Source: an uncultured Pseudobdellovibrionaceae bacterium | GTDB taxonomy: Bacteria > Bdellovibrionota > Bdellovibrionia > Bdellovibrionales > JAGQZY01 | Direction: 5' to 3' | Assembly (NCBI GenBank): GCA_964588335.1 | Contig: CAZPOV010000011.1 | Span: forward strand, 6,784 to 70,783 | DNA: 64,000 nt | Part shown: positions 1-64,000 of the stretch, in pieces | Numbering within the stretch: position 1 is the first letter of the stretch | Layout of the letters: each line of letters begins with the position of its first letter | Translations under genes and position numbers: made by a program | Notes under the pieces: generated by a model | The model's database searches: none | What the model was told of the DNA's origin: nothing | Seen by the model: only the letters and a program-made list of their open reading frames with translations

Positions 1-1239
1 GACTGTTTCGAAGCCGACTCATGCCAAGAGGCCGACGAAATTTTAACAAAGTATCGGGAATACAGAATTTATGTAGGGCTTGTTCAATACGCCGATCTTG
101 AAATGCGGATGCGGCAAATGTCCCATGGTTATGTTGTTCACTCGGGTGTTCGTTTGTATTTTACGACCCGGAATGAGGAAGGGCGTGAAGAATGGGCTTT
201 AATTCAACAGCTTTATCGAGACGATCAAGGTGCTTCGACTCGGACCTTGGCCAACCTTCAGTTGAATGAACACTCTCGCGAATATTACCAAATGCTGCAA
301 AACATCCGTCGTGGGTCTTACAGTCATTATTCAGCAGCGGTAACCGAGTATCTGGGTGCTTATCCCTTTTTTGGATTGGCTCGATCACAGAATTTAAATC
401 GACAAACGGCTATCGAAACCATCGAAGACAGTGGCCGCGAATTCGAGAACGTCATGGCCAGCGTCAATGGTTTGCAGGGGAGCGAGCGCTTTGAGCTGCT
501 CGGATTTACAGCCGCCTTGGAAAGGGCGGTCAGTCACCTTTCCGATGACCAAAGCACCATCATTTCTAACTACATTCAGGCGATGAATAATGAAACTCGT
601 TTGTGGGGGAAAATTAAAAAGATATTTACAAGTTGGAAAACGCTGGCTCTAGGAACCTGTCATGTGACCACATTTGCCTTGGCGGCGGTTCCACATCCAC
701 TGGTGCAAATTGGACGTTTGGGTGCTGGATTTGTTTGTGCATCACTCGGCCTGACTCTGACAGTGAAGCATTTGGGAGAGACAACAGCCGACCTCATTCG
801 ACAAATGCAGTATGGTGCCACTCAGGCTTTCAGTCGAGAAATCCTCAATCAATACGTGCGCTCCTATTTTACAACATTGGTGATGACCATGCTTTATATT
901 ATTCCTGCGGTCCCTGGATTAAAAAGTCGTGCTTTTGGCATCCAACAAAACGCTGCAATAATTCGTCGGGCTTATCGCATGAATAAACTGAACTTGAGGC
1001 TGCGAGGGCGTGATCTTCGATTTAATCGAAACTCATTTTCTAGTGATGTCCAAAATTTGGGGCGATCTTACGCTCAGTATTATGGAGAAGAGTTGGCTGT
1101 CAATGCACTTCTGACAGCGGGAGGGCACTATGCTTCAGCCGTTTCGAGCCTGTCTCGTGCTCTTTCCACATACCGTTTTCAGGCCAATCCGACGCAAGTT
1201 ATAATTTTGCCTTTTGCAGCGGCGCTGGCTGATGTTTGA
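1..1239 (+). CDS. hypothetical protein, C-terminal part (gene starts upstream of the window)
   Basis: Frame 1 is open from base 1 (DCFEADSCQEADEILTKYREYRIYVGLVQYADLE precedes the tracked Met at 103), so the 378-aa tracked ORF is probably a fragment. Two hydrophobic stretches (LALGTCHVTTFALAAVPHPLV, YFTTLVMTMLYIIPAVPGL). No family recognised. Confidence 0.5.
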   Translation, partial: DCFEADSCQEADEILTKYREYRIYVGLVQYADLEMRMRQMSHGYVVHSGVRLYFTTRNEEGREEWALIQQLYRDDQGASTRTLANLQLNEHSREYYQMLQNIRRGSYSHYSAAVTEYLGAYPFFGLARSQNLNRQTAIETIEDSGREFENVMASVNGLQGSERFELLGFTAALERAVSHLSDDQSTIISNYIQAMNNETRLWGKIKKIFTSWKTLALGTCHVTTFALAAVPHPLVQIGRLGAGFVCASLGLTLTVKHLGETTADLIRQMQYGATQAFSREILNQYVRSYFTTLVMTMLYIIPAVPGLKSRAFGIQQNAAIIRRAYRMNKLNLRLRGRDLRFNRNSFSSDVQNLGRSYAQYYGEELAVNALLTAGGHYASAVSSLSRALSTYRFQANPTQVIILPFAAALADV

Positions 1240-1299
1240 TAGAAAAAACAAGCCCATGAACAAAGGAGGATTGAGTGCCTGCGCGCTTCGCTGTTTGGG

Positions 1300-1956
1300 T
1301 CAGTATAAAAGACAAAGGAACTCGCGTTTGTTTTCCTGACAGTTTTTTGCAACTTGGCTGCAGGTGCCTGTGTAAAAAACCTCATTGTCTTTGGTCAGGT
1401 CAATTCCAAGAACCATATTTTTGTTAGTAGCAAATTGAGCACATTCTTGAATCGTTCTCTGTAAACGGTAAGGTGTGTCCATCAATATCTTAGGGTTGTT
1501 GTTCGTAGCCAAGTCTTTAAAGAATTGCGTTCTTTGTGAGGCTTCTCTAGGAGGGAAACCTAAAAAGTCAAAATGGGTCAGACGGACACCACAGAGGCTT
1601 AAAAATGTCGTTAGAGATGAGGCGCCAGGGTTAGAGGTGACTTTAATGTTGTTGTTCCGACACAGAGCCACCAATTCGGCTCCAGGGTCACTGAACCCAG
1701 GAGTGCCACAGTCAGTAAGCAGAACCACTTTCTGGTCCTGACAAAGAGCGCTCAGGCGTTGGAGATCACTGGTTTCTGAGTGTTCATTCAGTAATTCATA
1801 GTTTTTTGGGGTTTCAATTCCAAGCTCTTTGAGTAGGCGAAACATGGGCTTTCGCTCTTCGCCGATATAAAGGTCTGCTTCCTTTAAAGAGTTTAAAGCT
1901 CTTAAAGTGATGTCGCCAAGATTGCCAATAGGTACCGCTACTAAAGTTAAGCTCAT
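1300..1956 (-). CDS. rsmI: 16S rRNA C1402 2'-O-methyltransferase RsmI-like (tetrapyrrole-methylase fold)
   Basis: LTLVAVPIGNLGDITLRALNSLKEADLYIGEE at the N-terminus and LLTDCGTPGFSDPG match RsmI signature blocks. At 218 aa it is somewhat short for the family. Confidence 0.75.
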   Translation of the reverse strand: MSLTLVAVPIGNLGDITLRALNSLKEADLYIGEERKPMFRLLKELGIETPKNYELLNEHSETSDLQRLSALCQDQKVVLLTDCGTPGFSDPGAELVALCRNNNIKVTSNPGASSLTTFLSLCGVRLTHFDFLGFPPREASQRTQFFKDLATNNNPKILMDTPYRLQRTIQECAQFATNKNMVLGIDLTKDNEVFYTGTCSQVAKNCQENKREFLCLLY

Positions 1957-2077
1957 AATAGGGACCTATCCTATTTCTGTATGACTGGCAAATGCCTTTC
2001 TGCTATGTAAAATTATTCTAATTTGACTTGTTAAATTGGAAAAGAGATCTTCATTTTCGAAAATAAGGATGGTCGTG

Positions 2078-2623
2078 ATGAAATGGAAAGTTTTGGAAAC
2101 TACAGAGATATTCAAGTCCGGACTCTTCAATCTGAAATCTGAAAAATTACAGCTTCCCGATGGACGAGTCATGCCCCGTTACTATGTCATGAATTTCCCA
2201 GATTGGGTGAATGTCGTACCATTGACCACAGAAGGCGAAGTGATTTTGGTTAAGCAGTATCGCCACGCCTCAGGACAGGTTCACCTGGAAGTTCCTGGTG
2301 GTTCCACTGATCCGCATCGGAACGAGTCGATGCAAGAGGGGGCTCGTCGTGAACTTTTAGAAGAGACGGGCTATGATACTCAGAACATGCAGTGGGTCGC
2401 CTCGCATTACCCCAACCCGGCCTTACAGACCAATCAAATGCATACTTATATAGCCTATGACTGCAAAAAAGTGAAAGAACAAGAACTTGATGAGTTTGAA
2501 GAGCTGGAACTTTATTTTTGCACGTTAGATAAATTACGAGAGCATCTTTATAACGGTGATATCAGCCATAGTATTATGGTGGCATCAATTGCGCTGGCTT
2601 TAGAAAAACTCACGCAAAAATAA
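2078..2623 (+). CDS. NUDIX hydrolase (ADP-ribose pyrophosphatase-like)
   Basis: Nudix box GGSTDPHRNESMQEGARRELLEETGY (GX5EX7REUXEEXGU). The tracked ORF opens at a TTG at 2036. The ATG at 2078 (MKWKVLE) has AAGGA 8 nt upstream and is preferred. Confidence 0.8.
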   Translation: MKWKVLETTEIFKSGLFNLKSEKLQLPDGRVMPRYYVMNFPDWVNVVPLTTEGEVILVKQYRHASGQVHLEVPGGSTDPHRNESMQEGARRELLEETGYDTQNMQWVASHYPNPALQTNQMHTYIAYDCKKVKEQELDEFEELELYFCTLDKLREHLYNGDISHSIMVASIALALEKLTQK

Positions 2624-2920
2624 TTTCAAATTTCAGCTGAACAATCGTCTGCGTGGGTTTGATTTTATGGGTCGTTTCAGGCCAAGGACAAAAGTCGTTA
2701 TGATTTAAAAGCTTGGTAAGGGTCAGGCAAGCCTTGAAAAGGTCCGGAGGCTTAGGTCCTTAAAAATCTAGGATTTATGGGCAAGCGATGGTTTGCGGAC
2801 ACCATTTGCGGCGTCAGAGTTGCCTGAAAGATCGAATTCTTGAAAATCGGCACATATCGTATTGATTAAATTTGCTGAGTGAGCTTTAATTAGAGTCGGT
2901 TAAGAGGCGATGGAGGATTC

Positions 2921-3439
2921 TTGTCGAACGGAAATAATGACATTTTCTATGCAATTGAAAATCCGAACTCCAAAGAAGTGCAAATTTCGCTTATCGGTTT
3001 TCTCAGTGAAGATTCGACAATGCCATCGGCTGATGTTCTCGACGGAGCCCAAAAACTAACCGTTGATTTTAGCCGTTTTCACGCCATGAATTCCAGCGGA
3101 ATTAAAAAATGGATTTTTTTCATTGACCAGGTGAAAACGAAGACTGACCTAGAGGTTGAGTTCAGAGCCTGTCCGTCGTCATTTTTGAGAGTGGCTCGAA
3201 CGGTTACCGGTGTTATGCCACCAAAGGCTGAGATAACCTCCTATCAAGTCCCTATATACTGCGAAAAATGTGACATCGACTTTTCAATTCTTCAAACCAA
3301 ACAGAAACTGAAAGAAAATCTCGATAATTTTGTCAATAGTATTGAAACATTAGAGTGCGAGACATTTCCTAAGTGTAAATCAAGTTTGACAGTTGACTGT
3401 AATACCAACCTTTACAGTTATTTTCTAGATTCCAACTAA
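2921..3439 (+). CDS. hypothetical protein; N-terminal half STAS/anti-sigma-antagonist-like, C-terminal Cys cluster
   Basis: TTG start. KLTVDFSRFHAMNSSGIKKWIFFIDQV and EVEFRACPSSFLRVARTV resemble the STAS pattern (L.lDls.v.fidSsG...l). The C-terminus carries CEKCD...CETFPKC, a zinc-ribbon-like cluster. The family call is by eye only. Confidence 0.35.
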   Translation: MSNGNNDIFYAIENPNSKEVQISLIGFLSEDSTMPSADVLDGAQKLTVDFSRFHAMNSSGIKKWIFFIDQVKTKTDLEVEFRACPSSFLRVARTVTGVMPPKAEITSYQVPIYCEKCDIDFSILQTKQKLKENLDNFVNSIETLECETFPKCKSSLTVDCNTNLYSYFLDSN

Positions 3440-3451
3440 ATCGCGATCAAG

Positions 3452-5413
3452 TTAGCTAACATCTTTCAGTTGGATATCTTTCTTTGGAATGAAAATTGAG
3501 AGTTGTGTTCCTCGGTGATCAGGGTGATCTTTAATCTGAACCTCTCCGTCAAGTTCTTCGACCATGCTTTTGATGGCACTCAAGCCGACGCCTCGGCCAC
3601 TGGTTTTGGTTAGGTTTTTTGCTGATGAATGGCTATCGATAAAAAGTAAGTCTTCTCGGTCCTTCAGTTGTTTTTTGATTGCTGGATCCAGCGTCTCCCA
3701 CTGCTTTTGAATATAGTTTTGATTTAATCCATTGCCATAGTCTTCAAGGAAAAGGCAGTACCCAGTGTCGGTGCTTCGAGTTTTTACTGAAATATGAATG
3801 GGCTTTGTTAAGTCGGCTAATAAATATCCGTGATCGATAGAATTTTGAATTCCGTGAGTTAAAATATTTTGCAATGGCTTGTGTAAATATTCGGGCCAGT
3901 CCCAGACCTGATCATCAATGGAGAGGGTTTGAAACTGGTTACGGGAATCAGACTCTCTCAGCTCTTCTTCAATGCGATATCTGAGGTCTCCAAGATATTT
4001 GTAGAGCGTCCAATTAACATTTTTGTTGGAAAGTTTTCCGAAAAGATGTTCAGCCACTTGCTGGAGTTCGCTATTCATTGTGAGGTACTTTTCAATTTTA
4101 ACCTCTAGGTTTTGCACGTCGGGATTGGAGACCGCAGTCTCAAGATCATGAATCAAGTTAGAAACCTCATCCATTTTATTGAGTCGAGTGTTGCCTTTAA
4201 GGCTATGCAAGTGATGCATTAGCTTGGTTTTTGACTCAGAATTGAAGTTGTTCAGTTCTGAGGCAACAGTGTCCATATCCTTTATAAGTTGCAAAGCCTC
4301 GGGTGTGCTGCTGCGGATAATGACCTGGGCAAGGTTTTGAGCGTGATTTTGTAATCTCTTTTCCTTTTCAAATCGTCTTTCATTTATTTTTTCATTGGTC
4401 ACATCTTCGACACTGACAATAATTTTTGCCACCAAGTCATCATGAACCAGTGGCGACCATGTCAGTTTCAGGTATTGACTTTGCTTGCCTTCGAATCGAC
4501 GGATCTCTTTTATCAAATGGTCTTTGTTCATTTCCCAATTTAAGGTATCTTCACCAAGGCACACAAAAAATGTGTTTTTGATTATGGAGAGTTGATCGGA
4601 GGAAACTTGGCTGTTAGAAAAAAGAACATCAATTAAAGAGCGTCCTTCTAGTTTTTCTTCAGGGAAAATTTCGCGAATTTTTCGGGAGTAATCGGGTTCA
4701 ATTTTTCCTTCATGGTTGCAACTTAATATTCCAACATCAACATTGTCGAAAATGGTTTTTAATTTGGTCTTTTGCCGAGCGATCTCATCAAGGGCCTTGG
4801 TCAGTCCTAGCTCATGTCGGTCAGCCATAGTTTTTTCAACCCAAATCATGATCGAAGAGAGTCCCGTGAAACATAGAGTGTCGAAAATAAGAACAGACAG
4901 TGGGAAGTCTTTGGAGTGCAGGCCAGTCACAGGAATCATTGAGTTGTGGGACAACCAATCGATCACGCAAGACATCAAAATGGCAAACGATAGTAAACTC
5001 AAGCGAATCCAATTTCGTGATCTTGAAAAAGCAATGATGCTGTAAAAAAGCGGCAAGAAGACCAGATAGTATCCGTTGAATGATTTGCCAAAGAAAATAG
5101 CCGCGTTTATTCCAGTGATCATCGTCAAAAAGTAGGCTGTGAGTCGAGCTTGAAACAGTCGATGTCTATGATTTAGATAGAAAATAAAAAGGGGAAGAAT
5201 CGCCATTGAAGAGGCAATTATCATTGAGTACCAGGGGCCCGACAGTTCATACATTTGCAGATTGATTAAAATAGCCATCACCAAGGCAAACATTGTCATA
5301 CCATTGGTCAAAATCGTTATCCGATTACTGGTTTCTCCTTCGAACTCACTGCAACCTAGGGTGGCTATTTGAATGAACTTATACTTTAGTACAGTTAGCA
5401 AACCGGTCTCCAT
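3452..5413 (-). CDS. membrane-anchored CheA-like histidine kinase (multi-TM N-terminus, PAS-like region, HPt, CheA-type ATPase; no CheW-like domain)
   Basis: About six hydrophobic helices in the first ~190 aa. HPt-type motif MHHLHSLKGNTRLNKM. CheA-type N-box ILTHGIQNSIDHG, G1 LEDYGNGL and G2 SGRGVGLSAIKSMVEELDGEV. The protein ends right after the ATPase domain. Confidence 0.7.
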   Translation of the reverse strand: METGLLTVLKYKFIQIATLGCSEFEGETSNRITILTNGMTMFALVMAILINLQMYELSGPWYSMIIASSMAILPLFIFYLNHRHRLFQARLTAYFLTMITGINAAIFFGKSFNGYYLVFLPLFYSIIAFSRSRNWIRLSLLSFAILMSCVIDWLSHNSMIPVTGLHSKDFPLSVLIFDTLCFTGLSSIMIWVEKTMADRHELGLTKALDEIARQKTKLKTIFDNVDVGILSCNHEGKIEPDYSRKIREIFPEEKLEGRSLIDVLFSNSQVSSDQLSIIKNTFFVCLGEDTLNWEMNKDHLIKEIRRFEGKQSQYLKLTWSPLVHDDLVAKIIVSVEDVTNEKINERRFEKEKRLQNHAQNLAQVIIRSSTPEALQLIKDMDTVASELNNFNSESKTKLMHHLHSLKGNTRLNKMDEVSNLIHDLETAVSNPDVQNLEVKIEKYLTMNSELQQVAEHLFGKLSNKNVNWTLYKYLGDLRYRIEEELRESDSRNQFQTLSIDDQVWDWPEYLHKPLQNILTHGIQNSIDHGYLLADLTKPIHISVKTRSTDTGYCLFLEDYGNGLNQNYIQKQWETLDPAIKKQLKDREDLLFIDSHSSAKNLTKTSGRGVGLSAIKSMVEELDGEVQIKDHPDHRGTQLSIFIPKKDIQLKDVS

Positions 5414-5529
5414 TAAAGTTTCCCACAGTCTTTATCGGTCGATTGAGAGAATTTTATAATGATTCCAAAGTGAATCTATACCTGTTAGAATATTTTTGAT
5501 TCACGAACAGTATCCTTTGGAACCTAGTT

Positions 5530-6087
5530 ATGAAAAAAACACCTCTCGTAGAAAATGTTGCTCAAGCCATTCAGGAGACTTTCCTTGCTCGCATCCAAAC
5601 CTATTCAAAAACTCAAGACGGCAAGATCATAAACCAAGAGGTTCCAGCCGGACGTTTGCATGACCTTAGTCTGGTGGTGATTTTACTGGCTGGCGAACAC
5701 GTTCACATAACATTTAAAGTTTTTTTTGATCATAAAGAGTGTGAGGAGTTGATAAACAAAATTTACACTCAAAAGCCTCGGTCCGGCGATCTTCGTAACC
5801 TTGTCACCGATTTCTTTAAAGAGGTTAGTAATTTAACAGCCGGTCATATGAAATGGCTGTTTGAAAATTCGAAAGTCGATTGTAATATCAGTCTGCCGAT
5901 TGCTCTACGGGGCTTTGATGAGTTCTTCTTTAATAAGGTAAAAGACAATTCCAGTTTCGAGGACAGTTGGGCCATTGCTTTTCCAAGCGGGACAGTTCAC
6001 TTTTCTAATATAATTTCTTTAGACTCTAGCCTGAAGGATATCGATTTAACAATTTCCGACCAGGCCGGAGAGATTGAGTTTTTTTAA
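5530..6087 (+). CDS. CheX/CheC-like protein (putative CheY-P phosphatase fold)
   Basis: 185 aa. LVTDFFKEVSNLTAGHMK resembles the CheX D.lgEl.NmiaG block. The stop overlaps the start of the downstream receiver gene (TAATG). Confidence 0.4.
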   Translation: MKKTPLVENVAQAIQETFLARIQTYSKTQDGKIINQEVPAGRLHDLSLVVILLAGEHVHITFKVFFDHKECEELINKIYTQKPRSGDLRNLVTDFFKEVSNLTAGHMKWLFENSKVDCNISLPIALRGFDEFFFNKVKDNSSFEDSWAIAFPSGTVHFSNIISLDSSLKDIDLTISDQAGEIEFF

Positions 6088-6467
6088 TGGGAGATGCAAT
6101 GAAGAAAATATTAATTGCAGATGATTCTGAAACCCTTCGACACCAATTATCTGAAGACTTGCAAGAGGCCGGGTTTGAGGTTCAAACGGCTGTCGATGGG
6201 CTGGCCGCGATCTCAGCATTTCAGTCTGATCAGAAATTTGATGCGGCCATTCTTGATGTTAATATGCCGGGTGCGACCGGAATCGATGTGCTTCGTCGCT
6301 GCACCGATGTTATCGAACAAAACAATGTCGTTGTATTTATGCTCACGACAGATTCAAGTTCCGAACTTAAAGAAGCTGGAAGACAATTGAAAGTGCGGGC
6401 TTGGATTACTAAGCCTTATCAGAAACAATCCCTCATTGGCGCCTTAAAAAAGGTTTTAAACCTATGA
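6087..6467 (+). CDS. single-domain response regulator (CheY-like receiver)
   Basis: KILIADDSETLR..., phospho-acceptor context AAILDVNMPGATG, conserved T (MLTTD) and K (TKP). 126 aa with no output domain. Confidence 0.85.
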   Translation: MGDAMKKILIADDSETLRHQLSEDLQEAGFEVQTAVDGLAAISAFQSDQKFDAAILDVNMPGATGIDVLRRCTDVIEQNNVVVFMLTTDSSSELKEAGRQLKVRAWITKPYQKQSLIGALKKVLNL

Positions 6468-7681
6468 ACGAATCAACTATGAAGAGCCCGTATTTTAAAG
6501 CCACCGAAGAGGTGGTTTTGATCCTTGAAAGGTCTAAAAAAAGCAGTGATGAATTTATTGATCGTCTCCCGGGGCTTTATTTGGTTGCCGATCAGAATGG
6601 AACTATTTACAGAACCAATAATTCCTTTAAAGACTTTATGCAGAAGAGCTATAGAAAAGATAATCTTTTCAATGTTTTTGATTTTATTGCTGAGGATCAA
6701 AAAGAGTTTTTTAAAAACAAGATGGAGCTGGCCTTTGAAACACCCCATAAAACTTTTTATTTTGAAGTTCATATGAATTTCTCAGGCACAAAAATGAAGT
6801 TTAGTATTGGCCTCTATTCCTGGAACGTCAATCAGAAGGCCGATGGCGTTCAGTTGTTTTCAATAGTTGGGACAGATGTTTCGGAGCTTGAAACAGCCGC
6901 ACTCGATAACAAGAGAATGCGCGAAGAGATCCAATCAGCTGAGCAGCTGCAGGCTCTGGTCTTGCCAGAAAAAACGCGTGAGGAAAAAGACTTCAGTCTT
7001 TATTCTTATTATCAGGCGGCGGCTGAATGCGGTGGCGATTTCCTTTATCACCAATATCAAGACGGGCTGCTAAGGATCTGGGCTGGAGATGTGACCGGTC
7101 ACGGTGTGGGACCGGCCATGGTCACAGGGGTGGTCAAAGGTGCTGTTTCTATTTTAGAAAAGCAAAATGATCTCGATATTATCAGTAAAATGCGTCATCT
7201 CAATCAAAGTCTTCTCGATTTTGCCAAAGGCGAGTACTTTATGACCTTTCAAATTGTTGAGATCGATTTGAAAGCCAAGGAAATGCAATTCTGTCAGGCT
7301 GGACACACCGAGATTTTTGAGTTTCTGCCAAAATCACTGGATTCCAGTAACAGTGTTTGGGACGCGGTTAATACTCTGTCAGCCGAGCCGAGCACGCCAT
7401 TGGGAACCTCAGGGGAGCCGAAATTTTCCCTCGAAAAACGCAGCCTGCTTCCTGATGCTTACTATGTCTGTTTTAGCGATGGTTTCGAAGAGGCGGAAAA
7501 CCCACAGGGTAAGCTGTTTGGGCAAAGGCGACTGTTAGGGACCTACGTCAAGTCTTTAAGAGGTGATGGAGATCTTGCCAGCGCCTGTGACACCCTTTTA
7601 GAAAAGGTTCAGCGCTTTGGGGAATTTCGCCCTTTGATCGACGATATCTCTCTCTGGAGCTTAAAGCTGAAAAATAAATAA
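6464..7681 (+). CDS. PP2C/SpoIIE-family serine phosphatase (RsbU-like) with N-terminal PAS-like region
   Basis: GGDFLYHQYQDGLLRIWAGDVTGHGVGPAMVTG and a later FSDGFEEAENP are SpoIIE/PP2C metal-binding blocks. ATGA overlap with the receiver gene stop. Confidence 0.8.
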   Translation: MNESTMKSPYFKATEEVVLILERSKKSSDEFIDRLPGLYLVADQNGTIYRTNNSFKDFMQKSYRKDNLFNVFDFIAEDQKEFFKNKMELAFETPHKTFYFEVHMNFSGTKMKFSIGLYSWNVNQKADGVQLFSIVGTDVSELETAALDNKRMREEIQSAEQLQALVLPEKTREEKDFSLYSYYQAAAECGGDFLYHQYQDGLLRIWAGDVTGHGVGPAMVTGVVKGAVSILEKQNDLDIISKMRHLNQSLLDFAKGEYFMTFQIVEIDLKAKEMQFCQAGHTEIFEFLPKSLDSSNSVWDAVNTLSAEPSTPLGTSGEPKFSLEKRSLLPDAYYVCFSDGFEEAENPQGKLFGQRRLLGTYVKSLRGDGDLASACDTLLEKVQRFGEFRPLIDDISLWSLKLKNK

Positions 7682-7758
7682 TCTTGCCGACTTTTAATTC
7701 GTTGAGTGTGGGTCGGCGCCGGCGGGTCGACGCCGTTGAGCGCAAAGGTGTTATTTTT

Positions 7759-8460
7759 TTAAAAAGTGAAGTTGTTGATTCTTAGAGCTTTTTCCGGTGG
7801 TTGCATGCGGCCGGAATGAGTCGATTCAAACCACACCAATTTTACCTCAGGATGATCTTGCGAAACTCGATGAAGTACCACGGGTTCATTGTCAATGAAC
7901 CACAGGGTTTGGTCTTTTTTGTTCTTTATGAGCTCACCCGTGAGTAAGGTTTTATACTCTTCATCAGAATGTTCTAAATTGTCTTTTAAAAACAAAAGAG
8001 ATTCGTCAATGGGGAAGCCCATGGCATCCAGTGAGGACAAAGTCCCTTCCCACATTGTCGGTTTGTGGCGAGCCGTTAGATAAACAAAATCGACTCCCAG
8101 TTCTTCAAGGGTTTGTATCCAATCGACCGCTCCGCGAACTGGCACATCAGAATGCAGGTATTTATTAGAGAAAAAATGGGTTCTCCAAAAATTTTCCAAA
8201 TCGTTTTTTGATCCTGGATTCAATTCCTTGAATTCCACTCTTTGTAGAGCGTGCACCAATCCGTAGTCGCCAAACTGGCATTTAGCCGTTTCTAGCTGAG
8301 AGCAGTCATCAGAGAATTGTTTCCGTTTTGCTTTTATCCAGTCTTCCAATATCGCTTGATTGCGCTGGTGAGTGGTCACCAATGTCGAATCAATATCGAG
8401 AATAAAGAAGTTGTCTTTTTCGGGCTTTTTTAAGGTTTCGAGCATTGCCGGTGTATCCAT
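7759..8460 (-). CDS. HAD-superfamily hydrolase
   Basis: DxDxT motif FFILDIDSTLVTT near the N-terminus and a later YLTARHK block. Substrate unknown. Confidence 0.6.
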   Translation of the reverse strand: MDTPAMLETLKKPEKDNFFILDIDSTLVTTHQRNQAILEDWIKAKRKQFSDDCSQLETAKCQFGDYGLVHALQRVEFKELNPGSKNDLENFWRTHFFSNKYLHSDVPVRGAVDWIQTLEELGVDFVYLTARHKPTMWEGTLSSLDAMGFPIDESLLFLKDNLEHSDEEYKTLLTGELIKNKKDQTLWFIDNEPVVLHRVSQDHPEVKLVWFESTHSGRMQPPEKALRINNFTF

Positions 8461-8603
8461 TCCAAAAACTTACTGAAGGTCGAGTCAGGTTTCAACTGTT
8501 TGACAGTTTCTTAATGAAAATCTGTGTCTCAAAGTGAGATTTGTATTTCGAAAAATTTTAGGAGCCAATATACTAAAGACAGCAAACAAACCTGGGAAAG
8601 TAT

Positions 8604-9353
8604 TTGAAAAATATATGCGATGTGAAAATGGGGCACACGCAATACGGGGGGCAAAGTTTCCAAGAGATTCTTGGTATGCTGTCTTCTGGCGTGCTACCTT
8701 TTAACAGCTTAGCTTCTGATGTTGGCAAAAACCAATGGCAAGACTTGTTATCATACAATGACTTTGGCCATTTTTTAGCCGGTAAGCTTATGCTAGCGTC
8801 GAATGGTTATTCTTACGATTCATTATTCAATCACTGGTATGTTAAAGATGGTGATCGCAGTTTTGGTCCTTTCTCACTCTTGCAAATGTTGGAGTTTTTT
8901 CATCAAAAACGTCTTCACCTGGACAATCTTGTGCGCCACCCTTCTTCAGAAAAGTGGGAGCCTCTGAGTCGATGTGGACCTTTTGAGGTGAAAAGTCTAG
9001 AGAAGCTGTTGAACTGCCCCCAGCTTAAGGGGATTTTTGGACGCCGACAATTGCCTCGTATTCCCTATGATAATGAAGTGTTTATCAGTGCGTCTGCGGA
9101 ACTTTATCGTGGAGTGACTTGGTCGCTTTCGGCGAAAGGGCTGGGTGTGGTCACTGATAAATCGACCATCATTAACCTTGGCCAGCGAGTGAATATTATT
9201 ATTAACGCCAACCACGAGCATGGAGCGGTTCAGGTTAAAGGCAAAGTGGTTAATCTCAAAAAAGAAATCAACTACGAACGGGTTGCTGTCGAGTTCGATG
9301 AAGAAAATGAATTTCTGAATCAATTTATTGATCAGAGAGTTCCGAAACTCTAG
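8604..9353 (+). CDS. GYF_2-like plus PilZ-like domain protein (putative c-di-GMP effector)
   Basis: WYVKDGDRSFGPFSLLQMLEFFHQKRLHLDNLVRHPSSEKWEPL resembles the GYF_2 domain. RRQLPR (RxxxR) followed by WSLSAKGLGV (xxSxxG) resembles the PilZ motifs. The start is uncertain (TTG 8604 or ATG 8628). Confidence 0.5.
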   Translation: MKNICDVKMGHTQYGGQSFQEILGMLSSGVLPFNSLASDVGKNQWQDLLSYNDFGHFLAGKLMLASNGYSYDSLFNHWYVKDGDRSFGPFSLLQMLEFFHQKRLHLDNLVRHPSSEKWEPLSRCGPFEVKSLEKLLNCPQLKGIFGRRQLPRIPYDNEVFISASAELYRGVTWSLSAKGLGVVTDKSTIINLGQRVNIIINANHEHGAVQVKGKVVNLKKEINYERVAVEFDEENEFLNQFIDQRVPKL

Positions 9354-9666
9354 TTCACTTTTGGTCATGTCCGGCTGTTTATTTTTATTAAATTTAGACA
9401 ATTAGAATAGCTACTCGGATCGGCCCAGACCTTTTATAAAATCTGTATATTATCAGGAGCATAGAGTAAACTAGACCTTTTTCTAGGTGAGTTATTTCCT
9501 GATAAAAATTCTGTCATAGCTTCGACTTTGGTCGAGTTAAATCTATAAAAATTCGAATATTAAACAGACTTGAGACCAGAAGATCTGGCTGTGAATTGAT
9601 AGACTCTCCGCACCCCTAATAGGCTTTTCTCTAGTTGGTACTAGACATTTATATAGGGGGACCTCA

Positions 9667-11124
9667 ATGAAAGCATTATTAACAATTGTGGCGCTACTGT
9701 TCGCAGTCAACGTGCAAGCGGCCGATGCCACTGGCTACTTGGTAAAATTGAAAAATTCAAGAAACATCCAAGCATTCGATTCGGAAATGAACCGTGCCGG
9801 TGTTGATTTAAAAGATTTGAATTTTAAAAATTGGGTTAAGCTGGATATCTCGGCGGAAGAGGCGGAGATGCTTCGTCAGCATCCTGACGTTGCCCATGTT
9901 GAAAAAAACATGGTTTTAAAATTACAAACCAACATTGAAGTTCACGATCCTATTTTACGCTCTCAAATTGAAGAGATGGCCGCTTACGAGCAATTGAGCG
10001 GAGCGCTTGCTCGTGGGGAAGACAATCCTGAGATTCCGTTAACTGTCACGGGTGGATCGGGCGCTGATCCTTTATGGAATAAGCAGTGGGGCATGCAAGA
10101 CAATGACGTTAAAGGCGCTTGGAATGTTGCCGGCACCAAGGGAAGTGAAGATATTGTTGTCGCCGTTATTGATACGGGTGTCGACTACACTCACGAGGAC
10201 CTTGTCGACAATATGTGGAGAAACCCGGGGGAGCTGGGCACTGATGCCAACGGAGTGAGTAAGGCCACCAATGGTATTGATGATGATGGCAACGGTTATA
10301 TTGATGATGTTGTCGGTTGGGACTTCGGCCGTGATGACAATAAACCCTACGATCTTCATAAAACCGGATTTCAACTTCTATTGGGAGGAAACCCCGGGCA
10401 CGGTACCCATGTGGCGGGCTGTGTGGCCGCGACCGGAGACAATGGTAAGGGAATTGCCGGTGTCGCTCCAAACGTGAAAATCATGGCCATGCGCTTTCTG
10501 ACAGAAGAGGGGCAGGGAACCACAGAGGGTGCCATTGGTGCCATCAAATATGCGGTCGATAACGGTGCTCACATCCTGCAAAATTCATGGGGAAGTGAAG
10601 GCGATGGCGGCGATCAAGAAGCCAGCCAAGCTTTACAAGATGCCATTCAATATTCACTCGACAAAGGACGTTTGTTTGTGGCGGCGGCAGGCAATGGTCA
10701 CCAGGGTGTGGGTTATGACAATGATACCGATGCCAAGCCGGCTTACCCAGCTTCTTACCCGCACGAAAACATTATTTCGGTTGCAGCCACCGACGTGAAC
10801 GATGCCTTGGGTGCATTTTCAAACTGGGGTCGAACCACTGTTGATATTGCGGCTCCTGGAGTGGCTGTGTTCTCAACGGTTCCCGATAACGTTTATCAAG
10901 ACACCGTCATTGATATCCCAGGGTTGATTACCGCGACTTGGGATGGAACTTCGATGGCGGCTCCGCATGTGTCGGGGGCGGCGGCATTATATATGTCAAA
11001 GTACCCCAATGCGGACTGGAGAGAGGTGAAGCAGGCGATCCTAAGCAGTGCCACTCCAATCAATGCCATGCAAAACAAGTCTGTTTCAAATGGTAAATTA
11101 AATGTACGAAACTTAGTTCAGTAA
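9667..11124 (+). CDS. secreted subtilisin-family (S8) serine protease with propeptide
   Basis: Signal peptide MKALLTIVALLFAVNVQA. Catalytic triad blocks VAVIDTGVDYTHEDL (D), GHGTHVAGCVAA (H) and GTSMAAPHVSGAAAL (S). Confidence 0.9.
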   Translation: MKALLTIVALLFAVNVQAADATGYLVKLKNSRNIQAFDSEMNRAGVDLKDLNFKNWVKLDISAEEAEMLRQHPDVAHVEKNMVLKLQTNIEVHDPILRSQIEEMAAYEQLSGALARGEDNPEIPLTVTGGSGADPLWNKQWGMQDNDVKGAWNVAGTKGSEDIVVAVIDTGVDYTHEDLVDNMWRNPGELGTDANGVSKATNGIDDDGNGYIDDVVGWDFGRDDNKPYDLHKTGFQLLLGGNPGHGTHVAGCVAATGDNGKGIAGVAPNVKIMAMRFLTEEGQGTTEGAIGAIKYAVDNGAHILQNSWGSEGDGGDQEASQALQDAIQYSLDKGRLFVAAAGNGHQGVGYDNDTDAKPAYPASYPHENIISVAATDVNDALGAFSNWGRTTVDIAAPGVAVFSTVPDNVYQDTVIDIPGLITATWDGTSMAAPHVSGAAALYMSKYPNADWREVKQAILSSATPINAMQNKSVSNGKLNVRNLVQ

Positions 11125-11167
11125 ATTTGTGGTTCGGGGCCATTGGCCCCCGCCACTGAAGAGATAC

Positions 11168-11194
11168 AAGCCCACCTTTGGTGGGCTTTTTTTT
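11168..11194 (+). terminator. rho-independent terminator after the S8 protease gene
   Basis: AAGCCCAC-ctttg-GTGGGCTT hairpin followed by a run of T. Confidence 0.8.
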
Positions 11195-11317
11195 GGCTGT
11201 GTGATCTTGTTATGAGGGGCTGTTGGCATTTCCTCGCTGGACTTTGGTTCGCTGGGCTCTCCTCCCTTAGTCTAAAAATCTTTGCTAAGAAAGCCGTAAT
11301 TTTGAGTTGCACAATCC

Positions 11318-12421
11318 TTGGAGTTTTTCAAAACAAGATTTTGCTATGATGATGAGGTGTCAATATTCCAGCGTTTTTCAGTCGTACTCGCCCTAAGTTT
11401 CACTCTGTTCGGATGTGGTGCCGAAGCAGACAAAAACTCAATCCAAGATGGTCAAGAACTGCCTTTGATTGCCGAACAACCTTTGGTTCGTGAGCCTAGT
11501 AGTGTGCCGCAAATTTGTTCGGCTTTGGACTTCGATGACGTTTCCTGGCCCAGTGATTACGTGGCCGCCGATGAGATGGCGTTTGCATTGGGGATGAATA
11601 TTACGGGCAGTTTCGAAGGACATGCGGGCTGGACCAACCTGTCCAATAACTTTGATGGTCAGGGTGTGAGCATGGGTATTCTCAATCAAAATTTAGGACA
11701 GGGAACTCTGCAACCATTGCTTATCAATCTGCGCGACAATAATAAGTCTGTTTTAGAAAATGCCATGACCCCTTCAATGCTCGATTCGCTGCTTGGTATG
11801 TTGGAGAAGTGGGAGCGTTCGAGTGACTCGGTCACGGCCGTCTCGGCCTTGGGTGAGGCGACCACGCAATCAAGACGTTTGGTGCTGAACCAAGACCCCA
11901 ATATAGACAAGAAGTACGCCTACGCCGGGATTCAAACACGCAGCAATTCGGCCAGTGTTCGATGGGCGAAGAAAACATTATACACCGATTCAGCAGGTCG
12001 AAATTTTAAATCGGCTTGGAAAACGGCATTGAAAGAAATTGCCGGCCATCCCGACTATGTGTCTCAGCAGATTGAGGCGGCTCAGTATATCCACGATCGG
12101 GCTTTAGATTACAAAGGGCGCTTGGGTTGGAAGCAGTTGCGGGCGTATCTATTTCTATTTGATATCGTTGTTCAAAATGGAAGCTTAAAGGATAAGCATT
12201 TTGAAGAGTACGAAGACTGGTTGGCCGAGCAAACCTCTCGAGTCACAGAAGAAGAGCAAATGCTTGAAATGCTTGAGATTCGTATCAAAGACGTGATTCC
12301 CAAATGGGCCAAAGATGTTCGCTCTCGCAAGCAAACTGTGATCTTAGGATCGGGATTTGTTCACGGTGAGGATCGCAATCTCCCCGTCGAGTACTGTTAT
12401 GATCCGATTTTCAAATATTAA
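11318..12421 (+). CDS. lipoprotein with lysozyme/chitosanase-like (GH46/GH108-style) motif
   Basis: Lipobox LALSFTLFGCGAE. A GTG at 11357 is a possible true start. SFEGHAGWTNLSNNFDGQGVSMGILNQ resembles the E-x(n)-DGxG(Y/V)(T/S)xG catalytic block of lysozyme-superfamily hydrolases. The function call is tentative. Confidence 0.45.
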   Translation: MEFFKTRFCYDDEVSIFQRFSVVLALSFTLFGCGAEADKNSIQDGQELPLIAEQPLVREPSSVPQICSALDFDDVSWPSDYVAADEMAFALGMNITGSFEGHAGWTNLSNNFDGQGVSMGILNQNLGQGTLQPLLINLRDNNKSVLENAMTPSMLDSLLGMLEKWERSSDSVTAVSALGEATTQSRRLVLNQDPNIDKKYAYAGIQTRSNSASVRWAKKTLYTDSAGRNFKSAWKTALKEIAGHPDYVSQQIEAAQYIHDRALDYKGRLGWKQLRAYLFLFDIVVQNGSLKDKHFEEYEDWLAEQTSRVTEEEQMLEMLEIRIKDVIPKWAKDVRSRKQTVILGSGFVHGEDRNLPVEYCYDPIFKY

Positions 12422-12629
12422 ATCCTAATCTTACAATTCTAAAAAAGCCTAGTTTTTTGTTCAAGTCTCATTAAACCATTCTCAAGCTTCTAATGAAAAT
12501 TATTATCAATTTTTACCCTCTCTAAGATTTTGACAGGCTATGCAAAGTGCCCCATTTGACTTGATATTTCGCCATTTTAAAGGGATGACAGAGGCAATGA
12601 AAACTTGCTGAGAATGAGGAGCACTGGGA

Positions 12630-13178
12630 ATGGCACAATCAAACCCTTTACCGGCCAATCAAGACATCGATGAACTTTCGAAGTCTTTTGCGTTTACCAC
12701 CAAGCTCGATGATCTCGTGGCCTGGGGTCGAAAAAATTCATTGTGGCCGATGCCATACGGAACCGCTTGTTGTGGAATTGAATTAATGTCCGTGATGGGG
12801 CCAAAATATGATTTGGCTCGCTTTGGGGCCGAGGTGGTTCGTTTTTCACCGAGGCAGGCCGATCTCCTATTAGTCGCGGGCACAATCACTGAAAAGATGG
12901 GACCTATTTTGGTCAATATTTATGAACAGATGCTCGAGCCCAAGTACGTCATTTCCATGGGGGCCTGCGCCAGTTCGGGTGGTTTTTATCGGGCTTACCA
13001 TGTGATGCAAGGAATTGATCGAGTGATACCTGTGGACGTTTATGTTCCAGGTTGTCCTCCCACTCCCGAGGCCGTCCTTGATGGAGTGATAGCTTTACAG
13101 AAAATGATCGCGGACCATAAGCCAAGACCTTGGCGAGACAACTGGGTGAATCCATATGAACAAAGTGCAAAATACTAA
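12630..13178 (+). CDS. nuoB: NADH-quinone oxidoreductase subunit B
   Basis: [23 protein letters not shown] and VPGCPPTPE (N2 cluster ligands). Confidence 0.9.
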
Positions 13179-14847
13179 CTTAAAAGCGGATCTCGAAACA
13201 CAATTCAAGTCAGAGTCGCCTCAGTGGAATTGGACGCAGTCTTACGGCGCTGAAATTCTAGAAATTCCAGCCGGGCACGTTCTCTCTGTCTTTGGTTTTC
13301 TAAAGAGTTCAGGAAATTTTGATTTCCTTATGGACATTACGGCGGTGGACTATCCGGGCCGCGAAAAGCGTTTCGAAGTGGTTTATGAACTTCTAAACAC
13401 AACAAGCTTCCAGCGCCTTCGAATCAAAGTTCTTTTGGGACTTGAAGAAGAGGTTCCCACTTTAACAAAAATTTGGAAAGGGGCCGATTGGTTTGAGCGC
13501 GAAGTCTATGACATGTTCGGTATCAAATTCACTGGTCACTTAAACATGCGTCGTATTCTGACTCACCATCAATTCGTCGGTCATCCCTTGCGCAAAGACT
13601 ACGATGCCGATCACCAACAGCCTTGCGACACGCCGTTGCCGATTCATTTCGACAACGACCCCGATTATAAAGAGTCTGATGAAGAAGGTTTGGTGGCTTT
13701 GAATATCGGTCCCTCTCATCCCGCCACCCATGGAACTCTGCGGGTGATGGCTGAATTGAAAGGCGAGTACATCAACCGAGCCAATGTTGAGCTTGGTTAT
13801 CTGCACCGGTGTTTTGAAAAAATGGCCGAGACCCACGAATACAATCAAGTGATTCCTTACACCGATCGTTTGAATTACTGTTCGGCGCCGATCAACAACG
13901 TCGGTTATTGCAAAGCGGTTGAAAAATTGTTGGATGTGGAAATTCCACCCAAAGCCCAAGCGATTCGTGTGGTGCTCTGTGAGTTGTCTCGGTTCATCGA
14001 TCATGTGGTGTGTATTGGCGCCAACGCCGTTGACCTTGGTGCTTTAACCGGGTTCTTTCACCTTTTCTCTTTACGTGAAAAAGTTTACACGCTTTTTGAA
14101 AAACTTTGTGGAGCTCGCCTAACAGTCTCAATGACTCGGGTGGGGGGAATGGCGCAAGACCCTCCAGAGGGATGGTATGACGACGTTCTAGAAACTTGCA
14201 AAGAGCTGCGCCAAGGTGTGGCCAACATCGAAAGACTTTTAAGCCGTAATAAAATCTGGTTACAAAGAACGGTGGGAGTCGGTGCGATTTCAGCAGAAGA
14301 CGCTATTGAATGGGGCTACACAGGACCGTGTTTACGAGCCGCTGGTGTGCCAATGGATCTGCGCAAAGATCAGCCTTATTATATGTATGACCAGTTGGAC
14401 TTTGATGTCCCTATTGGTTCGACCGGTGATGTTTATGAAAGATATTTGGTTCGTATCGAAGAGATGAAGCAATCGGTAAAAATTGTCGAGCAGGTTTGTA
14501 AAAACATTCCTGAAGGCGACTACACCATTCGCGATAAGCGCATTGTGTTGCCGGAAAAGAAAGATGTTTACGGAAATATCGAAGGTTTGATGAACCATTT
14601 TATGTTGGTGATCAACGGTATTCGACCGCCAGCCGGTGAAGTCTATGACTATACTGAGGCGGCGAATGGCGAACTTGGATTTTATTTGGTCAGCGATGGC
14701 AGTGGCGCTCCCTATCGGTTGAAAGTGCGTCCACCCTGTTTTGCCATTTATCAATCCTTCCCGGGACAAATTCAGGGGGGCTTGGTGGCCGATGTTATTG
14801 CGATTTTAGGAAGTATGAATCTGATTGCTGGCGAATTGGATCGTTAG
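13156..14847 (+). CDS. nuoCD: NADH-quinone oxidoreductase fused subunit C/D
   Basis: 563 aa. The NuoC part contains [14 protein letters not shown]. The NuoD part contains [23 protein letters not shown] and a C-terminal LIAGELDR. Confidence 0.9.
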
Positions 14848-14856
14848 AGGTAAAAA

Positions 14857-15330
14857 ATGTTTGAGTTGTCTGCAGATGGAAAAGAATTTGTGAAAAAGGA
14901 ACTGGCCCGCTACGAAACGGTGGAGTCCGCGATTATTCCCTCTCTCTATCAAGTGCAAAAGGAAAACGGTGGCTGGGTCTCTGAAGACGCGATCGCCCAT
15001 TTGAGCGACCTTATGGGAATTCCCGAAGCTCGGATCAACGAGGTTTTCCATTTCTACACGATGTTCAACAAAAAGCCGGTGGGTAAGTATCATGTGCAGG
15101 TGTGTTGCAACGTCGCCTGTGCCATGGCAGGAACTCGAGAGATGACGGACATGTTCCTTGATGAGCATAATGTCAAAGAGGGTGAAATGACCGAAGACGG
15201 TCGCTTTACCTTCACCCGGGTCGAGTGCCTTGGAGCTTGTGATAAGGCTCCGATGATGCAAGTGAATGAAGATTATTATGAAGATTTAACGCCCGAGTCG
15301 GCGCGCAACTTGTTAAGGGATCTGAAGTAA
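14857..15330 (+). CDS. nuoE: NADH-quinone oxidoreductase subunit E
   Basis: 2Fe-2S ligand blocks VQVCCNVACAMAG and ECLGACDKAP. Stop/start TAATG coupling with nuoF. Confidence 0.9.
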   Translation: MFELSADGKEFVKKELARYETVESAIIPSLYQVQKENGGWVSEDAIAHLSDLMGIPEARINEVFHFYTMFNKKPVGKYHVQVCCNVACAMAGTREMTDMFLDEHNVKEGEMTEDGRFTFTRVECLGACDKAPMMQVNEDYYEDLTPESARNLLRDLK

Positions 15331-16604
15331 TGGAAGTGAAAATTCTAACCGAACATTATGACGATGATAATTTTAGAACTTTAGAAGGTTATAAAGCCAA
15401 AGGTGGCTACGCCGAGCTTGAAAAAGCCTTTAAAATGAAACCGGAAGACATTGTCGCAGAGGTTAAAGCTTCAGGGCTGCGTGGCCGAGGCGGAGCCGGA
15501 TTCCCGACCGGTGTGAAGTGGGGATTTTTGCCAAACAACGGCGAGACTCGTTACCTTCTTTGTAATGCTGACGAAGGTGAGCCCTGTACTTTTAAAGACC
15601 GTATGATGATGGAACGAGCGCCGCACCAGTTGATTGAGGGCATGATTATTTCAGCCTTCGCCATATCATCTCCGAAAAGTTACATTTATATTCGCGGTGA
15701 GTACGTCTACGCGGCGAAAGTTGTGGAGAAGGCGATCAAGGAGGCCTACGATGCTGGCCTTTTAGGAAAAAATATCATGGGCAGTGGATTCGACCACGAC
15801 ATGGACATTTACTTAGGAGCGGGAGCTTACATTTGCGGTGAAGAGACCGGGATGATTTCTTCTCTGGAGGGTAAAAAAGGTCAACCCAAGTTAAAACCTC
15901 CATTTCCAGCGGTGCAAGGTTATTTAAAAAAACCAACCATCGTTAACAATGTGGAAACTTTGGCGGCTGTTAAGTACATCATTCGCGATGGTGCCGAGGC
16001 CTACAAAAAACACGGCACCGAAAAATCGGCTGGGACTAAATTATTCTCTGTCGCCGGAGACGTGAATAAGCCAGGAAACTATGAAGTTCCACTGGGTTAC
16101 CCGTTAATGGACCTGATCAATAACGAGTGTGGCGGAATGAAAGGCGGGGAGCTTAAAGCGGCGATTCCAGGAGGAACCTCAGCTCCGATCATCACCGCCG
16201 AAGAAATTAAAAAAGCGACTCTTGATTATGAGTGTTTGGCCGAGATGGGAACCATGTTGGGCTCAGGCTCCATCGTTATCATGAACGATAAGCGTTGTAT
16301 GGTCGACATGCTTAAAGTGATCTCCCATTTTTATCATCATGAATCCTGTGGTCAGTGCACCCCTTGCCGTGAAGGAACCGGCTGGCTCCATAAATTGGTG
16401 GGCAGCGTTGTCGAGGGAACAGCCAAAGAGACTGATATTGATTTGTTGTGTGAAGTGGCTAACAAGATGAAGGGGCGCACCATCTGTGCTTTATCGGATG
16501 CGGCCGCTCTTCCTGTTTTGGGTATTGTTCCCAAGTTTCGTGACGAGTTTCAGTTCTTCATCCGAGAAGGTTATTCTAAAGTTAAAGGACAGGCCCATGC
16601 TTAA
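15330..16604 (+). CDS. nuoF: NADH-quinone oxidoreductase subunit F
   Basis: GLRGRGGAGFPTG (FMN/NADH site) and ESCGQCTPCREG (4Fe-4S). Confidence 0.9.
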   Translation: MEVKILTEHYDDDNFRTLEGYKAKGGYAELEKAFKMKPEDIVAEVKASGLRGRGGAGFPTGVKWGFLPNNGETRYLLCNADEGEPCTFKDRMMMERAPHQLIEGMIISAFAISSPKSYIYIRGEYVYAAKVVEKAIKEAYDAGLLGKNIMGSGFDHDMDIYLGAGAYICGEETGMISSLEGKKGQPKLKPPFPAVQGYLKKPTIVNNVETLAAVKYIIRDGAEAYKKHGTEKSAGTKLFSVAGDVNKPGNYEVPLGYPLMDLINNECGGMKGGELKAAIPGGTSAPIITAEEIKKATLDYECLAEMGTMLGSGSIVIMNDKRCMVDMLKVISHFYHHESCGQCTPCREGTGWLHKLVGSVVEGTAKETDIDLLCEVANKMKGRTICALSDAAALPVLGIVPKFRDEFQFFIREGYSKVKGQAHA

Positions 16605-18165
16605 GTGCAAAATTAATGGCAAAGAAGTTGAAGTTGAAGAAGGCACCTCAATTATTGAAGCCTTTAAAAAAGCCGATCAGGATATTGCCCACTATTGCTG
16701 GCACCCCGGACTCAGTGTGGCTGGAGTTTGTCGCCTTTGCATGGTCGAAATCGAAGGCAATCCAAGACTGCAAATTGCCTGCAACACTCCTGTGACTGAG
16801 GGCATGGTGGTTACTAACCAAAGTGAGATGGTGAAAGACGCGGTCAAATGGGGTCTCGATTTTCATTTGATCAATCACCCGCTGGATTGTCCGATTTGTG
16901 ACCAAGCCGGTGAATGCGGTTTGCAAGATCAGTACATGCAGTTTGGCCGTTACGATTCTGAAATGGGTCAGCCGAAAGTCAAAAAGAAAAAAGTTGTGGA
17001 CCTTGGTTCGAAAATCGTTTTGGATTCTGAGCGCTGTATTCTTTGTTCTCGTTGTGTGCGTTTTACTGAAGAAGTGTCTAAGACCAATGAGCTTGGAATC
17101 TTCAATCGTGGCGATCATTCGGAGATTGGCACTTACGCTGGAAAACCGCTGGAGAACGATTACTCCGTCAATACGGTTGATATTTGCCCGGTCGGTGCTC
17201 TAACATCGAAAGAGTTCCGTTTCCGACAACGAGTTTGGTTTTTAAAGGACAAGCCGTCTGTTTGTACGGGATGTTCCACAGGCTGTCATGTCGACGTCTA
17301 TTTCAATAAAGAAGGTTTGTGGCGAGTCAAACCCAGATACTCGGAAGTCAACGGGTACTGGATGTGTGATGAAGGTCGAAAGATTTTTAAATCCACCAAT
17401 GTCATGACCACAGAGTTTGTTGGTGAGCGTGATGATAACAAAAAACGAGCCATCAAAAAAGAAAACCGTCTGACTCAAGCGATTCATAAAGAAAATGGTA
17501 AAACTGTTTACAAGACGGCCCTGGACTCGTTGGGGCAGTTGCGGGAAAAAATGAGCGGTGTCAAAAAAGCGGCTTTGGTTTTAACCGGGCAGTACACCTC
17601 CGAAGAATACAATGACTTGCTTGGCTTTTGGAAAGGCAAGTTTGGCACGGACAACGTTTATCACTGGATCAATCATGAGAATCAAATGAATGAATTTGAT
17701 GGGTTGTTGATTCGTGGAGATAAAAATCCGAACACCAAAGGTTTACAACAGGCTTTAGAAAAGGCAAGAATCACTGCTAAAAAAGATGTAACAAGTATTA
17801 AGGATATGGATCTTGTGGTGGTTGCTGGTCCTGAGAACACTTGGACCTTTGACGATATCCCAAGTGTGGCACAGGCCTTGGCGAACAATAAATTGGTGGT
17901 TTGGATGTCAGCCACCCATGTCGAACCCGCGGAGCAAGCCGGTGGGGCTTTTCACTTTTTACCAGTGAAGACTTTTGCCGAAAAGTCGGGGACTTTTGTC
18001 AACTTTGAAGGGAAAGAGCAGAAGTTCGAAAAAGTCGATATCTTTGTCGAACAGGCTTTAAGCCTTTCGGAAATCACCACCGTCTTAAAAGGTGACTTTG
18101 TTAATTTAGATCCTGTGAATCAGACTGAAAGAATTCACAATGAATTCGTACATGAGAGAGGATAG
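16597..18165 (+). CDS. nuoG: NADH-quinone oxidoreductase subunit G (short form)
   Basis: MLKCKINGKEVEVEEGTSI, CWHPGLSVAGVCRLCMVE, HPLDCPICDQAGEC and CILCSRCVRF. The ATG at 16597 overlaps the nuoF stop by 8 nt. The tracked start at 16486 lies inside nuoF. Confidence 0.85.
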   Translation: MLKCKINGKEVEVEEGTSIIEAFKKADQDIAHYCWHPGLSVAGVCRLCMVEIEGNPRLQIACNTPVTEGMVVTNQSEMVKDAVKWGLDFHLINHPLDCPICDQAGECGLQDQYMQFGRYDSEMGQPKVKKKKVVDLGSKIVLDSERCILCSRCVRFTEEVSKTNELGIFNRGDHSEIGTYAGKPLENDYSVNTVDICPVGALTSKEFRFRQRVWFLKDKPSVCTGCSTGCHVDVYFNKEGLWRVKPRYSEVNGYWMCDEGRKIFKSTNVMTTEFVGERDDNKKRAIKKENRLTQAIHKENGKTVYKTALDSLGQLREKMSGVKKAALVLTGQYTSEEYNDLLGFWKGKFGTDNVYHWINHENQMNEFDGLLIRGDKNPNTKGLQQALEKARITAKKDVTSIKDMDLVVVAGPENTWTFDDIPSVAQALANNKLVVWMSATHVEPAEQAGGAFHFLPVKTFAEKSGTFVNFEGKEQKFEKVDIFVEQALSLSEITTVLKGDFVNLDPVNQTERIHNEFVHERG

Positions 18166-18167
18166 TT

Positions 18168-18704
18168 ATGGCCGTTGTTAAAGTTCAAAAACCGAATGTG
18201 AACAGTCTTTGGTATTTACCGGGGATTTTCTCTGGAATGGGCTTCACTTTCAGCACCATGTTGAAAAACCTTTTTAATAAAAAGAAAATGGCGACCCTTA
18301 ATTATCCAGAGCAAAAATATGAATACTCCGCTCGTTTCAAGGGAAACCATGTTTTAACAGTCAAAGAAGATGGCGATATTCGCTGTACGGCTTGTATGCT
18401 GTGTGCGACAGCGTGTCCGGCGGACTGTATTACCATTGTTGCCTCAGAAGATGAGGACCCCAGTGTTGAGAAGTATCCCATTAACTACGAGATCGACATG
18501 CTCCGTTGCGTGTTCTGTGGTTATTGCGAGGAGGCTTGTCCGGTCGATGCCATCCGCATGGGGCCTGAGTGGCAAACTCCAGGAAACAATGGCGACAATT
18601 TTGTTTATGACATTCGCCACCTGGCTTACCGTGAGAACCTTAACGACGGTAAAGGTGTTCCCTCGGTGGTCTCTGATAAAGATCGTCATAAAATGGGAAT
18701 CTAA
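18168..18704 (+). CDS. nuoI: NADH-quinone oxidoreductase subunit I
   Basis: Two ferredoxin-type 4Fe-4S motifs, CTACMLCATACP and CVFCGYCEEACP. Confidence 0.9.
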   Translation: MAVVKVQKPNVNSLWYLPGIFSGMGFTFSTMLKNLFNKKKMATLNYPEQKYEYSARFKGNHVLTVKEDGDIRCTACMLCATACPADCITIVASEDEDPSVEKYPINYEIDMLRCVFCGYCEEACPVDAIRMGPEWQTPGNNGDNFVYDIRHLAYRENLNDGKGVPSVVSDKDRHKMGI

Positions 18705-18836
18705 TTTTTCTTAACACGGAATCAACAAGTCAGAACTTGATAGGGGTCGTCGATGGCAAGGGCGGCTCTCAACAGACTTGTTGATGTCTATTTTAGATCA
18801 AAACAAAAAACAATTCCTTGGACTAATGATCAGCCA

Positions 18837-19337
18837 TCAGCTGCCGGGATTTGTTGTATCAAAATCCGGATTGTAAAACGTGGATTGGCAAGCCCCTCGA
18901 TAGGTGACCAATTCGTTGATCGTGATGGTGGTGCCAGCGGTGTTGAGAGTGCCATCCCACTGTCGAACAATGCTGCAGTTCGAAATATTCACATTGGTTT
19001 TAACGGCCTGCAGGTCGGTCCCAGCCACCTGCATTTCCAGAAGGAATTGACTGCTTTGGTACTGATTCACAAAAATCTGTAATAAGTTGTCCACACGTTT
19101 GGCGCGACTCACCAGAGTCGTAAAAGAATCGGTGTTGATATTGGGGCAGTCGGTGTCATTAAAAACGCGGGTTCTTGAAAGGTTGGTGACATTGAAATCA
19201 CCCGCCGGACTGGTACCAAGTTCATAGGTGTCGGTTTGGTCAATACTGCAAAAAACCGGGCCGTCGATTTCATCGTTGTTGACCGCACAAGCCGATAATA
19301 AAAATACAACACCTAAGAGGATTCGAACACGCATCAT
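18837..19337 (-). CDS. hypothetical lipoprotein
   Basis: Signal peptide plus lipobox MMRVRILLGVVFLLSACAV. Several Cys pairs. No family recognised. Confidence 0.55.
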   Translation of the reverse strand: MMRVRILLGVVFLLSACAVNNDEIDGPVFCSIDQTDTYELGTSPAGDFNVTNLSRTRVFNDTDCPNINTDSFTTLVSRAKRVDNLLQIFVNQYQSSQFLLEMQVAGTDLQAVKTNVNISNCSIVRQWDGTLNTAGTTITINELVTYRGACQSTFYNPDFDTTNPGS

Positions 19338-19588
19338 TCTATTTTAGATAAGCATTGGCAGGGTCGCAAAGTAAAGCCCTTTTTTGTAACATAAGTGTTG
19401 TTATCTCAAACTTTTGGGCAGTCCAGTCCTGTCCCTAAGTTTGGTTCAAAATGATTCGTCGCAAATAACCAGGAGCTATTAAATGGACTTTCAGACTTCA
19501 TTTGAAGAATCTCCAGATCTCGATGGTTTCATTGGTGGAGTTTGTTAAAATTAACTCTTAGGACAACATTCATAGGTGGGGGAATCGA

Positions 19589-20632
19589 ATGGGTTTAAAG
19601 TCTCGAATTTACCTTTTTATTGGTCTTATTGTCACTGTGGTGGGTTTTCAAAATTGTAGTAAAATGGCGTCAACCAGTGCATCCGGCGATTCATCTCGAG
19701 TTGAAGGAGTGGCCGATGTTGAGTTTTTCAAAGGAGACCCCTACGACCCGTCTTTGATTCCCTTTCAGCTCACCAGTGAAGATGCGATCAATCAGGCTCA
19801 ATTTTATAACAATCGAAACGGATTCCGAGCCATGGCGTTTACTGAAAACGGCGAGATGTATGTCTCAAGCTCTGGTAATAACCAAAACGTGCAAGATCAA
19901 GCGGACTGGGACGAAGCTGTTTTAGAAAGATGTCAGTTACAGTATATGAACCGCCCCTGTTCGTTGTTTGCCTCTGGTGATTTGATTGCGCAAGATCGCA
20001 ATGATTTTTTAGTCAACTTCAATTCTGTGATCACAGTGCCCGAGACATTTAGTGGACAACTGATTCCTGGCAATATCAATCATTGGCAGGACTATGCCGA
20101 TCAAACCTATCCAGATATCGATCCAGGAGAATTCAAGTCCTATGCCGTTGGTCGACATGGAGCCACCCATTCTGGCTGGAGTCGTGTCAGTCAAGAAGAT
20201 GCCACTCGACGGGCGATGGAGTTTTGTGAAGCGATTCTTGATGAACCTTGCACCTTATATGCTGTTGGTTTAGATGTTGTCTTCAATTTAGATGATTATC
20301 AATGGGATCAGCGAAGGGTGACTTATGGTCCGGTGGCCTTCAACGCAGATTCGATTCCTTTTATTGATGACAGTGTACGTGAAATCATTCGAGACCAACA
20401 CAGCCAAAGTTCTTTCTATGCTTTAGCCATTGATCGATATGGTTTTTGGGAGTCGGTGCAATCAACGCAGACTATTACTCAAGCTCAAATCGATCAAATG
20501 ATAGCAGCCTGTAATGCAAAAATCCCGGCTCCAGCTCCCGGCGGAAGGGCTCGTGAGTGTTTTCTGTATTCGGTCGACGATCAAGTGGTTTTCACCCGCG
20601 AAAGCTTCACCATGGCGACTTACGGTTACTAG
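19589..20632 (+). CDS. lipoprotein with three DUF4189-like two-cysteine repeats
   Basis: Lipobox VVGFQNCS. Three blocks share the pattern F.a.A....G.......A...A...C.....C.L(Y/F)(A/S): FRAMAFTENG...CQLQYMNRPCSLFASG, FKSYAVGRHG...CEAILDEPCTLYAVG and FYALAIDRYG...CNAK...ECFLYSVD. Confidence 0.55.
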   Translation: MGLKSRIYLFIGLIVTVVGFQNCSKMASTSASGDSSRVEGVADVEFFKGDPYDPSLIPFQLTSEDAINQAQFYNNRNGFRAMAFTENGEMYVSSSGNNQNVQDQADWDEAVLERCQLQYMNRPCSLFASGDLIAQDRNDFLVNFNSVITVPETFSGQLIPGNINHWQDYADQTYPDIDPGEFKSYAVGRHGATHSGWSRVSQEDATRRAMEFCEAILDEPCTLYAVGLDVVFNLDDYQWDQRRVTYGPVAFNADSIPFIDDSVREIIRDQHSQSSFYALAIDRYGFWESVQSTQTITQAQIDQMIAACNAKIPAPAPGGRARECFLYSVDDQVVFTRESFTMATYGY

Positions 20633-20675
20633 CTTTGAAGGATTGACGAGTTCTTTGAATCGCGTAGAATAAAGT

Positions 20676-21641
20676 ATGCGTTTGGATGCCCACCCGCCAT
20701 TTATTTGGCGTCAAATGAACCAATTTATTAAAGACAAGTTGGGAAGCCCCAACAATGTTTACTTGTACCGAGGCCTTCATCACGCTCTTTTTGAAACTTT
20801 GTTGGGTCTGCATTTGCGTTTCACTCACAAAAGAAAAGTGGTGCAGAATATAGGATTCGGTGACCATCTCACCCATGTTGAATTGGAGCTGGCGAAGCTC
20901 GGAGTGCGCTGCAAAGACACCTTTGACAAAGAAATGGCAAAGGAAGAAAAAGCCGTTCTCGCCTATGTTCATGACCTAGACGATGCCATCACCGGAGAGC
21001 TCTACAATAACATTGAAACTTTAAAGCAATTACAAAATCATAAAATCTATCGCATTCATTTGGCGCATCATCTTTTTAGCCTCAATAAAGGCTTTGTGAA
21101 AAACCTCAGCGAGTTTGATATCATCATTGCATCTGTGAATAAAAACTATGCTCTTGTTTTCACTGGAGACAAAGTCACCTTGCCGATTCTGACGGTTTCG
21201 CAATTGCCGTGGTCGATCGAGACGGATTTAGTGAAAGTGGCGAAAGCGCTAGAAAAGAAAACCGATCTTTTTCAACCTGAAATTGCGCAGTTTGAATCGA
21301 CTCTTCCCGGCGGCGTGCGCCCTTGGTTTCGTGAAAGAAATGCCCGACGTATCTATGATCGTTCTGTAATTGTCTTGCAGGATCATGATGGAGCGGCGAT
21401 GATGGAGCTTCTAAAGAAAACTCTGTCTGTCGATAAGACCCCTCTGGGGGATGACAATAAGTTTGAGACCACCAGCCTGTGTCGTTGGCAAAACCAAACT
21501 TGGTTTGACCAGGCCGAGAAAAAAGGTCTGCCGCCAGAGCAAATGCAGGGTACCCTGATTCTTGACGGACAGGTGGTCAATACCGCTTTCTCACAAGTCT
21601 TCAAAGACTGTCTAAGCAAATTAGAAAGTCTCTCGCGCTAA
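20676..21641 (+). CDS. divergent class-V aminotransferase / cysteine-desulfurase-fold protein
   Basis: A by-eye alignment to IscS-type blocks gives: NVYLYRGLHHALFETLLGL ~ (I)VFTSGATESNN, GDHLTHVELELAKLGV ~ EHKAV...L...G, LAYVHDLDDAITGEL ~ (V)S.MHVNNE.G and IIIASVNKNYALVFTG ~ SFSGHK.YGPKG.G.L. The Lys is retained but other PLP-site residues differ. Confidence 0.4.
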   Translation: MRLDAHPPFIWRQMNQFIKDKLGSPNNVYLYRGLHHALFETLLGLHLRFTHKRKVVQNIGFGDHLTHVELELAKLGVRCKDTFDKEMAKEEKAVLAYVHDLDDAITGELYNNIETLKQLQNHKIYRIHLAHHLFSLNKGFVKNLSEFDIIIASVNKNYALVFTGDKVTLPILTVSQLPWSIETDLVKVAKALEKKTDLFQPEIAQFESTLPGGVRPWFRERNARRIYDRSVIVLQDHDGAAMMELLKKTLSVDKTPLGDDNKFETTSLCRWQNQTWFDQAEKKGLPPEQMQGTLILDGQVVNTAFSQVFKDCLSKLESLSR

Positions 21642-21715
21642 AACCGTCTCAATATGAAACGTGTCATTTTATAACGTCCTAAGCCTATATATTTAGAGAT
21701 AAAGCTGGGGGCTTT

Positions 21716-22636
21716 ATGACTAAACAATCTTTAATGCTAACACTTGTTGTTCCAATTCTGTTTATTCAAAGCTGTGGTCCTATAACCAACTCGGGTATCC
21801 GATTTTCGAAAGATCCTTCGGTGCAAGAGCGTTTTGGGGATATCGACTGTTTAACGTTTGCCGATAAGAAACAGGAAACCGACTGTAAGGATACCACTCA
21901 CGGTCTTTTGGGATCTCTATTTTATTTACAGGATCGAACCGATGGAGTCGTTCGGCCCGAGACCTTATTCAATCGATTCGACGAGGAAGTACCATTTAAT
22001 GCCTCTCACATTACCAGCGTCAATGTGATTCTTGAAACGGGTTATGAGGCCGACTATAAAATTTTAGTGCCTGAGGTTTTCTTCCCATCACAGATTTTTA
22101 GTGATGGTTTTCAAATTGATGACGCCACTTATTTAACAGACCACAGCGGAAAGATTCTGGTTGAAGCCTTTGCAATGGACTTAAAAGGGCGTCTGCAGCT
22201 GGCCGGTCAGCAACCCGGTCATTATTTGTTCGGACTCATTTCCGATGACGGATCGATCTTAGATATTGATGTCGATGGAGATGGAACCTATGAGACAATC
22301 GTCGACAACGACGAGTATCATTCTCCACAATTAAAATGCTCAGTCACTCCCGTCAGAATCGGCAGCAATTCGAAGTTGAAAATGCGATTACGACACTTCC
22401 AGGGACCGCGCAACGTGATCGCTTTGACCATGCTTATGAAGAAAGTGGATCCCAATGATTTTTCCGAAGATGAACTTTGTGGTCAACGAGACGCGCAGGG
22501 TGGCTTTCAGTTTTTCGGAGAGTACCCAAGTCCCGGTTATCAACCGGAGTTGGTCGATTCGCCATTTGGAGAACTTATAAGTCGCGGATGGTTTGTCCCG
22601 ACGCCAGGAATGTTCTTATTGCCTCTGGAACTATAA
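21716..22636 (+). CDS. lipoprotein with PA14-like domain
   Basis: Lipobox ILFIQSCGP. PGHYLFGLISDDGSILDIDVDG ... KLKMRLRHFQGPRNVIALTMLM matches the PA14 pattern (G.Y.F...SDDGs.L.id ... y.qg.g...l.l.w). Confidence 0.55.
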   Translation: MTKQSLMLTLVVPILFIQSCGPITNSGIRFSKDPSVQERFGDIDCLTFADKKQETDCKDTTHGLLGSLFYLQDRTDGVVRPETLFNRFDEEVPFNASHITSVNVILETGYEADYKILVPEVFFPSQIFSDGFQIDDATYLTDHSGKILVEAFAMDLKGRLQLAGQQPGHYLFGLISDDGSILDIDVDGDGTYETIVDNDEYHSPQLKCSVTPVRIGSNSKLKMRLRHFQGPRNVIALTMLMKKVDPNDFSEDELCGQRDAQGGFQFFGEYPSPGYQPELVDSPFGELISRGWFVPTPGMFLLPLEL

Positions 22637-23557
22637 AAAGCTTTTAAAGTACTCCATGGTTTCAGCCAATCCATTTTGAGCAGGGACTTCAGCTTGCCAA
22701 CCTAAGAGTTCTTTGGCTTTCTGGGTATCAGGCTGTCGCACCTTCGGATCATTTTCTGGAAGGTCGTGGTAATCAAAGCCGGCCGTGTTACCCGTGAGTT
22801 CGTTGATAATTTGGCCAATCTTAAGAACTGTCATTTCGTCATTATTACCAATGTTGACTGGCGTGGAGACGTCACTTTCCATCAGCCGAATCATACCGTT
22901 GACCATGTCTGATACAAAACAAAGACTGCGCGTCTGTTTGCCGTCACCATAAACCGAAAGTTTTTTATTCTGCAAAGCTTGCATAAAGAAATTTGGAATC
23001 ACTCGGCCATCATTAGGAGCCATTCTTGGTCCATAGGTATTAAAGATTCGGATGGTTCGCGTTTCTGCTTTTCCAGTGCGTTGATAAACGGCCGTTAAGG
23101 CTTCACCAAAACGTTTGGCCTCATCGTAACAGGATCTTGCACCTCGACAGTTGACATTGCCAAAATAGGATTCCGGCTGGGGGTTCACCAAAGGGTCACC
23201 GTAGACTTCACTGGTGCTGGCAAAAAGAATTCGAGCCTTGGTTTCAGCGGCGAGATCCAAAAGATTTTTATGTCCGTAAGAACCCACCATTAATATTTCT
23301 ATGGGGATTTTTGAGAAATCGATGGGTGAAGCCGGTGAGGCTAAATTGTAAATGCGATCATATGTTTTGTTCGGAACCTCTTTTGAGATGTCCATTTCTA
23401 TAAAATTAAATTTCGATTCTTGGTTGAGGTGGGAGATGTTTTCCATGCGACCCGTGATCAGATTATCGACGGCGTCAACACTATGACCCTCTTTCAAAAG
23501 GCCATCCACTAGGTGGCTTCCAATGAATCCGGCGCCGCCAGCAACTAAAACTTTCAT
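22631..23557 (-). CDS. UDP-glucuronate decarboxylase (UDP-xylose synthase-like short-chain dehydrogenase)
   Basis: MKVLVAGGAGFIGSHLVDGL Rossmann motif, catalytic YDEAKR, and UXS-like overall blocks (VDNLITGRMENI, ASTSEVYGDP). Confidence 0.8.
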   Translation of the reverse strand: MKVLVAGGAGFIGSHLVDGLLKEGHSVDAVDNLITGRMENISHLNQESKFNFIEMDISKEVPNKTYDRIYNLASPASPIDFSKIPIEILMVGSYGHKNLLDLAAETKARILFASTSEVYGDPLVNPQPESYFGNVNCRGARSCYDEAKRFGEALTAVYQRTGKAETRTIRIFNTYGPRMAPNDGRVIPNFFMQALQNKKLSVYGDGKQTRSLCFVSDMVNGMIRLMESDVSTPVNIGNNDEMTVLKIGQIINELTGNTAGFDYHDLPENDPKVRQPDTQKAKELLGWQAEVPAQNGLAETMEYFKSFL

Positions 23558-24868
23558 TTAAACCTCATTGAAAAAAGATTGGCGACCAATGCAATAATAT
23601 TCAAAGCCATGTTTTTTCACGTCCTTGGGATTCAAAGCATTGCGTCCATCGAAAATAACTTTTTCTTTTAAGTTGGCAACAACACCCTCGAAATCAGGGT
23701 TGCGAAACTCGTTCCATTCGGTCACGATCAGCAGAGCATCAGCTCCTTTGCAAGCGTCGTTGGCAGAATCGGCAATTTTGAAATCACTTTTGAAGTAAGC
23801 CTTTGCGGTTTCAGTGGCAATAGGATCATAGGCCACAACTTTGGCGCCAGCGGCCGTGAGTTTATCGATAATGTAGCCAGCTGGAGCTTCACGAACATCG
23901 TCAGTGCGAGGTTTGAATGACAATCCCCAAACCGCAAAGGTTTTTCCTTCGATGTTTCCATACTTGGCCATGACCTTGTCGAAAAGGACGGTTTTTTGTT
24001 TGTCGTTCACTTGATCAGCGGCTTTGACAATATTCATAGTCGTACCACTATCTTCAGCGGTATGAATCAAAGCCTGAACATCCTTTGGAAAACAGCTGCC
24101 TCCGTAACCCGATCCCGGATAGAAAAAAGAAGGATTGATTCGGCTATCAGAGGTAAATCCGGCTCGGACTTCGTCAATGTCAGCGCCGACTTGATCGGCC
24201 AGAGCGGCCAACTCGTTGGCAAAAGAAATCTTCACCGATAAAAAAGAGTTGGCGGCGTATTTGGTAAGTTCCGCTGATGTGTTCGACATAAAAAGAATCG
24301 GGTGGCCGTTACGCACGAAAGGAGCGTAAATTTTCCCCATGACTTTGGCAGCCGCTTCACTCTGACAACCGATAACCACTCGATCAGGACGCAGGAAGTC
24401 ATCAATCGCAGCCCCTTCTTTCAGAAATTCTGGATTGTTAACCACCTCATGGGGCCACTCGCTGTTGGCTGCGATATAGTCTTTCACTTTTTTACTGGTG
24501 CCGACCGGAACCGTACTTTTTAAAACCACAATTTTAGCCGAAGTGGCATTTTTGCAAATATCCTCAAGGACGCTAAAAGTGGGGCCCAAATCGGCACTAC
24601 CGTCGGCCGTCTCAGGGGTGCCAACCGCGATAAACACAACCTCTGACTGGTTCAGTGCCTTTTTAAGATCCAAAGTGAAAGAGATTCGACTTTTTGCAGA
24701 CCGCAAGATGTCTTCAAGACCGGGCTCAAAAATCGGAATCTTGCCGTCATTCAATGCATTGATTTTGTCGGGGTTGTTGTCCACGCAGGTGACCTTATGA
24801 CCCACATCAGCAAAACAGACTCCAGCAACCAATCCGACGTAACCTGTTCCTACTACAGCAATTTCCAT
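23558..24868 (-). CDS. ugd: UDP-glucose 6-dehydrogenase
   Basis: MEIAVVGTGYVGLVAGVCFADVGH, catalytic Cys block GYGGSCFPKD and NPEFLKEG. Confidence 0.9.
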   Translation of the reverse strand: MEIAVVGTGYVGLVAGVCFADVGHKVTCVDNNPDKINALNDGKIPIFEPGLEDILRSAKSRISFTLDLKKALNQSEVVFIAVGTPETADGSADLGPTFSVLEDICKNATSAKIVVLKSTVPVGTSKKVKDYIAANSEWPHEVVNNPEFLKEGAAIDDFLRPDRVVIGCQSEAAAKVMGKIYAPFVRNGHPILFMSNTSAELTKYAANSFLSVKISFANELAALADQVGADIDEVRAGFTSDSRINPSFFYPGSGYGGSCFPKDVQALIHTAEDSGTTMNIVKAADQVNDKQKTVLFDKVMAKYGNIEGKTFAVWGLSFKPRTDDVREAPAGYIIDKLTAAGAKVVAYDPIATETAKAYFKSDFKIADSANDACKGADALLIVTEWNEFRNPDFEGVVANLKEKVIFDGRNALNPKDVKKHGFEYYCIGRQSFFNEV

Positions 24869-24916
24869 AATCTTTACCTTGGCAAGAGTCCTATCAAAAG
24901 CTTAGATACAGGGACT

Positions 24917-25870
24917 ATGGTTAGCAAGGAAATACGCCTTAAGCAATGGCTTATGCCGATTTTAAAGGTGGCATTGGCCGGTGGTCTTATCTATTGGCTC
25001 ATTGCTTCAGGACGCTTCGATTTGAACGCCTTAAAGAAGATCAGTGACCTCCAGGTATGGGTCACCGGCGTGCTCATGTTCCTTTTCGTTTTGGTGGTCA
25101 ATTCCAAACGCTGGCAAATCCTCCTGCGTTTTGAAGACGTGCAAGTGCCATATATGGAGGTCTTCCGTCTGTCACTCATGGGAATCTTTTTTAATTTTTT
25201 CATGCCTGGGGGAGTCGGCGGGGACGTCGTCAAAGCCGGCTACCTCATGCGCGATCAAAAAAGCAAGCGTGTCTTCATCGGGTGGAGTATTCTTATTGAT
25301 CGCATTTTTGGCCTTTTGGCTCTTTTGCTGTACTCGGGGCTCACTGGGGTCATTTTTTATTCTCAGCTTCAACCCAACCTGCAGGCCAGTTTCCTGTCTC
25401 TTAGCGTAGTCATTCTGATTGGTTTTGTCTTTCTCATCGCCTTTTTAATCCTCAGTCCTAAAGACAAGATTGAGCTCTTGCTGCGCTCGCATCCTGTACT
25501 CGAAAAGGTCCTTCACCCGCTGTTTTTCTTTTTCCAGAGACCACAGAAGGTTGTTCTACCTTTTCTCCTCAGTTTGATCTCGCAAGGAACTGTGATCGGT
25601 CTTGGCGTGTTTTTAATCTTTTATTTGAAAATGGAGTTTCCGATTTGGGTTCTCATGCTGATTTTTCCGTTTGGGTTTTTGGCGACCATTCTTCCCATTT
25701 CTCCCGCCGGTGTCGGGGTGGGGCAGGCGGCCTTTCTCTATCTCTTTGACAAAGTCGCTGGCAATGGCGAGTTCGGCGTATTGGTCATAACCTTTTTTCA
25801 GGCTGTACAATTCTTAGTGGGCCTTCTCGGGGGCCTCCTTTTTGTGTTATACAAGAAGAAAGAGGCTTAA
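24917..25870 (+). CDS. flippase-like / lysyl-PG-synthase-TM-family (UPF0104) membrane protein
   Basis: Eight or so hydrophobic helices. FNFFMPGGVGGDVVKAGYL is the family signature. The ATG at 24917 is preferred because the tracked start at 24797 overlaps ugd. Confidence 0.65.
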   Translation: MVSKEIRLKQWLMPILKVALAGGLIYWLIASGRFDLNALKKISDLQVWVTGVLMFLFVLVVNSKRWQILLRFEDVQVPYMEVFRLSLMGIFFNFFMPGGVGGDVVKAGYLMRDQKSKRVFIGWSILIDRIFGLLALLLYSGLTGVIFYSQLQPNLQASFLSLSVVILIGFVFLIAFLILSPKDKIELLLRSHPVLEKVLHPLFFFFQRPQKVVLPFLLSLISQGTVIGLGVFLIFYLKMEFPIWVLMLIFPFGFLATILPISPAGVGVGQAAFLYLFDKVAGNGEFGVLVITFFQAVQFLVGLLGGLLFVLYKKKEA

Positions 25871-25872
25871 TC

Positions 25873-27213
25873 GTGGATCAAAAAACCAAATTATTAGCAA
25901 ATAGCATTTCGAAATTATTACGCCGGGGGGCTGAACGTAATATTCGTCGAATGATCAACAAAACCCACGATGCCGATGTCGCCAGTGTTCTTGAGGTTCT
26001 TGATACAGAAGCTCGAATCTCAGTCTTTCAGCTGATTTCCGACCCCGACCGCCAAGCCGAAATCCTTAGTCATTTGAACAAGAAATTCCAGTTGGAAATT
26101 GCCCATGTGTATGAAGTCGGAAAGTTGCAAAAGCTGTTAGGTTTTATGGACAGTGATGATGCGGCCGACTTGCTTGGAAACCTGCCCGATGAGATGTCAC
26201 AAAAGATCCTCAGTGGGTTGAATCGCGATGAACTGCAAGAAGTGGAAGAGCTAATGAGTTACCCCGAGGATTCAGCCGGTGGACTCATGAGCTCAGAGTT
26301 TCTCACCATCGATGAATCCTTTTCGGTGAAACAATCCATCGAAAAAATCCAGAGCATGGATGAAGACCTGATCTCTTTTTATATTTACGTCATCAACGAC
26401 ACCCAAAGATTGGTTGGGGTTTTGAGTTTGAAACAGCTTCTTCTGTCTCGGCCACAAGATATTTTAAAAGACATTATGTCGACCGATGTGATTTCAGTGA
26501 ATATTCAAACCGACCAAAACGAAGTGGCTCGGGTTGTTGAAAAATACGATTTCCTGTCTTTACCAGTGATTGACGACAATAACGACTTGGTGGGTGTGAT
26601 CACCGTTGACGATGTGATTGATGTGATTCGTGAAGAGGCCGCCGAAGACATTCAAGCTATGGGGATGGGGGGAGCCGCCCTTGAAGAATCCTATTGGACC
26701 CATATGAGGGCGAGAATCCCCTGGTTGCTGTTGGCCTATGCGGGGGGAGCCATTTGTTTCTTTATGCTGTGGACCACCCTGAAACCGTTTGATATCGATA
26801 ATCGCCTGCGTAATGCCATTTGTCTTTTGCCGCTCGCTTTTTTTGTTGTCTCGACCGTCAGCAGCCAGACTGTGACCATGATTGTCAGTTTTTTGCGAAC
26901 TCACGCCGCCACCACGCAAAGATCTTGGGCCGATCTGAAAAAAGAATTTGCTGTCGGCCTGAGTTTAACCGTTTTAACTTGTATTCTTTTTTTAGCTGGC
27001 GTTTTTTCGACCACACAATGGATGCACGTGCCGATTGTTCTTTCGGCGGTTTTAGGCTTGCAAATGTTGGCCTCCATCGTCGTGTCAGTGGGGTTGCCTC
27101 TGTTGATTGGTCGTTTGAGCTTCGATCCCATAGTCTCAGCGCCTTCCATTAGTATGATTCTTTCCAACATTTTTTCTGTGGGAATTTTGGTTCTTTATTA
27201 TGCCGTCTGGTAG
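25873..27213 (+). CDS. mgtE: magnesium transporter MgtE
   Basis: GTG start. MgtE N-domain (DDAADLLGNLPDE), CBS pair (LPVIDDNNDLVGVITVDDVIDVIREEAAEDI) and a five-helix C-terminal membrane domain. Confidence 0.85.
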   Translation: MDQKTKLLANSISKLLRRGAERNIRRMINKTHDADVASVLEVLDTEARISVFQLISDPDRQAEILSHLNKKFQLEIAHVYEVGKLQKLLGFMDSDDAADLLGNLPDEMSQKILSGLNRDELQEVEELMSYPEDSAGGLMSSEFLTIDESFSVKQSIEKIQSMDEDLISFYIYVINDTQRLVGVLSLKQLLLSRPQDILKDIMSTDVISVNIQTDQNEVARVVEKYDFLSLPVIDDNNDLVGVITVDDVIDVIREEAAEDIQAMGMGGAALEESYWTHMRARIPWLLLAYAGGAICFFMLWTTLKPFDIDNRLRNAICLLPLAFFVVSTVSSQTVTMIVSFLRTHAATTQRSWADLKKEFAVGLSLTVLTCILFLAGVFSTTQWMHVPIVLSAVLGLQMLASIVVSVGLPLLIGRLSFDPIVSAPSISMILSNIFSVGILVLYYAVW

Positions 27214-27802
27214 ATTTATCAATCTTCGAGCCAAACCCTTTCGGGACGCCGACTTGATTTTAGATGTAATTAGTAAAGAGGGGGAGCGTTTTGTCTTCAC
27301 CGCGAAGAACGCATTGAATAGTCGACGCAGATTCAGTGGTGGCGTTCTTGAGCCTTTTAATTTTGTAGAGATTTTTTACACGCAAGCCAAATCGGGATTT
27401 TATTACGTCCAGGAGGCGCGAGTCATCGAAGCCTTTGCGGGTCTCAGGAAAGATTATCGAAAATTGGAGTTGGCTTTCCACTTTGTAAAGTTGATATCCA
27501 AGGGGACTTACGAGGGACTTTCGGACAATAAAAATCTATTTGATCTCCTTGGCAACTCTTTAAAGACCTTAGAGTCCACCGACAGTCCCCATCTTTTGCG
27601 TTTGCAGTTTGAATTGAAATATTTGTTCTATCTTGGATTTTTAGCTCTCAATGATGATACTGGAGAGTTCATAGCCAAGCCGGTCCGCTCTCATCATGAG
27701 ATTCAATTGACTGAAGATGAATACCTGTACCTCAATCAACTGACACAAAAGCTTTTACGAGAAGTGGATTTATTGGAAAAGTCGTCGGGGCTGCAGGTTT
27801 AA
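27200..27802 (+). CDS. recO: DNA repair protein RecO
   Basis: N-terminal OB-fold pattern LRAKPFRDADLILDVISKEGERFVFTAKNALNSRRRFSGGVLEPFNFVEIFY is typical of RecO. Overlaps the mgtE end by 14 nt. Confidence 0.7.
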   Translation: MPSGRFINLRAKPFRDADLILDVISKEGERFVFTAKNALNSRRRFSGGVLEPFNFVEIFYTQAKSGFYYVQEARVIEAFAGLRKDYRKLELAFHFVKLISKGTYEGLSDNKNLFDLLGNSLKTLESTDSPHLLRLQFELKYLFYLGFLALNDDTGEFIAKPVRSHHEIQLTEDEYLYLNQLTQKLLREVDLLEKSSGLQV

Positions 27803-27883
27803 AGCATCCACTGCAGGCTTGGGTGGCCATTTTAAAAGCCAATGAGGTTCTTTATCATCACTATTCAAATAGGGGTTTTAAAT

Positions 27884-27907
27884 CATCACAGCCAAAAGGC
27901 TGCGATG
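27884..27907. terminator. hairpin between convergent recO and outer-membrane-protein genes (possible bidirectional terminator)
   Basis: CATCACAGCC-aaaa-GGCTGCGATG (one mismatch/wobble). Flanking T/A runs are weak. Confidence 0.45.
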
Positions 27908-27916
27908 AGATTATAT

Positions 27917-30046
27917 TTAATAATTGAAAGAGAAGTTCGTTAAAACATTGTACTTGTTGTAGCGGTTTGTGGTCGAGTCGTTAACAATGTAAGAAGCAAC
28001 CACTCCCCAGTTCCAGTTCGAATTCAACCTTCGCGAAAGACCTGTGGCCACCGTGTAATTGTTGTCAGTTCGAGTGCTTTCATAGTTCGAAATAAAATAG
28101 GCCAGCTTGTTATTCCAAACAAATGACGACCAAAGGGCCGTGGTGAAAGTGACTCCGATATCCATTCTGTTGAAAGCATATATCGAAGACTTGGCATCGT
28201 GGATCCGATAGGAGAACTCAGGAATAAGATATCTTTCTAAATCTTTATTTAAGATAATAATGCTGGATAGCTTCATTCTCGCACTAAAGGCATCGGCGAC
28301 GGTTTCTTCACCAAGAATATTTGAATCAACGGAGGCAAAGGTATAGTCGCCTTTGGCAATCCAGTTTCGATTCACAACAAGAGTATTATTGATTCCTAGT
28401 TTGATGGAATTCGAGATTGTCGCCGCTCCGGTGCCGTCGAGATCCATAATGATTTGTTCATAGCCGGGGACCAGGTCGAAAACATAGCCTTTGCCTCCCA
28501 AGGTCCCTCGATGAGTCCAGGGCACGTTGGCTCCTAAAACCAACGGATCGGCTGTTTCGGCCACGTCATTGCTTTGAAAGCTTTCATCAAAGCTTTTCAG
28601 TGTGGTGACGTTTAGCTCGATATTGATTTCATCGGACTGAGAATAATAGGGGCGAAATTTAGGCGCCACCTGTGCTAATAAACGCCAACCATTTTCATCG
28701 GTCACGTCGTTGTTTCGGGTCAATTGATCATCCGCCAAGATGATATTTGAGTCGTACATTAAACCCATAACACCACTGATTCGAAACCAGTTGGCACGTT
28801 TCTTTGCTAGAGCCTTTCTATCAAGCCCGTATTCAATGTATTTTTCAGCTTTCTTATCCAGTTCTGGATTTTTTGAATTGTCGAGAACATATTGAAAAGC
28901 TTCTTTTGATTTTTCAAACTCATTAATCTCAAGAAGAGCCGAACCCTTATAGAAAGCGGCAGTGGCCGCGAAGGCTTTGTCGCTCGACTGAATGACTTTG
29001 TCAAAATGACTGATTGCTTTTTCGTAGTCTTTTAGCTGGTAAAACGCCATTCCCATGTAAAAGTGTTTTTCTGGAATTCTTTCGGCTGTAGGTTGCGAAA
29101 TGTCCAAGGCAACAATGGCTTGATTGTATTTTTTGTTGCGGAACAGACTGACACCGTACTGTTGATAAATGTTTTCTTCCGAAGGAGCCAGATTAGAGGC
29201 TGCAAAGAACTCCTCCATGGACTGATTGAGTTGACTGGCCTTCAAGGACTCTACGGCCTTTTTGATCAGTTCTTTGGCCTGCTCATTGTTCTGTCGTTGT
29301 TGTCGGGGCGACCATGACGAGGCCTCCTGTTTAACATCTTTGCGACGCTTTACCTCGATATTTCGCATCACTTCACGCAATTCTTCGTTTTTGGCGTTGG
29401 TGGCTTGTAAGTCGTTTTCATTGGCGAGAAAAAGCGATTGCAATGTTGAGGTATCAATAACTTTTTTTCTTTCAACCTTTTGTTGATTGGCGACTTCAAT
29501 TATACTCTGACTTTCTAATTGCTCAGGGGAAAGGCCCATCTCTTCTCGGTACTTGTTGTAAGCAGCAATTGCATTTTCTTTATCATCAAAAATGTCGACG
29601 ATTTGTCCCTTGGTTCGCAATACTCTTAACAAAAAGGGTTTTCTTTTCACCGAACCGTCTTCGATAAATTCTTTCATCAAATCAATACGATTTTCTACTT
29701 GCAACATGGACTGCGGAGCTGAGTATATCTCAGCAGGAACCTCATTGGATTCAAGAACCCCAATCGGAAACGCTATGCTGAAAACTCCGGAGTTAGGAGC
29801 TGTTTCCACCATATTCAATTCATAGATTTTCTCGGTTTTTTTATTCCGTAAATAAACATACCCAGACTCAATAGAGGTTGGCTTTTCGTTCCAAGCAACC
29901 TTTTCATAGAAAAAGGAGACGGGGCGTGAATTGACAATAACGGCTCGTTTGTCACTGTTCTCTTTAAAGATTTTAAATCGACTTTCAGCAGCCATTGAGG
30001 TTTGGGCGAGTCCAGCCATAAGGGCGAACAATACAAGTTGTTTCAT
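27917..30046 (-). CDS. outer-membrane protein: N-terminal region, TPR repeats, C-terminal beta-barrel-like domain
   Basis: Signal peptide MKQLVLFALMAGLAQTSMA. TPR-like units (YQQYGVSLFRNKKYNQAIVAL, FYMGMAFYQLKDYEKAISHFDKV, FYKGSALLEINEFEKSKEAFQYV). Alternating-hydrophobicity C-terminal third ending NFSFNY (aromatic terminus). Confidence 0.6.
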   Translation of the reverse strand: MKQLVLFALMAGLAQTSMAAESRFKIFKENSDKRAVIVNSRPVSFFYEKVAWNEKPTSIESGYVYLRNKKTEKIYELNMVETAPNSGVFSIAFPIGVLESNEVPAEIYSAPQSMLQVENRIDLMKEFIEDGSVKRKPFLLRVLRTKGQIVDIFDDKENAIAAYNKYREEMGLSPEQLESQSIIEVANQQKVERKKVIDTSTLQSLFLANENDLQATNAKNEELREVMRNIEVKRRKDVKQEASSWSPRQQRQNNEQAKELIKKAVESLKASQLNQSMEEFFAASNLAPSEENIYQQYGVSLFRNKKYNQAIVALDISQPTAERIPEKHFYMGMAFYQLKDYEKAISHFDKVIQSSDKAFAATAAFYKGSALLEINEFEKSKEAFQYVLDNSKNPELDKKAEKYIEYGLDRKALAKKRANWFRISGVMGLMYDSNIILADDQLTRNNDVTDENGWRLLAQVAPKFRPYYSQSDEINIELNVTTLKSFDESFQSNDVAETADPLVLGANVPWTHRGTLGGKGYVFDLVPGYEQIIMDLDGTGAATISNSIKLGINNTLVVNRNWIAKGDYTFASVDSNILGEETVADAFSARMKLSSIIILNKDLERYLIPEFSYRIHDAKSSIYAFNRMDIGVTFTTALWSSFVWNNKLAYFISNYESTRTDNNYTVATGLSRRLNSNWNWGVVASYIVNDSTTNRYNKYNVLTNFSFNY

Positions 30047-30259
30047 CTATTAAGTCCTCGTTTTATCTTTTAAATAGTCTAAGGTGATCAATAGTTTATG
30101 ACAATGAAATGACATCTAAGAATGGGCAAAAGACTGTGCTTATTGGCGTAAATTGTGAAGCCGCAGTTCTCGACTTAGGTAGAGAGTTCAGCGACTGTTG
30201 AGGAAAGCCAAGAAGGCTCTGGAAATGGGAGCCTTTTGTGAAAGGCTCGGACTCGACTA

Positions 30260-31426
30260 TCAATTACCGCATTGGCCGGGGAGGCAAGGATTGATTATCA
30301 CTTGCACGCGATCCGATGTATTGATGACTCCATCTTGAATGATCGGATTATCCATGGGCGAGTCAACTGGAGTGAAGTTGTCCATGTCAACGATACCCAT
30401 GTTGGGGTCGACACCAATCATCTCATCCATCGCCGGGCCACCCTCAAGATCGGGTGGTGGTAAAAGATTATCCATCCCGGCATCGGGCTCGATTGAGGCG
30501 ACATCGCGCTCGCCCCCTGATCCATCATCCATCGATGGATCGAAGTTTGGATCGCCGTACTGCTCATCGTCACGGTAAGGTGAATCGTCTGCCACCTCGC
30601 CAGGGTTTCCGTTGCCGACGGTTCCATCGGACCCATCGCCGTTGATAGCAGTCCCAGGCTTAGGATTGCCTCGGGCGCCTTGCGGACCTGTTTGACCTTT
30701 GCCGTTTTTGGGCTCAAGTTTGGGTTCTTGTTTACCGGCTTTGTCATCGCCTTTTGGTTTCTTTTCAGGTTGGGTGGTGCTGGCTGGTTGTTTACTTGGG
30801 CTTGCATCATCCACTTTTGACTCTTGATCCATTTGTGCAAACTCTGCGGGAGGAACCTCGCGGGCCGGATGAGGAGCGGTGCCGACACTGTTTGAAGTGT
30901 ACTGTCCAGGCTTGACCGTGACTTGAGGGATAAAATTGCCCCCTTTGAGTTGTCCAACGGCCACTTCCCCTTCGAAGGTAACCACTCGTGATCGGTTGGT
31001 GGCACGGTTGTAACTGGTCAGGAACTCGGTTCCGCGGACTCCGGCCACAGCGGATTTGGTTTTTACTCGGTAATGACTTTGCTTGGTATCATTGTATTTC
31101 TGTTTTACATCCGAGCGGACTTTACCATTGATAACATTAAGAACCGCTTTCTTACCGGTTTCATAGGCCTCGATGATCAGCTCCGAATCGGGTGAAATGT
31201 TGATTTCGTTTTTATCAGCCATTTGAATTTTAGCTCGGCTATCCACCGCCGTTTTGACAGTGTAGCCTTGGCAAACTTTTTTATTTTTACGAGCTTTTTT
31301 GAAGTTGTTATTCCCTTTTTTGGTGTAGGTTACGTCGCCTTTGACGACTTTAAATACACCGCAGTCGGCAGCCATTGCTTGAGTAGAAAAGAAGAAGGCA
31401 ATGGAGATGATCAGTAAACGAACCAT
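30260..31426 (-). CDS. secreted FecR-domain protein with long acidic/Pro-Gly-rich low-complexity C-terminus
   Basis: Signal peptide MVRLLIISIAFFFSTQAMA. GDVTYTKKG...CQGYTVKTAVDSRAKIQMADKNEINISPDSELII matches the FecR pattern. The C-terminal ~180 aa are rich in P/G/D/K and end in CLPGQCGN. Confidence 0.6.
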   Translation of the reverse strand: MVRLLIISIAFFFSTQAMAADCGVFKVVKGDVTYTKKGNNNFKKARKNKKVCQGYTVKTAVDSRAKIQMADKNEINISPDSELIIEAYETGKKAVLNVINGKVRSDVKQKYNDTKQSHYRVKTKSAVAGVRGTEFLTSYNRATNRSRVVTFEGEVAVGQLKGGNFIPQVTVKPGQYTSNSVGTAPHPAREVPPAEFAQMDQESKVDDASPSKQPASTTQPEKKPKGDDKAGKQEPKLEPKNGKGQTGPQGARGNPKPGTAINGDGSDGTVGNGNPGEVADDSPYRDDEQYGDPNFDPSMDDGSGGERDVASIEPDAGMDNLLPPPDLEGGPAMDEMIGVDPNMGIVDMDNFTPVDSPMDNPIIQDGVINTSDRVQVIINPCLPGQCGN

Positions 31427-31581
31427 AGGCTCCTCGAATTTAGGGTTATTCTTCTAAGTGATTTATCGGTGTCTGAGTGTGGAACTTAAAAGAATTCCAA
31501 TAATTGCGCCACCTTGAGACAGCCTCAGGTGGAACAGATGTTCCTATTGTCGTCGATGGATGCTGTTGCATTTTGGAGCGT

Positions 31582-32127
31582 CTAAGAATTGAGAGTCGAA
31601 TCCTGAGCACAGATGTAGCGACTGAGTTCAAGAAAGTCTTGAGCGTAATACTCGGCATCGTCATATTCTGACTCCGAAGGATCTTCGGTTCCATGCAGGA
31701 AGACGCTTTTCATGTGGGCTCGGTGGCCAGCTTCCACGTCGGTCATGCGGTCACCCACCATCCAAGAGACGGTGCGGTCGACATTATGATCACGGACTCC
31801 TGCCTCCAGCATTCCTGGCCCCGGTTTCCGCATCGGGTGTCCCGAATTCACCATGAAAGGCGCATAATAAAAGCTGAGAATATCGATGCCGGCTCGAGCA
31901 CAATCCTCACGAATGTTTTTGTGAATTTGATGCAAGTTTTTAACGTCGACAAGACCACGGGGCACTCCCGATTGATTGGTGACGACAATAAACTCAAAAC
32001 CCTGATCACGTAAAAGTCGTAAACCCTCGAAGACGCCGGGTAAGTATTGAATTTGGTTGGGATCATTGAGGTAAATTTTATCGACGATTAAAGTTCCATC
32101 GCGATCAAAAAATACAACTTTTTTCAT
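31582..32127 (-). CDS. gmhB: D,D-heptose 1,7-bisphosphate phosphatase-like HAD-IIIA phosphatase
   Basis: VVFFDRDGTLIVD, VVTNQSGVPRG, RKPGPGML and MVGDRMTDVEAG are the GmhB/histidinol-phosphatase subfamily blocks. Confidence 0.7.
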   Translation of the reverse strand: MKKVVFFDRDGTLIVDKIYLNDPNQIQYLPGVFEGLRLLRDQGFEFIVVTNQSGVPRGLVDVKNLHQIHKNIREDCARAGIDILSFYYAPFMVNSGHPMRKPGPGMLEAGVRDHNVDRTVSWMVGDRMTDVEAGHRAHMKSVFLHGTEDPSESEYDDAEYYAQDFLELSRYICAQDSTLNS

Positions 32128-32320
32128 GAAGACGTTCCTACGTAAGTAATGAGTTTAAAGGAAGGACCATCCAACCGCAAGATCTCATCCATTGGAGCAC
32201 TGTTTCTGGCAGAGGGTGGCCCTAGCCCTTGCTTCTGGTAAAGGGACTCGGGCTGTCTAGCGGTGGGGGCATCGGTCTGAAGGGTGGCATGAACCCATTC
32301 CAGGTTTCCGGTTACAGTCT

Positions 32321-33325
32321 TTATTTTTTTGAAAAAGGGTGATGAGCTTCCATAGTATTGGCCAGTTGGTCCATATCAAGATGGGTATAAAGTTCGGTGG
32401 CGGCGAGACTCTGATGCCCAAGCAATTGCTGCAGGACTCTCAGGTCGGATCCACTGCTTAGTAAATGGGTGGCGTAACTGTGGCGAAGAGCGTGGGGATG
32501 CAAGGGCTTTAGTAGGCCGCTCTCTTTTCCCAAGTCTTTAATGCGTTGATAGGCACTGCGAGTGGGTAAGGGCTTGTTGCCCCATAGATACGGTCCGGTT
32601 CGATGTTCATTTTGTAAAGACAGGCAAACACTTTTGGGGATGATGGCTAGGCGTTCTTTGTTGCCTTTGCCTCGCACCAACAGAGTGCGCTTTTCAAACT
32701 TGAAGTCAGACCACTGCACTTGGCAGGCCTCTGAAACTCTCAGTCCACATCCGTACAGAAGAGAAAACAATTTCCGTTGTTGAATTTTTTTCTGGGTGAT
32801 TGGATCTTTGGCCAGGAATTGCAGGACGCCCATGCATTCATCCATGGAAATAAAGTGGGGAAGCTTTCTGTGAACCCCGCGAGGGGCTTCGACTTTCAAC
32901 CCGAGATCGATATTGTGAAAGCTGCGCAGCCAATTCAGAAAGCCATTGAGGCTGGATATTTTCCTTTTTCGGGATTTTATTGAGATATCGTCCCAAGATC
33001 GGAGCTTCTCCATCCCGCGCGCCGCCCAATCCTTATATCCCATTGTAATTGTTTGTTTTTCGTTAGATTGCACAAAATAGTGGCTATCCCCATTGATTTT
33101 CGGACCAGAAAGAATATATAAAGTATCAAGTTGAAAAACTTGCAGTACATCTGTGCTATAGGCGCGGAGGCTGTGTGGGGAGAGACCAGACTGGAAATCG
33201 AGATATTCCAGGTATTTGCATAGGTACTCCCCAAGATCCAGAGAACCTGAACTACCGTTTATTTCGATTTCATTGGAAAAAGTGCAAGTTTTTGAATTTT
33301 TTCTTGCATTTTTTACGCGCTGCAC
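32321..33325 (-). CDS. tyrosine recombinase, XerC/XerD family
   Basis: SLLYGCGLRVSE (Arg I), HPHALRHSYATHLLSSG (HxxR) and LLGHQSLAATELYTH (catalytic Tyr). N-terminal SAM-like block LSPHSLRAYSTDV. Confidence 0.75.
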   Translation of the reverse strand: MQRVKNARKNSKTCTFSNEIEINGSSGSLDLGEYLCKYLEYLDFQSGLSPHSLRAYSTDVLQVFQLDTLYILSGPKINGDSHYFVQSNEKQTITMGYKDWAARGMEKLRSWDDISIKSRKRKISSLNGFLNWLRSFHNIDLGLKVEAPRGVHRKLPHFISMDECMGVLQFLAKDPITQKKIQQRKLFSLLYGCGLRVSEACQVQWSDFKFEKRTLLVRGKGNKERLAIIPKSVCLSLQNEHRTGPYLWGNKPLPTRSAYQRIKDLGKESGLLKPLHPHALRHSYATHLLSSGSDLRVLQQLLGHQSLAATELYTHLDMDQLANTMEAHHPFSKK

Positions 33326-33383
33326 ATATACTCCGTGTCAAAATGATACGTTGTATCAAAAAGAAACAAATGAGGTGGTACGT

Positions 33384-34415
33384 ATGTCAAATACAACTTT
33401 TCCGGGTAGCCCTATTACTGGTGGTGCCTCTAATCCAATTTTAGCTGGAAACCAGGTTATACACAAATCGGACCTAATGAAACAGGTCATGAGGATGGTT
33501 GACCGAGTCGCTCCTAGCAACGCTTCTGTGCTGATTTTAGGTGAAAGTGGAACCGGTAAGGAGCTTTTAGCCCACGCCATCCACTCAAAAAGCCAACGTC
33601 GTGATAAGCCCTTTGTCGCTATCAACTGTGGAGCTCTTCGCGAGACTCTTCTTGAAAGTGAGCTGTTTGGTCACGAAAAAGGTGCTTTTACTGGAGCCTA
33701 CGCCAAGAAAATCGGTTTGGCCGAAATGGCTTCTGGAGGAACTCTGTTCCTTGATGAGATCGGTGAATTGAGCCCTGGAATGCAAGCCAAACTATTGCGC
33801 TTCATTCAAGAAGGCGAAGTTTATCGAGTTGGTGGTAAAGAGCCTATTCAGGTCGATATCCGATTGATCTCAGCCACCAACCGCGAGTTGGACGCTGAGG
33901 TTATGAAAGGAACATTCCGTGAAGATCTCTATTACCGAATCAACACGATCACTGTCCATTCGCCACCACTGCGTCGCCGCAAAGAAGATATTCCATTGTT
34001 GGTGGAACACTTTCTTGCCAAAAACACTTCAAGAATTTTAAATCGTGGGCGCAAAATGAGCGAAGAAGCGATGCAAATTTTGATGAAGTATGACTGGCCA
34101 GGAAACATTCGTGAGTTGCAAAACCTCTGTGAGCGTTTGCAAATTCTAGCGGATGGCGAAATCATTGTCGCCAGTGATCTACCAAACTCAATTGTCAATC
34201 CTGAGAACCGCATCTCGATGGATGAGTACGATCCTTCAATGACTCTTTACGAGCTAGAAAAGCGTCATATTATTAAAGCGCTGAATTACTTTGAAGGTAA
34301 CAAAACCCAAGCCGCTAACGCTCTTGGAATCACCATCAAGACCCTTTACAACAAATTGCACGAGTACGGTGAGTTTGAGAAGTTTGCGATTCACAGCAAA
34401 CCGAAAAAAGCATAA
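33384..34415 (+). CDS. sigma-54-dependent transcriptional activator lacking an N-terminal regulatory domain (AAA+ plus Fis-type HTH)
   Basis: Walker A GESGTGKE, intact GAFTGA loop ([13 protein letters not shown]), [10 protein letters not shown], and C-terminal [23 protein letters not shown]. The ATG at 33384 is preceded by GAGGTGG. The tracked start at 33216 overlaps the xer gene. Confidence 0.85.
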
Positions 34416-34443
34416 ACAATGAAAAACATTTTTAAAAAACAAA

Positions 34444-34468
34444 AGGAGCCTGAGGGCTCCTTTTTTTA
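34444..34468. terminator. bidirectional rho-independent terminator
   Basis: aaaAGGAGCC-tgag-GGCTCCTttttttt, flanked by an A-run and a T-run. Sits between convergent genes. Confidence 0.8.
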
Positions 34469-34587
34469 TGTCTCAATTTATTTCTTAGTTTTCTCTGATC
34501 TTTGCACCAAGGTCACTAAAGCGACAGCACGTAACTTTTAGGCAAGGCTTTAGAAAAAACTCGGCTTAGTTCACCAACAAATGTTTA

Positions 34588-34887
34588 TTAAAAACAGTTG
34601 AATCGAACCGAAGCTTCGCCAGCATAATCGACATAGGCTTCGCCGCTTTCGTACATTCGAACCGTAAAGTTGGCGTCCTCACAAATGTAGCCATCAAGAG
34701 CTGTGGTTTCACAAGGTACCGAGTAATAACTGTCGTTATCAAAGTAGTAGGCGTATGTGGTTTGGCCTTCTTGAACAAACTCAAGTGTGTCTTCTTCAAA
34801 AGACTCATCCACGTTTTGGCAAGAAATATTAGCGGCATTGGCGTTAACTGTTAAAGCTAGAGTAAAAATCAAACTAAGTAAGCGCAT
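34588..34887 (-). CDS. small secreted Cys-containing protein
   Basis: Signal peptide MRLLSLIFTLALTVNANA. 99 aa with 4 Cys. No family recognised. Confidence 0.5.
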   Translation of the reverse strand: MRLLSLIFTLALTVNANAANISCQNVDESFEEDTLEFVQEGQTTYAYYFDNDSYYSVPCETTALDGYICEDANFTVRMYESGEAYVDYAGEASVRFNCF

Positions 34888-35177
34888 TTTAAATCTCCTT
34901 TAAGATAGGGCTTTCATAGCAAATGGCCTAGCAAGCAGGCAAGTGGCAGTTTTGACGAAAACGCCTATTAGAGTCAAACTTCAAGCCATAGACATTTCTC
35001 AAACTCCCGGAATCACTATTTTATCCAACAAGACTTCGGCCGATATCGATACAAAATTTTCAATGTTGGGATTGTAACAAGTTAGGGCCTTGTTGGTTTC
35101 CCAGTCTAAAAGAGGGTCTTTTCTCTATTAGTCCCTGAAAATTTGTTTTCCGCAAAGGGCTATAAGACAATAAAGAG

Positions 35178-36521
35178 ATGGGAAATGCAGAAAAAGGTCC
35201 AAGTGTTCTTAGTCACATCCTCAATGGGTTGGTCTGCCTTATCCTCGCAGTTCTTTGGACTTTGCCAAGCTTGCTGAACGGTTTCCCCTTAAGTTACTAC
35301 GACTCCGCTTACTATGTTTACAATGCCTTTCACCTCCTTGAACCGGCCAATATTGCGTGGCGCCCCCTGACCTACAGTTTGTTATTGAGGCCCCCCTTCG
35401 AAGTGGCAGGCTTTTTAGGCGTCATTTTCCTGCAAAACATTTTGGTTGCTGGGTTCCTATTTAAATTCAGCCGACTGGTTTGGCCTGAATGTTCAAGAAA
35501 AGTCTTCTTTGCAATCGGACTTTTGTTAATGCTGACTCCCTTGCTCCATGTGAGTAATTTTATCATGCCTGATATTTTTAGTCCTTTAGCAGTCTTTGCC
35601 ATGCTTGGCTTTTTTCTCTGCAAACCAGGTGAACGTACCTTCTATTTTCTGGCCACAGCGTTTTTTTCATTCATGCATTTTTCAAATTTCATTTGTGTTA
35701 TTCCTTTAGTTATTTTTCATTTTTCAAAAAACTATCGCCGCGCTCTGTTCGCAGGAGTTGCAGTCGTTCTAACCATCCTGTCCGTTCGCTTTTTGTTTTT
35801 CTTTCCTAAAAAGAGCTTTGAAGAGTCGGCACACTATTTCGTTTATTCACGACTGGTCGCTTTCCAAATCACAGAGACTTATTTTTCACAAAAGTGTCCG
35901 GATGAAAAAATGGTCTTCTGTAACGCACAAAATAGGCATTTTGCTATTTGGAATAGTGATAGATCTCCCAATAGCGTCGCTCCAGGAATCGACATTCTGC
36001 CGAGTGTTGTTCAAGCCAATCAAGAGATCTTAAAATCAAGACTACTCTGGACCTATCTTTTTAAAGGCGTCGATCAAAGTCTCTTGCAGGCCTTGTTATT
36101 TTCACAACCAATGCCAATAATTTTGGACGATATAGCTTTGTTCCGGCAATACGGGAAATACGCTGGTGAAGATACTATTTTAGCATTTGCCAATCAAAAC
36201 ATCTTTAATGGGCGAAACTTTTCTCTTGAAAGCTATACCAAGACTGCCAGCTTTGTATTTCTGGGTCTGTCGATTATTAGTGTTCTAGTTTTAGGGATCT
36301 TATTATTCAAAAACCTTATTTTCGATTATGAAAAAAGGATCGTCTATTACTATTTTGCGGCCTATCTTCTAAACTGCATCGCTATCGGATTCTTTTCGGA
36401 GCCCCTGTCTCGCTATAACAATAAATTGGTCTGGGGATTCACTTTTTTGACTTTTATTTTTGTCAGCAAGTATCTTGCCGAACGTAACCAAAAAAATGCG
36501 GTTACATTGTCACTAAACTAA
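35178..36521 (+). CDS. polytopic membrane protein, possibly GT-C-type glycosyltransferase
   Basis: At least ten hydrophobic segments. Acidic/aromatic first loop (FPLSYYDSAYYVYN) as in ArnT/PMT-like GT-C enzymes. The function is speculative. Confidence 0.5.
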   Translation: MGNAEKGPSVLSHILNGLVCLILAVLWTLPSLLNGFPLSYYDSAYYVYNAFHLLEPANIAWRPLTYSLLLRPPFEVAGFLGVIFLQNILVAGFLFKFSRLVWPECSRKVFFAIGLLLMLTPLLHVSNFIMPDIFSPLAVFAMLGFFLCKPGERTFYFLATAFFSFMHFSNFICVIPLVIFHFSKNYRRALFAGVAVVLTILSVRFLFFFPKKSFEESAHYFVYSRLVAFQITETYFSQKCPDEKMVFCNAQNRHFAIWNSDRSPNSVAPGIDILPSVVQANQEILKSRLLWTYLFKGVDQSLLQALLFSQPMPIILDDIALFRQYGKYAGEDTILAFANQNIFNGRNFSLESYTKTASFVFLGLSIISVLVLGILLFKNLIFDYEKRIVYYYFAAYLLNCIAIGFFSEPLSRYNNKLVWGFTFLTFIFVSKYLAERNQKNAVTLSLN

Positions 36522-36567
36522 CTTAGCATCCGGCCAGTTTTCAATTCCACTCAATGGCGTCAGTTTT

Positions 36568-36590
36568 AATTTGAAGAACTTCAAATTTTT
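36568..36590 (+). terminator. weak AT-rich hairpin plus T-run after the membrane protein gene
   Basis: AATTTGAAG-aa-CTTCAAATT followed by TTT. The stem is AT-rich and the loop very short. Confidence 0.3.
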
Positions 36591-36805
36591 CGTTGCTTTC
36601 AGCGGCGTTGAAACTGTTACGATTTCTACGTTCTCTGCGCCAGAAAAAATAAGGCTGTAGAGTTTTAGGGGGAGATCAAGATTCATTCGTTCGATCTAAG
36701 CACCGAAATCAAACGAAAACTTGTCTCGAAATGAGACATGTCATTTTGTGACCGGCGAAGGTGGAATGATAAGGATATAGCGGAAACCGAGCATTGGGGG
36801 GCATT

Positions 36806-37564
36806 GTGAAGGTAAGCATTCGGATCATCTTATTTTTTCAGCTACTTGTTTTAGGGGCCTGCGGTATTGGCGAGGGTGTTAATCCATCCATCAAGACCGG
36901 CAGTCAGGAACAGTCTTCTTCAACCTCAACTTCATCGGCACCGCCAGTGGAAGTCAAAATCATCCACCAATGTGATCTTTCAGCCTACGTCAATCTGGAA
37001 CAAAATCGTGTCGACTTTTCTTACAGTACGGACCCAGCAGTGACAGTCCGTCGTCGTTATATCGATTTATTCAGAAGTGTCAGTTGGTCCACTCAGGCAC
37101 AAAAAGAAACTCAAATCAGAAATCTCTTGCGAGTCAACAGACTGACGCCACAACAGATCCAAGTTCGAATAGAGCAGCCAATCTGTACCGCTAGCAACTT
37201 TATGTTAGGAGAACAGCTGGAAGAGGGTGTTCTGCCGTTACAAGAACTTCTTGAAGCCGAATGTCCTGAGTTGAAGAGTCACAATATTTTCAGTGATGTC
37301 GACACAGATCTAGAACAGCAATTGGCCGACAAAATTCGCCGTGATTTTACCGAAGAAGAATACGCAGAGTTCGTTCAACCTTTTCACGCCCATGTCATTG
37401 ATTTGCTCATTGAAAATTCAAGCTATCTTGGGTTGACGTTCGGTATTAAAAAGCAAGGTGCCGCTATCATTCCAGAGTTTACTCAACGGCAAAAAGAAAT
37501 CAACGAGTCACAAGGTTGGCTCACCGCGCTTTTTCATAGCCAAGGCAATCTCTGTATCGAATAA
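36806..37564 (+). CDS. hypothetical lipoprotein
   Basis: With the GTG start at 36806 the protein begins MKVSIRIILFFQLLVLGACG (lipobox). A Ser/Thr-rich linker follows. No family recognised. Confidence 0.5.
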   Translation: MKVSIRIILFFQLLVLGACGIGEGVNPSIKTGSQEQSSSTSTSSAPPVEVKIIHQCDLSAYVNLEQNRVDFSYSTDPAVTVRRRYIDLFRSVSWSTQAQKETQIRNLLRVNRLTPQQIQVRIEQPICTASNFMLGEQLEEGVLPLQELLEAECPELKSHNIFSDVDTDLEQQLADKIRRDFTEEEYAEFVQPFHAHVIDLLIENSSYLGLTFGIKKQGAAIIPEFTQRQKEINESQGWLTALFHSQGNLCIE

Positions 37565-37653
37565 GCCATCCAAAATTGTTTAAGAATAAAAAAACCACCA
37601 TTAAATGGTGGTTTGTTAAAAAATAGTGGGACGGGCTGATTGGGATTAGAACT

Positions 37654-38478
37654 CTAGAAGTACGAGCCTTCGTCATCTTCGTCAAAATCATTGTCATCAT
37701 CAAGATCGTCGAAGGGGTTGAGTTCGGGGTCATCAAAGAGGTCATCGTCCTCTTGTTCATCTTCTTCAGCTTCTTCAAATTCATCGGAGTCGTCAGTGCT
37801 TCCCAGGCTATCCATATCGCCGCGAAGCTCTTCCATATCGCTCAAGTCATCTTCATCATCAAAGAAAGAGCGTTGCTTATCCTTGTCTTCCTCGACTTTA
37901 AATGGATTGGCACCAAGGATGGGCTTTTCATCCGTGTCTGAAGCCATGATGTCTTCAAACGAGGGAACAGCCGGTTTGGTTAAGACGCCACTGGCGGCCT
38001 CATCGTTGGCCTTGGCAACTTCTTTCTCGTCTTTTTTATTCTTCGGAGCAGGCTTTTTTTGAGCCGTTTTTTTAGAGGCTTTCTTTTTAGAAACCTTCTT
38101 TTTCGCTTTTTTCTTTGTAGTTTTTTTCTTAGCCTTTTTTTTCGTCTTCTTAGCCGCTTTTTTCTTGGCCTTCTTTTTAGACGTCGCTTTCTTTTTAGCC
38201 TTCTTTTTCGAAGCTTTCTTGGTGGCTTTTTTCTTAGCCTTCTTCTTTACCTTCTTTTTAGCTTTTTTGCGGGTCGTTTTCTTTTTAACCTTTTTACGGG
38301 TTGTTTTCTTTTTGGCCTTCTTTTTAGAGGCTTTCTTCGAACCCTTTTTACGAGGCGCTTTCTTTTTTGGTGCCTTTTTCTTACGAGTCGGCGCCTTTTT
38401 CTTGTTGGCCTTCTTTTTACGGCCTGGTGCCTTCTTTTTAATCACTTTTTTGCGTGTGGTTTTCTTCTTCTTTGCCAT
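37654..38478 (-). CDS. charge-segregated protein: histone-H1-like Lys/Ala-rich N-terminal half, poly-acidic C-terminal tail
   Basis: Longest ORF over the tract (274 aa), ATG preceded by GGGGGA ~10 nt upstream. AKKKKTTRKKVIKKKAPGRKKKANKKKAPTRKKKAPKKKAPRKK... for ~150 aa, then ...FFDDEDDLSDMEELRGDMDSLGSTDDSDEFEEAEEDEQEDDDLFDDPELNPFDDLDDDNDFDEDDEGSYF. Confidence 0.65.
   Translation of the reverse strand: MAKKKKTTRKKVIKKKAPGRKKKANKKKAPTRKKKAPKKKAPRKKGSKKASKKKAKKKTTRKKVKKKTTRKKAKKKVKKKAKKKATKKASKKKAKKKATSKKKAKKKAAKKTKKKAKKKTTKKKAKKKVSKKKASKKTAQKKPAPKNKKDEKEVAKANDEAASGVLTKPAVPSFEDIMASDTDEKPILGANPFKVEEDKDKQRSFFDDEDDLSDMEELRGDMDSLGSTDDSDEFEEAEEDEQEDDDLFDDPELNPFDDLDDDNDFDEDDEGSYF
38029..38475 (-). 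repeat. low-complexity AAG/AAA/GCC codon tract (imperfect KKKA/KKKT repeats)
   Basis: The plus strand is almost pure pyrimidine-rich (ctttttagcc ttctttttcg aagctttctt...) for ~450 nt. The repeats are imperfect tandem units without fixed spacers. Confidence 0.7.
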
Positions 38479-38633
38479 AGTACAGAAATCCCCCGTCGGA
38501 TTTACATTTGCGAAAGGCTTATTTTCGATAGGTGGCTATAATTGTCAAAAGGAAACCGATTTAACGCGCCCGCCACAGAATACTGGCCGGTGATTTGGGC
38601 TTAAAACGAACAAGTGATCTTATTTGCTCCGGT

Positions 38634-38668
38634 CAAAAAAACAGGAGGGACCCCCATGATCCCTCCTG
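38634..38668 (-). terminator. rho-independent terminator after fliC
   Basis: On the minus strand CAGGAGGGA-loop-TCCCTCCTG is followed by TTTTTTT (plus strand aaaaaaaCAGGAGGGAcccccatgaTCCCTCCTG). Confidence 0.8.
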
Positions 38669-38684
38669 AAACGGGCAATTAAGT

Positions 38685-39518
38685 TTATCCTAGAAGTTGC
38701 AAAGCAAGTTGATTCTTCTGATTAGCCTGAGCTAACGTTGCGGTATTTGCCTGCATTAAAATTTGGCTACTTGTTAAGTTCGCAGTCTCAGCAGCGATGT
38801 CTGTATCGCGGATTCGACTGTTGGCAGCAGAAAGATTTTCTTCCATGCTTGATAGATTCGAAACAGTGGAGTTGAAGCGGTTTTGCACGGCACCGATATT
38901 GGCGCGAATTCTATTCACTTCAGTTTGCGCGGCATCCAGTTCAGCAAGACCTGTTTGCGCACCCGCTTTGTCTGAAAAATCAAGGGAAGCTAATCCAAGG
39001 GCGTCGATTGTTGCGACGTTGGTTGAGCCGTCCCAGCTGATTCGATCAGATGAGTCACTGTTAAAGATTCCCACTTGGAAGTCAAACTGAGGAGTTGAAC
39101 CATCAAGAAGATTGGTTGATCCCCATTTCGTAGTTTCAGAAATTCTCTGCATTTCTTCTTTAAGTTGAGCGACCTCTGCGTTGATAAAGCCTCTTTCATC
39201 GGCTCCAACTGTGTCAGAAGCGGCTTGGATGCCTAACTCACGAAGACGGATAACGATATTTCCAATCTCATTCAAACCACCTTCAGCAGTTTGCACTAAA
39301 GAGATGGCATCGTTGGTGTTTCTTTTGGCTTGGCTGGCTGAACGAATTTGCGCCTTTAAGCCTTCAGAAATGGCTAGACCGGCAGCATCGTCAGCGGCTT
39401 TGTTAATTCGGCTTCCAGAAGCTAGTTTCTCAAAACTGCTTTGGATCGCTAGGTTATTTTTCTGCATGGTTCGGTGAGCATTGATCGCCGACATATTGGT
39501 AGCAACTCGCATAGACAT
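38685..39518 (-). CDS. fliC: flagellin
   Basis: Conserved N-terminus MSMRVATNMSAINAHRTMQKN...LASGSRINKAADDAAGLAISE and C-terminus SRIRDTDIAAETANLTSSQILMQANTATLAQANQ. Strong RBS GGGAGGA. Confidence 0.9.
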   Translation of the reverse strand: MSMRVATNMSAINAHRTMQKNNLAIQSSFEKLASGSRINKAADDAAGLAISEGLKAQIRSASQAKRNTNDAISLVQTAEGGLNEIGNIVIRLRELGIQAASDTVGADERGFINAEVAQLKEEMQRISETTKWGSTNLLDGSTPQFDFQVGIFNSDSSDRISWDGSTNVATIDALGLASLDFSDKAGAQTGLAELDAAQTEVNRIRANIGAVQNRFNSTVSNLSSMEENLSAANSRIRDTDIAAETANLTSSQILMQANTATLAQANQKNQLALQLLG

Positions 39519-39572
39519 ATTTGTTTCCTCCCGTTTTTTCTAAAAAAACTTTTGTCATTTTTAACACCCCAC

Positions 39573-39599
39573 TATTCGGGAGTTGCGTTAGCTTCTTGA
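39573..39599 (-). promoter_or_regulatory. possible sigma-28 (FliA)-type promoter for fliC
   Basis: The minus strand reads TCAA-N15-CCCGAATA versus consensus TAAA-N15-GCCGATAA (3/4 and 5/8 matches), ~50 nt upstream of the fliC ATG. Confidence 0.3.
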
Positions 39600-39736
39600 C
39601 GAGACTTGAGTCTGGAATAGGACTTTCCGTCTACTTTCTAGGCCGACGTCCTAAGGCATAGGTCTTGATTTCAAGAGGAAGGTCGAGGAATAAAGTGGTA
39701 AGAATCCAACAATTCTTTGGTCGATCGAAGACTTTT

Positions 39737-40636
39737 TTATTGTTTTAGTGTCAAAAACAGCTGCTCGACCAACCACTGTGGGTCATCTTCCATGGGCAAA
39801 TGTCCAGCCCATGGATGAATGATAATGTTTTTTGTGGCGAATTTATCGATCATCATTTTAGTCAATTTGCGATTAATGACTTGATCGTGGTCGGCAAATA
39901 TAACGTAAACATCTTTGTCGAGTTGATCGAGGCAGTTCCAGACTCGCCAATCACTAATGATATTAAGGGCTGAGGCAAAGCTAACGTGGGCGGCAGGGTC
40001 CATGTAGGGACGGTAGTAGGATTGAATCATCTCATCTGATATTTGCCCAGGGTCTTTTAATGAACGCACCAAGATTCTTTTGATGGCATTGGCCGTCAAT
40101 ACCAATGGTGTCAGTTTGGCGATCCAAGCGAAACGTCGTAGCCAATCAGAAACTAAGCTGGGATGAGCGGAGGGTGTAATGGCAATGCATTTTTTCACTC
40201 TCTTATTGTTATGCTTAAGCCACAAACCAATTTCTGCGCCCATCGAGTGTCCAACAATGTGGAAGTCTTTGATTTTTAAATAGTCCATGAGCTCGATAAT
40301 CACATCCGACTGTGAATCGAGAGTCATAGGTGCTGACATTTTCTTCGAGCTGTTGCCAAAACCCCATAAATCTATAGAGATCACCTGGTATTTCGACGCC
40401 AGTTCCGGAGCAATTTTTCGCCAGCAATAAGTGGAGGCTCCCAGACCATGCATCAAAACAACGGCGGGTCCCTTTTTGCCGTAAAGCTTGTAAAAGATCG
40501 ACCCTTGCTGACTTTCAAATTGCAATCCTTCAGACGGTTCAACGCCCTCTCTCTTTAAATAAAGAAAGACAACCCCAAGTCCAATAACTAAGAAGATGCC
40601 GCTCAACAATAATATTAAGGTCAGAGTATGACTCAC
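39737..40636 (-). CDS. alpha/beta-fold hydrolase with N-terminal membrane anchor
   Basis: HGLGAS oxyanion block and nucleophile elbow GHSMGAEIG. GTG start overlapping the upstream stop (TAGTG). Confidence 0.75.
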   Translation of the reverse strand: MSHTLTLILLLSGIFLVIGLGVVFLYLKREGVEPSEGLQFESQQGSIFYKLYGKKGPAVVLMHGLGASTYCWRKIAPELASKYQVISIDLWGFGNSSKKMSAPMTLDSQSDVIIELMDYLKIKDFHIVGHSMGAEIGLWLKHNNKRVKKCIAITPSAHPSLVSDWLRRFAWIAKLTPLVLTANAIKRILVRSLKDPGQISDEMIQSYYRPYMDPAAHVSFASALNIISDWRVWNCLDQLDKDVYVIFADHDQVINRKLTKMMIDKFATKNIIIHPWAGHLPMEDDPQWLVEQLFLTLKQ

Positions 40637-40893
40637 TAATCGATCTCTAGAAAACGGCAGAACGCCATGTGACCAGTCAGATTAAAAGTCTCGTGTTGCT
40701 GGTTGAGGCGATGGGGAGCGGTCGGCATACCCATCAGGCACAGGTCTTTTTCGGGATCAAAAAAAGAGCAGTGCTCACAGGCGTAAGTTAAAGGTAAGTT
40801 ATTGAAATCAGAGGCTTGGACGCGATCGAGTTTGATCGTTCGGCGTATTCTTTTGGGCGTGAAGGCCCCTGGATTTTGACCATTTTGTGACAT
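40636..40893 (-). CDS. small Cys/His-containing hypothetical protein
   Basis: Preferred start MSQNGQ (ATG at 40893) has GGAG 7 nt upstream. Contains CEHCSFFDPEKDLC...H...H...C. Translationally coupled to the downstream hydrolase. Confidence 0.4.
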   Translation of the reverse strand: MSQNGQNPGAFTPKRIRRTIKLDRVQASDFNNLPLTYACEHCSFFDPEKDLCLMGMPTAPHRLNQQHETFNLTGHMAFCRFLEID

Positions 40894-40919
40894 TGACAAC
40901 TCCGAAATCGGCCCCATCT
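40893..40919 (+). promoter_or_regulatory. sigma-32 (heat-shock)-type promoter for clpB
   Basis: TTGACA-N13-CCCCATCT versus consensus (C)TTGAAA-N13-17-CCCCATNT, ending ~40 nt upstream of the clpB ATG. Confidence 0.5.
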
Positions 40920-40960
40920 TAAGTATATAGAATGAAGATGTAAACCACTTTGAGGACAGC

Positions 40961-43543
40961 ATGAACGATATAGAAAAAATGACAGTTCCAGCAAAACAAA
41001 CGATGCAGAAAGCCGCGAAGACGGCAGAGAAGTTGTCTCACTCATCGGTTGAGCCAGAGCATTTGCTCGCACAAATTTTCTCTGAGCCCACCCATCGTAT
41101 TTCGGATCTATTAAAAGCCATTGGCGCCAATCGCAGTGAGCTGATTGCGGCCTTGAAAGGGCGTCTTGATGGAATGCCCAAAGTAACGGCTGGACAGTCC
41201 AACCTGCTAGCCAGTCAACGATTGCAATCTCTTTTTAAGTTCAGCGAAGGTTTAGCTGGTGAGCTTGGTGATGGTTTCATTTCGGTGGAACATTTTTTCG
41301 TCTGTTCACTCAAAATGGGAGATCGTGAACTCAATCAATTGTATAAAAAGCTCAACATCGAAGAAACCAAAGTGATGGAGGCCTACACCGAATTAAGAGG
41401 TGGCGAAACCATTCAAAGTGAGAATCCCGACGGTGACTACAAAGTTTTAGAGAAATACACCCGTGATTTGACTCAATTGGCAGGTGAAGGAAAGCTTGAT
41501 CCTGTGATCGGTCGAAATGAAGAGATCCGACGAACCATTCAAGTTTTGGCTCGTCGGAAAAAGAACAATCCGGTACTCATCGGCGAACCCGGAGTCGGTA
41601 AAACAGCCATTGCCGAAGGATTGGCGCTGCGAATTATTAGCAAAGATGTTCCCGAAGTCTTAAACGACAAAAGAATTCTGAGCCTTGATATGGGCTCGTT
41701 GGTCGCTGGTGCCAAATATCGAGGAGAATTTGAGGAGCGCTTAAAAGGCGTTATCAAAGAAGTTCAAAACGCCAATGGTGAGATCATTCTCTTCATTGAC
41801 GAGCTTCATACTCTGGTGGGGGCTGGCAAAACCGATGGCGCCATGGATGCCGGACAATTATTAAAGCCGGCGCTGGCTCGCGGAGAGTTGCGTTGTATTG
41901 GCGCCACCACCCTTGATGAGTATCGAGAGTACATCGAAAAAGACAAAGCCCTGGAAAGACGGTTTCAAACCGTTTTCGTTGGTGAACCTTCGGTGCAGGA
42001 TACCATAACGATTTTAAGAGGCTTGAAAGACAAATACGAAGTGCATCACGGAGTGAAAATCACAGACGCGGCTTTGATTGCAGCGGCACAGCTGTCCGAT
42101 CGTTATATTGCTAACCGGTTTTTACCGGACAAAGCCATCGATCTGGTGGATGAAGCGGCTAGTAAGCTGAGTATGGAGATCAAGTCTGTGCCGGTTGAAA
42201 TTGATCGCGTCCAGCGTGATATCATGCAGCTGCAAATCGAAGAGCAGGCCCTTAAAAATGAAAACTCGAATCCGAAACGACTGGGAGAGCTAGAAAGTGA
42301 GATTAAAGAGCTTCAAGCCCAATTGGAAACTTTAGAGCGTCAATGGAATAAAGAACGCCAAAGTATTGAAGGACTAAAAGAGGTCAAGCGAAGAATTGAA
42401 GAGATCAAAGCGCAAATTGAAATTGCCGAGCGCGAGGGCAACCTAGAGAAAGCGGCCCAATTGAAGTACGGCGAGCTGCCAAATTTAGAAAAAGAAAAAG
42501 AAAATCTCGATCAAGCCTCATCGGAAAAAGAAAAAGAAGACGATGACAAAAAGCTGTTGCGTGAAATTGTCGACCCCGAATTGATTTCACAAGTGGTGTC
42601 CAGTTGGACCGGAATTCCAGTCGATAAAATGATCAAGAGCGAGACCGAAAAACTTCTCGAAATGGAAAAGCTCTTAGGAGGCCGTGTGGTCGGACAGGAC
42701 CAAGCGCTTGAGGTTGTCTCGGATGCCATTCGCCGATCCCGTTCGGCCTTGTCAGATCCCAACAAACCGATTGGCTCTTTTCTGTTTCTGGGGCCTACGG
42801 GTGTTGGAAAAACCGAAGTTGTTAAAGCATTGGCTGAATTCATGTTTGATACCGAAGAGAATATTGTTCGCATCGATATGAGTGAATACATGGAGAAACA
42901 TTCGGTGTCTCGTCTAATAGGAGCGCCTCCCGGATACGTTGGATACGATGAGGGCGGACAATTGACCGAAGCGGTTCGCCGTCGTCCTTATTCGGTGGTT
43001 TTGCTTGACGAGGTTGAAAAGGCTCACAAAGATGTCTTTAATATCTTGTTGCAGGTTTTTGATGAAGGCCGGTTGACGGATGGTCAAGGGCGAACTGTTG
43101 ATTTTAAAAATACAATTATCATCATGACGTCCAATGTGGGGTCGGAATTTATTATGGACGATAAGCTCACTGATGAGCAGATTGAAAATAAAATCGATGA
43201 AACCTTAGCCAGCTACTTTCGACCGGAATTTTTAAACCGAATTGATGAGCGCGTGGTCTTTAAGAAGCTCAGCCAAGAAAACCTTCACGGAATTGTTAAA
43301 ATTCAGTTGAATCGATTTATCAAACGGTTGGCCGAACAAGAAATTAACATTGAGCTCGACGATGCCGCTGTCGAGTACCTTGCTAAAAAAGGTTATGATC
43401 CCACATTCGGTGCGCGGCCCTTGAAGAGAGTGATACAGAAAGAAATTGTCAATGTTCTGTCGCGAAAGTTGCTCGCAGGTGAGATCAATAAAGGCGATAC
43501 CGTTAAGGTTAAGGGACATGATCTGGGGCTTAAATTTTCCTAA
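40961..43543 (+). CDS. clpB: ATP-dependent disaggregase ClpB
   Basis: Clp N repeats, two AAA+ modules ([16 protein letters not shown]), a long coiled-coil middle domain and ATTLDEYR. Confidence 0.95.
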
Positions 43544-43593
43544 GCCCTTGAACCTCTGATTGCATTCTGCAAAAAAGTGGCTAAACTATTTTC

Positions 43594-44487
43594 ATGTGGA
43601 AAGCCATCAAATACTTGTTTTATGCGTACGTCATTATCCTGGCTGGCTTTGTCACTTACAAAGGTCTTCTCACTCGCAGTTTTGGCGGCCTTAAAGTTCC
43701 ATTCGTTGCCCCAGAAAAGAAATGCTACCAAGGGGGCAAGGATTGGAAATACTGCGTTTTTTTAACTCCCACCACTGACACTACGACTTTTCTCTACAGC
43801 TTCCACGGGCGGGGAGGTGATGAAAATTTTTGGAGTGAAGGTAAAGGCTATACGGCCCTTTTGCAAAATGTATGGCAAAAGCAGTTGGCCAAGGTGCCTT
43901 TAGTGATCACAGTTTCGTTCGGAGAAACTTGGGTTGTTAGCAAAAAGATGAGTAAAGACGACACCGGACTGATGGAGAGATTTCAAAACGAAGTGTTTCC
44001 GATCATCGAAAAGAGTATCGGTCGACCGCAACAAAGAATGTTGATTGGTAACTCAATGGGGGCGTTGAATGCGTTGACGGTTGCTCTAGAAATGCCTCGC
44101 CACTTTCAGAAAGTGGCGGCCTTATGTCCGCCGCTGTTTAAAATTAGTCCTTTTGATCGATGGCACAAATTGATGAACTTTGCGCACCGGACCGGCGCTC
44201 ATCCTCAATCGATTCTTACCATTGTTGGCTTGGGGCGCCGCTTGTTTGTGAATGTTGATGAATGGCTGCAATTCAATCCTTTGGAGAAAGTGAAAACAGT
44301 TTCTTTCGAATCTCGTCCACAGTTTTATTTAACAGCTGGCACCCGTGATGAATTTGGCCTTTATGAGGGTGTTGAAGCCTTTGTTTTACAGCTGCAAAAG
44401 ACCCGCGCCATGACCTACTGGCACCCCAACACGGGGAACCATTGCTCGGTGGATATCAAATCTTTGGCCAACTTTCTCGAAATCTAG
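43594..44487 (+). CDS. putative esterase (esterase D / PF00756-like)
   Basis: FHGRGGDENFW block and nucleophile elbow GNSMGALNAL. N-terminal hydrophobic anchor. Confidence 0.65.
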   Translation: MWKAIKYLFYAYVIILAGFVTYKGLLTRSFGGLKVPFVAPEKKCYQGGKDWKYCVFLTPTTDTTTFLYSFHGRGGDENFWSEGKGYTALLQNVWQKQLAKVPLVITVSFGETWVVSKKMSKDDTGLMERFQNEVFPIIEKSIGRPQQRMLIGNSMGALNALTVALEMPRHFQKVAALCPPLFKISPFDRWHKLMNFAHRTGAHPQSILTIVGLGRRLFVNVDEWLQFNPLEKVKTVSFESRPQFYLTAGTRDEFGLYEGVEAFVLQLQKTRAMTYWHPNTGNHCSVDIKSLANFLEI

Positions 44488-44594
44488 AAGTTAAGTTATT
44501 GAAATCACTTGAAAAAAGCTTTTCGACGCTTATTGACAATGGGAATCAAAAACCATATTCTCCCAGCAAATTCAGGCTGTTGGAGGAACCACTC

Positions 44595-45194
44595 TTGTTC
44601 ACTGGAATTATTGAAGACAAAGCAACGATCTTGCAGGTTCTTCCAAAGGACCAAGCGATTCAAATCGTGGTGGCACGACCACCGGAATTTGATGACTTAA
44701 GTATTGGTGACAGCGTGGCCTGCAACGGTGTCTGTTTAACTGTTGAAGCTTTTAATTCTGAAACAATGATGTTTACGATTGGCTATGAAACTTTACAAAT
44801 CACCCATTGGGACCCACAGCAGTTGGAGTCTCGAACTCTTAATTTAGAAAGGTCGTTAAAGTTTGGTGATCGTATCCATGGTCACTTGGTTTCTGGACAT
44901 GTCGACACCACTACGACGTTGGTTAAAAAGCAGTGGGCGGGTGAATGTTTGCTTTTGGATTTCGAAGTGCCCGCCCGTTTTGCCAAGCTGATTTGGGAAA
45001 AATCCAGTGTGGCTATCAATGGTGTTTCGTTAACCGTCAACAGCATACAGGATAATATTTTTCAAGTATGCCTTATCCCAGAAACTTTGCGTAAGACCAA
45101 CTTTGAAGAAATCAATGAATCGTCAAAAGTGAACCTAGAGACGGACTATTACATGAAGGGGCTGTTGAAATCCCAAGGAGCAATAAATGCATAG
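44595..45194 (+). CDS. ribE: riboflavin synthase
   Basis: TTG start giving (M)[11 protein letters not shown], the canonical N-terminus, with RBS GGAGGA 8 nt upstream. Two lumazine-binding repeats ([25 protein letters not shown]). The tracked start at 44442 overlaps the esterase gene. Confidence 0.85.
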
Positions 45195-46329
45195 TGCTAG
45201 AGAACTCATAGAAGATATTCGTAATGGACGAATGGTGATCCTGGTCGATGATGAGGATCGAGAGAATGAAGGAGACATTGTTTTAGCGGCTGATTTCGTG
45301 ACGCCGGCAATGATCAACTTCATGGCCAAAGAGGCACGAGGTTTGATTTGCTTAGCACTGACAGCGAACCAGATTGAAAAGCTAGGAATCCCTTTGATGG
45401 TTGGCAATCGCACCAACAACTCGCCAAACAAAACAGCTTTTACAGTTAGCATCGAAGCCTCAAAGGGAGTTTCCACCGGAATCTCAGCCGCCGACCGCGC
45501 CCATACGATTCGAGTCGCAGCCAGTCCCAGTGCCGAGCCTCAGGATGTCATCATGCCAGGACATGTGTTTCCTATTCGGGCGCAAAACGGGGGTGTTCTT
45601 AAAAGAGCCGGCCATACTGAGGGCAGTGTGGATCTGGCCAAATTAGCTGGCCTGAATCCAGCGGCCGTTATTTGTGAGATAATGAAAGAAGATGGCACCA
45701 TGGCTCGATTGGCTGACTTGCGTGAGTTTGCTGAAAAGTTTGATTTGAAAATCGGTACCATTGAAGATCTTATTTCTTATCGTCTTGAAAACGAAACTTT
45801 CATCAAAGAGGTGGCTGACGAACCTCTTCCCAATCCATTCAGTTCCGACTTTCGTGTCAAAGTCTTTAAAAATGTGATGGATGGGTCGGAGAATATTGTC
45901 ATTCAAAAAGGCCAAATTAAAAAAGACCAGCCCACCTTTGTAAGAGTGCAGGTTGAGAATGTTCTTGGTGATGTTTTACGCGGTGGAAATTATGACTCCC
46001 AGTCGCGGATTCATGGCATACTAGAGCAACTGGCCAAGCAGGACAGTGGTGTCTTTGTTTATCTTCGCAAAGAGGGCATGAGCTCGATTATTGCCGATCA
46101 GGTCAATTCCTTCGGCAAAAAGCCTAAGCCTCGGAAAATGGATCCTCGTGAATATGGTATTGGCGCTCAAATTTTACGCGCCTTGGGCGTTGGTAAAATC
46201 AATTTAGTCTCTAGAATGCCGCCGAAAAACATTGGTCTTAAAGGCTTTGGCCTTGAAATCGTGTCGGTGACTTCCACAGGTGAAGAGTCTGTGCCGGTGA
46301 CTGAAGAATCTGAACGAATTTTAAATTAG
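45187..46329 (+). CDS. ribBX: 3,4-dihydroxy-2-butanone-4-phosphate synthase fused to a degenerate GTP cyclohydrolase II-like domain (RibBX type)
   Basis: The N-terminal half is canonical RibB ([19 protein letters not shown]). The C-terminal half aligns to RibA but has VENVLGD for SECLTGD, NYDSQ for RCDCG and KEGMSSII for QEGRNIGL. Confidence 0.85.
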
Positions 46330-46337
46330 GTGAAATT

Positions 46338-46805
46338 ATGAATGTGATACAAGCAAAGCCAGGTATGAGTACCCAGAAGAAAGTGGCCATTGTAACGGCA
46401 AAGTTCAATGAAGAGTTAACATTAAAGTTAGAGTCAGGAGCTATTGAGCAATTGGCGAAAAATGATCTACAGCCCTATGCTCGCGTCTACGTCCCGGGCG
46501 CTGTTGAAATTCCGTTGGCCGTCAAAAACCTTTTAGAAAAGGGGGATTGCGACGCTGTGGTGGCGCTCGGTATTGTGATTCGCGGCGAAACCAGTCATTA
46601 CGATTATGTTTGTAACTCTGTCGAAAGAGGATGCTCTGAGTTACAGCTGCAGTACAACAAGCCGGTGGCCTTTGGGGTGCTGACCACAGAGAATCGAGGG
46701 CAAGCAGAGGCGCGTTGTGGCGGCGCTAAAGGCAACAAAGGAGAAGAGGCAGCACAGGTCGCCTTAGATATGTTGCAAGTCATAGATTCCATCCTTAAAC
46801 TATAG
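46338..46805 (+). CDS. ribH: 6,7-dimethyl-8-ribityllumazine synthase
   Basis: VAIVTAKFNEE, VPGAVEIPLA, ALGIVIRGETSHYDYV and FGVLTT. Confidence 0.9.
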   Translation: MNVIQAKPGMSTQKKVAIVTAKFNEELTLKLESGAIEQLAKNDLQPYARVYVPGAVEIPLAVKNLLEKGDCDAVVALGIVIRGETSHYDYVCNSVERGCSELQLQYNKPVAFGVLTTENRGQAEARCGGAKGNKGEEAAQVALDMLQVIDSILKL

Positions 46806-48995
46806 GTGATGAAAATAAAAAGATTGGAAGCAAGAAAGAAAAACAGAGAAATTACTCTGTCCATCGTTCTTGCTATCGTTTTCTGTATTCTGGCCTGGTT
46901 TGAAATCAAAATCTTTAGTTTTGGTGAGCAACTTCCACTGAACCAGTCGATTTTCTTTTTTGGGCTCATCAATTTTAACCTCATACTTCTTTTACTTCTG
47001 TCCTTTTTTATTCTGCGAAACCTGTTTAAGGCTTTCGTTGATAATCGAAAGGGCTGGATAGGTAACTCTCTTAAGTCTCGCCTGATTGCCACGTTTTTAG
47101 TCTTCAGTCTGGTGCCGACAGCGCTGATGTTCGTGATTTCTTTATTTTATATCAATTCCAGCTTTGATCGATGGTTCAGTGACAAAATGCAAAGTGTTTT
47201 GAAGAGTGCGGTGGTGATTCAGGATGAGTACTACTCCACAGCCAAAAAGAAGAATTTCAATGCCGCATTTATTCTGGCCGAGCGGCTGCGTGAAGCCGGT
47301 GCAAGCGAAGAAAAGAAAAAAGTGCTGGTCGACTTCAGAAAAGAGCAAAGCTTGGATGTTGTTGAGTATTATCCGGATCTTGAAAGTGAGCGTTTAATTT
47401 CAATTGTTGATGACGCCACGGTTCCGATCATTCCCCCTCCTTCCATGGATCTTCTAAAGCGGGTGATCAGTGACGGATTAGAAAAAAGCGCCATCAACAC
47501 CTTGAATCAGGGTAATCTGGTGCGGGTCATGGTGCCCATGGGCGATGACCGAGGGCTGGTGGCCATATCAACGTTTATACCAGTTTCTGTAATCTCGAAA
47601 ATGAACGACGTGTCTTTAGCCTATGAGGAAATGAAAGGGGTGAACCCCCTTGAGTATCCATTGAAATCGATTTACGTCATCGTTCTGGTATTAATGACAT
47701 TAATGATATTGTTTTGTTCGGTGTGGTTTGGTGTTTATATTTCCAAACACCTTTCGCATTCTTTAGAAACTTTGGGTCAGGCGACGCAAAAGATTGCCGA
47801 AGGGAATTACCAGAAGGTGGAGCTTGATGCTGGTGAGACCGAAGTCGACACTTTGGCTCAGCATTTTAACGTCATGGTGGATGCTCTAGAACGTTATCGA
47901 AGTGAAACCAGTGAGGCCAATGACAGTTTAAAAGCCACTTTGCAGGAGTTGGACCAGCGCCGACGCTATATGCACGTGGTTTTATCGAACGTGAATACGG
48001 GTGTCATTTCCCTGGACTCAAGTGATCGTATTACAATGATCAACGAAAAGGCTTCAAAACTTCTGCAGATCAACACCAAAGATTATATCAACAAAAATGC
48101 CCAAGAGGTTTTAGACGAAAAGTATTTTCGACTGTATCGCCAGATGGTCAGTAAAATGAAGACCCACAAGCTCAATACTATTGAAAAAGAAATCATCATT
48201 GATCGCAAAAACACCAGCATCCCGTCGATGTTAAAAATTTCAACTCTCTACAACGACAGAGGACAAGACTTAGGAAAGGTTGTCGCGTTTGATGACTTAA
48301 CGGATATTGTTCAAGGGCAACGAGCTGCGGCTTGGAAAGAAGTGGCCCGACGAATCGCTCATGAGGTCAAGAACCCTCTGACTCCAATAAAATTGTCAGC
48401 CCAACGTCTGCAGAAAAAGTTTTCTAAAGATATTGATGATCCGGCCTTCACATCATGCACCAATATGATTATTGAGCAAACCGATTCGTTGAAATATCTG
48501 ATCAATGAGTTTAGCCAATTTGCCCGTCTTCCTGAGACTCATGCGCGTCTGGGAGATCTCAACGAAATGATTGAAAAAGTGATAGCCTTCTACGAACATG
48601 CTCACCGAAAAATTCGTTTTGTCGGTACCCTCGATAACCATTTAAAGCCTTGTTATTTTGATCCTGAACAGTTGAAACGGGCGGTCTTCAATTTGGTCGA
48701 GAATGCGGTCAATGCCACCACCGAGGTTACCCAACCGGAAATTCGAATCGAGGTTGAGTCGGATGAGAGTAATAATTTGGTAACAATCAGTGTGATCGAC
48801 AATGGCAAGGTGGTGTCTGATGAGGAGATGCGTCGAATGTTCGAGCCTTATTACTCGAAGCGTCCAGGGGGTTCAGGACTGGGCCTGACCATTGTCAAAA
48901 AGATCGTTGAAGACCATGGCGGATATGTCAAGTTAGAGAGAAATCAGCCTGTGGGGCTTGTCGCACGTATTGAGCTGCCTTACAGTCGAGGTTAA
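46806..48995 (+). CDS. ntrY: NtrY-like sensor histidine kinase (TM, HAMP, PAS, HisKA, HATPase)
   Basis: H-box ARRIAHEVKNPLTPIKLSAQRL (NtrY-type), N-box NLVENAVNA and G-boxes DNGKVV, GSGLGLTIVKKIVEDHGG. Starts directly after the ribH stop (GTG 46806 or ATG 46809). Confidence 0.7.
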   Translation: MMKIKRLEARKKNREITLSIVLAIVFCILAWFEIKIFSFGEQLPLNQSIFFFGLINFNLILLLLLSFFILRNLFKAFVDNRKGWIGNSLKSRLIATFLVFSLVPTALMFVISLFYINSSFDRWFSDKMQSVLKSAVVIQDEYYSTAKKKNFNAAFILAERLREAGASEEKKKVLVDFRKEQSLDVVEYYPDLESERLISIVDDATVPIIPPPSMDLLKRVISDGLEKSAINTLNQGNLVRVMVPMGDDRGLVAISTFIPVSVISKMNDVSLAYEEMKGVNPLEYPLKSIYVIVLVLMTLMILFCSVWFGVYISKHLSHSLETLGQATQKIAEGNYQKVELDAGETEVDTLAQHFNVMVDALERYRSETSEANDSLKATLQELDQRRRYMHVVLSNVNTGVISLDSSDRITMINEKASKLLQINTKDYINKNAQEVLDEKYFRLYRQMVSKMKTHKLNTIEKEIIIDRKNTSIPSMLKISTLYNDRGQDLGKVVAFDDLTDIVQGQRAAAWKEVARRIAHEVKNPLTPIKLSAQRLQKKFSKDIDDPAFTSCTNMIIEQTDSLKYLINEFSQFARLPETHARLGDLNEMIEKVIAFYEHAHRKIRFVGTLDNHLKPCYFDPEQLKRAVFNLVENAVNATTEVTQPEIRIEVESDESNNLVTISVIDNGKVVSDEEMRRMFEPYYSKRPGGSGLGLTIVKKIVEDHGGYVKLERNQPVGLVARIELPYSRG

Positions 48996-49062
48996 AGTGG
49001 GTTATAAAGGACTTTGCAAGGCTGACCCCCTAGTGTAGAACCAAAAAAAACCAGGAGTCATT

Positions 49063-50427
49063 TTGGAATATAAAACAGAAAAGATTTTGGTGATTGATGA
49101 TGAGGCCCCAATTCGTGAAGTTCTTTGCGCGTCACTGGCCGACGAGGGTTTTGTCGTCGACTCGGCAGAAAATGCTGAGGTCGGACTTCAGAAAATCGAT
49201 CGTTTTCAGCCAGATATTGTCCTGTTGGATATTTGGATGCCTGGTGATCGCGATGGCATGGACCTTTTAAGGGAATTGTCTCCTCAACCGAACCGGCCGG
49301 ATGTCATTATGATGTCAGGTCACGGTACCATCGAAACCGCTGTTGAAGCCACCAAATTGGGCGCTTGGGATTTTGTTGAAAAGCCCATATCCATGGATAA
49401 AATCACAATTCTATTAAAAAACCTAATCGATGTTCGCACCATCAGGACCGAGAAAAAATCCTTACTCAATAAACTGCGGCAAAACATGGCGATCATTGGT
49501 AACTCCAATGAGGCAAAGAAGATAAAAGAATTGATTTCTCGAATTGCCCCCACCAACTCCTGGGTTTTGGTAAAAGGCGAGCAGGGTGTGGGCAAGGAAC
49601 TTGTCGCCATGAATATCCACTACCTCAGTCCCCGCGCCGGTCAGTCTTTTGTCGATTTTAAATGCGCTCATAACACCGAAGATTTGATCGAGGGTGAATT
49701 GTTCGGCTATGAACAAGGCGCTGTGATTGGCAACGGCGATGAGCGTAAAGGCTCTTTTGATCATGCTGACAAAGGGACTTTGTTCCTTGATGATGTCGAC
49801 AAACTGCCGATGGCGGTTCAAGCCAAATTGGTCAAATATTTGGAAGATCATAAAATTCAGAGAGTCGGTGGCAGTCGACAATTGGAGTTGGATGTGCGGG
49901 TGATTGCTGCCACCACCCAAGACCTTCAAGATATGGTTGCCAAAGGGCAGTTCCGTGAAGATCTTTATTACCGCCTTCATGTGGTGCCGTTTAATATTCC
50001 ACCGATGCGGGACCGCCGCGAGGATATTGAACCTTTGGTTTGCCATTTTTCCGAAAAATCCTGTCTCAGTGGTGGTTACCCTGAGAAAAAGTTTTCAGCC
50101 AAAGCGATGAAAGAGTTGGTCAAACACGATTGGCCTGGAAACGTCAGAGAAATCAAAAACTTTATCGAGCGCATTTATATCCTCACAGAAGAAGATGTTG
50201 TCGATGTCCACGATCTTACGTTTGCTGGTCTCAATCAAAAAGATGCAGGCTCAGTCTTTTCTGATGCCGGCAGTTTTCGTGAGGCGCGATCAATGTTCGA
50301 AAAAGAATACATCATCAAGAAAATCAACGAGAACAATGGCAACATTTCGAAAACCGCAGAAGCCATTGGTCTTGAGCGCTCCTACTTGCACCGAAAAATT
50401 AAATCTTTTGGAATCGACCTCGAGTAG
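49063..50427 (+). CDS. ntrX: NtrX/NtrC-family response regulator (receiver, AAA+, HTH) with degenerate GAFTGA loop
   Basis: TTG start. Receiver (ILVIDDEAPIRE, LLDIWMPG), Walker [18 protein letters not shown] and HTH NISKTAEAIGLERSYLHRKIK. The loop reads ELFGYEQGAVIGNGDE instead of GAFTGA. Confidence 0.7.
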   Translation: MEYKTEKILVIDDEAPIREVLCASLADEGFVVDSAENAEVGLQKIDRFQPDIVLLDIWMPGDRDGMDLLRELSPQPNRPDVIMMSGHGTIETAVEATKLGAWDFVEKPISMDKITILLKNLIDVRTIRTEKKSLLNKLRQNMAIIGNSNEAKKIKELISRIAPTNSWVLVKGEQGVGKELVAMNIHYLSPRAGQSFVDFKCAHNTEDLIEGELFGYEQGAVIGNGDERKGSFDHADKGTLFLDDVDKLPMAVQAKLVKYLEDHKIQRVGGSRQLELDVRVIAATTQDLQDMVAKGQFREDLYYRLHVVPFNIPPMRDRREDIEPLVCHFSEKSCLSGGYPEKKFSAKAMKELVKHDWPGNVREIKNFIERIYILTEEDVVDVHDLTFAGLNQKDAGSVFSDAGSFREARSMFEKEYIIKKINENNGNISKTAEAIGLERSYLHRKIKSFGIDLE

Positions 50428-50437
50428 AGAGTCGTTC

Positions 50438-51091
50438 CTAGGTTGGAATATTAAGGACGCGACAAGCGAAATCGAGCCGTTCTTCACTTGATTTCATTTC
50501 TAATATTGTCTGCGAGATTTCCGCATCAAAATGCAGCATATTGAACAAATGAAAGCTGTAGTCTTGCATCGACAGACCCTGCCAAGACGGAGCTTCAATC
50601 ATTTTTTGAACTTTCTCACTGTCTTTCTGGTCGGCAAACTTTAATAAGAATCGATCAATGGCTTCGCGCTTTTTTTGGGCTTTCGACTCATCGCTGGTTT
50701 CGTCGGTGTATTCTCGACATCGATAGATTTGGTAGGGGACCTCTTGGATTCGTTCTAGCAATTCATAGCGTCCATCCATCTTAACCTCGATCATCATCCG
50801 GCCATCTTCCGTGGTTTCTTTGAGTTCGCAGAAACCAGCAGAAAAAATAGACTGAGGTTCGTAGGTGTCTTGGTTGCTTTTAAGCTTCTCTTCCAATGTT
50901 GATGGTTTTTCTGCTTCATGAAGAAGGCGGACAATGTGACAAACACCAATCCGGCGTTTTTGCTCTAAGCTGTCCGATATCAGCTTGCGATAGCGAGGTT
51001 CAAAAACATGCAAAGGCACCACCGCTTTAGGAAAAGTCACCACATTGGGGATCGGGAACATGGCAATTTCAATATCTTCGTTTTTGTTCAT
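50438..51091 (-). CDS. LON N-terminal (substrate-binding) domain-only protein
   Basis: MFPIPNVVTFPKAVVPLHVFEPRYRKLI is the LON/PUA-like N-domain signature. No AAA+ or protease part. Confidence 0.7.
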   Translation of the reverse strand: MNKNEDIEIAMFPIPNVVTFPKAVVPLHVFEPRYRKLISDSLEQKRRIGVCHIVRLLHEAEKPSTLEEKLKSNQDTYEPQSIFSAGFCELKETTEDGRMMIEVKMDGRYELLERIQEVPYQIYRCREYTDETSDESKAQKKREAIDRFLLKFADQKDSEKVQKMIEAPSWQGLSMQDYSFHLFNMLHFDAEISQTILEMKSSEERLDFACRVLNIPT

Positions 51092-51174
51092 ATGAATTTG
51101 AACATAGGTGTTTTTTCAATGTTTGGCAACCCCGACTGGGTGGGGGCGATGAAAAACCCATGGGAGTTTCGGCT

Positions 51175-51687
51175 TTAGACGTCGCGGTTCTTTTTTAAAA
51201 TAGATTCATAGACGGCATCAGGAAGGTACTGTCGAATCAGGTCCTGCCATCCATCAGGGCCAATCATACTCTTGACCAATGAAGAGCTGACCTGTGCCAA
51301 GTTGGGAGGTGGCATTAAATAGATGCTATCAATGGAGGGCGCAAGCGCACGGTTGGCTTGGGCCATAGCGTATTCGTAACTGAAATCCGCTTCCGAGCGA
51401 ATGCCTCGAATCAGGCACGACGCGTTTTTAGATTCTGCGAACCGAGCCAGGTACTGATTTTTAATTATTGTCACATCGACTTTACAGGACGACCAGTTTT
51501 CATGATCAATAAGATCTTGAATGTTTTCTTTTCTTTCTTCCGCCGACAGAAAATAGTTTTTGTCAGGATTGACCCCAATAGCAATGGTCAACTCATCAAA
51601 TAAAGTGACGGCGCGCTGGATAACCCAAACATGGCCATTGGTCAGTGGATCAAAACTACCGGCGTAGACCGCTTTTCGAAGTTTCAT
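51175..51687 (-). CDS. coaD: phosphopantetheine adenylyltransferase
   Basis: KAVYAGSFDPLTNGHVWVIQRA (T/HxGH nucleotidyltransferase motif) and VRGIRSEADFSYE. Start at MKLRK, or 9 nt upstream. Confidence 0.85.
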   Translation of the reverse strand: MKLRKAVYAGSFDPLTNGHVWVIQRAVTLFDELTIAIGVNPDKNYFLSAEERKENIQDLIDHENWSSCKVDVTIIKNQYLARFAESKNASCLIRGIRSEADFSYEYAMAQANRALAPSIDSIYLMPPPNLAQVSSSLVKSMIGPDGWQDLIRQYLPDAVYESILKKNRDV

Positions 51688-51974
51688 GCCCACCAATTTA
51701 TACTAAAAATGTAAGGTCTCAAGAAAAATCCCGATTTTGTATGCCATACGACTCTCGACTCCTTGTCGATTAACTTCAGAACCTGAACCGCTATGGGGGA
51801 TTCGATGTCGGGTCCTATAAATATTTCAATCGAACCCACATAGACTTTGCAAAGACGAGGAACTTCAGTCTGTTAGAGGTTTTTATTTGCAATCTCTTTT
51901 CAATCCAGGCACATCTGGGGCGGTAAAAAGGCTGATTCAGATCGGCCTTTAACATTCTTTTTTGGGGGGAGCTT

Positions 51975-52931
51975 ATGAGCCGAATTGTTTTGGCAGTCGT
52001 ACTATTTTTTCAATTGTCTGTATCGATCGCACAAATAAAACTTGAGACCGGGGGTCCAAAGTTCGTCAATGACCGAGTTGTTGTCGAGGTCAACGACGCC
52101 GGTGAGATGGTGACTTTAAGTAAAAAAGAGTACCTCGAAATGACCGGCCGTCAGTACATGAAGCATTTGGTTGGTTTTTTTAACTACAAAATGTCATGGC
52201 AGACGGTGGCGTCGTATATCACCTCAACCATGGAAGCTGAGTTTGACGTTTATATCTTTATAAACGTTGATTATGAAGGTCGTCAGAATATGGCTGATCC
52301 CATACCGGCGCAGTACATGAAAGTCATCGAGCGAACACAGGCTGATCAAAAACTTTTCGTGAGAGAAAAAGGCCAAGTGGTGGGTATTCGTAGCGATGTG
52401 GCTGGAAACAATGGCGAACCAGCCTTTGCGACGACCATAGAGGCTCTGGATGGAACAAAAATAAATGGACATGGAATTATGAGAGACCTTATTCCAGTCT
52501 CCAGTGGTGCCAGCCATAAAGCCGCGGATCCTCAACCCTATGTAGACACTCCCACCGGTATCTATCGAATTAACCATTCGAAATCCGATGTCAAAAGATA
52601 CGGTACGGGGATGTGGCACTCCCTCTACTTTGACCTCATATATCCTTGGGGGAAATGGTCGGGATTGGCGGTTCATGGAACCAGCACCAATAAGTACAGT
52701 TTGCTTGGTAAACATCAAGACTCCCACGGTTGTGTGCGGGTGAAAAAGCCAGTCGCCAACCTCATGTATGAAAACCTGATCAACGATGGTAGCTATTGGG
52801 CTGACGATCTTCCCAACTTAAACAACAAGATGCGCTTGAAATCTGAAAACGGCGAGACAAAGCCTGGAGTTAGAGCTCTAATTATTCTGTTTTATGGATA
52901 CGATAGTTCAATGGAGCAGTGGGACACCTAA
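51975..52931 (+). CDS. L,D-transpeptidase (YkuD) domain protein
   Basis: Signal peptide. Catalytic block LAVHGTSTNKYSLLGKHQDSHGCVRV (H...SHGC(V/I)R). Confidence 0.75.
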   Translation: MSRIVLAVVLFFQLSVSIAQIKLETGGPKFVNDRVVVEVNDAGEMVTLSKKEYLEMTGRQYMKHLVGFFNYKMSWQTVASYITSTMEAEFDVYIFINVDYEGRQNMADPIPAQYMKVIERTQADQKLFVREKGQVVGIRSDVAGNNGEPAFATTIEALDGTKINGHGIMRDLIPVSSGASHKAADPQPYVDTPTGIYRINHSKSDVKRYGTGMWHSLYFDLIYPWGKWSGLAVHGTSTNKYSLLGKHQDSHGCVRVKKPVANLMYENLINDGSYWADDLPNLNNKMRLKSENGETKPGVRALIILFYGYDSSMEQWDT

Positions 52932-53133
52932 CAGTCGCTCGAAACGGTTGGTGGAAATATTTAATTATCTGTAACTGCTGGTTCAGCTGATCATTTTGGG
53001 TAAAATTGTTGCCCAAATTGTATGTATATAAAGCAGAGAATAATCCATGTCGGGGTTGTGAACCTGGTTTTTAAAATAACAGAGGTAGCATTAATAACTC
53101 GATTAAGGAGCTGAAAGGAGAGATTGTAAAAAG

Positions 53134-55968
53134 TTACTTTTCTAGTAATTTTTCAATTTTTTCTAGACGCTGTTTCAGTGCTTCCATTTTTCTATTTTTT
53201 TCCTCACTGTCTCGCTTGAGGCTTGTGATTTCTCTATTTTGATTAATTGTTCGCTGGATTAACCGATGAATTTGTTGGCTTTGCTCATGGTCAGCTGAGC
53301 TAAAATTGATGTAAGCATAACCGTTGGCGAGTAAGTAACCCACAGGTTTATGATCATGGGTCCAAATTTTTCCATTTTTAATGACTACTTGTTTTTCATT
53401 GAATGGAACTTGCCCAACGAGACCGACGAGAACTGTGTTCGATTGCTTTGCGAGCTCTGAGTTACCGATCACCCCTGGGGAGGTTGAAACCACTCCTAAC
53501 AGGTGATCGTTCTCTCTATAAGCTCGCACGTTGCCTGTGATTGGGTTAAGGCCTACAAGGTCTCCTGGTTTTACCTCTTCTTCTGCAGTGAAATACTCGG
53601 CGTAATCAGCTCCTGTATTTAAAGTCGTTTCAGCTGAGATTTCACCACCCGCTGGAATCGCTCCGCATGTCCCGTCGCTTGTTACACATAATCCACCACC
53701 GGCACCAGAGCCATCGACATGAAGTTTTGCGGCTGGGCCAGTTGTGCCTATCCCAACATTTCCTGAAAAGTAGTTGTCGTCGGTAGAACCAGCTTGGTAA
53801 ATTCCGTAGGTTGTCGTGCCTGGAAGGTCATCAATATAAAGTCCGTAGGCATTGGTTAGCGTCGCCGAATTTGAAGCCATGGCACGAAATCCGTAGTAAT
53901 TTTGTACTGTACCGCCATCGACTTTTAAGTTGGACAGGGATCCCGTCATGTCGGTGGTGCTACCAGATTTACTTTCCAGTTCGTTGAGGGTTCCCATTCC
54001 TGAATTCAGACTTGACGCCCATGAGGAAATAATATTGTAGGTGGCGACTTGTTGATCTTGACTGTTGGAGGAATCGCCACGAATTTGATTGCGAATACCT
54101 ATAATTTTTCCGAAGTGCGCGTTTCCGTTCTTGTAAATTTCATTGTTGATGTGAGTAAAATCTCCGGAAGCATCCCATGGATTGGTTTCAATTCTAAAAT
54201 TTTTCTTTCCGCTAAACATAGATCCGAGAGTTCCCATTATAAACTCACCATCACTGGATATTTTGGCGACGGTTGAACCATTGGCCTCGAGGTCAAGATC
54301 GTAAGCATCATTGGTCCCAATGGTAATGTCGGCACCCGTCGTATTACCTCCATTGGAAATATCACCACTGCCTCCGCCGACTCCAGCCGACAGATCCAAG
54401 CAGTTGGCGTTGTTTTCATCACAAATCGCAGCCGCATTGATTGTTCCGGTGTTGACGTCCAATGCGACGCTTGGAGAGGTGGTTCCAATTCCTACGTTGC
54501 CTGCGAAATAGTTGGTGTCGTCAGCACCTGTTTGATAAACTCCCCATTGGTTTCCACCAAGGATGTTTCCTAAAAAAAGCCCATATGAGTCGGTAGTGTT
54601 AGTATTATAGACATCGGATTTAAGACCATAAGCTTTGTTAACGCTACCAGTTCCAGTGACTAATGAGGCCACTCCTGTTGCTTCATAAGTTGACATCCCA
54701 GTGCTTGAATAAGTCTGTGCGTTGACTGCTATTTGACCAGCAACGATCCCGGCAGAAAGACGGTTAGAAAATTGTGCTGTAATTAGGTAGTCCTGAAAAT
54801 CGATACCGATGTTGCTGACATCTGAAGTGAATTCGAAAACTCTCGTTTCGTCGGGAGCTGTGCCTGCAGTATCAAATGCATGAAAAAAGTTATTGTACGT
54901 AAAATCGAACCCCGGAGGGCTTGTCGCTGTGACCACATCAATATTATTCGACTTGATTCGACCTGTAACATCAAGATCTGAGGTTGGATTCGCACTGCCA
55001 ATTCCTATGTTGCCCGAACTGTCGATTCTTAAGCGTTCTACTCCTGCGGTTGAAGCGGCAATGGTATCACCAAGTGGCGACCAGAAACCCGTGTTAAGGT
55101 CAGAGCTAAAGGTTAAACCGGGATTGGCAGCATCTCCCAATCCAAGGTGGCGAATATTATTTCCGTTCATGTGGATAAAAGTTGTCGCCGAATGGTTCCC
55201 TAAATTATCGCCTGCAACGCCAGCTGAAAGGTCTATACAATTGGTATTGTTCTCGTCACAAATACTGGCCGCATTAATTGCGCCAGTATTCACATCCAAT
55301 TCGACAGCCGGAGCCGTCGTTCCTATACCCACAAAGCCACTCGCTCCAACAATTGAAAGCGACTCGACCAGCGTGCTTGATTGTCGGGTGAAAAAGTGGA
55401 GATCACCAGAAGCATCATTGGGCCCTCGAGTTGAGGCCAAGCGGGCGGAATCAATAGCTCCACTTTGGAATAAGATTCCCGACCCACGATCATCACCAGA
55501 ACTGGTGTTTGTAAGCTTCAAGGAGTCAGAAATTCCCACCAAATTTCTTAAAATTTCAACTTTTTCAGTCGGCGATGCCGTTCCGATACCGACGTTTCCG
55601 GCGGTATCGATCGTCACTCGAGTTGAGCCTCCCGTTTCGAATTGTAAGACATTGGCGTCATTGGTACCGATAATCATGGGTGCGGCAAAGCTATTCCCGT
55701 TGTTCACCACTCCTGAAACGGAAGATGTGACGAAATCGAGCCAGGTCGACCCATTACAGAATCCAACAAGGTTGGTGCCATCCGCATCATAGCGAATCGC
55801 TCCGGCAGTCGAGGCGTCACAGATTGAAGTCGAATCGCCAACACGAAGCGCACCACCACCAGAAAAGTCAGTGTCGACTTGAGCGTAAACGGGATAAGTA
55901 AAAAACAAAGAAACAAAGAGGAATAGTAAAGATCGAGCCCTAGGATTTTCAAAGGAAATACAATCCAT
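53134..55968 (-). CDS. giant secreted tail-fibre-like repeat protein, paralogue 1 (non-S74 C-terminal module plus heptad tail)
   Basis: Signal peptide ...LLFLFVSLFFTYPVYA|QV. Five (S/T)GNVGIGTxxPxxxLxV punctuations. G/T/N/S-rich body. The ATG at 55968 is preferred over the tracked GTG at 56010. Confidence 0.7.
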   Translation of the reverse strand: MDCISFENPRARSLLFLFVSLFFTYPVYAQVDTDFSGGGALRVGDSTSICDASTAGAIRYDADGTNLVGFCNGSTWLDFVTSSVSGVVNNGNSFAAPMIIGTNDANVLQFETGGSTRVTIDTAGNVGIGTASPTEKVEILRNLVGISDSLKLTNTSSGDDRGSGILFQSGAIDSARLASTRGPNDASGDLHFFTRQSSTLVESLSIVGASGFVGIGTTAPAVELDVNTGAINAASICDENNTNCIDLSAGVAGDNLGNHSATTFIHMNGNNIRHLGLGDAANPGLTFSSDLNTGFWSPLGDTIAASTAGVERLRIDSSGNIGIGSANPTSDLDVTGRIKSNNIDVVTATSPPGFDFTYNNFFHAFDTAGTAPDETRVFEFTSDVSNIGIDFQDYLITAQFSNRLSAGIVAGQIAVNAQTYSSTGMSTYEATGVASLVTGTGSVNKAYGLKSDVYNTNTTDSYGLFLGNILGGNQWGVYQTGADDTNYFAGNVGIGTTSPSVALDVNTGTINAAAICDENNANCLDLSAGVGGGSGDISNGGNTTGADITIGTNDAYDLDLEANGSTVAKISSDGEFIMGTLGSMFSGKKNFRIETNPWDASGDFTHINNEIYKNGNAHFGKIIGIRNQIRGDSSNSQDQQVATYNIISSWASSLNSGMGTLNELESKSGSTTDMTGSLSNLKVDGGTVQNYYGFRAMASNSATLTNAYGLYIDDLPGTTTYGIYQAGSTDDNYFSGNVGIGTTGPAAKLHVDGSGAGGGLCVTSDGTCGAIPAGGEISAETTLNTGADYAEYFTAEEEVKPGDLVGLNPITGNVRAYRENDHLLGVVSTSPGVIGNSELAKQSNTVLVGLVGQVPFNEKQVVIKNGKIWTHDHKPVGYLLANGYAYINFSSADHEQSQQIHRLIQRTINQNREITSLKRDSEEKNRKMEALKQRLEKIEKLLEK

Positions 55969-56170
55969 CAAGAGGTTTAAAAATTTTTTATAATCGCTCA
56001 ACGTTTCCACACATAACTATCGGATAGGCCTGAAAATTTCTTGATTTAAAGTCTAAAAAAGAGACGTTTATTTTTATAATTTTAACGTCATAAAAAAAGT
56101 ACAGAGTGTATGTCTCGAAGTAAGACTGAACGCTGAGATACTTAAATAACAGTGGGGGATTTGTGGTTCT

Positions 56171-56195
56171 AAACTGCCTCAAAAAGAAGCGGCAG
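56171..56195 (-). terminator. weak hairpin after fibre paralogue 2
   Basis: Minus strand CTGCC-N12-GGCAG followed by TTT, directly after the stop codon. Short stem. Confidence 0.3.
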
Positions 56196-56200
56196 AGATT

Positions 56201-59200
56201 TTATTGAGCCGTCTTCTTAGGGTTTTTGATAAGCTGTTCTTCAATTTTTTCAATTCGCTGTAATAAAAGGTTAATTTTTTCATCTCTTTGTTGAAGATCA
56301 TTTTTAAGATTTTGAATTTCAATATCTTTCTGAGTCTTCTGTTTTTTCTGGACTGTCTTCAAAGCTGAAATTTCTGATTGCAAACCGCTTTCAGTTTTTT
56401 GTAGACGCAGATTCAGCTCTCGAATGGCTTCAATAATAGGAGCAATAAGCTTACTGTAAGCCACCGATAGAAGGCCTTGATCGCTTTCTGAAACCGCTTC
56501 AGGGAAAACCTTTTGCACATCCTGGGCGATCACCCCCATGTCTTGACCCGAGGGAAAATCGTAATCTCGAAATTCATCGCGACGCCAGTCATAGAGGACA
56601 CCGTGAATCTGTAGTAAGCTCTCCAAAGGATTATCGATAGACGAGATATTCCTTTTAAGACGTCGGTCGGACAAGTTATTGTAGGCCCCCACACCGGCCA
56701 CCGAACCATTGACGTGAAGTTTGTAGCTAGGATTGGTCGTACCAATTCCCACATCACCACTTGGGGTCACTACTAAAAAGTCATTGTAGGTGGTGCCGTC
56801 AAAATAATTGAACATCAGTTTGTCGGCGTCAGCTCCAATCGTAGTTCCATTTCTATAAGCAAGACTCCACTGGTTGCTGTTGGAGGTGTTCGCTAAATTC
56901 AGGTAGGAATAATTGTAGGCATCTAACGACGATCCGATGGCAGTGAGGCTGGCACCAGCGGCACCATTGTAGACTTCAACGGACCCGGCGCCAAAGTCAC
57001 CGCCCACCTGTAAGGTTTTTGTCGGGTTTGGATAATTAATACCGACATTTCCATCCGGGTCTATTCGCATGCGCTCGGTGGGCTCAGAGGTTGTCCCGTC
57101 GTTTGTTTTAAATACAAGAAATCCCTCATGGTTGCCATTGGCAAAAGTTCCTGAGGTCTCACCAGTGATAGTGGCAACGACCTGAGACGCTGAACCATCG
57201 TAGGCTTCATATCTTATTTGTCCAACAGCCTGACTGGTAGGCGTAATCGAGGTTGAACCTTTAGCTCCGCCATAATTAGTAAATTTAAAAATGGGATAAC
57301 CACCCGTAGCGCCTTCCCAGTTTTTAATATTCACTTCTGGGTAACGTGCCACACTCGAGCTAGTATTAACAACCTGCATTTTCACAGAGGCATTGTCTGT
57401 TTCCAGTTGAAGTTTATTTGACGGAGCGATTGTTCCAATACCTACGTTGCCGTTACCATCAATCGTCATTAAGTTGAAAGCTGTCGTGGTATCCTGGTCA
57501 TAAAACTCAAAGTTTAGGGTTTCCCCGGATCCACCATTGGCATCAATTCTAAATTCATCCTGTGCATTTGTGAAACTGCTAGTGTCTGAAAAGGCAAGAG
57601 TCGCTGAATCGTTCTTCAGCCAAAATTTTCCCAGGGATCCTCCACTCAGCTTTTGTGACCACAAAGGTTCATTTTGAGTGGAGTTTCTAAAGTAAAAATA
57701 ATCACCATCATTTCTAAACCCGACGTCATCCTGGGTGCCACCCGCATTATCATTGAGAATAAGCTGATAGTTAGTCCCATCTCCTACGATTTCCAAGTAT
57801 CCCGCCGGAGTCGTGGTGCCAATTCCCACGTTTCCAGATGCATCGATCGTCATTCTTTCAAGATTGTTTGTTCCCAAAATCAATTGATTAGCCTCGTAGT
57901 TCCAGACTGCAGCATTACCACCGGAACCATACCCCACATAAAAACCATCATTGATTGTTGACCCTGAATTTGTGTTTGTGAAAAGAGCCGCTGAGCGGCC
58001 GGCTCCTGTATTTAATTGAAGCAATTCATTTGGTGTTGTGGTGCCAATACCTACATTTCCAGAGGAGGTTATGGTCATCGCTTCGTTGCCACCGGTGGAA
58101 AAGCCGATGGTGTCGGGAGCAGATGAGAACATTCCGGTGTTAGTATCCAGGCCAAAGCGAAAATCAGGGGTTGTGGCATCTCCATTGTCAGCCATTAAAC
58201 CTCCCCAAGACACAAACCCGTTAGAATCCAAGGTGGCAATATTTCCTCCGTTGATGGAATAGCGAATTTCACCGCTGCCTAGGGTAAAAATTCCCGTATC
58301 CGGATCGGAATTGAAAGCCAGGCCGGGAGTGGCGCCGGTTCCATCGGCAAATAAAATTGTGTCACCGGCACTGTAGCCGCCACCTCCAGCCGATAGGTCC
58401 AAACAATTGGCATTGTTCTCATCACAAATTTCAGCTGCGTTGATTGACCCGGTGTTGACGTCTAATTCTACGGCCGGTGTTGCTGTACCTATGCCAACGT
58501 AACCATTGTTAGTGATTCTCATCCTTTCTTGGGCCACATTGGTTGTATTAGGCACAGTATAAAAAACCTGCTGGTTTCCGCCAGCTGTACCTGAATGTTC
58601 TTCGGATGCGAATATTTCCCATGCTGTGTGTTTCGTGCTCCCATTATCGACATTTCGATGAACGATCTTCGCTATAGAATCATCGCTGCGTACAGAAAAG
58701 TCATAACTGAAAAAATCAAGACTCTTGCCGTTAGCGAGACCGGCCAAATCGACCCATTGACCATTGACATAGGCTTCCATCGAAGTTCTTGTTGAGTTGT
58801 AGCGAACCATCCCGTTTTGCGCCGATACAGGCCGAGTGGCTATTGTTCCACCAGGGGTAATTATCGCCCCTGTTCCATTGACGTGAAATTCAGCGCCCGG
58901 TGTTGTTGTGCCAATGCCGACATTTCCAGAGGTATCGATTGTCATATGAGTTGTGTCATTGGTTTCAAAAGAGAGGGAGTTATTGTCATTGGTACCGATG
59001 ATCATCGGTGCGGCGAAACTATTGCCATTGTTCAGAACCCCTGATACCGAAGAGGTGAGAAAGTCGACCCAAGCCGAGCCATCACAAAATCCTACTAGGT
59101 TGGTGCCATCAGCATCATAGCGGATCGCTCCAGCAATGGTGGAATCACATGTTGAAGTCGAATCGCCCACACGAAGCGCGCCACCACCTGAAAAGTCGGT

Positions 59201-59320
59201 ATCCACTTGTGCCGACGCTGAACTGGGATTGAAAAAAAGTGTGGATATAAAAGTGGCCAGCAACACCGAAGCCGATGTTAGGGACGCAAAGAGAGAGCTC
59301 AAAGGTCTTCTGGTTTTCAT
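56201..59320 (-). CDS. giant secreted tail-fibre-like repeat protein, paralogue 2, with C-terminal intramolecular-chaperone (peptidase S74-like) domain
   Basis: Signal peptide MKTRRPLSSLFASLTSASVLLATFISTLFFNPSSASA|QV (ATG at 59320; the tracked TTG at 59428 is unlikely). Seven GNVGIGT-type punctuations. C-terminal SDRRLKRNI...VLYDW...GVIAQDVQKVFPEAV...VAYSKLIAPIIEAIREL. Confidence 0.75.
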   Translation of the reverse strand: MKTRRPLSSLFASLTSASVLLATFISTLFFNPSSASAQVDTDFSGGGALRVGDSTSTCDSTIAGAIRYDADGTNLVGFCDGSAWVDFLTSSVSGVLNNGNSFAAPMIIGTNDNNSLSFETNDTTHMTIDTSGNVGIGTTTPGAEFHVNGTGAIITPGGTIATRPVSAQNGMVRYNSTRTSMEAYVNGQWVDLAGLANGKSLDFFSYDFSVRSDDSIAKIVHRNVDNGSTKHTAWEIFASEEHSGTAGGNQQVFYTVPNTTNVAQERMRITNNGYVGIGTATPAVELDVNTGSINAAEICDENNANCLDLSAGGGGYSAGDTILFADGTGATPGLAFNSDPDTGIFTLGSGEIRYSINGGNIATLDSNGFVSWGGLMADNGDATTPDFRFGLDTNTGMFSSAPDTIGFSTGGNEAMTITSSGNVGIGTTTPNELLQLNTGAGRSAALFTNTNSGSTINDGFYVGYGSGGNAAVWNYEANQLILGTNNLERMTIDASGNVGIGTTTPAGYLEIVGDGTNYQLILNDNAGGTQDDVGFRNDGDYFYFRNSTQNEPLWSQKLSGGSLGKFWLKNDSATLAFSDTSSFTNAQDEFRIDANGGSGETLNFEFYDQDTTTAFNLMTIDGNGNVGIGTIAPSNKLQLETDNASVKMQVVNTSSSVARYPEVNIKNWEGATGGYPIFKFTNYGGAKGSTSITPTSQAVGQIRYEAYDGSASQVVATITGETSGTFANGNHEGFLVFKTNDGTTSEPTERMRIDPDGNVGINYPNPTKTLQVGGDFGAGSVEVYNGAAGASLTAIGSSLDAYNYSYLNLANTSNSNQWSLAYRNGTTIGADADKLMFNYFDGTTYNDFLVVTPSGDVGIGTTNPSYKLHVNGSVAGVGAYNNLSDRRLKRNISSIDNPLESLLQIHGVLYDWRRDEFRDYDFPSGQDMGVIAQDVQKVFPEAVSESDQGLLSVAYSKLIAPIIEAIRELNLRLQKTESGLQSEISALKTVQKKQKTQKDIEIQNLKNDLQQRDEKINLLLQRIEKIEEQLIKNPKKTAQ

Positions 59321-59501
59321 AAACTGTACAAACGTTACCACGTCTATGTATCGGGAATTTTTACAAAAAGCTTGATGTTTAATCTCTTTTCGAAGCACTT
59401 TATTTATAGGTTTTAACAATTGAGCCAAAGAATTCTTTGATTGAGACTTAGCGGCGAACTTGCTAGTTTAGGGATCTAAAATTTCAATAAGGAATATCAA
59501 A

Positions 59502-61223
59502 ATGAGATGGTCACAAGTTACTCTTAAAACTCTTAGAGAAAACCCCGCAGATGCCGAAATGGAAAGCCACCGTCTTTTCGTCCGTGGAGGCATGATAAAA
59601 AAAATTGCTCCCGGGATTTTCTCGTACGGTTATCTTTTTTTACGCTCCATTCGCAAGTTTGAACAAATCCTACGGGAAGAGCTAGGCAAAGAGGGCAGTC
59701 ACGAGATCCTAATGCCCATGGTGCAGCCAGCCTCACTTTGGAAAGAGTCCGGGCGTTGGCCGAAAATGGGCGAGTTGCTTAAGTTTAAAAACAAAAATGA
59801 CCACGATTTTTGTCTGGGTGCGACCCACGAAGAGGTGGTGGTTGATTTTATGAGAAATGATATCAAAAGTTATCGCGATCTACCCACTAACGCTTATCAA
59901 ATTCAGACCAAGTATCGCGACGAGATTAGACCCCGGTTTGGCTTGATGCGCGGGCGTGAGTTCATCATGAAGGACGCTTACTCGTTTGACCTTGATCGTA
60001 ATGCTGCTATGGAATCTTACGAGGCCATGAAACGGGCTTACCATGCCATTTTTAAACGACTGGGTGTGGATTACACCGTGGTAAAAGCTGATTCCGGTGC
60101 CATTGGTGGTGATCTTTCCAACGAGTTTCAAGTGGTGGCCGAGCACGGGATGGACCATGTTCTGTTGTGCGAGGCTTGCGGATATTCGGCCAACTCCGAA
60201 GTGGCCCCTCTGGTTTTGCCTGAAACCACCTCGGTGTGGACTGACGAGCCGATGCAGGAGTTTGCAACGCCGGGACTTCGGTCTATCGAAGACTTAGAAA
60301 AATCGTTAAAAACACCTGCGTCTCAATTGGTAAAAACCTTTTTTGTGAAATATCAGAATCAAGCGGGGAAGTGGAAAGAAGCCACTTTATTGCTGCCAGG
60401 TCATCGCGAGGTCAATCTTATTAAAGCCAAAACTGTGTTAAAGGCGACCTCGGATGTGGAGCCTTTAAATGATGATGAAGTCCGCAAGCTCACGGGTGCC
60501 AGTCCGGGAAGTTGCGGCCCGGTGGGGGTGGACGTCACCATCGTTCAAGATCCAGCGCTTAAACAATTAAATTCCTTTATCGTCGGCGCCAACAAAGATG
60601 ATTTCCATTTAAAGAATGTGGTGCCGGATAGAGATTTTAAATTGTCTCTTGATGCCGATATTTCTCAGGTTGAAAGTGGTGATCCTTGCCCGGACTGCGG
60701 TAAAAAATTAGCCGCCAAGCGAGGGATTGAAGTGGGACATATTTTTTATCTTGGCAAAAAATACTCCGAGGCCATGGGATTAAAATACCTTGATGAAGAC
60801 GGGAAGTCGCAGACTGTTGAGATGGGCTGTTATGGTATCGGGGTGACCCGAAGCCTACAGGCGATCATCGAGCAAAGTCATGATGAGGATGGAATGTGCT
60901 GGCCTAAAAGTGTGGCTCCCTTTCACGTTCATGTTTGTTTGCTTGATCCTGAGGATCAATCCATAGTTGATTGGCTGGATGTCTACCGCTCATCCATGGA
61001 GCGCATGGGTTATGAAGTCTTTGTCGATGACCGAAAAGAAAGACCGGGGATCAAATTTAAAGATGCAGACCTACTTGGGTTTCCGATTCGGGTTGTGGTC
61101 GGTAAGCGTGGCTTTGACAACAACGAAGTTGAACTTTTTGTACGCAAATCAAAAGACAAGCACAAAGTTCCTTTGGAAGAGGCTCTCACTAAATCCAAAG
61201 AATTGATGGAAGGTGCCTTTTGA
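59502..61223 (+). CDS. proS: prolyl-tRNA synthetase (bacterial type with insertion/editing domain)
   Basis: Class II motifs (FRDEIRPRFGLMRGREFIMKDAYSF, GCYGIGVTR), N-terminal LKTLRENPADAE and a C-terminal anticodon-binding domain. Confidence 0.9.
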   Translation: MRWSQVTLKTLRENPADAEMESHRLFVRGGMIKKIAPGIFSYGYLFLRSIRKFEQILREELGKEGSHEILMPMVQPASLWKESGRWPKMGELLKFKNKNDHDFCLGATHEEVVVDFMRNDIKSYRDLPTNAYQIQTKYRDEIRPRFGLMRGREFIMKDAYSFDLDRNAAMESYEAMKRAYHAIFKRLGVDYTVVKADSGAIGGDLSNEFQVVAEHGMDHVLLCEACGYSANSEVAPLVLPETTSVWTDEPMQEFATPGLRSIEDLEKSLKTPASQLVKTFFVKYQNQAGKWKEATLLLPGHREVNLIKAKTVLKATSDVEPLNDDEVRKLTGASPGSCGPVGVDVTIVQDPALKQLNSFIVGANKDDFHLKNVVPDRDFKLSLDADISQVESGDPCPDCGKKLAAKRGIEVGHIFYLGKKYSEAMGLKYLDEDGKSQTVEMGCYGIGVTRSLQAIIEQSHDEDGMCWPKSVAPFHVHVCLLDPEDQSIVDWLDVYRSSMERMGYEVFVDDRKERPGIKFKDADLLGFPIRVVVGKRGFDNNEVELFVRKSKDKHKVPLEEALTKSKELMEGAF

Positions 61224-61945
61224 GTCGCGACCGTGGCGAAGACAGAACGGTTGTCGGAATCCATTCCTGCGAAGAGGCGATCAAGGTCAACCCTCATTGG
61301 GTGACTGAAGTTTGCTTTATGGAAGGCAAAGAAAAAGATTGGCAAAATCTAGCCAATCTTTGCCAAAAGAAAAAACTGAAAACAAAAGTTCGAGGAAAAA
61401 AGTTTTTTAACGCTTTGGCCGAAGGTCATCAGGGTATCGCCGTTCAATTGAATGAACGCCCGCGTTGGCAGGACAAAGTGGCTGAAAAAAATGAAAGCCT
61501 GGTGGTTTTTCTTGATGGCATCACCGACCCACAGAATATGGGCGCCATCCTCCGTAGCAGCTGGCTTTTAGGCGTTGATGGGATTTTTATTCCCAAAAAT
61601 CGTCGGGTCGACCTCACCCCGGTGGTCTGCAAAGTGGCTTCCGGCGGGGCCGAGCACGTGCCGGTGGAATCCTGCCACTTCGGCTCTCAGCTGCAATGGT
61701 TTAAAGATCAAGGTTATTGGGTCCACGGTTTGCGCGAAAATGGTGATATTCAACTGCCGCAGCAAAAGCCGGGAGGGAAGACGGTCTTGGTGGTTGGGGC
61801 CGAGGGAAAGGGAATGCGGACTTCCACCGAAAAATTTTGTGACCAATTCGTAAGCATTCCGCAAGTGGAGTCTGGCTCCAGCTACAACGCCTCGGTGGCT
61901 TTTGCACTCTGTGCTTACGAATACACCCGGCACCGTTACATTTAG
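61220..61945 (+). CDS. rlmB: SpoU/TrmH-family 23S rRNA 2'-O-methyltransferase (RlmB-like)
   Basis: TTG start overlapping the proS stop (TTGA). GITDPQNMGAILRSS, LVVGAEGKGMR and the C-terminal knot motif SYNASVAFAL. Confidence 0.7.
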   Translation: MSRDRGEDRTVVGIHSCEEAIKVNPHWVTEVCFMEGKEKDWQNLANLCQKKKLKTKVRGKKFFNALAEGHQGIAVQLNERPRWQDKVAEKNESLVVFLDGITDPQNMGAILRSSWLLGVDGIFIPKNRRVDLTPVVCKVASGGAEHVPVESCHFGSQLQWFKDQGYWVHGLRENGDIQLPQQKPGGKTVLVVGAEGKGMRTSTEKFCDQFVSIPQVESGSSYNASVAFALCAYEYTRHRYI

Positions 61946-62020
61946 GTCACCTAAATGCCTTTTCATATTGACTTAATCAGCCCTTTTTTTTAAACCCGTC
62001 AGTCTGATCGAAATCGACAG

Positions 62021-62096
62021 GCTGAATTAGCTCAATTGGTAGAGCAACTGATTTGTAATCAGTAGGTTGGGGGTTCGAGTCCCTCATTCAGCACCA
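62021..62096 (+). tRNA. tRNA-Thr (anticodon UGU)
   Basis: Cloverleaf by hand: acceptor GCTGAAT/ATTCAGC, anticodon stem ACTGA/TCAGT, loop TTTGTAA, T-loop GGTTCGAGTCC, encoded CCA. Confidence 0.9.
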
Positions 62097-62195
62097 AATT
62101 TTGACATCGGGTTCCATAACTTGGGTCGAAATTTCGGGTAGATGGATCAAACAATTTGCCTTGAAGCTCTAAGTAATAGAGTCTTATTGGTTCGA

Positions 62196-62280
62196 GGAGG
62201 AGTACTCAAGCGGTCAACGAGGGCAGACTGTAAATCTGCTGGCTTAGCCTTCAGAGGTTCGAATCCTCTCTCCTCCACCA
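62196..62280 (+). tRNA. tRNA-Tyr (anticodon GUA)
   Basis: Acceptor GGAGGAG/CTCCTCC, anticodon loop CTGTAAA, long variable arm, T-loop GGTTCGAATCC, encoded CCA. Confidence 0.9.
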
Positions 62281-62386
62281 TTTTTTTAAGGTGGATTTTT
62301 GGCTTCGGCCATTTTGATTGTCAATTTGCTAAAAACCCCTTTGGGGGTGTAAAGCAAGGGGAATCAAAAAGGAAAAGACAACACGA

Positions 62387-62462
62387 GCGGGAGTAACTCA
62401 ATTGGTAGAGTGTCAGCCTTCCAAGCTGAATGTTGCGGGTTCGAGACCCGTCTCCCGCTCCA
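62387..62462 (+). tRNA. tRNA-Gly (anticodon UCC)
   Basis: Acceptor GCGGGAG/CTCCCGC, anticodon stem TCAGC/GCTGA, loop CTTCCAA, T-loop GGTTCGAGACC, encoded CCA. Confidence 0.9.
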
Positions 62463-62495
62463 AATTTTAAAAAAAGTCTCTTTGGAGAGGAACCT

Positions 62496-62570
62496 GCTGA
62501 TGTGGCTCAGTGGTAGAGCACGCCCTTGGTAAGGGCGAGGTCGAGAGTTCGATTCTCTCCATCAGCACCA
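62496..62570 (+). tRNA. tRNA-Thr (anticodon GGU)
   Basis: Acceptor GCTGATG/CATCAGC, anticodon stem CGCCC/GGGCG, loop TTGGTAA, T-loop AGTTCGATTCT, encoded CCA. Confidence 0.9.
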
Positions 62571-62669
62571 TTTTTATGGCTCTGCAGGTAGATTTTTTTA
62601 TTGATTACATTGGTAAAGGCGTTTAATTAAACATGAAATACAAAAATAATAATTTTCAGGAGGCTTTGA

Positions 62670-63860
62670 ATGGCTAAAGAGAAGTTTAATCGGGGAAAAC
62701 CCCATGTGAATATCGGTACTGTCGGCCACGTTGACCATGGTAAAACAACTTTGACGGCTGCAATCACCAAAACTCTAGCTGTGAACGGTGGTGGGCAGGC
62801 TATGGATTACGACATGATCGATAAAGCCCCTGAAGAGAGAGAGCGTGGAATCACGATTTCGACCGCCCACGTTGAGTACGAGACAGAAAAGCGTCACTAT
62901 GCTCACGTTGATTGTCCCGGACACGCCGATTATGTGAAAAACATGATCACTGGTGCGGCTCAGATGGATGGTGGAATCCTTGTGGTTTCTGCAGCGGATG
63001 GACCTATGCCTCAAACCCGCGAGCACATCCTTTTGGCTCGTCAGGTTGGTGTTCCAGCTCTTGTTGTTTTCCTTAACAAATGTGACCAAGTCGACGACGA
63101 AGAGCTTCTCGAGCTTGTTGAGCTTGAGATCCGTGAGCTTCTTAACAAATACGAATTCCCTGGCGACGACATTCCAATCGTTCGTGGTTCAGCTCTAAAA
63201 GCTCTTGAGGGTGAAGACAGCGAAATGGGTACACAAGCCATCATGAAGTTGATGGATGCCGTTGATGCGACTGTTCCTGAGCCTGAGCGTGATGTTGATA
63301 AGACCTTCTTGATGCCTATCGAGGACGTTTTCTCTATCTCTGGTCGTGGTACTGTTGTTACCGGTCGTATTGAGCGTGGTATTGTAAAAGTGGGTGAAGA
63401 GATCGAAATCGTTGGAATCAAGCCAACCACTAAAACCACTGTGACTGGAATCGAAATGTTCCGTAAGCTTCTTGATGAAGGTATGGCGGGAGATAACGCT
63501 GGTTGTCTTCTTCGTGGTACTAAGAAAGAAGATGTTGAGCGTGGTCAAGTTCTTGCCAAGCCTGGAACAATCACTCCTCACAAAAAATTCAAATGTGAGT
63601 CTTATATCCTTACTAAAGAAGAAGGTGGACGACACACTCCATTCTTCACTAACTACCGTCCTCAGTTCTACTTCCGTACAACTGATGTTACCGGTGTTTG
63701 TTCTTTGAAAGAAGGAACTGAAATGGTTATGCCTGGTGACCAAATTGAAATGAGCGTTGAGCTAATTGCTCCAATCGCCATGGAAAAAGGTCTTAAGTTT
63801 GCCATTCGTGAAGGTGGCCGTACCGTTGGTGCCGGCGTCGTTACTGAAATCGTAGAGTAA
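62670..63860 (+). CDS. tuf: translation elongation factor Tu
   Basis: [22 protein letters not shown] and SALKALEG. Full-length at 396 aa, with RBS AGGAGG. Confidence 0.95.
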
Positions 63861-63887
63861 TTCTCCAGAATTACTGCGATTTTGTAA

Positions 63888-63917
63888 AAAGGTCTCTAGT
63901 CATGGGGGCCTTTTTTT
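63888..63917 (+). terminator. rho-independent terminator after tuf
   Basis: AAAGGTCTC-tagtcatg-GGGGCCTTT (two G-U pairs) followed by TTTT. Confidence 0.65.
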
Positions 63918-63940
63918 GTTAGGAATACTAGCTTATGTGT

Positions 63941-64000
63941 AGGGTAGTGGCTCAATTGGTAGAGTAACGGACTCCAAATCCGTTGGTTGGGGGTTCGAGT
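63941..64000 (+). tRNA. tRNA-Trp (anticodon CCA), 3' end cut by the window edge
   Basis: AGGGTAG TG GCTCAATTGGTAGAGT A ACGGA CTCCAAA TCCGT ... GGGGGTTCGAGT. D-arm, anticodon arm and the start of the T-arm are present. Confidence 0.8.

Follow-up and report, generated by a model that had tools for sequence, protein, structure and literature searches.

A lysine-rich protein with a conserved acidic motif module in Bdellovibrionales, a candidate disordered anchor on cellular polyanions

Lysine-rich repeats and acidic tails in described proteins

Linker histone H1 and prothymosin-α form a disordered polyelectrolyte complex in fast exchange (PMC7661507; bioRxiv 10.1101/2020.04.17.046243). The protein considered here, encoded in a 64-kb stretch of DNA (the window), is of comparable design: as with the H1 tail and prothymosin-α, a disordered polycation rich in Lys/Ala/Thr/Pro meets a disordered polyanion rich in D/E, and the interaction expected between the two is likewise of high affinity, highly dynamic, charge-driven and in competition with DNA. 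Unlike that pair, both partners lie on one chain, the protein is bacterial, there is no sequence homology and the acidic part, in contrast to prothymosin-α, carries conserved aromatic motifs. The likeness to H1 is one of composition in the basic half only; no Pfam family matched the full protein at E ≤ 0.1, the globular winged-helix domain of linker histones H1/H5 included, and there was no NCBIfam match.

Low-complexity Lys-rich repeats, which are expected to bind polyanions, also occur in Chlamydia Hc1/Hc2, Pseudomonas AlgP, PhaF/PhaM and the tails of mycobacterial MDP1/HupB (PMC9239181). The repeat unit of bacterial H1-like proteins is KPAA or PAKKA, compared with (K/R)3-x(1-3) in the window protein, and Hc1/Hc2, AlgP, PhaF/PhaM and MDP1/HupB all lack the conserved acidic motif module of ~120 aa that defines the family described here. 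Neither the Hc1 nor the HC2 (PF07382) profile was matched at E ≤ 0.1; some unrelated Lys-rich proteins from our full-length homology search carry precomputed PF07382 matches, which shows that this model mainly captures composition. In AlgP a structured N-terminal domain precedes C-terminal KPAA-type repeats, whereas the window protein has N-terminal KKKx repeats, no N-terminal domain and no Pfam or NCBIfam match.

Tethered acidic segments have their own precedents. The acidic C-terminal domain (CTD) of Hfq acts as a mimic of nucleic acid and keeps DNA from aggregating indiscriminately (PMC5606850). As in the E. coli Hfq CTD tip and the HMGB1 tail, the window protein has a tethered, disordered acidic segment that could compete with nucleic acid for a basic surface. 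Those tails are short or homopolymeric and regulate folded domains (the Sm ring, the HMG boxes), whereas here the basic partner is itself disordered, the tail bears position-specific hydrophobic motifs and the net charge is strongly positive; Pfam found no HMG-box. The acidic tip of SSB docks partners and drives condensation (PMC7584906). The likeness to this tip (DDDIPF-COOH) is weak, and similar binding is only putative: both proteins end a disordered region with an acidic run and an aromatic free C-terminus, but the tip here is DDEGSYF (GSYF, not IPF), with five further conserved motifs upstream, and Pfam found no SSB OB-fold (PF00436). In Streptomyces TopA, lysine repeats bind DNA and the loss of two terminal acidic residues raises affinity (PMC5714199); there the repeats are an enzyme appendage and the acidic part is two residues, whereas the window protein has no enzyme domain and an acidic part of ~120 aa.

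Lysine-rich tracts are found in further settings. Some DksA proteins of other bacteria carry Lys-rich N-terminal extensions (P0002–P0026), and the fusion of such extensions to DksA-type domains suggests that a lysine tract can be reused to anchor different C-terminal effectors. Two metagenomic proteins, P0001 (233 aa) and P0006 (195 aa), join a Lys-rich N-terminal tract to an acidic C-terminal region. They share a motif of their own, DEYNxDDE...YGWxY, and a different genomic context, and have none of the motifs described below (M1–M6); judged by these features, they form a family of their own, unless divergence has erased every trace of kinship. We found no description in the literature of a lysine tract joined to such an acidic module in Bdellovibrio or other bacteria, and on the reading favoured below the family would be a new bacterial variant on the H1-like theme.

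The gene, its signals and its relatives

The gene and its signals lie in the window as follows.

38642..38668, minus strand: terminator of the upstream flagellin gene fliC (terminator scan; stem-loop conserved in a 5-locus alignment)
38558..38567, minus strand: conserved element GCGTTAAATC, followed by a T-rich stretch, immediately 5′ of the −35 hexamer
38521..38548, minus strand: sigma-70-like promoter (promoter scan), with TTGACA at 38548..38543, a 16-nt spacer and GAAAAT at 38526..38521
38489..38494, minus strand: ribosome-binding site (RBS) GGGGGA, 10 nt 5′ of the ATG (direct sequence reading)
37654..38478, minus strand: complete coding sequence, 274 aa plus stop, ATG start
38029..38475, minus strand: polybasic tract, aa 2–150, (K/R)3 triplets plus 1–3 small residues (A, T, S, V, P), no aromatic residue
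37592..37614, minus strand: intrinsic terminator of the Lys-tract gene, a 10-bp stem followed by a T-run (terminator scan)

Measured against the closest ortholog (L003), the N-half has a dN/dS of 0.06 and the C-half one of 0.02, and 39 of the 42 differences in the C-half fall at codon position 3. By this comparison the gene is genuine and under purifying selection. ORFs on the plus strand (window: 160, 142 and 123 aa; L003: 257 aa; other loci: 53–145 aa) have no conserved start and, on this pattern, are by-products of codon composition. A preliminary description of this DNA had taken the 274-aa minus-strand ORF as the real gene, and the low omega and conserved sense-strand signals bear out that choice. 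The opposing case that it raised, a true gene on the plus strand, is contradicted by antisense ORFs that vary in length or break across orthologs.

The gene's own signals are conserved with it. The promoter string TTGACAAT-N10-CTATCGAAAA is matched exactly in seven loci, the divergent L010 among them, and variants occur in L007, L011 and L012; at least 10 loci in all keep the promoter. The element GCGTTAAATC is invariant or nearly so in the 5-locus alignment and is recognisable too in L007, L008 and L011; it could serve as an UP element or as the site of a regulator. The RBS core GG[GA]G is kept at the same position in the alignment. A sigma-28 reading of the promoter was dropped, because spacing and hexamers, read against the consensus sequences, suit sigma-70 better and no motif is common with the fliC upstream region. 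Both the RBS and the position just past the fliC terminator had been recognised in the preliminary description and were confirmed; the terminator after fliC makes fliC and the Lys-tract gene two transcription units.

The gene had also been described as lying beside fliC, which is true of most loci but not all. fliC is a neighbour in 8 of the 12 loci, directly adjoining in seven and separated by a lipoprotein gene in L006, whereas fliC is missing from L010, L011 and L012 (the short contig of L002 does not enter this count). On gene order and signals, the link is one of local synteny; it is not an operon and is not universal.

In all frames of the window, the Lys-tract/acidic-tail ORF is the sole extreme charge tract. 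Residues 2–150 are 94% K/A/T/R/P/G/S, with 85 K, which agrees with the composition first reported. Basic runs of exactly three make up 22 of 34, and spacers of 1–3 small residues give a period of 4–5. Tryptic proteomics would not see so lysine-rich a tract. The tract had been expected to be prone to length change, and the segment before motif M1 does range from 125 to 177 aa across orthologs, with all indels in frame; the sequence itself, however, looks guarded against homopolymer slippage and not built to make use of it. A-runs in the lysine tract never reach 9 nt, whereas shuffling of the lysine codons predicts 3–6 such runs, and all 7 genes examined, intact or repaired, avoid runs of at least 9 (fraction of shuffles between 0.0175 and 0 of 2000). 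This arrangement of lysine codons suggests selection against slippage and agrees with a selective pressure on genes to keep ribosomes from sliding on poly(A) (PMC4363877).

Twelve loci were found, all in Bdellovibrionales metagenome-assembled genomes (MAGs) or metagenomes. An exhaustive profile search of 1.84 billion proteins (representatives) gave seven matches, with E-values to relatives from 1e-58 to 4e-4, and a metagenome scan with a 6-sequence alignment added one new locus only. The full-length homology search returned composition-driven matches only (the DksA proteins with Lys-rich extensions) and missed the true relatives. The survey of homologues with and without the acidic tail, which had been proposed at the outset, found basic and acidic halves together in every readable locus: six intact orthologs, four frameshifted loci and one gap-containing locus (L006), with L002 again too short to count. 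A “short-tract” or “tail-only” subfamily, our first reading of P0027 and P0028, dissolved into gene-calling, frameshift or assembly artefacts. In L001 one surplus A splits the gene, in a homopolymer run of 9 A's of which 8 would restore the frame; single indels break the frame in L007, L011 and L012; L006 has an N-gap within the gene; the gene caller chose an internal start in L010; and L002 is a 591-bp contig that starts 21 nt 5′ of the called start. The “2x” in the contig names of L001 and L012 suggests that their indels are errors; for the four frameshifted loci the alternative would be true pseudogenisation or phase variation. Since lysine-rich tracts break assemblies and gene calls, public catalogues systematically truncate this family, and similar proteins are probably under-counted.

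The acidic module and its motifs

The family signature consists of N-terminal (K/R)3-x repeats (110–165 aa) before an acidic module with M1 KPxVPS[FL]E[ED]I, M2 GNPFKV, M4 EEL[RH]GDMDxL, M5 DLFDDP..PFDDLD and M6 ..DDDEG[SN]YF-COOH. The window protein has all features of this Lys-tract plus M1–M6 family. Its motifs are listed below; residues given as shared are the same in 11 or all 12 of the sequences.

37948..37977, minus strand: M1, K168–I177 (KPAVPSFEDI); shared K, P, V, P, E and I
37894..37908, minus strand: M2, N191–V195 (NPFKV); shared N, P, F and V
37861..37875, minus strand: M3, Q202–F206 (QRSFF; QGSLF in other members); Qx[SDP][FL]F in 10 of 12
37804..37836, minus strand: M4, M215–L225 (MEELRGDMDSL); shared E, E, L, G, D, M, D and L
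37699..37743, minus strand: M5, D246–D260 (DLFDDPELNPFDDLD); shared DLFDD and PFDDLD
37657..37677, minus strand: M6, D268–F274 (DDEGSYF-COOH), acidic run and aromatic tip; shared DD...YF

The last 80 aa contain 42 D/E and 4 K/R and end in GSYF, just as the preliminary description had said of a D/E-dominated tail with an aromatic tip. The stretch before this tail had been called a short neutral linker, a label that does not hold, for it contains KPxVPSFEDI and GNPFKV, which are among the most conserved motifs of the family. From the alignment, “linker” and tail are a single conserved module of six motif islands, in which 34 columns identical in at least 11 of 12 sequences are clustered. Across the 28 hydrophobic-consensus columns of the acidic half, class conservation is 0.88. 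M5 is the best-conserved island; its peptides DLFDD and PFDDLD doubled as search patterns with which relatives were recovered. The C-terminal residue is aromatic in all 12 sequences, with DD..[SN]YF in 11.

Structure prediction (AF2) on the C-half gave a mostly disordered chain with two helices only (pTM 0.19, mean pLDDT 62.6). M1 overlaps a short predicted helix, F174–A179 (model residues 26–31), and M4 is the core of a predicted amphipathic helix, E209–L225 (model residues 61–77; block pLDDT 71–73). The window protein has no hydrophobic N-terminus, no transmembrane stretch and no signal peptide or recognisable secretion signal, and is predicted to be cytoplasmic and intrinsically disordered. 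Profile searches found no Pfam, NCBIfam or PDB relative of the acidic half or of the whole protein, and nine C-half sequences had no Pfam match even at E ≤ 10.

Some likenesses to known short motifs were considered. The M3 pattern, a short motif found in 10 of 12 members (QGSLF in three) and missing from L006 and L011, resembles the sliding-clamp-binding pentapeptide QL[SD]LF; the likeness is weak and makes clamp binding a lead only. The RGD in ELRGDMDSL and the NPF sequences were rejected as eukaryote-type motifs and are put down to coincidence (HGD in divergent members; asparagine of the second NPF not conserved).

The tail had been viewed as a masking or docking element. Its docking side is strengthened here, whereas a generic polyacid does not describe it: invariant F/L/M/Y/P residues in six position-specific islands, together with the tighter constraint on this half (omega 0.02 versus 0.06), point to specific docking besides any masking.

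The protein had further been called a self-neutralising polyampholyte, which by its charge balance it is not. The fraction of charged residues is 0.55, and the charges are strongly segregated (kappa 0.52, versus 0.15 ± 0.03 in shuffles). The N-half carries +90 and the C-half −42, for a net charge of +48. In the intact orthologs the N-part ranges from +63 to +93 and the C-part from −31 to −41, with a net of +32 to +52 in every one; tract charge and acidic-tail charge show no clear scaling among orthologs.

Proposed function and its alternatives

The lysine-rich protein probably sticks to DNA or RNA, with a tail that tunes binding or recruits partners. The candidate ligands are DNA, RNA or the ribosome, and polyphosphate, and Pfam found no folded DNA-binding domain in the protein. 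The reading that we favour, tentatively and at somewhat less than even odds, is that of a disordered anchor that binds polyanions, probably on the nucleoid, and whose acidic half is at once a built-in competitor and a docking module. The first block (~150 aa, ~+90) would be the anchor, gripping a cellular polyanion multivalently and without specificity; chromosomal DNA is the likeliest such polyanion and RNA a possible one. The second (~120 aa, ~−42), a tethered polyanion, would vie with nucleic acid for some of the lysine tract, whether in cis or in trans, so that binding would stay dynamic and irreversible aggregation or condensation would be prevented. With 32–52 positive charges always uncompensated, we propose that the protein stays polyanion-bound and is never switched off completely. 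The aromatic and hydrophobic motifs of the second block would dock one or more folded partners, which makes the protein a putative adaptor that keeps them on the surface of the polyanion. What we infer for it is therefore fourfold: that it binds nucleic acid, that its tail competes with its tract, that it docks partners and that it resides on the nucleoid.

The best of the alternatives, possible although unlikely, is an association with RNA or the ribosome. The protein would then be a chaperone, hibernation factor or condensate scaffold that covers rRNA or mRNA with its lysine tract, and block charge would drive RNA-dependent phase separation. The physical arguments (high charge, high kappa) equal those for DNA, RNA is the most abundant cellular polyanion and the promoter, with its perfect −35 hexamer, looks strong and constitutive. 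RNase E, with a charge-patterned C-terminal domain in BR-bodies, offers a parallel. Against this reading, no ribosomal or RNA-metabolism genes are linked in loci with readable immediate neighbours, and the bacterial Lys-rich repeat proteins studied so far are mostly DNA-associated (PMC5714199, PMC9239181).

It is improbable that the protein organises polyphosphate (polyP) granules, with the lysine tract binding polyP and the tail tying granules to another structure. That role has been proposed for Pseudomonas AlgP, whose H1-like Lys-rich C-terminal domain is proposed to contact polyP granules and affects their spacing (PMC9239181), but the neighbourhood has no gene for ppk, ppx, CHAD or phasin, and the KKKx repeats and overall architecture are unlike AlgP, with no homology by Pfam or NCBIfam.

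The same low standing belongs to a stress shield, a hyper-charged disordered protein of “Hero” or hydrophilin type acting alongside ClpB. The extreme charge and disorder would suit it, and the most persistent neighbours are clpB and a small Cys-rich gene, even in a divergent locus without fliC; the whole region is conserved chromosomal backbone, however, so the linkage to clpB may reflect ancestry alone. There is no co-transcription with clpB, as the intervening gene small108 is divergent from it and up to two further genes lie between. The promoter does not resemble the heat-shock consensus, and a generic shield would not need six invariant motif islands.

Position downstream of a flagellin of 275–277 aa (directly in seven loci, after one intervening gene in L006) could instead suggest a flagellum-linked factor co-inherited with fliC, either a regulator or a substrate of flagellar type III export. 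The persistent neighbour small108 has a weak match, at 16.8 bits (E 0.005; cut-off 124), to YvyF, a model named “flagellar region protein”; PDB and Pfam searches with small108 were empty, and its single-sequence structure model has a pLDDT of 35. The strong terminator and separate conserved promoter between the two genes, the lack of a shared motif in their upstream regions, the three loci without fliC and the inserted lipoprotein gene all speak against such a role, and the full protein matches no FlgM (anti-sigma-28), FliS, FliW or other flagellar model in Pfam or NCBIfam, which leaves this reading quite improbable.

Still harder to credit is a polycationic effector directed at prey, with an acidic pro-region that protects the producer in the manner of the anionic propieces of cationic antimicrobial peptides. 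The Bdellovibrionales lineage label and the charge logic suit the idea, but a secretion signal is missing, the tail compensates under half of the charge, and the tail is the more conserved, motif-rich half, as a disposable propiece would not be. Weakest of all is a spurious low-complexity ORF or a true gene on the plus strand, which the long antisense ORFs described above and the frequent loss of the full-length ORF from gene calls and databases might have favoured, and which is effectively refuted by the comparative data: the sense-frame omega of 0.02–0.06, the conserved sense-orientation start, RBS, promoter and terminator, the shifting or broken antisense ORFs and the in-frame position of every ortholog indel.

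The anchor with a built-in competitor may be carried further, to a single-chain H1/prothymosin system: a bacterial chromatin or condensate protein with its own disordered chaperone, in which the acidic module fluidises lysine-driven DNA condensation and, through aromatic motifs and tip, recruits replication, repair or transcription factors to the nucleoid. We hold this extension to be doubtful. Were it true, it would provide for tunable, partner-loaded compaction in Bdellovibrionales, unlike the HU and histone-fold proteins of B. bacteriovorus. Two points count against the anchor reading itself: no such protein has been reported among the nucleoid-associated proteins of Bdellovibrio bacteriovorus (10.1101/2025.09.24.678257), and the family is tiny (7 in 1.84 billion). 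It therefore cannot be how predators in general compact their nucleoid.

If the anchor mechanism itself holds, the protein would be a diblock polyampholyte (+90/−42) made by nature in bacteria, with charge blocks and docking motifs both conserved. It would offer a compact model for the tuning of polycation–nucleic-acid condensation by a tethered polyanion, for partner recruitment by disordered hubs in bacteria and for keeping genes with ~90 lysine codons translatable. It would also provide a lineage-specific candidate for nucleoid compaction in Bdellovibrio-like predators.

Gene signals, charge and coding constraint

The lysine/acidic gene and its signals occupy these positions in the window:

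37654..38478, minus strand: lysine/acidic ORF, 274 aa, beginning MAKKKKTTRKK and ending DDEGSYF
38685..39518: flagellin gene fliC, upstream of the lysine/acidic gene, with Flagellin_N and Flagellin_C matches
38668..38642: strong fliC terminator, between the two genes
38548..38521: promoter TTGACA-16-GAAAAT of the lysine/acidic gene
10 nt 5' of the ATG: RBS GGGGGA of the lysine/acidic gene
37614..37592: second terminator, 3' of the lysine/acidic gene

These predicted signals mark the gene as a separate transcription unit. Across the loci of the family (the window, L001-L008 and L010-L012; Bdellovibrionales MAGs or metagenomes), the promoter, TTGACAAT-N10-CTATCGAAAA, is kept in seven loci, the divergent L010 among them, and takes a variant form in L007, L011 and L012. 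Alignment and comparison of the regions upstream of fliC and of the lysine/acidic gene revealed no common motif. The ~220 nt 5' of fliC (window 39519..39736, minus strand) hold blocks that do not vary among five loci (e.g. AAGTCTCGTCAAGA and CCCGA), and in the five-locus alignment AAAAACGGGAGGAA is a further such block at the fliC RBS. They may represent a flagellar promoter together with a regulatory leader, for instance one with a GGA site of CsrA type at the RBS; none of them recurs in the promoter of the lysine/acidic gene.

K, A, T, R, P, G and S make up 94% of residues 2-150, which include 85 lysines. Basic runs are exactly three long in 22 of 34 cases, and spacers of 1-3 small residues set a period of 4-5 residues in all orthologs. 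The final 80 residues contain 42 D/E and 4 K/R. Charged residues account for a fraction of 0.55; net charge per residue is +0.18 and the charge-segregation kappa 0.52, as against 0.15 +/- 0.03 for shuffled sequences; no other reading frame of the 64-kb window carries a comparable charge tract. The preliminary description of the ORF was accurate in composition, charge tracts and gene signals. The idea that the protein is self-neutralising fails: in seven intact or repaired orthologs the charge before M1, the first conserved motif, is +63 to +93 and that of the remainder -31 to -41, leaving +32 to +52 uncompensated.

Compared with L003, which shares 98% identity with the window in ClpB and 96% in flagellin, the gene shows dS of 0.68-1.06 and dN of 0.02-0.04; omega is 0.06 in the basic half and 0.02 in the acidic half, where 39 of 42 nucleotide differences fall at codon position 3. 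Indels among the orthologs are all in frame. Antisense ORFs are to be expected opposite a sense strand that consists of AAR, GAN and GCN codons; their lengths are 123-160 aa (window), 257 aa (L003) and 53-145 aa (other loci). With a sense omega this low and no conserved antisense start, the earlier concern that a plus-strand ORF might be the real gene falls away: by these comparisons, the lysine/acidic ORF is genuine and those on the plus strand are artefacts.

The stretch before M1 varies from 125 to 177 aa among orthologs, so the claim that it is prone to length variation holds in this respect; in contrast, the tract looks guarded against slippage. Shuffling AAA and AAG over the lysine positions predicts 3-6 A-runs of at least nine per gene, while intact or repaired orthologs have none. 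Over the seven genes, the fraction of shuffles whose A-runs stayed as short as in the actual gene lay between 0.0175 and 0 of 2000. Since E. coli ribosomes slide on iterated AAA codons (PMC4363877), this avoidance of A-runs indicates selection for faithful expression, and the codon pattern speaks against homopolymers designed for phase variation.

A small family with a conserved acidic module

Composition-driven matches swamped the search with the full-length protein; the C-terminal 126 aa was the query that retrieved true relatives. Genome, metagenome and contig look-ups gave 12 loci in total, the window included: L003, L004 and L005 (which represent three GTDB species and bear the title 'Bdellovibrionales bacterium'), L008, and L001, L002, L006, L007, L010, L011 and L012. 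Profile searches returned 7 matches among 1.84 billion representative proteins and, in a second search, 7 among 5.8 billion; a scan of 185,579 species genomes returned 3. The family is very small and narrowly distributed. The window protein has no record in protein catalogues, and public protein collections probably under-count lysine-rich proteins.

Indels of 1 nt or gaps in the assembly interrupt the gene in 5 of the 12 loci, always in or beside the lysine tract. L001 is split by one surplus A in a homopolymer run (9 A's, at ~5898-5906; 8 restore the frame), and its removal yields a 280-aa ortholog; L007 (~1440-1460), L011 (~480-540) and L012 (~4900-5000) have a single indel each, and Ns fill part of the tract in L006 (4720-4830). 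The contig names of L001 and L012 contain '2x'. The L010 gene is intact at 262 aa, of which the gene call covers the final 103, and L002 is a 591-bp contig beginning 21 nt 5' of the called start. Database proteins P0027-P0034 have the look of tail-only or short-tract forms, a reading that inspection of their DNA ruled out. Both halves are present in every member that reads through, and the survey for tail-less homologues that had been proposed, run within the family, found neither a tail-less nor a tract-less version: the two halves are obligatory.

The acidic half contains six islands, defined on a 12-sequence alignment of the C-halves.

Conserved motif islands of the C-half alignment
M1: KPxVPS[FL]E[ED]I
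M2: GNPFKV
M3: Qx[SDP][FL]F
M4: EEL[RH]GDMDxL
M5: DLFDDP..PFDDLD
M6: D[YF]..DDDEG[SN]YF-COOH

At 34 alignment columns, 11 or more of the 12 sequences share the same residue, and 28 columns have a hydrophobic consensus with class conservation of 0.88; none of the protein's ten aromatic residues lies outside this half. What had been called a neutral linker proves to belong to the conserved module. AF2 predicts overall disorder (pTM 0.19, mean pLDDT 62.6) with two helices, F174-A179 in M1 and E209-L225 across M4, the latter carrying M215, L218, M222 and L225 on one face. As judged from alignment and model, the pattern is the signature of short linear motifs and binding-coupled helices, not of a generic polyacid. 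The likeness of M3 to clamp-binding pentapeptides and of M6 to the SSB tip is weak and serves as a lead.

Genomic neighbourhood

The gene was originally placed 'beside fliC', which is true of eight loci, where it lies downstream of a flagellin of 275-277 aa (directly adjacent in seven; a lipoprotein gene intervenes in L006). It does not hold for L011 and L012, where the gene follows small108, a small Cys-rich ORF, without fliC, or for L010, which has neither. Gene order thus points to local synteny only. The wider region (HAD hydrolase, integrase, sigma-54 activator, lysine/acidic gene, fliC, hydrolase, small108, clpB, esterase, riboflavin genes) is shared chromosomal backbone. Transposase genes lie near the gene in the divergent loci L010 (1-2900, IS66-family and mutator-type) and L011 (4070-5227, Transposase_31), possibly the reason why the clpB/fliC neighbourhood has been lost in them.

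In the window and L003, extra genes (window 35178..37564) separate the lysine/acidic gene from the sigma-54 activator (33216..34415): one ORF of 256 aa whose N-terminus is lipoprotein-like (LVLGAC), and one of 447 aa that is hydrophobic. The activator follows almost directly in L001, L005 and L006, and in L004 other genes fill the interval, which makes the downstream side of the lysine/acidic gene a variable insertion spot. At the window's end, four tRNA genes (62021-62567) precede an EF-Tu gene (62670..63860) within 62021..64000, and a fifth tRNA after it is cut off.

The most persistent neighbour is small108, which directly precedes the lysine/acidic gene in L011, where fliC is absent:

window 40636..40962, minus strand: small108, beside clpB and divergently transcribed
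L001 3993-4301: small108 copy
L003 3094-3417: small108 copy
L004 3066-3350: small108 copy
L005 3168-3455: small108 copy
L006 1156-1371: small108 copy
L011 36-266: small108 copy
L012 2835-3074: small108 copy

Its invariant C62, C65, C75, C102 and H84 look like a putative zinc-binding site, and its C-terminus, FCRFLEID, is conserved. Pfam and PDB gave no match, NCBIfam a weak one (YvyF 'flagellar region protein', E 0.005), and the single-sequence AF2 model has a pLDDT of 35.

Precedents and proposed function

Searches of Pfam, NCBIfam and PDB gave neither half a relative. The protein lacks the globular domain of H1, the OB fold of SSB and the HMG box of HMG-box proteins, and does not match Hc1, Hc2, AlgP or FlgM. 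Literature searches found no description of this lysine-tract and acidic-module architecture, and nothing resembling it figures among the nucleoid proteins published for B. bacteriovorus (SMC, HU, Fis, IHF, Dps, Bd0055 and Bd3044; 10.1101/2025.09.24.678257). By analogy, it would work like polycation-polyanion pairs while standing outside all their families. H1 and prothymosin-alpha form dynamic, rapidly exchanging polyelectrolyte complexes (PMC7661507); the Hfq C-terminal domain competes with nucleic acid for basic surfaces and prevents indiscriminate aggregation (PMC5606850); Streptomyces TopA requires its lysine repeats for DNA binding, and loss of two terminal acidic residues raises affinity (PMC5714199); and the acidic, aromatic C-terminal tip of SSB is its partner-docking element and contributes to SSB condensation (PMC7584906).

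Lysine tracts also occur elsewhere. P0001 (L009 6001-6702) and P0006, two metagenomic proteins, share the lysine-tract-plus-acidic-tail layout with their own genomic context and motifs (DEYNxDDE...YGWxY..LDxPE; P0006 ends in DDDDEDPFV). On one side of P0001 lies a protein of 931 aa that matches Tad (PF13400) weakly, on the other a protein with a weak HD-domain match; an SSB gene is nearby. The two are apparently a second, unrelated family. Many metagenomic DksA/TraR-type proteins (PF01258 and PF21157; among P0002-P0026) carry a lysine-rich N-terminal extension of ~150 aa of KKKx type (e.g. P0011, 305 aa). These tracts therefore suggest modular, reusable N-terminal anchors fused to different effectors in some bacteria.

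Because nothing folded is present and database relatives are lacking, we infer function from physics, conservation and precedent. A disordered chain with ~90 lysines would bind any polyanion; the lysine-rich C-terminal domain of AlgP, for one, has been discussed as an interactor of polyP and the nucleoid (PMC9239181). Our leading, still tentative proposal is that the protein is anchored on a polyanion in the cytoplasm, most likely the nucleoid, where its leftover positive charge would hold it; the acidic module would compete in part for the lysine tract, so that binding stays dynamic, and specific partners would dock through M1-M6. A chaperone or condensate scaffold associated with RNA or the ribosome is unlikely, if the next candidate in line; the data fit it as they fit DNA binding. 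A polyP organiser is improbable and lacks contextual support. Just as improbable is a ClpB-linked stress shield, for which synteny is the sole point and which leaves the motif conservation unexplained. Against a flagellar role, which ranks lower, stand the terminator, the gene's separate promoter and the loci without fliC. A prey-directed polycation with a pro-region is very doubtful, as the protein lacks a secretion signal and conservation is stronger in the half that would be the 'pro-region'. The comparative data exclude a spurious ORF.

The sequence comparisons thus point to a genuine, strongly constrained orphan family, best filed among the bacterial 'H1-like' lysine-rich proteins and set apart by its obligatory, motif-bearing acidic module. 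Its narrow range limits its general importance; the protein itself is a natural diblock polyampholyte and, if anchored as we propose, a candidate nucleoid or condensate adaptor.

Follow-up and report, generated by a model that had tools for sequence, protein, structure and literature searches.

The question raised by this locus is whether two long, neighbouring open reading frames on the minus strand of a 64,000-nt stretch of Pseudobdellovibrionaceae DNA (the window) encode parts of a phage particle or fibres that the cell itself exports and, in the latter case, what such fibres would serve for. Both ORFs, which the first-pass annotation had read as a chromosomal pair of modular surface fibres, were found with the lengths that it gave (958 and 1075 aa).

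53134..56010, minus strand: ORF A, maximal ORF (958 aa), ending most likely in a gp12/G2-type autochaperone
53134..55968, minus strand: probable CDS of A (944 aa), start as in the database
55882..55968, minus strand: signal peptide of A, MDCISFENPRARSLLFLFVSLFFTYPVYA|Q (aa 15-43; direct sequence reading)
56201..59428, minus strand: ORF B, maximal ORF (1075 aa), an S74-terminated fibre
56201..59320, minus strand: probable CDS of B (1039 aa), start as in the database
59210..59320, minus strand: signal peptide of B, MKTRRPLSS...NPSSASA|Q (aa 37-73 of the maximal ORF; direct sequence reading)

With the shorter database starts, A and B (944 and 1039 aa) carry ordinary Sec signal peptides, VYA|QVDTDF (A, mature start at aa 44) and ASA|QVDTDF (B, aa 74), and the AxA|Q cleavage context is kept in 12 homologues. 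Each cysteine of the mature proteins sits in a close pair, which fits with an oxidising compartment.

The housekeeping flanks noted earlier (coaD, an L,D-transpeptidase and proS) were confirmed: the fibre genes are bordered by a coaD-like cytidylyltransferase, a YkuD L,D-transpeptidase, a Lon-N domain protein, proS and a SpoU methylase, and the arrangement spoU-proS, fibres, ldt-coaD is also found in three related Bdellovibrionales MAGs. No phage genes were detected over 20 kb on the upstream side, over the 4.5 kb that remain downstream before the window end, or between ORF B and tuf. The locus is a conserved chromosomal site and not a prophage, as had been proposed. Related MAGs carry several such fibre loci (5 loci in one; 4 loci with 5 genes in another), which makes this a multigene family, whose dispersed paralogues are single, lie in unrelated contexts and have no accessory gene in common.

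In PDB sequence searches both proteins align best (E 1e-8 to 9e-12) with the crystal structures of mosaic adhesive trimers (MATs) of Caulton et al. (2024): 8ond (Bd2133), 8ojn, 8onb and 8onc (Bd3182), and 8oml and 8on4 (Bd1334), with the Bd3182 construct set and the Bd1334 assignments taken from Table S2 of that paper (PMC10769870). Profile searches agree, PHROGs tail-fibre families matching A at 4e-20 and B at 4e-57, and the idea of a modular exported fibre pair of the Bdellovibrio MAT kind is upheld. We consider it quite probable that A and B are paralogous MAT-like fibres with the export, chaperone and shuffling features described here and a likely prey-glycan role. The fibres are likely to adhere to prey surface glycans or to recognise them; a predatory lifestyle of the host is assumed from its taxonomy.

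The proximal and central parts of the two proteins contain the following modules:

55711..55881, minus strand: N-terminal cap module of A (aa 44-100), with the pair Cys64/Cys85
59039..59209, minus strand: N-terminal cap module of B, QVDTDFSGGGALRVGDSTSTCD..GAIRYDADGTNLVGFCDGSAWVDF..SSVSG, with the pair Cys94/Cys115
58880..59038, minus strand: first generic fibre unit of B (NNGNSFAAPMIIGTND...TIDTSGNVGIGTTTP) and first capping loop, within the block conserved between A and B
55219..55338, minus strand: junction motif of A, copy 1 (GFVGIGTTAPAVELDVNTGAINAASICDENNTNCIDLSAG)
54382..54501, minus strand: junction motif of A, copy 2 (GNVGIGTTSPSVALDVNTGTINAAAICDENNANCLDLSAG)
58385..58504, minus strand: junction motif of B (GYVGIGTATPAVELDVNTGSINAAEICDENNANCLDLSAG), with Cys335/Cys342, repeat family D1

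Mature A and B share 81, 82, 76 and 65% identity over the first 90, 100, 110 and 130 residues, respectively, and nt 55555-55884 and 58883-59212 are 75% identical (82% across 228 nt within this conserved stretch), in line with the roughly three quarters first estimated by hand for some 110 residues. The proximal module is indeed kept in both proteins, but only its first ~57 residues, a small and widespread disulfide module with a QxDxDF start, are distinctive, and the remainder is generic fibre repeat; the first such unit of B aligns to residues 2-67 of Bd3182 chain 8ojn in the PDB sequence search. This module has no detectable homology (hhalign probability 1.3%) to the N-terminal domain found in fibres of the genus Bdellovibrio, which stood in here for the MATs of B. 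bacteriovorus HD100, and the anchoring step is therefore not transferable from the HD100 work.

Beyond the N-terminal block the sequences diverge in general, as described, but not totally: a 37-aa junction motif, VGIGTxxPAVELDVNTGxINAAxICDENNxNCxDLSAG, is present in two copies in A and in one in B with 81% identity, and a stretch of ~185 aa is 41% identical. Also conspicuous at this locus is a recurrent ICDENNANCLDLSAG junction motif with a disulfide. Composition counts (G 11-12%, S 9-10%, T 9-10% and N 8-9%) agree with G/T/N/S-rich bodies. The GNVGIGT-type loop was recovered five times in A and seven times in B with a relaxed capping-loop motif, G[NYFD][IV]GI[GN], but the strict motif as first written matches A only once.

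The C-termini are built from these parts:

53296..53670, minus strand: most likely phi29 gp12-type (Peptidase_G2) autochaperone domain of A, motif NTGA|DYAEYF (D802)
53137..53295, minus strand: C-terminal helical tail of A, ending ...ALKQRLEKIEKLLEK (model helix 165-214, pLDDT 72-90)
56492..56671, minus strand: Peptidase_S74 intramolecular chaperone of B (aa 920-979; profile match 4.5e-17)
56204..56446, minus strand: helical (heptad) C-terminal tail of the probable chaperone pro-domain of B, ending ...LLLQRIEKIEEQLIKNPKKTAQ

An S74 terminus was identified in B (62.5 bits versus a Pfam cutoff of 22; PF13884 profile positions 1-57 of 58), in which S920-D-R-R-L-K925 conforms to the SDxxxK catalytic motif and self-cleavage is predicted at Ser920, but not for A, which matches Peptidase_G2 instead, with a marginal score (25.9 bits versus a Pfam cutoff of 25). 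An AlphaFold2 model of the A C-terminus, computed as a monomer from 9 input sequences, has a pLDDT of ~88 over residues 58-160, and its best Foldseek match is 3gqh, a C-terminal fragment of phi29 gp12 (E 5e-4, probability 1.00), followed by 3suc, at only 15-17% sequence identity to gp12. In a weak phmmer match (E 0.43 against PDB), DYAEYF of A is aligned with DFAEYF of gp12 (NTWS-DFAEYF), and the pair Cys775/Cys782 lies immediately upstream of the domain. Both C-terminal modules are most likely intramolecular chaperones, of the S74 type in B and of the phi29 gp12/G2 type in A. ATP is reportedly required for release of the gp12 chaperone, which counts against the same mechanism in A, an exported protein to which ATP would not be available.

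Self-cleavage by S74 has been demonstrated for the MAT Bd3182, and the intramolecular chaperone of gp12 is missing from the mature virion and trimer (PMC9863714). Since these domains are cleaved off in characterised homologues, they are probably not functional distal tips of A and B; by analogy, the globular modules and their tails are most likely cleaved pro-domains and not receptor-binding tips. The different globular ends and similar heptad tails reported earlier are both present, the tails sharing an R-[LI]-E-K-I-E-x-x-L motif, but the ends most likely represent two chaperone types. The Bd3182 tip crystal chain aligns to residues 836-912 of B, a segment lying between the final two capping loops of the protein.

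Module exchange was seen in the comparison with the closest MAG, L001, which involves one further part of A:

53710..54330, minus strand: distal beta-rich body of A (aa 561-767), with the last capping loop GNVGIGTTGPAAKLHVDG at its end

Between the window and L001 the flanking proteins are 88-98% identical (ProS 96.5%, CoaD 97.7%, Lon-N domain protein 96.3%, SpoU 94.2% and Ldt 88.4%), and despite this the fibres have been rebuilt. The L001 ortholog A' keeps the distal body of A (84% identity over 207 aa), homology stops directly after the last capping loop, which places the breakpoint in A near 53710, and a different tip follows. A' also has a ~360-aa insertion with a B-like segment, and its Cys-rich tip is present in P0019 on another body. 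Diversification by module exchange, as first suggested, is supported, but the picture of a common base with a swapped tip is too simple, A and B being mosaics with common internal junction modules.

A maturation pathway can be proposed from these data. The proteins would be exported by Sec, with the signal peptide cut at AxA|Q, as read from the sequence. The C-terminal chaperone (S74 in B, gp12/G2 in A), in both cases with a putative trimer-type helical tail, may then bring three chains into register, and folding from the C-terminus would yield, by homology, an intertwined beta-helical fibre with VGIGTxxPxxxL capping loops between units. Self-removal of the chaperone at Ser920 (B) and at about Ala801|Asp802 (A) would leave the last beta-helix module exposed at the distal end, for ligand binding, and the QVDTDF cap with the disulfide-bonded 'RYD' mini-domain would form the proximal end by which the fibre is held to the cell. 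Bodies and tips may be swapped among paralogues and species through recombination where capping-loop and junction motifs recur; such swapping is visible as a comparative-genomic pattern.

The same architecture and maturation would also suit general-purpose surface adhesins (for substrata, biofilm or co-aggregation) with no specific role in predation, a reading that we regard as unlikely. At E<=1e-3, 1498 representative clusters matched the N-terminal cap module, some including proteins with DUF1554/endostatin-like, C1q or C-type-lectin parts (source organisms not identified); since the family occurs in many proteins with other tips, this module is equally compatible with a non-predatory adhesin. 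Annotated homologues of the fibres occur in MAGs of Flavobacteriales, Limisphaerales, Elusimicrobia and Bacillota, MAT-like proteins are described in strains 'predatory and otherwise' (Caulton et al.; PMC10769870), and in a Peredibacter study more MATs came without a wider prey range (PMC13147790). However, all of the nearest relatives with exactly this N-module belong to MAGs of Bdellovibrionales or Pseudobdellovibrionaceae, the nearest solved homologues of A and B are prey-associated MATs, and fast tip turnover at a conserved locus fits arms-race-type recognition.

The top family-level matches to phage tail-fibre PHROGs, the original description of S74 and G2 chaperones from phage fibres and spikes, and the 4.5-kb interval between ORF B and the window end would suit two related readings: a decayed prophage of which these genes are remnants, or fibres serving a phage, tailocin or extracellular contractile injection system with its genes elsewhere in the genome. 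Either origin is nevertheless very improbable: A and B have paired cysteines and Sec-type signal peptides with a cleavage context that is conserved, whereas the assembly of phage and tailocin fibres is cytoplasmic; the surroundings up to tuf and 20 kb upstream are devoid of phage genes; the fibres have the same housekeeping neighbours in four genomes with flank nucleotide identities to the window of only 73-86%; and the scattered single paralogues bring no common accessory gene with them. It is just as hard to credit A and B as exported enzymes, of the depolymerase-type tailspike kind, degrading prey or environmental polysaccharide; the prototypes of both chaperone types, phi29 gp12 and the endosialidases, are enzymatic beta-helical spikes, but a Pfam search (E<=1) of the A and B bodies returned no glycosidase, lyase or esterase families, and the bodies match thin MAT fibre repeats and not a large right-handed catalytic beta-helix.

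Among known systems, the MAT superfamily of B. bacteriovorus HD100, which includes Bd3182 (S74 group) and Bd2133 and Bd1334 (NS74 group) (PMC10769870), is among the closest to A and B. Shared features are export, a length of ~1000 aa, a Bdellovibrionales genome, bodies homologous in sequence to solved MAT beta-helix units, recurring VGxGxxxPxxxL capping loops, an S74 terminus with SDxxxK (B), a conserved N-terminus with mosaic, variable distal parts, a dispersed multigene family, and tandem pairs (bd0704/0705 and bd3266/3267, by consecutive locus tags). In contrast, the N-module of A and B is a ~57-aa QxDxDF-capped disulfide mini-domain and that of the Bdellovibrio genus a ~130-aa beta-rich domain, and gp12/G2-type autochaperones, the type most likely present in A, do not figure in the HD100 list of 13 S74 and 8 NS74 termini, where NS74 tips are beta-rich, TNF-like, C-type lectin or SPRY (PMC10769870).

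With phi29 gp12 (Peptidase_G2; PDB 3gqh, 3suc and 6qz9), A shares the fold of the C-terminal domain (Foldseek; Pfam threshold passed) and a D-[YF]-A-E-Y-F motif at the domain start. However, gp12 is a virion part assembled in the cytoplasm with an enzymatic beta-helix as its body, whereas A is a Sec-exported cellular protein with a thin MAT-type fibre and has, after the C-terminal domain, a ~50-aa helical tail with the terminal motif of S74-type fibres. B resembles the endosialidase-type S74 fibres and spikes (phage K1F endosialidase, T5 L-shaped tail fibre and MyRF) in its SDxxxK and the preceding capping loop, and its PDB sequence matches also include MyRF 7dc3 and 6f45 (a phage long tail fibre distal subunit), but its gene is cellular, lacks phage neighbours and encodes a signal peptide. 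The MAT sets of other Bdellovibrio-and-like organisms, such as Peredibacter starrii HCB2-198 (29 MATs, 20/29 contiguous), likewise have lineage-specific fibre sequences, contiguous genes and low between-strain identity at shared clusters; there, MATs were identified by GenBank annotation only, without N-module, chaperone-type or breakpoint analysis (PMC13147790). A and B are relatives of the MATs, but with a different base module and, in A, most likely a different self-cleaving folding domain.

Two adjacent ORFs encoding secreted tail-fibre-like proteins were found exactly where the first-pass annotation had placed them, in a neighbourhood with the following features:

53134-56010, minus strand: ORF A, 958 aa (944 aa from the later start codon used in the protein database)
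56201-59428, minus strand: ORF B, 1075 aa (1039 aa from the later database start codon)
54893-55792, plus strand: 299-aa ORF, antisense within ORF A
35178-38478: three ORFs (447, 256 and 274 aa) beside the flagellin gene, without a Pfam match at E<=1e-5
38685-39518, minus strand: flagellin gene
62021-62570, plus strand: tRNA-Thr(tgt), Tyr(gta), Gly(tcc) and Thr(ggt) cluster, directly upstream of tuf
62670-63860: tuf

The database start codons give both ORFs ordinary Sec signal peptides: MDCISFENPRARS-LLFLFVSLFF-TYPVYA in ORF A and MKTRRPLSS...NPSSASA in ORF B, each followed by QVD. Judged by eye, each has a positively charged n-region, a hydrophobic core and an AxA/Q cleavage site, so that both carry a signal peptide for export, as do the mosaic adhesive trimers (MATs), the fibre superfamily of Bdellovibrio bacteriovorus HD100; the AxA/Q site is kept in 12 homologues. 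Both mature chains open with QVDTDF (aa 44 in A, aa 74 in B), and the N-terminal likeness of about 110 residues reported earlier was reproduced, with 82% identity over the first 100 mature residues, 76% over 110 and 65% over 130, and 75% between the corresponding nucleotide stretches (55555-55884 and 58883-59212). The proposed divergence past residue ~110 needs one correction, in that A/B likeness does not end there. The 37-residue junction motif VGIGTxxPAVELDVNTGxINAAxICDENNxNCxDLSAG is present in two copies in A and one in B, and a further stretch of ~185 aa shares 41% identity. In the mature proteins every cysteine has a close partner (64/85, 251/258, 530/537 and 775/782 in A; 94/115 and 335/342 in B), as expected of an exported, disulfide-bonded protein. 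The direct repeats within and between the two ORFs share only 60-82% identity and thus give no sign of very recent gene conversion. No recombinase was seen in the subset of window ORFs scanned against Pfam, and a promoter/terminator scan of 52800-59600 performed no better than shuffled sequence. The 299-aa antisense ORF, which has comparable counterparts opposite the fibre genes of four loci in related MAGs (L001, L003, L004 and L007), is a shadow of conserved repeat sequence and not an independent gene.

The bodies of both proteins are G/S/T/N-rich, as previously described, these four residues together making up ~40% of each protein, and the earlier loop counts of five (A) and seven (B) were recovered with the motif G[NYFD][IV]GI[GN]. 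Tail-fibre families of PHROGs take in both proteins (4e-20 for A and 4e-57 for B). Among solved structures, the best phmmer matches (E-values 1e-8 to 9e-12) are B. bacteriovorus MAT fibres, i.e., 8ond (Bd2133), 8ojn/8onb/8onc (Bd3182 constructs) and 8oml and 8on4 (Bd1334), the Bd3182 and Bd1334 labels being those of Table S2 of Caulton et al. (2024, PMC10769870). The alignments centre on GTND...TID.SGNVGIGT..P...L.V units, and such loops are the "capping loops" of the trimeric beta-helix (Caulton et al., 2024, PMC10769870). Both proteins therefore have the body of a MAT, with capping loops (consensus V-G-G/N-pi-x-x-P-x-x-x-L) and beta-helical fibre matches. The crystallized chain of the Bd3182 tip aligns with residues 836-912 of ORF B, between its last two capping loops. 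From this homology and the trimer-specific chaperones described below, we infer that A and B trimerize.

The C-termini had been described as different globular modules followed by heptad tails; the ends do differ, but they turned out to be chaperones of two kinds, S74 in B and G2-type in A. At aa 920-979, ORF B has a full match to Peptidase_S74 (PF13884), scored at 62.5 bits (cutoff 22), in which the catalytic Ser-Lys dyad of the SDxxxK motif is present as S920-D-R-R-L-K925. This motif defines the S74 MATs, among which Bd3182 was shown to be cleaved at its serine (Caulton et al., 2024, PMC10769870). By its sequence, the ORF B terminus belongs to the S74 class, with cleavage predicted. No S74 domain was found in ORF A with Pfam, and a Peptidase_G2 domain (PF11962) passed marginally at aa 781-866 (25.9 bits against a cutoff of 25), in agreement with the precomputed Pfam assignment of the database copy of ORF A (P0007). 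The pre-neck appendage protein gp12 of phi29 has a domain of this family, its "IMC autoproteolytic cleavage domain". In a phmmer alignment, ...LNTGADYAEYFTAE... of ORF A was matched to ...GNTWSDFAEYFESL... of gp12, DYAEYF of ORF A being the counterpart of gp12 DFAEYF, the acidic motif at the cleavage site; D..AE is invariant in the alignment of ORF A with 8-9 homologues. When the C-terminal 215 residues of A were modelled with AlphaFold2, confidence set in exactly at DYAEYF (pLDDT ~88 over residues 58-160, followed by a long helix; mean pLDDT 70). The top Foldseek match of the model in the PDB is the gp12 C-terminal fragment 3gqh (E 5e-4, probability 1.00, target TM 0.48) and the second is pre-mature gp12 (3suc), all remaining matches being noise. 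This moderately confident model points to a gp12 C-terminal fold in ORF A. The gp12 domain acts in phi29 as an intramolecular chaperone and is no longer present once the appendage is mature (PMC9863714). Because of its G2-type chaperone, ORF A lies outside both terminus classes of the HD100 MATs, being neither S74 nor a chaperone-free NS74 tip as described.

The heptad tails of A and B belong to the chaperone pro-domains. A motif at their extreme C-terminus, R-[LI]-[ED]-x-I-E-[KE]-x-L, is nearly invariant over the S74-type fibres and the four G2-type fibres compared (A and the database proteins P0121-P0123). In gp12-like homologues at a greater distance the helical tail is missing, and their sequences end in ...VLLSLQ. 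Given this distribution of the motif, the pro-domain of A appears to combine a gp12-like beta domain with a coiled-coil tail of BALO type. As both end modules are of self-cleaving chaperone types, they are most likely removed during maturation, in which case the functional distal ends would be residues ~793-919 of B and ~561-801 of A.

At the opposite end, the distinctive part of the shared N-terminal module is confined to the first ~57 mature residues (QVDTDFSGGGALRVGDSTSxCD...GAIRYDADGTNLVGFCxGSxW...SSVSG), and the following ~50 residues are a generic fibre unit. All 21 HD100 MATs have a common beta-rich domain of ~130 aa directly past the signal peptide (Caulton et al., 2024, PMC10769870). 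As a proxy for this domain, we used the N-domains (~110-140 aa) of six fibres (P0057, P0065, P0050, P0083, P0077 and P0067), originating from two Bdellovibrio/Bdellovibrionales, one Bacteriovorax, one source labelled Proteobacteria and two without a name. The proxy N-domain also occurs in proteins of Bdellovibrio sp. and B. bacteriovorus, although its homology search returned only seven short proteins, one of them a B. bacteriovorus fragment; it is plausible, judging from these matches, that it represents the HD100 domain. Comparison of the window-type module with this profile, which stands in for the HD100 sequences, gave an hhalign probability of 1.3%, hence no detectable homology. Judged on the proxy, A and B thus differ from the HD100 MATs in their N-domain.

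When 1.84 billion representative proteins were searched with a profile of the 57-residue module, 1498 clusters were matched at E<=1e-3. Of the 150 clusters listed, ~39 have a match that begins at profile position 1-2 and covers protein residues ~1-50, directly past the signal peptide; such a start deep inside a protein was seen in just three of the 150. The QxDxDF prefix is therefore specific to the N-terminal copy. Internal repeats of the module in giant proteins (up to 13 copies) begin to match at profile positions 4-15. Sampled members start with AQ(M/I/V)D(S/A)DF and end in S74, in a DUF1554/endostatin-like domain or without annotation. A monomer AlphaFold2 model of the 116 N-terminal mature residues reached pLDDT 67 (72-83 over the disulfide mini-domain), and a Foldseek search of the PDB with it gave nothing better than E=1. 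The Cys-containing "RYN/RYD" mini-domain is repeated 5-13 times in giant proteins of 1500-5800 aa (among P0138-P0165; e.g., P0143 and P0153), and some of these end in S74 or include domains of the C1q or C-type lectin kind. Some fibre homologues carry a precomputed PF26696 label.

Among the GTDB representatives (one genome per species; the genome of the window is outside this collection), the N-module was found in just three MAGs, with 1, 4 and 5 loci, all labelled Bdellovibrionales or Pseudobdellovibrionaceae, the NCBI family that includes Bdellovibrio. Three of these loci are syntenic with the window, in the order spoU-proS, fibre(s), (ldt)-coaD-Lon-N.

Fibre genes at the proS-coaD site in the window and in three syntenic loci of related MAGs
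Locus; slot 1; slot 2
Window; S74 fibre, 1039 aa; G2-type fibre, 944 aa
L001; S74 fibre, 820-862 aa; 1273-aa fibre with a Cys-rich tip
L002; S74 fibre, ~700 aa; ~600-aa fibre with a small Cys tip
L003; one 610-aa S74 fibre; none

The flanking proteins of the window and L001 are 88-98% identical (ProS 96.5%, CoaD 97.7%, Lon-N 96.3%, SpoU 94.2% and Ldt 88.4%), whereas the fibres have been rebuilt. ORF A and its L001 counterpart A' (P0003) are collinear over aa 1-343; A' then contains an insertion of ~360 aa with a B-like segment inside, after which A 337-762 corresponds to A' 702-1127, the final 207 residues of this block sharing 84% identity. The homology ends directly past the capping loop GNVG[IV]GTxxPxAKLxVxG, at approximately position 53710 of the window. 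The Cys-rich tip of A' (L001 9250-9693; ~143-145 aa, ending in ...PCNAQP[VI]WCCSE) also occurs on a different body, in P0019, a metagenomic protein from another assembly. Neither this tip nor the 94-aa tip of L002 nor the beta-rich tip of the homologue P0012 has a Pfam match, and the Cys-rich tip of P0003 has no sequence match in the PDB. In L002, the tandem fibre ORFs overlap by 44 nt as maximal ORFs (8057-8100); the second gene probably begins downstream of the maximal-ORF start, close to the signal peptide.

The other paralogues are single genes in unrelated contexts with no common accessory gene. One more locus is orthologous between two MAGs (L005 and L007), so the proS-coaD site is not the only conserved chromosomal "fibre site". 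Five ORF families upstream of the fibre are common to L005 and L007, some of them overlapping in opposite orientation, perhaps as shadow ORFs.

The housekeeping character of the flanks, noted in the first-pass annotation, was borne out, with a Lon-N domain protein, a coaD-like cytidylyltransferase and a YkuD L,D-transpeptidase on one side and proS, a SpoU methylase, four tRNAs and tuf on the other. Further upstream are genes for a sensor kinase, a sigma-54 regulator, riboflavin genes, ClpB and flagellin. The tRNA cluster next to tuf is an ordinary arrangement. A tail fibre of a prophage, tailocin or eCIS, as the PHROGs matches might suggest, was rejected in view of the housekeeping neighbours, the synteny in four genomes and the signal peptides; taken together, the shared synteny, the rebuilt fibres at the proS-coaD site and the single paralogues without a common accessory gene rule out a prophage and show that modules were exchanged in place. 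A trimeric autotransporter of the YadA type was likewise rejected: the C-termini are chaperone domains, and no YadA anchor, head or stalk family, hence no YadA-like beta-barrel anchor, was found in A or B with Pfam at E<=1. An exported depolymerase was also considered and rejected as the identity of A and B.

A possible pathway begins with Sec export and signal-peptide cleavage, as read from the sequence. By homology to S74 and gp12, the C-terminal chaperone would then register three chains and nucleate C-to-N folding of the intertwined fibre, before self-cleavage at Ser920 (B) and at about Ala801/Asp802 (A). The N-terminal cap module would keep the fibre on the cell, and the distal beta-helix modules may bind glycans on the surfaces of prey or of other targets, by analogy with Bd2439 and Bd3182. 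Recombination at the repeated loop and junction motifs would diversify the fibres, a pattern evident in the comparative data. In phi29, release of the gp12 chaperone is reportedly ATP-dependent, a result said to come from the 2009 work of Xiang and co-workers.

We tentatively propose, as a combined reading somewhat less probable than its contrary, a second base module (the RYD mini-domain), a two-slot cassette at proS-coaD and an extracytoplasmic gp12-type chaperone working without ATP. The QxDxDF-capped, disulfide-bonded RYD module may be a phylogenetically widespread base of Sec-exported trimeric fibres and, in this lineage of Bdellovibrionales, may take the place of the MAT N-domain of HD100 type. 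Slot 1 may always hold an S74 fibre, and the terminus in slot 2 may be freely exchanged at capping-loop breakpoints, being a gp12-type chaperone, a Cys-rich tip or a small Cys tip. If this is true, the gp12-type chaperone must act outside the cytoplasm, without the ATP-dependent release of phi29, and if it matures an exported fibre, its ATP requirement needs another look. If the base module is an anchor, its wide occurrence gives a handle on its surface partner.

MAT fibres are the current best candidates for the recognition of many prey by Bdellovibrio-like predators, and this locus is a natural experiment, in which four related genomes carry differing fibre bodies and termini at one chromosomal site. 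The kept site, the differing fibres and the breakpoint mapped to the capping loop provide orthologous-locus support for the "tip-swapping" idea. The locus further shows that MAT-like fibres can carry another N-terminal base module and the second known class of fibre autochaperone, and the capping-loop junctions suggest practical splice points for predator engineering, e.g., the retargeting of prey range.

Compared with known systems, A and B would, by their sequences, function as MATs do, and ORF B would receive that annotation. Pairs in tandem, with consecutive locus tags (bd0704/0705 and bd3266/3267), have already been published for HD100; mosaicism has been published too, as have lineage-specific contiguous sets of MATs in Peredibacter (PMC13147790). 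The two proteins differ from the HD100 MATs in the base module, a defining feature that was compared through the proxy profile, and in the gp12-type chaperone of ORF A, a type absent from the termini of HD100; the orthologous-locus evidence of a tip-swap breakpoint at the capping loop goes beyond the HD100 definition. A specialist would not be surprised by such fibres in a Bdellovibrionales MAG and might use this locus to study anchoring and tip exchange.

Follow-up and report, generated by a model that had tools for sequence, protein, structure and literature searches.

The window analysed here, a stretch of 64,000 nucleotides from an uncultured Pseudobdellovibrionaceae bacterium, carries on its minus strand a 1075-aa open reading frame (56201..59428) whose C-terminus reads exactly as quoted in an earlier first-pass annotation made from the letters alone; frame and C-terminus were both found as that annotation gave them. 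An identical protein is publicly annotated (P0096) as 1039 aa, with a gene of 56201..59320 that starts at Met37 (59320), and the residue numbers used here follow the 1075-aa frame, from which 36 is to be subtracted for the annotated protein. Inspection of the sequence by eye predicts a Sec signal peptide at residues 37-73 (MKTRRPLSSLFASLTSASVLLATFISTLFFNPSSASA / QVDTDF; 59210..59320, minus strand), with a basic N-terminus, a hydrophobic core and an A-S-A site. Directly after it comes a conserved N-terminal domain (residues 74-183, 58880..59209, minus strand), delimited by identity among relatives and found with 55-76% identity (49% in one partial match) in 13 database relatives and the neighbouring ORF. 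The fibre shaft that follows (residues 184-919, 56672..58879, minus strand) is recognised by seven G-x-V-G-I-G-T-x-x-P-x-x-x-L loop motifs and by matches to structures of mosaic adhesive trimers (MATs). The remaining segment, 56201..56671 on the minus strand, comprises 156 codons and a stop. It opens with an SDxxxK motif that holds the codons of Ser920, the predicted nucleophile (56669..56671), and Lys925, the predicted general base of a Ser-Lys dyad (56654..56656; invariant column K69 of alignment A1). A compact alpha/beta S74 chaperone core (residues 920-990, 56459..56671; Pfam match, structural model and Foldseek) leads into a single predicted helix of 78 residues and ~115 Å that would form a terminal coiled coil (residues 991-1068, 56225..56458; AlphaFold2 and heptads), and the frame closes with an unstructured NPKKTAQ and the stop codon (56201..56224; sequence and AlphaFold2 model). 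A scan for promoters and terminators around the gene gave counts no higher than the shuffled level and was uninformative.

On the same 113,880-bp contig and the same strand lies a tandem paralogue of 944 aa as annotated (P0247, 53134..55968), which shares its signal peptide and N-terminal domain (76% identity) with the fibre, and also the mature start QVDTDFSGGG, and ends in a Peptidase_G2 auto-cleavage domain (PF11962; E 7.7e-6, score 25.9 bits, cut-off 25). A terminal helix of ~50 residues (positions 180-229) appears in its single-sequence AlphaFold2 model, which is poor (pLDDT 41.6) and was used for the terminal helix alone; BLAST also aligns the paralogue's tail weakly with C-terminal tails of S74 fibres, and a PDB sequence search with its C-terminus found no solved G2 relative. 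The neighbouring genes encode ClpB, RibBA, NtrY/NtrX-like regulators, a YkuD transpeptidase, ProS, SpoU and EF-Tu, and no phage gene was found among the 10 ORFs flanking the fibre gene. Nineteen related loci were found, mostly in Bdellovibrionales, Pseudobdellovibrionaceae and Bacteriovorax genomes with up to 6 per genome, and named relatives include proteins of Peredibacter, Bdellovibrio svalbardensis and Halobacteriovoraceae. Relatives with the same N-terminal domain carry it at the same N-terminal position and differ in their C-terminal tip, which is S74, Peptidase_G2, PF26696 or none of these.

This layout recalls the MATs of Bdellovibrio, in which an N-terminal domain of ~130 aa, common to all paralogues, stands directly after the signal peptide (PMC10769870). 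A phmmer search of the PDB with the shaft matched Bd3182 (8ojn, E 7.2e-12) and Bd1334 (8oml, E 3.8e-9) and, more weakly, Bd2133 (8ond, E 1.4e-5) and 8on4 (E 1e-4), while a homologue search with the N-terminal domain returned short fragments only and no tie to the named HD100 MATs. From its sequence we assign the fibre as a new S74-type member of the MAT family, chromosomal, bearing a predicted signal peptide and belonging to a Bdellovibrio-like bacterium. The first-pass annotation had implied a phage tail-fibre context, which the signal peptide, the housekeeping neighbours and the MAT homology contradict. We believe that the main value of the analysis is this annotation as a predator surface fibre from a tandem MAT-type pair rather than a phage fibre; the tips of MATs are thought to set prey recognition.

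For the C-terminus, the first-pass annotation had named an S74-type chaperone that cleaves itself off and had proposed a profile search, which indeed matched Peptidase_S74 (PF13884) to residues 920-979 (E 4.5e-17; score 62.5 bits, cut-off 22), a result far beyond chance. The dyad motif, S920-D-R-R-L-K925, stands at the start of the domain, and the serine codon singled out earlier is that of Ser920. S920, D921, K925, Q969 and P976 sit in columns that are invariant across 48 homologues (alignment A1), the SDxxxK spacing is the same in T5 (SDARLK) and endoNF (SNGERK), and Ser920 aligns with S1264 of T5, S911 of endoNF and S782 of Bd3182. Foldseek matched the module to 7dc3 (MyRF ICA, E 2.7e-6), 3gw6 (endoNF CIMCD, E 7.7e-3), 3gud (GA-1, E 9.9e-3) and 4uw8 (T5 pb1, E 1.2e-2), each with a probability of at least 0.93, and also found the MAT structures of Bd1334, Bd2133, Bd3182 and Bd2439 (8oml, 8ond, 8onc, 8onf). 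Profile match, invariant columns and fold matches together uphold the earlier identification, and we read the C-terminal segment as an S74 intramolecular-chaperone and predicted auto-cleavage module. The Ser-Lys dyad mechanism of S74 chaperones has been described (PMC4690869, PMC8326128), and Bd3182 cuts itself at S782, which an S782A mutant does not (PMC10769870). EndoNF and T5 also use an Arg from the neighbouring chain, for which no equivalent was identified in the fibre module. Because the module is assigned to S74, the scissile bond can be predicted as Leu919-Ser920 and the released fragment as 156 aa and 18.06 kDa; the length is the one expected earlier, and the mass is higher than the ~17 kDa given then. 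The module also indicates where the mature ligand-binding tip would end (...GAYNNL).

AlphaFold2 models the C-terminal fragment with an overall pLDDT of 90.8 as a compact core, with beta strands ahead of it, and one unbroken helix (fragment positions 135-212) in a block of pLDDT 95-98. We infer a trimeric coiled coil from the heptads only, since the model is of a monomer. Heptad-like sequence does follow the S74 core as first noted, and occupies 69 residues after ...IEAIRELN (residue 1006) rather than ~65. Along the helix, strong Ile/Leu heptads at positions a and d (991-1010) give way to a polar, K/Q-rich zone with E, Q and K at a/d (1011-1031) and then to strong heptads with a register shift (1032-1068); given the ~20 residues of polar a/d positions and the shift in register, the helix may consist of two coiled-coil segments with a non-canonical joint. 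Two other descriptions of the tail were rejected: as an added domain of its own family, for which Pfam and PDB sequence searches gave chance coiled-coil matches only (Mtr4, CAST and T4 lysozyme fusions, all E > 0.01), and as a helical hairpin or six-helix bundle, in place of which AlphaFold2 gives one continuous helix.

The coiled coil had been described as appended after the chaperone domain, a description that does not agree with the solved structures of T5 pb1 and MyRF, where the C-terminal helix makes up the core of the chaperone. In T5 pb1 the terminal helix (residues 1371-1394) forms a central triple coiled coil and is the proposed start of folding (PMC4690869), and in MyRF helix alpha4 (N670-K705) is the main driving force of trimerisation, with mutations at the a/d positions of the terminal helix blocking cleavage (PMC8326128). 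The Pfam S74 model has 58 positions and stops short of the terminal helix. Judged by these structures, the coiled coil of the fibre would be a normal core part of the S74 chaperone module and no appended extra, its helix measuring 78 residues against 24 in T5 and 36 in MyRF.

To place this length we counted the tail as the residues after ...EAIRELN, which gives the value of 69 here. Among 79 viral loci from a scan of viral contigs with core alignment A2, tails had a median of 11 and a maximum of 23 residues and none reached 50, and among 50,697 phage records searched none covers the whole tail, all matches being shorter-tailed; the longest phage tails found are those of Tlsvirus, whose modules measure 134 aa when counted from the Ser onwards and have a helix of ~55 aa. 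The best cellular and metagenomic representatives, in contrast, have a median tail of 44 residues (5-95% range 17-67.5, maximum 77, n=116), which puts the fibre at about the 95th percentile of its cellular relatives. Counted from the Ser to the C-terminus, paralogues in Bdellovibrio-like bacteria (BALOs) span 123-155 aa, nearly as long as the 156 here, and tail length grades continuously from ~10 to 77 residues among relatives. The unusual length claimed earlier thus holds against phage examples and not against bacterial relatives, in which such tails are routine: the terminal coiled coil is ~2-3 times the phage length, yet common among bacterial relatives, and the finding is largely ordinary. 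Lengthening of the helix is typical of the secreted bacterial versions of S74 and is not seen in the phage versions.

Relatives with a signal peptide, as called by a crude rule, have longer modules than those without (median 135 versus 101 aa, p = 3e-9), and this link of signal peptide and length persists when the sequences are collapsed to 33 clusters (rho = 0.43, p = 0.014) but loses significance at a coarser clustering of 13 clusters (p = 0.17). The longer tails that accompany signal peptides suggest, short of proof, that these modules are adapted to fold once exported. A need of long fibres for long coiled coils was rejected as an explanation (Spearman rho -0.15 between protein and tail length). 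As a secondary and modest generalisation, the sharp difference in coiled-coil length between viral and secreted bacterial fibres may reflect where the fibre folds, and if tail length does reflect the folding site it could guide construct design for fibre expression and tip swaps.

In our view the segment probably serves a Sec-secreted trimeric MAT-family fibre as its C-terminal intramolecular chaperone and as a protease that cuts itself off (Peptidase S74/CIMCD/ICA), and the lengthened helix is the normal terminal coiled coil of such a module. After export, three C-terminal helices would join into a parallel trimeric coiled coil, and this assembly would bring three compact S74 cores together, which in turn would act as a template for the intertwined beta-helical tip, working in the C- to N-terminal direction. 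With a correct trimer in place, Lys925 would activate Ser920 to cut the Leu919-Ser920 bond, freeing the 18-kDa fragment and leaving a mature fibre of ~846 residues. The most likely role of the lengthened helix would be that of a stronger trimerisation nucleus. A wider reading, which we put forward tentatively and think rather doubtful as a whole, is that secreted bacterial S74 fibres, with this one as a long-tailed case, systematically lengthened the coiled coil (50-78 residues versus 20-35 in phages) because their chains have to meet and nucleate the trimer outside the cytoplasm, following Sec export, that the trimeric 18-kDa rod, once released, might also persist and act where predator and prey meet, and that the coiled coil is a portable 'trimerisation starter'. 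If this were true, the similar helix in the G2-type paralogue would identify the coiled coil as an element common to self-cleaving chaperones of unrelated kinds.

Among the alternatives, the one that fares best, though we think it unlikely, is that the long coiled coil gives the released fragment a second role after cleavage, for example as a stable trimeric factor that is brought to the prey or kept there. It would agree with the comparison to an orthologue (L001), in which the tail is colinear, has no internal gap and ends 3 residues earlier: tail length is kept between two divergent genomes, the distal heptads are 68% identical, and conservation is higher in the C-terminal module than in the shaft, with 84% identity in the S74 core against 38% in the best BLASTP local alignment of the two full-length proteins. 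The tail, however, diverges faster than the core (56.5% versus 84% identity), as expected of a purely structural coiled coil, it consists of helix alone with no family match above chance in Pfam or PDB sequences, and the continuous gradation of tail length among relatives also speaks against a special function. The similar terminal helix of the unrelated G2-type paralogue would favour such a role, as would the C-terminal mCherry of Bd3182, which would travel with the chaperone fragment and was seen at the bdelloplast with its signal lost in S782A (PMC10769870), although misfolding explains that loss equally well. It is very unlikely that the module is a degenerate, non-cleaving relic whose coiled coil stays as a permanent distal stalk or cap: in some relatives S74 stretches do lie inside the protein, with much sequence still to follow, so that S74 is not always terminal, but the family member Bd3182 cleaves (PMC10769870). 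In the fibre itself every invariant position, catalytic or structural, is preserved and the profile score is high. Least credible of all is the reading as a tail fibre or tailspike of a phage or prophage with an ordinary phage chaperone, for although phage fibres are the best-known carriers of S74, the module has matches in 1,182 phage records, 392 viral S74 models in BFVD match its fold at E <= 1e-3 and databases label relatives 'tail fiber domain-containing protein', the predicted signal peptide, the chromosomal surroundings, the several paralogues per genome in Bdellovibrionales, the match of the shaft to MAT structures and a tail that exceeds every viral example found all argue against it.

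Read as the chaperone module of a secreted MAT fibre, the segment can be set beside several known systems. The endosialidase of phage K1F (endoNF) is the founding S74 member, and the 154-aa fragment released as its CIMCD (3GW6) has nearly the same size as the one predicted here; its length comes from long tentacle insertions, with a terminal helix of ~25 residues by sequence, whereas that of the fibre comes from the helix on a minimal core. Side tail fibres of Tlsvirus (Escherichia phages vB_EcoS_011D2, Sip and tiwna) resemble the fibre in their compact S74 core and heptad-rich tail, although they still fall ~20-25 residues short of it and belong to phages, outside a signal peptide context. 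T5 pb1 shares the Ser-Lys dyad (S1264/K1269), the C-terminal position, the terminal helix and a similar terminal motif (ARLSAIEDKL versus QRIEKIEEQL in the fibre), but its 133-aa module combines beta-hairpin tentacles of 50 Å with a helix of 24 residues, where the 156-aa module of the fibre joins a compact, tentacle-free core to a helix of 78. Among solved structures the best match in both structure and sequence is the MyRF ICA (7DC3, PMC8326128; Foldseek as above, phmmer E 1.1e-6), which also has a compact core without long tentacles, an upstream V-G-I-x-T-x-x-P loop motif and a C-terminal helix that drives trimerisation, the role proposed for the fibre helix. MyRF, unlike the fibre, is a eukaryotic membrane-bound transcription factor, and its helix, of 36 residues, four heptads and 51 Å, is followed by further protein.

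Close to the fibre in layout is also Bd3182, one of the S74-type MATs of B. bacteriovorus (PMC10769870, Caulton et al. 2024; 8ojn/8onb/8onc), a species whose strain HD100 has 13 S74 MATs. The fibre comes from a different, uncultured lineage and has only distant sequence identity to Bd3182, its predicted fragment of 156 aa compares with 141 aa there, and that paper describes no terminal coiled coil ('coiled' occurs 0 times). Each protein nevertheless begins with a signal peptide, predicted in the case of the fibre, and an N-terminal domain that is conserved within its own group, and both are trimeric beta-helical fibres of ~1000 aa (the trimer being assigned here by homology) with G-x-V-G-I-G-T-x-x-P loops and a C-terminal S74 module with SDxxxK. 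Several MAT paralogues per genome are found in Bdellovibrio-like bacteria, as here, and MAT fibres are located at the surface or on vesicles with a role in prey recognition or entry (PMC10769870).

The first-pass annotation had proposed an S74-type module at the C-terminus of the fibre protein, with a profile search as the check, and the assignment is right. The Pfam Peptidase_S74 model matches residues 920-979 significantly (E 4.5e-17, 62.5 bits, cut-off 22), S920, D921, K925, Q969, P976 and one glycine upstream of the cleavage site are invariant in an alignment of 48 homologues, and the fold matches agree. From the 48-homologue alignment, AlphaFold2 modelled the final 219 residues as a monomer (mean pLDDT 90.8) with fibre-tip beta strands, a compact alpha/beta core and a single unbroken helix (991-1068). 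Foldseek matched this model in the PDB to the chaperone (ICA) domain of myelin regulatory factor (7dc3, E 2.7e-6), the endosialidase (3gw6) and GA-1 (3gud) chaperones, T5 pb1 with its chaperone (4uw8) and the Bdellovibrio fibre tips Bd1334, Bd2133, Bd3182 and Bd2439. The module runs from Ser920 to the protein end (56201..56671, minus strand; 156 codons plus stop), the ORF translation placing the Ser920 codon at 56669-56671 (minus strand), within S-D-R-R-L-K925. By homology, a cut before Ser920 would release a 156-residue, 18.06-kDa fragment, and the mature fibre would comprise 846 residues ending in ...GAYNNL.

These numbers follow the 1075-codon, TTG-initiated ORF at 56201..59428 (minus strand), whose translated C-terminal end agrees exactly with that quoted earlier; subtracting 36 gives the annotated-protein number. 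An identical public protein (P0096, 1039 residues) starts at Met37 (59320). The intervening 36 codons, MAQLLKPINKVLRKEIKHQAFCKNSRYIDVVTFVQF (59321..59428, minus strand), stem from a mechanical ORF call, lie N-terminal to the signal peptide and, with the TTG start, bring the ORF to only 73 bp from the divergent proS; they are probably not translated.

The coiled coil had been taken for an oddity appended to the chaperone domain, which is wrong: alignment of homologues and phage proteins, together with solved relatives, makes the terminal helix part of that domain. The conserved strand LLSVAYSKL and the helix start IAPIIEAIRELN align in all homologues and with phage proteins, and they lie outside the Pfam match because the Pfam model, a mere 58 positions long, ends at ...PEAV. 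In T5 pb1, folding has been proposed to begin by association of the C-terminal helices (PMC4690869). The coiled coil is an elongated form of an element integral to the S74 domain.

Counted as residues past the conserved ...EAIRELN position, the tail of the fibre protein is 69 residues long, and the earlier impression that no phage example has so long a coiled coil is borne out by viral loci and phage genomes. Among 79 IMG/VR loci with a complete end, modules span 89-109 aa and tails have a median of 11 and a maximum of 23, none reaching 50 residues. The back half of the module was matched by 504 of 50,697 phage genome records, none aligning over the whole tail; the best matches, Tlsvirus fibres, extend to query position 84-90 of 111. 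Among individual phages, T5 and Tlsvirus 011D2 have modules of 133 and 134 aa from Ser to end, the latter with ~55 aa of heptads; the module of Vibrio phage K566 measures 111 aa, and that of K1F endoNF, with long insertions and a short helix, 154 aa. When 1.84 billion cluster representatives were searched with the 87-residue core alone, to keep the tail from biasing selection, the best 116 single-domain relatives had a median tail of 44 (5-95% range 17-67.5, maximum 77), placing the fibre protein at about their 95th percentile. Across 200 terminal-S74 relatives pooled from both searches, the median from Ser to end was 124 aa, with at least 156 aa in 15 (7.5%). Related loci of Bdellovibrionales, Pseudobdellovibrionaceae and Bacteriovorax have modules of 123-155 aa with heptads of 50-75 aa, and the orthologue at L001 has a colinear 153-aa module, without internal gap, that ends 3 residues earlier (identity 84% in the core, 56.5% in the tail). 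Judged from these comparisons, the long predicted coiled coil is a quantitative extension common in bacterial relatives, its length unusual against phages and ordinary among secreted bacterial fibres. A fibre relative in the Patescibacteria group bacterium UBA5124 (L014) has a short-tailed S74 module of 97 aa. Internal or repeated S74 modules are also possible, since S74-like stretches number two to four in many large relatives and some of them lie well away from the C-terminal end (P0100, 5473 aa, with four; P0123 with three; P0103, P0116, P0121 and others).

Heptad analysis divides the modelled helix (residues 991-1068; 56225..56458, minus strand) into three zones, the coiled coil itself being predicted from the heptads and the model being a monomer. 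A proximal zone common to all S74 modules (I995a, I998d, I1002a, L1005d, L1009a) is followed by a K/Q-rich stretch at 1011-1031, QKTESGLQSEISALKTVQKKQKTQKD, with polar a/d residues and a register shift, which is the least conserved part of the helix relative to the L001 orthologue (48% identity), and then by about five clean heptads (I1038, L1041, L1045, R1048, I1052, L1055, I1059, I1062, L1066). The helix may fall into two coiled-coil segments with a non-canonical linker between them. Its extreme end, QRIEKIEEQL, resembles those of T5 pb1 (ARLSAIEDKL) and endoNF (ARLSALEQK), and 62 of the 200 relatives have a motif of this form among their final 30 residues. Past the coiled coil, 22 of 200 bacterial S74 relatives carry a Cys-pair motif, LCxxDPxAxxC (for example ...IKAYLCQKDPNAPFCQK), among them P0101, P0106, P0113, P0120, P0125, P0136 and the L015:6001-6435 region of Bacteriovorax sp. 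DB6_IX; it is absent from the fibre protein of the window. The pair could lock the end as a disulfide-bonded cap, and this would be in keeping with folding at an oxidising site outside the cytoplasm.

The most economical reading of the greater length in bacteria is that it would reflect export. The fibre would be exported unfolded via Sec and its trimerisation would nucleate at the last-emerging end; nucleation after export would proceed without help from polysome proximity, and a longer coiled coil would therefore raise the affinity of the first trimerisation step. Among complete relatives of at least 400 aa, classified by a crude signal-peptide rule and not independent in sequence, the median module was 135 aa in the 70 for which a signal peptide is predicted and 101 aa in the other 90 (Mann-Whitney p = 3e-9). 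The association holds at 33 core-sequence clusters (rho 0.43, p 0.014; medians 94 vs 64) and is not significant at 13 (p = 0.17). Less probably, the released rod has a role after cleavage: mCherry at the C-terminus of Bd3182 of B. bacteriovorus HD100, a tag that should depart with the chaperone fragment, localised to the bdelloplast only if cleavage was possible (PMC10769870). The sequence holds no pointer to a second activity.

Next to the S74 fibre gene lies a tandem paralogue (P0247, 944 aa as annotated; 53134..55968, minus strand) with the same predicted signal peptide and N-terminal domain. Its predicted self-cleaving module differs from the S74 of its partner, being a Peptidase_G2 auto-cleavage domain (PF11962, E 7.7e-6, just over cut-off; motif TGADYAEYF). 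A predicted terminal helix of its own follows (~50 residues, ending QRLEKIEKLLEK), which BLAST aligns weakly with S74 fibres at the very end of their C-terminal tails. Fibre relatives are also present in CPR/Patescibacteria genomes (L014 and, in Candidatus Saccharibacteria, L019), the latter matching part of the G2-type C-terminus (39% identity, 102 aa). A secreted-looking YkuD-type L,D-transpeptidase gene (PF03734, E 1.2e-9; 51975..52931, plus strand) adjoins the fibre pair.

That the fibre is a phage gene is rejected on its predicted Sec signal peptide, flanking genes, shaft matches and the hosts of its relatives. The annotated N-terminus reads as a typical signal peptide (MKTRRPLSS...NPSSASA/QVDTDF), and the neighbours encode ClpB, RibBA, an NtrY/NtrX-like two-component pair, a Lon N-domain protein, a YkuD L,D-transpeptidase, ProS (59502, divergent from the fibre gene), a SpoU methylase and EF-Tu. 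Relatives come mainly from Bdellovibrionales and Pseudobdellovibrionaceae MAGs, Bacteriovorax, Peredibacter, Bdellovibrio svalbardensis and Halobacteriovoraceae, several per genome. The shaft, which carries seven G-x-V-G-I-G-T-x-x-P-x-x-x-L loop motifs, matches in sequence solved pieces of the mosaic adhesive trimer (MAT) fibres of B. bacteriovorus (Bd3182, E 7.2e-12; Bd1334, E 3.8e-9; Bd2133, E 1.4e-5). The domain directly after the signal peptide is also N-terminal in 13 relatives and in the tandem paralogue, with 55-76% identity, and the C-terminal tips of these proteins differ. In HD100, 13 of 21 MAT fibres have an S74 end, and Bd3182 cleaves itself at S782, an activity lost when S782 is replaced by Ala (PMC10769870); that paper neither discusses a terminal coiled coil nor mentions a G2-type tip. 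With the N-terminal domain, compared among its own relatives, as a candidate counterpart of that in HD100, the architecture of the fibre protein is that described for MAT fibres, and its gene adds a new member to those of S74 type.
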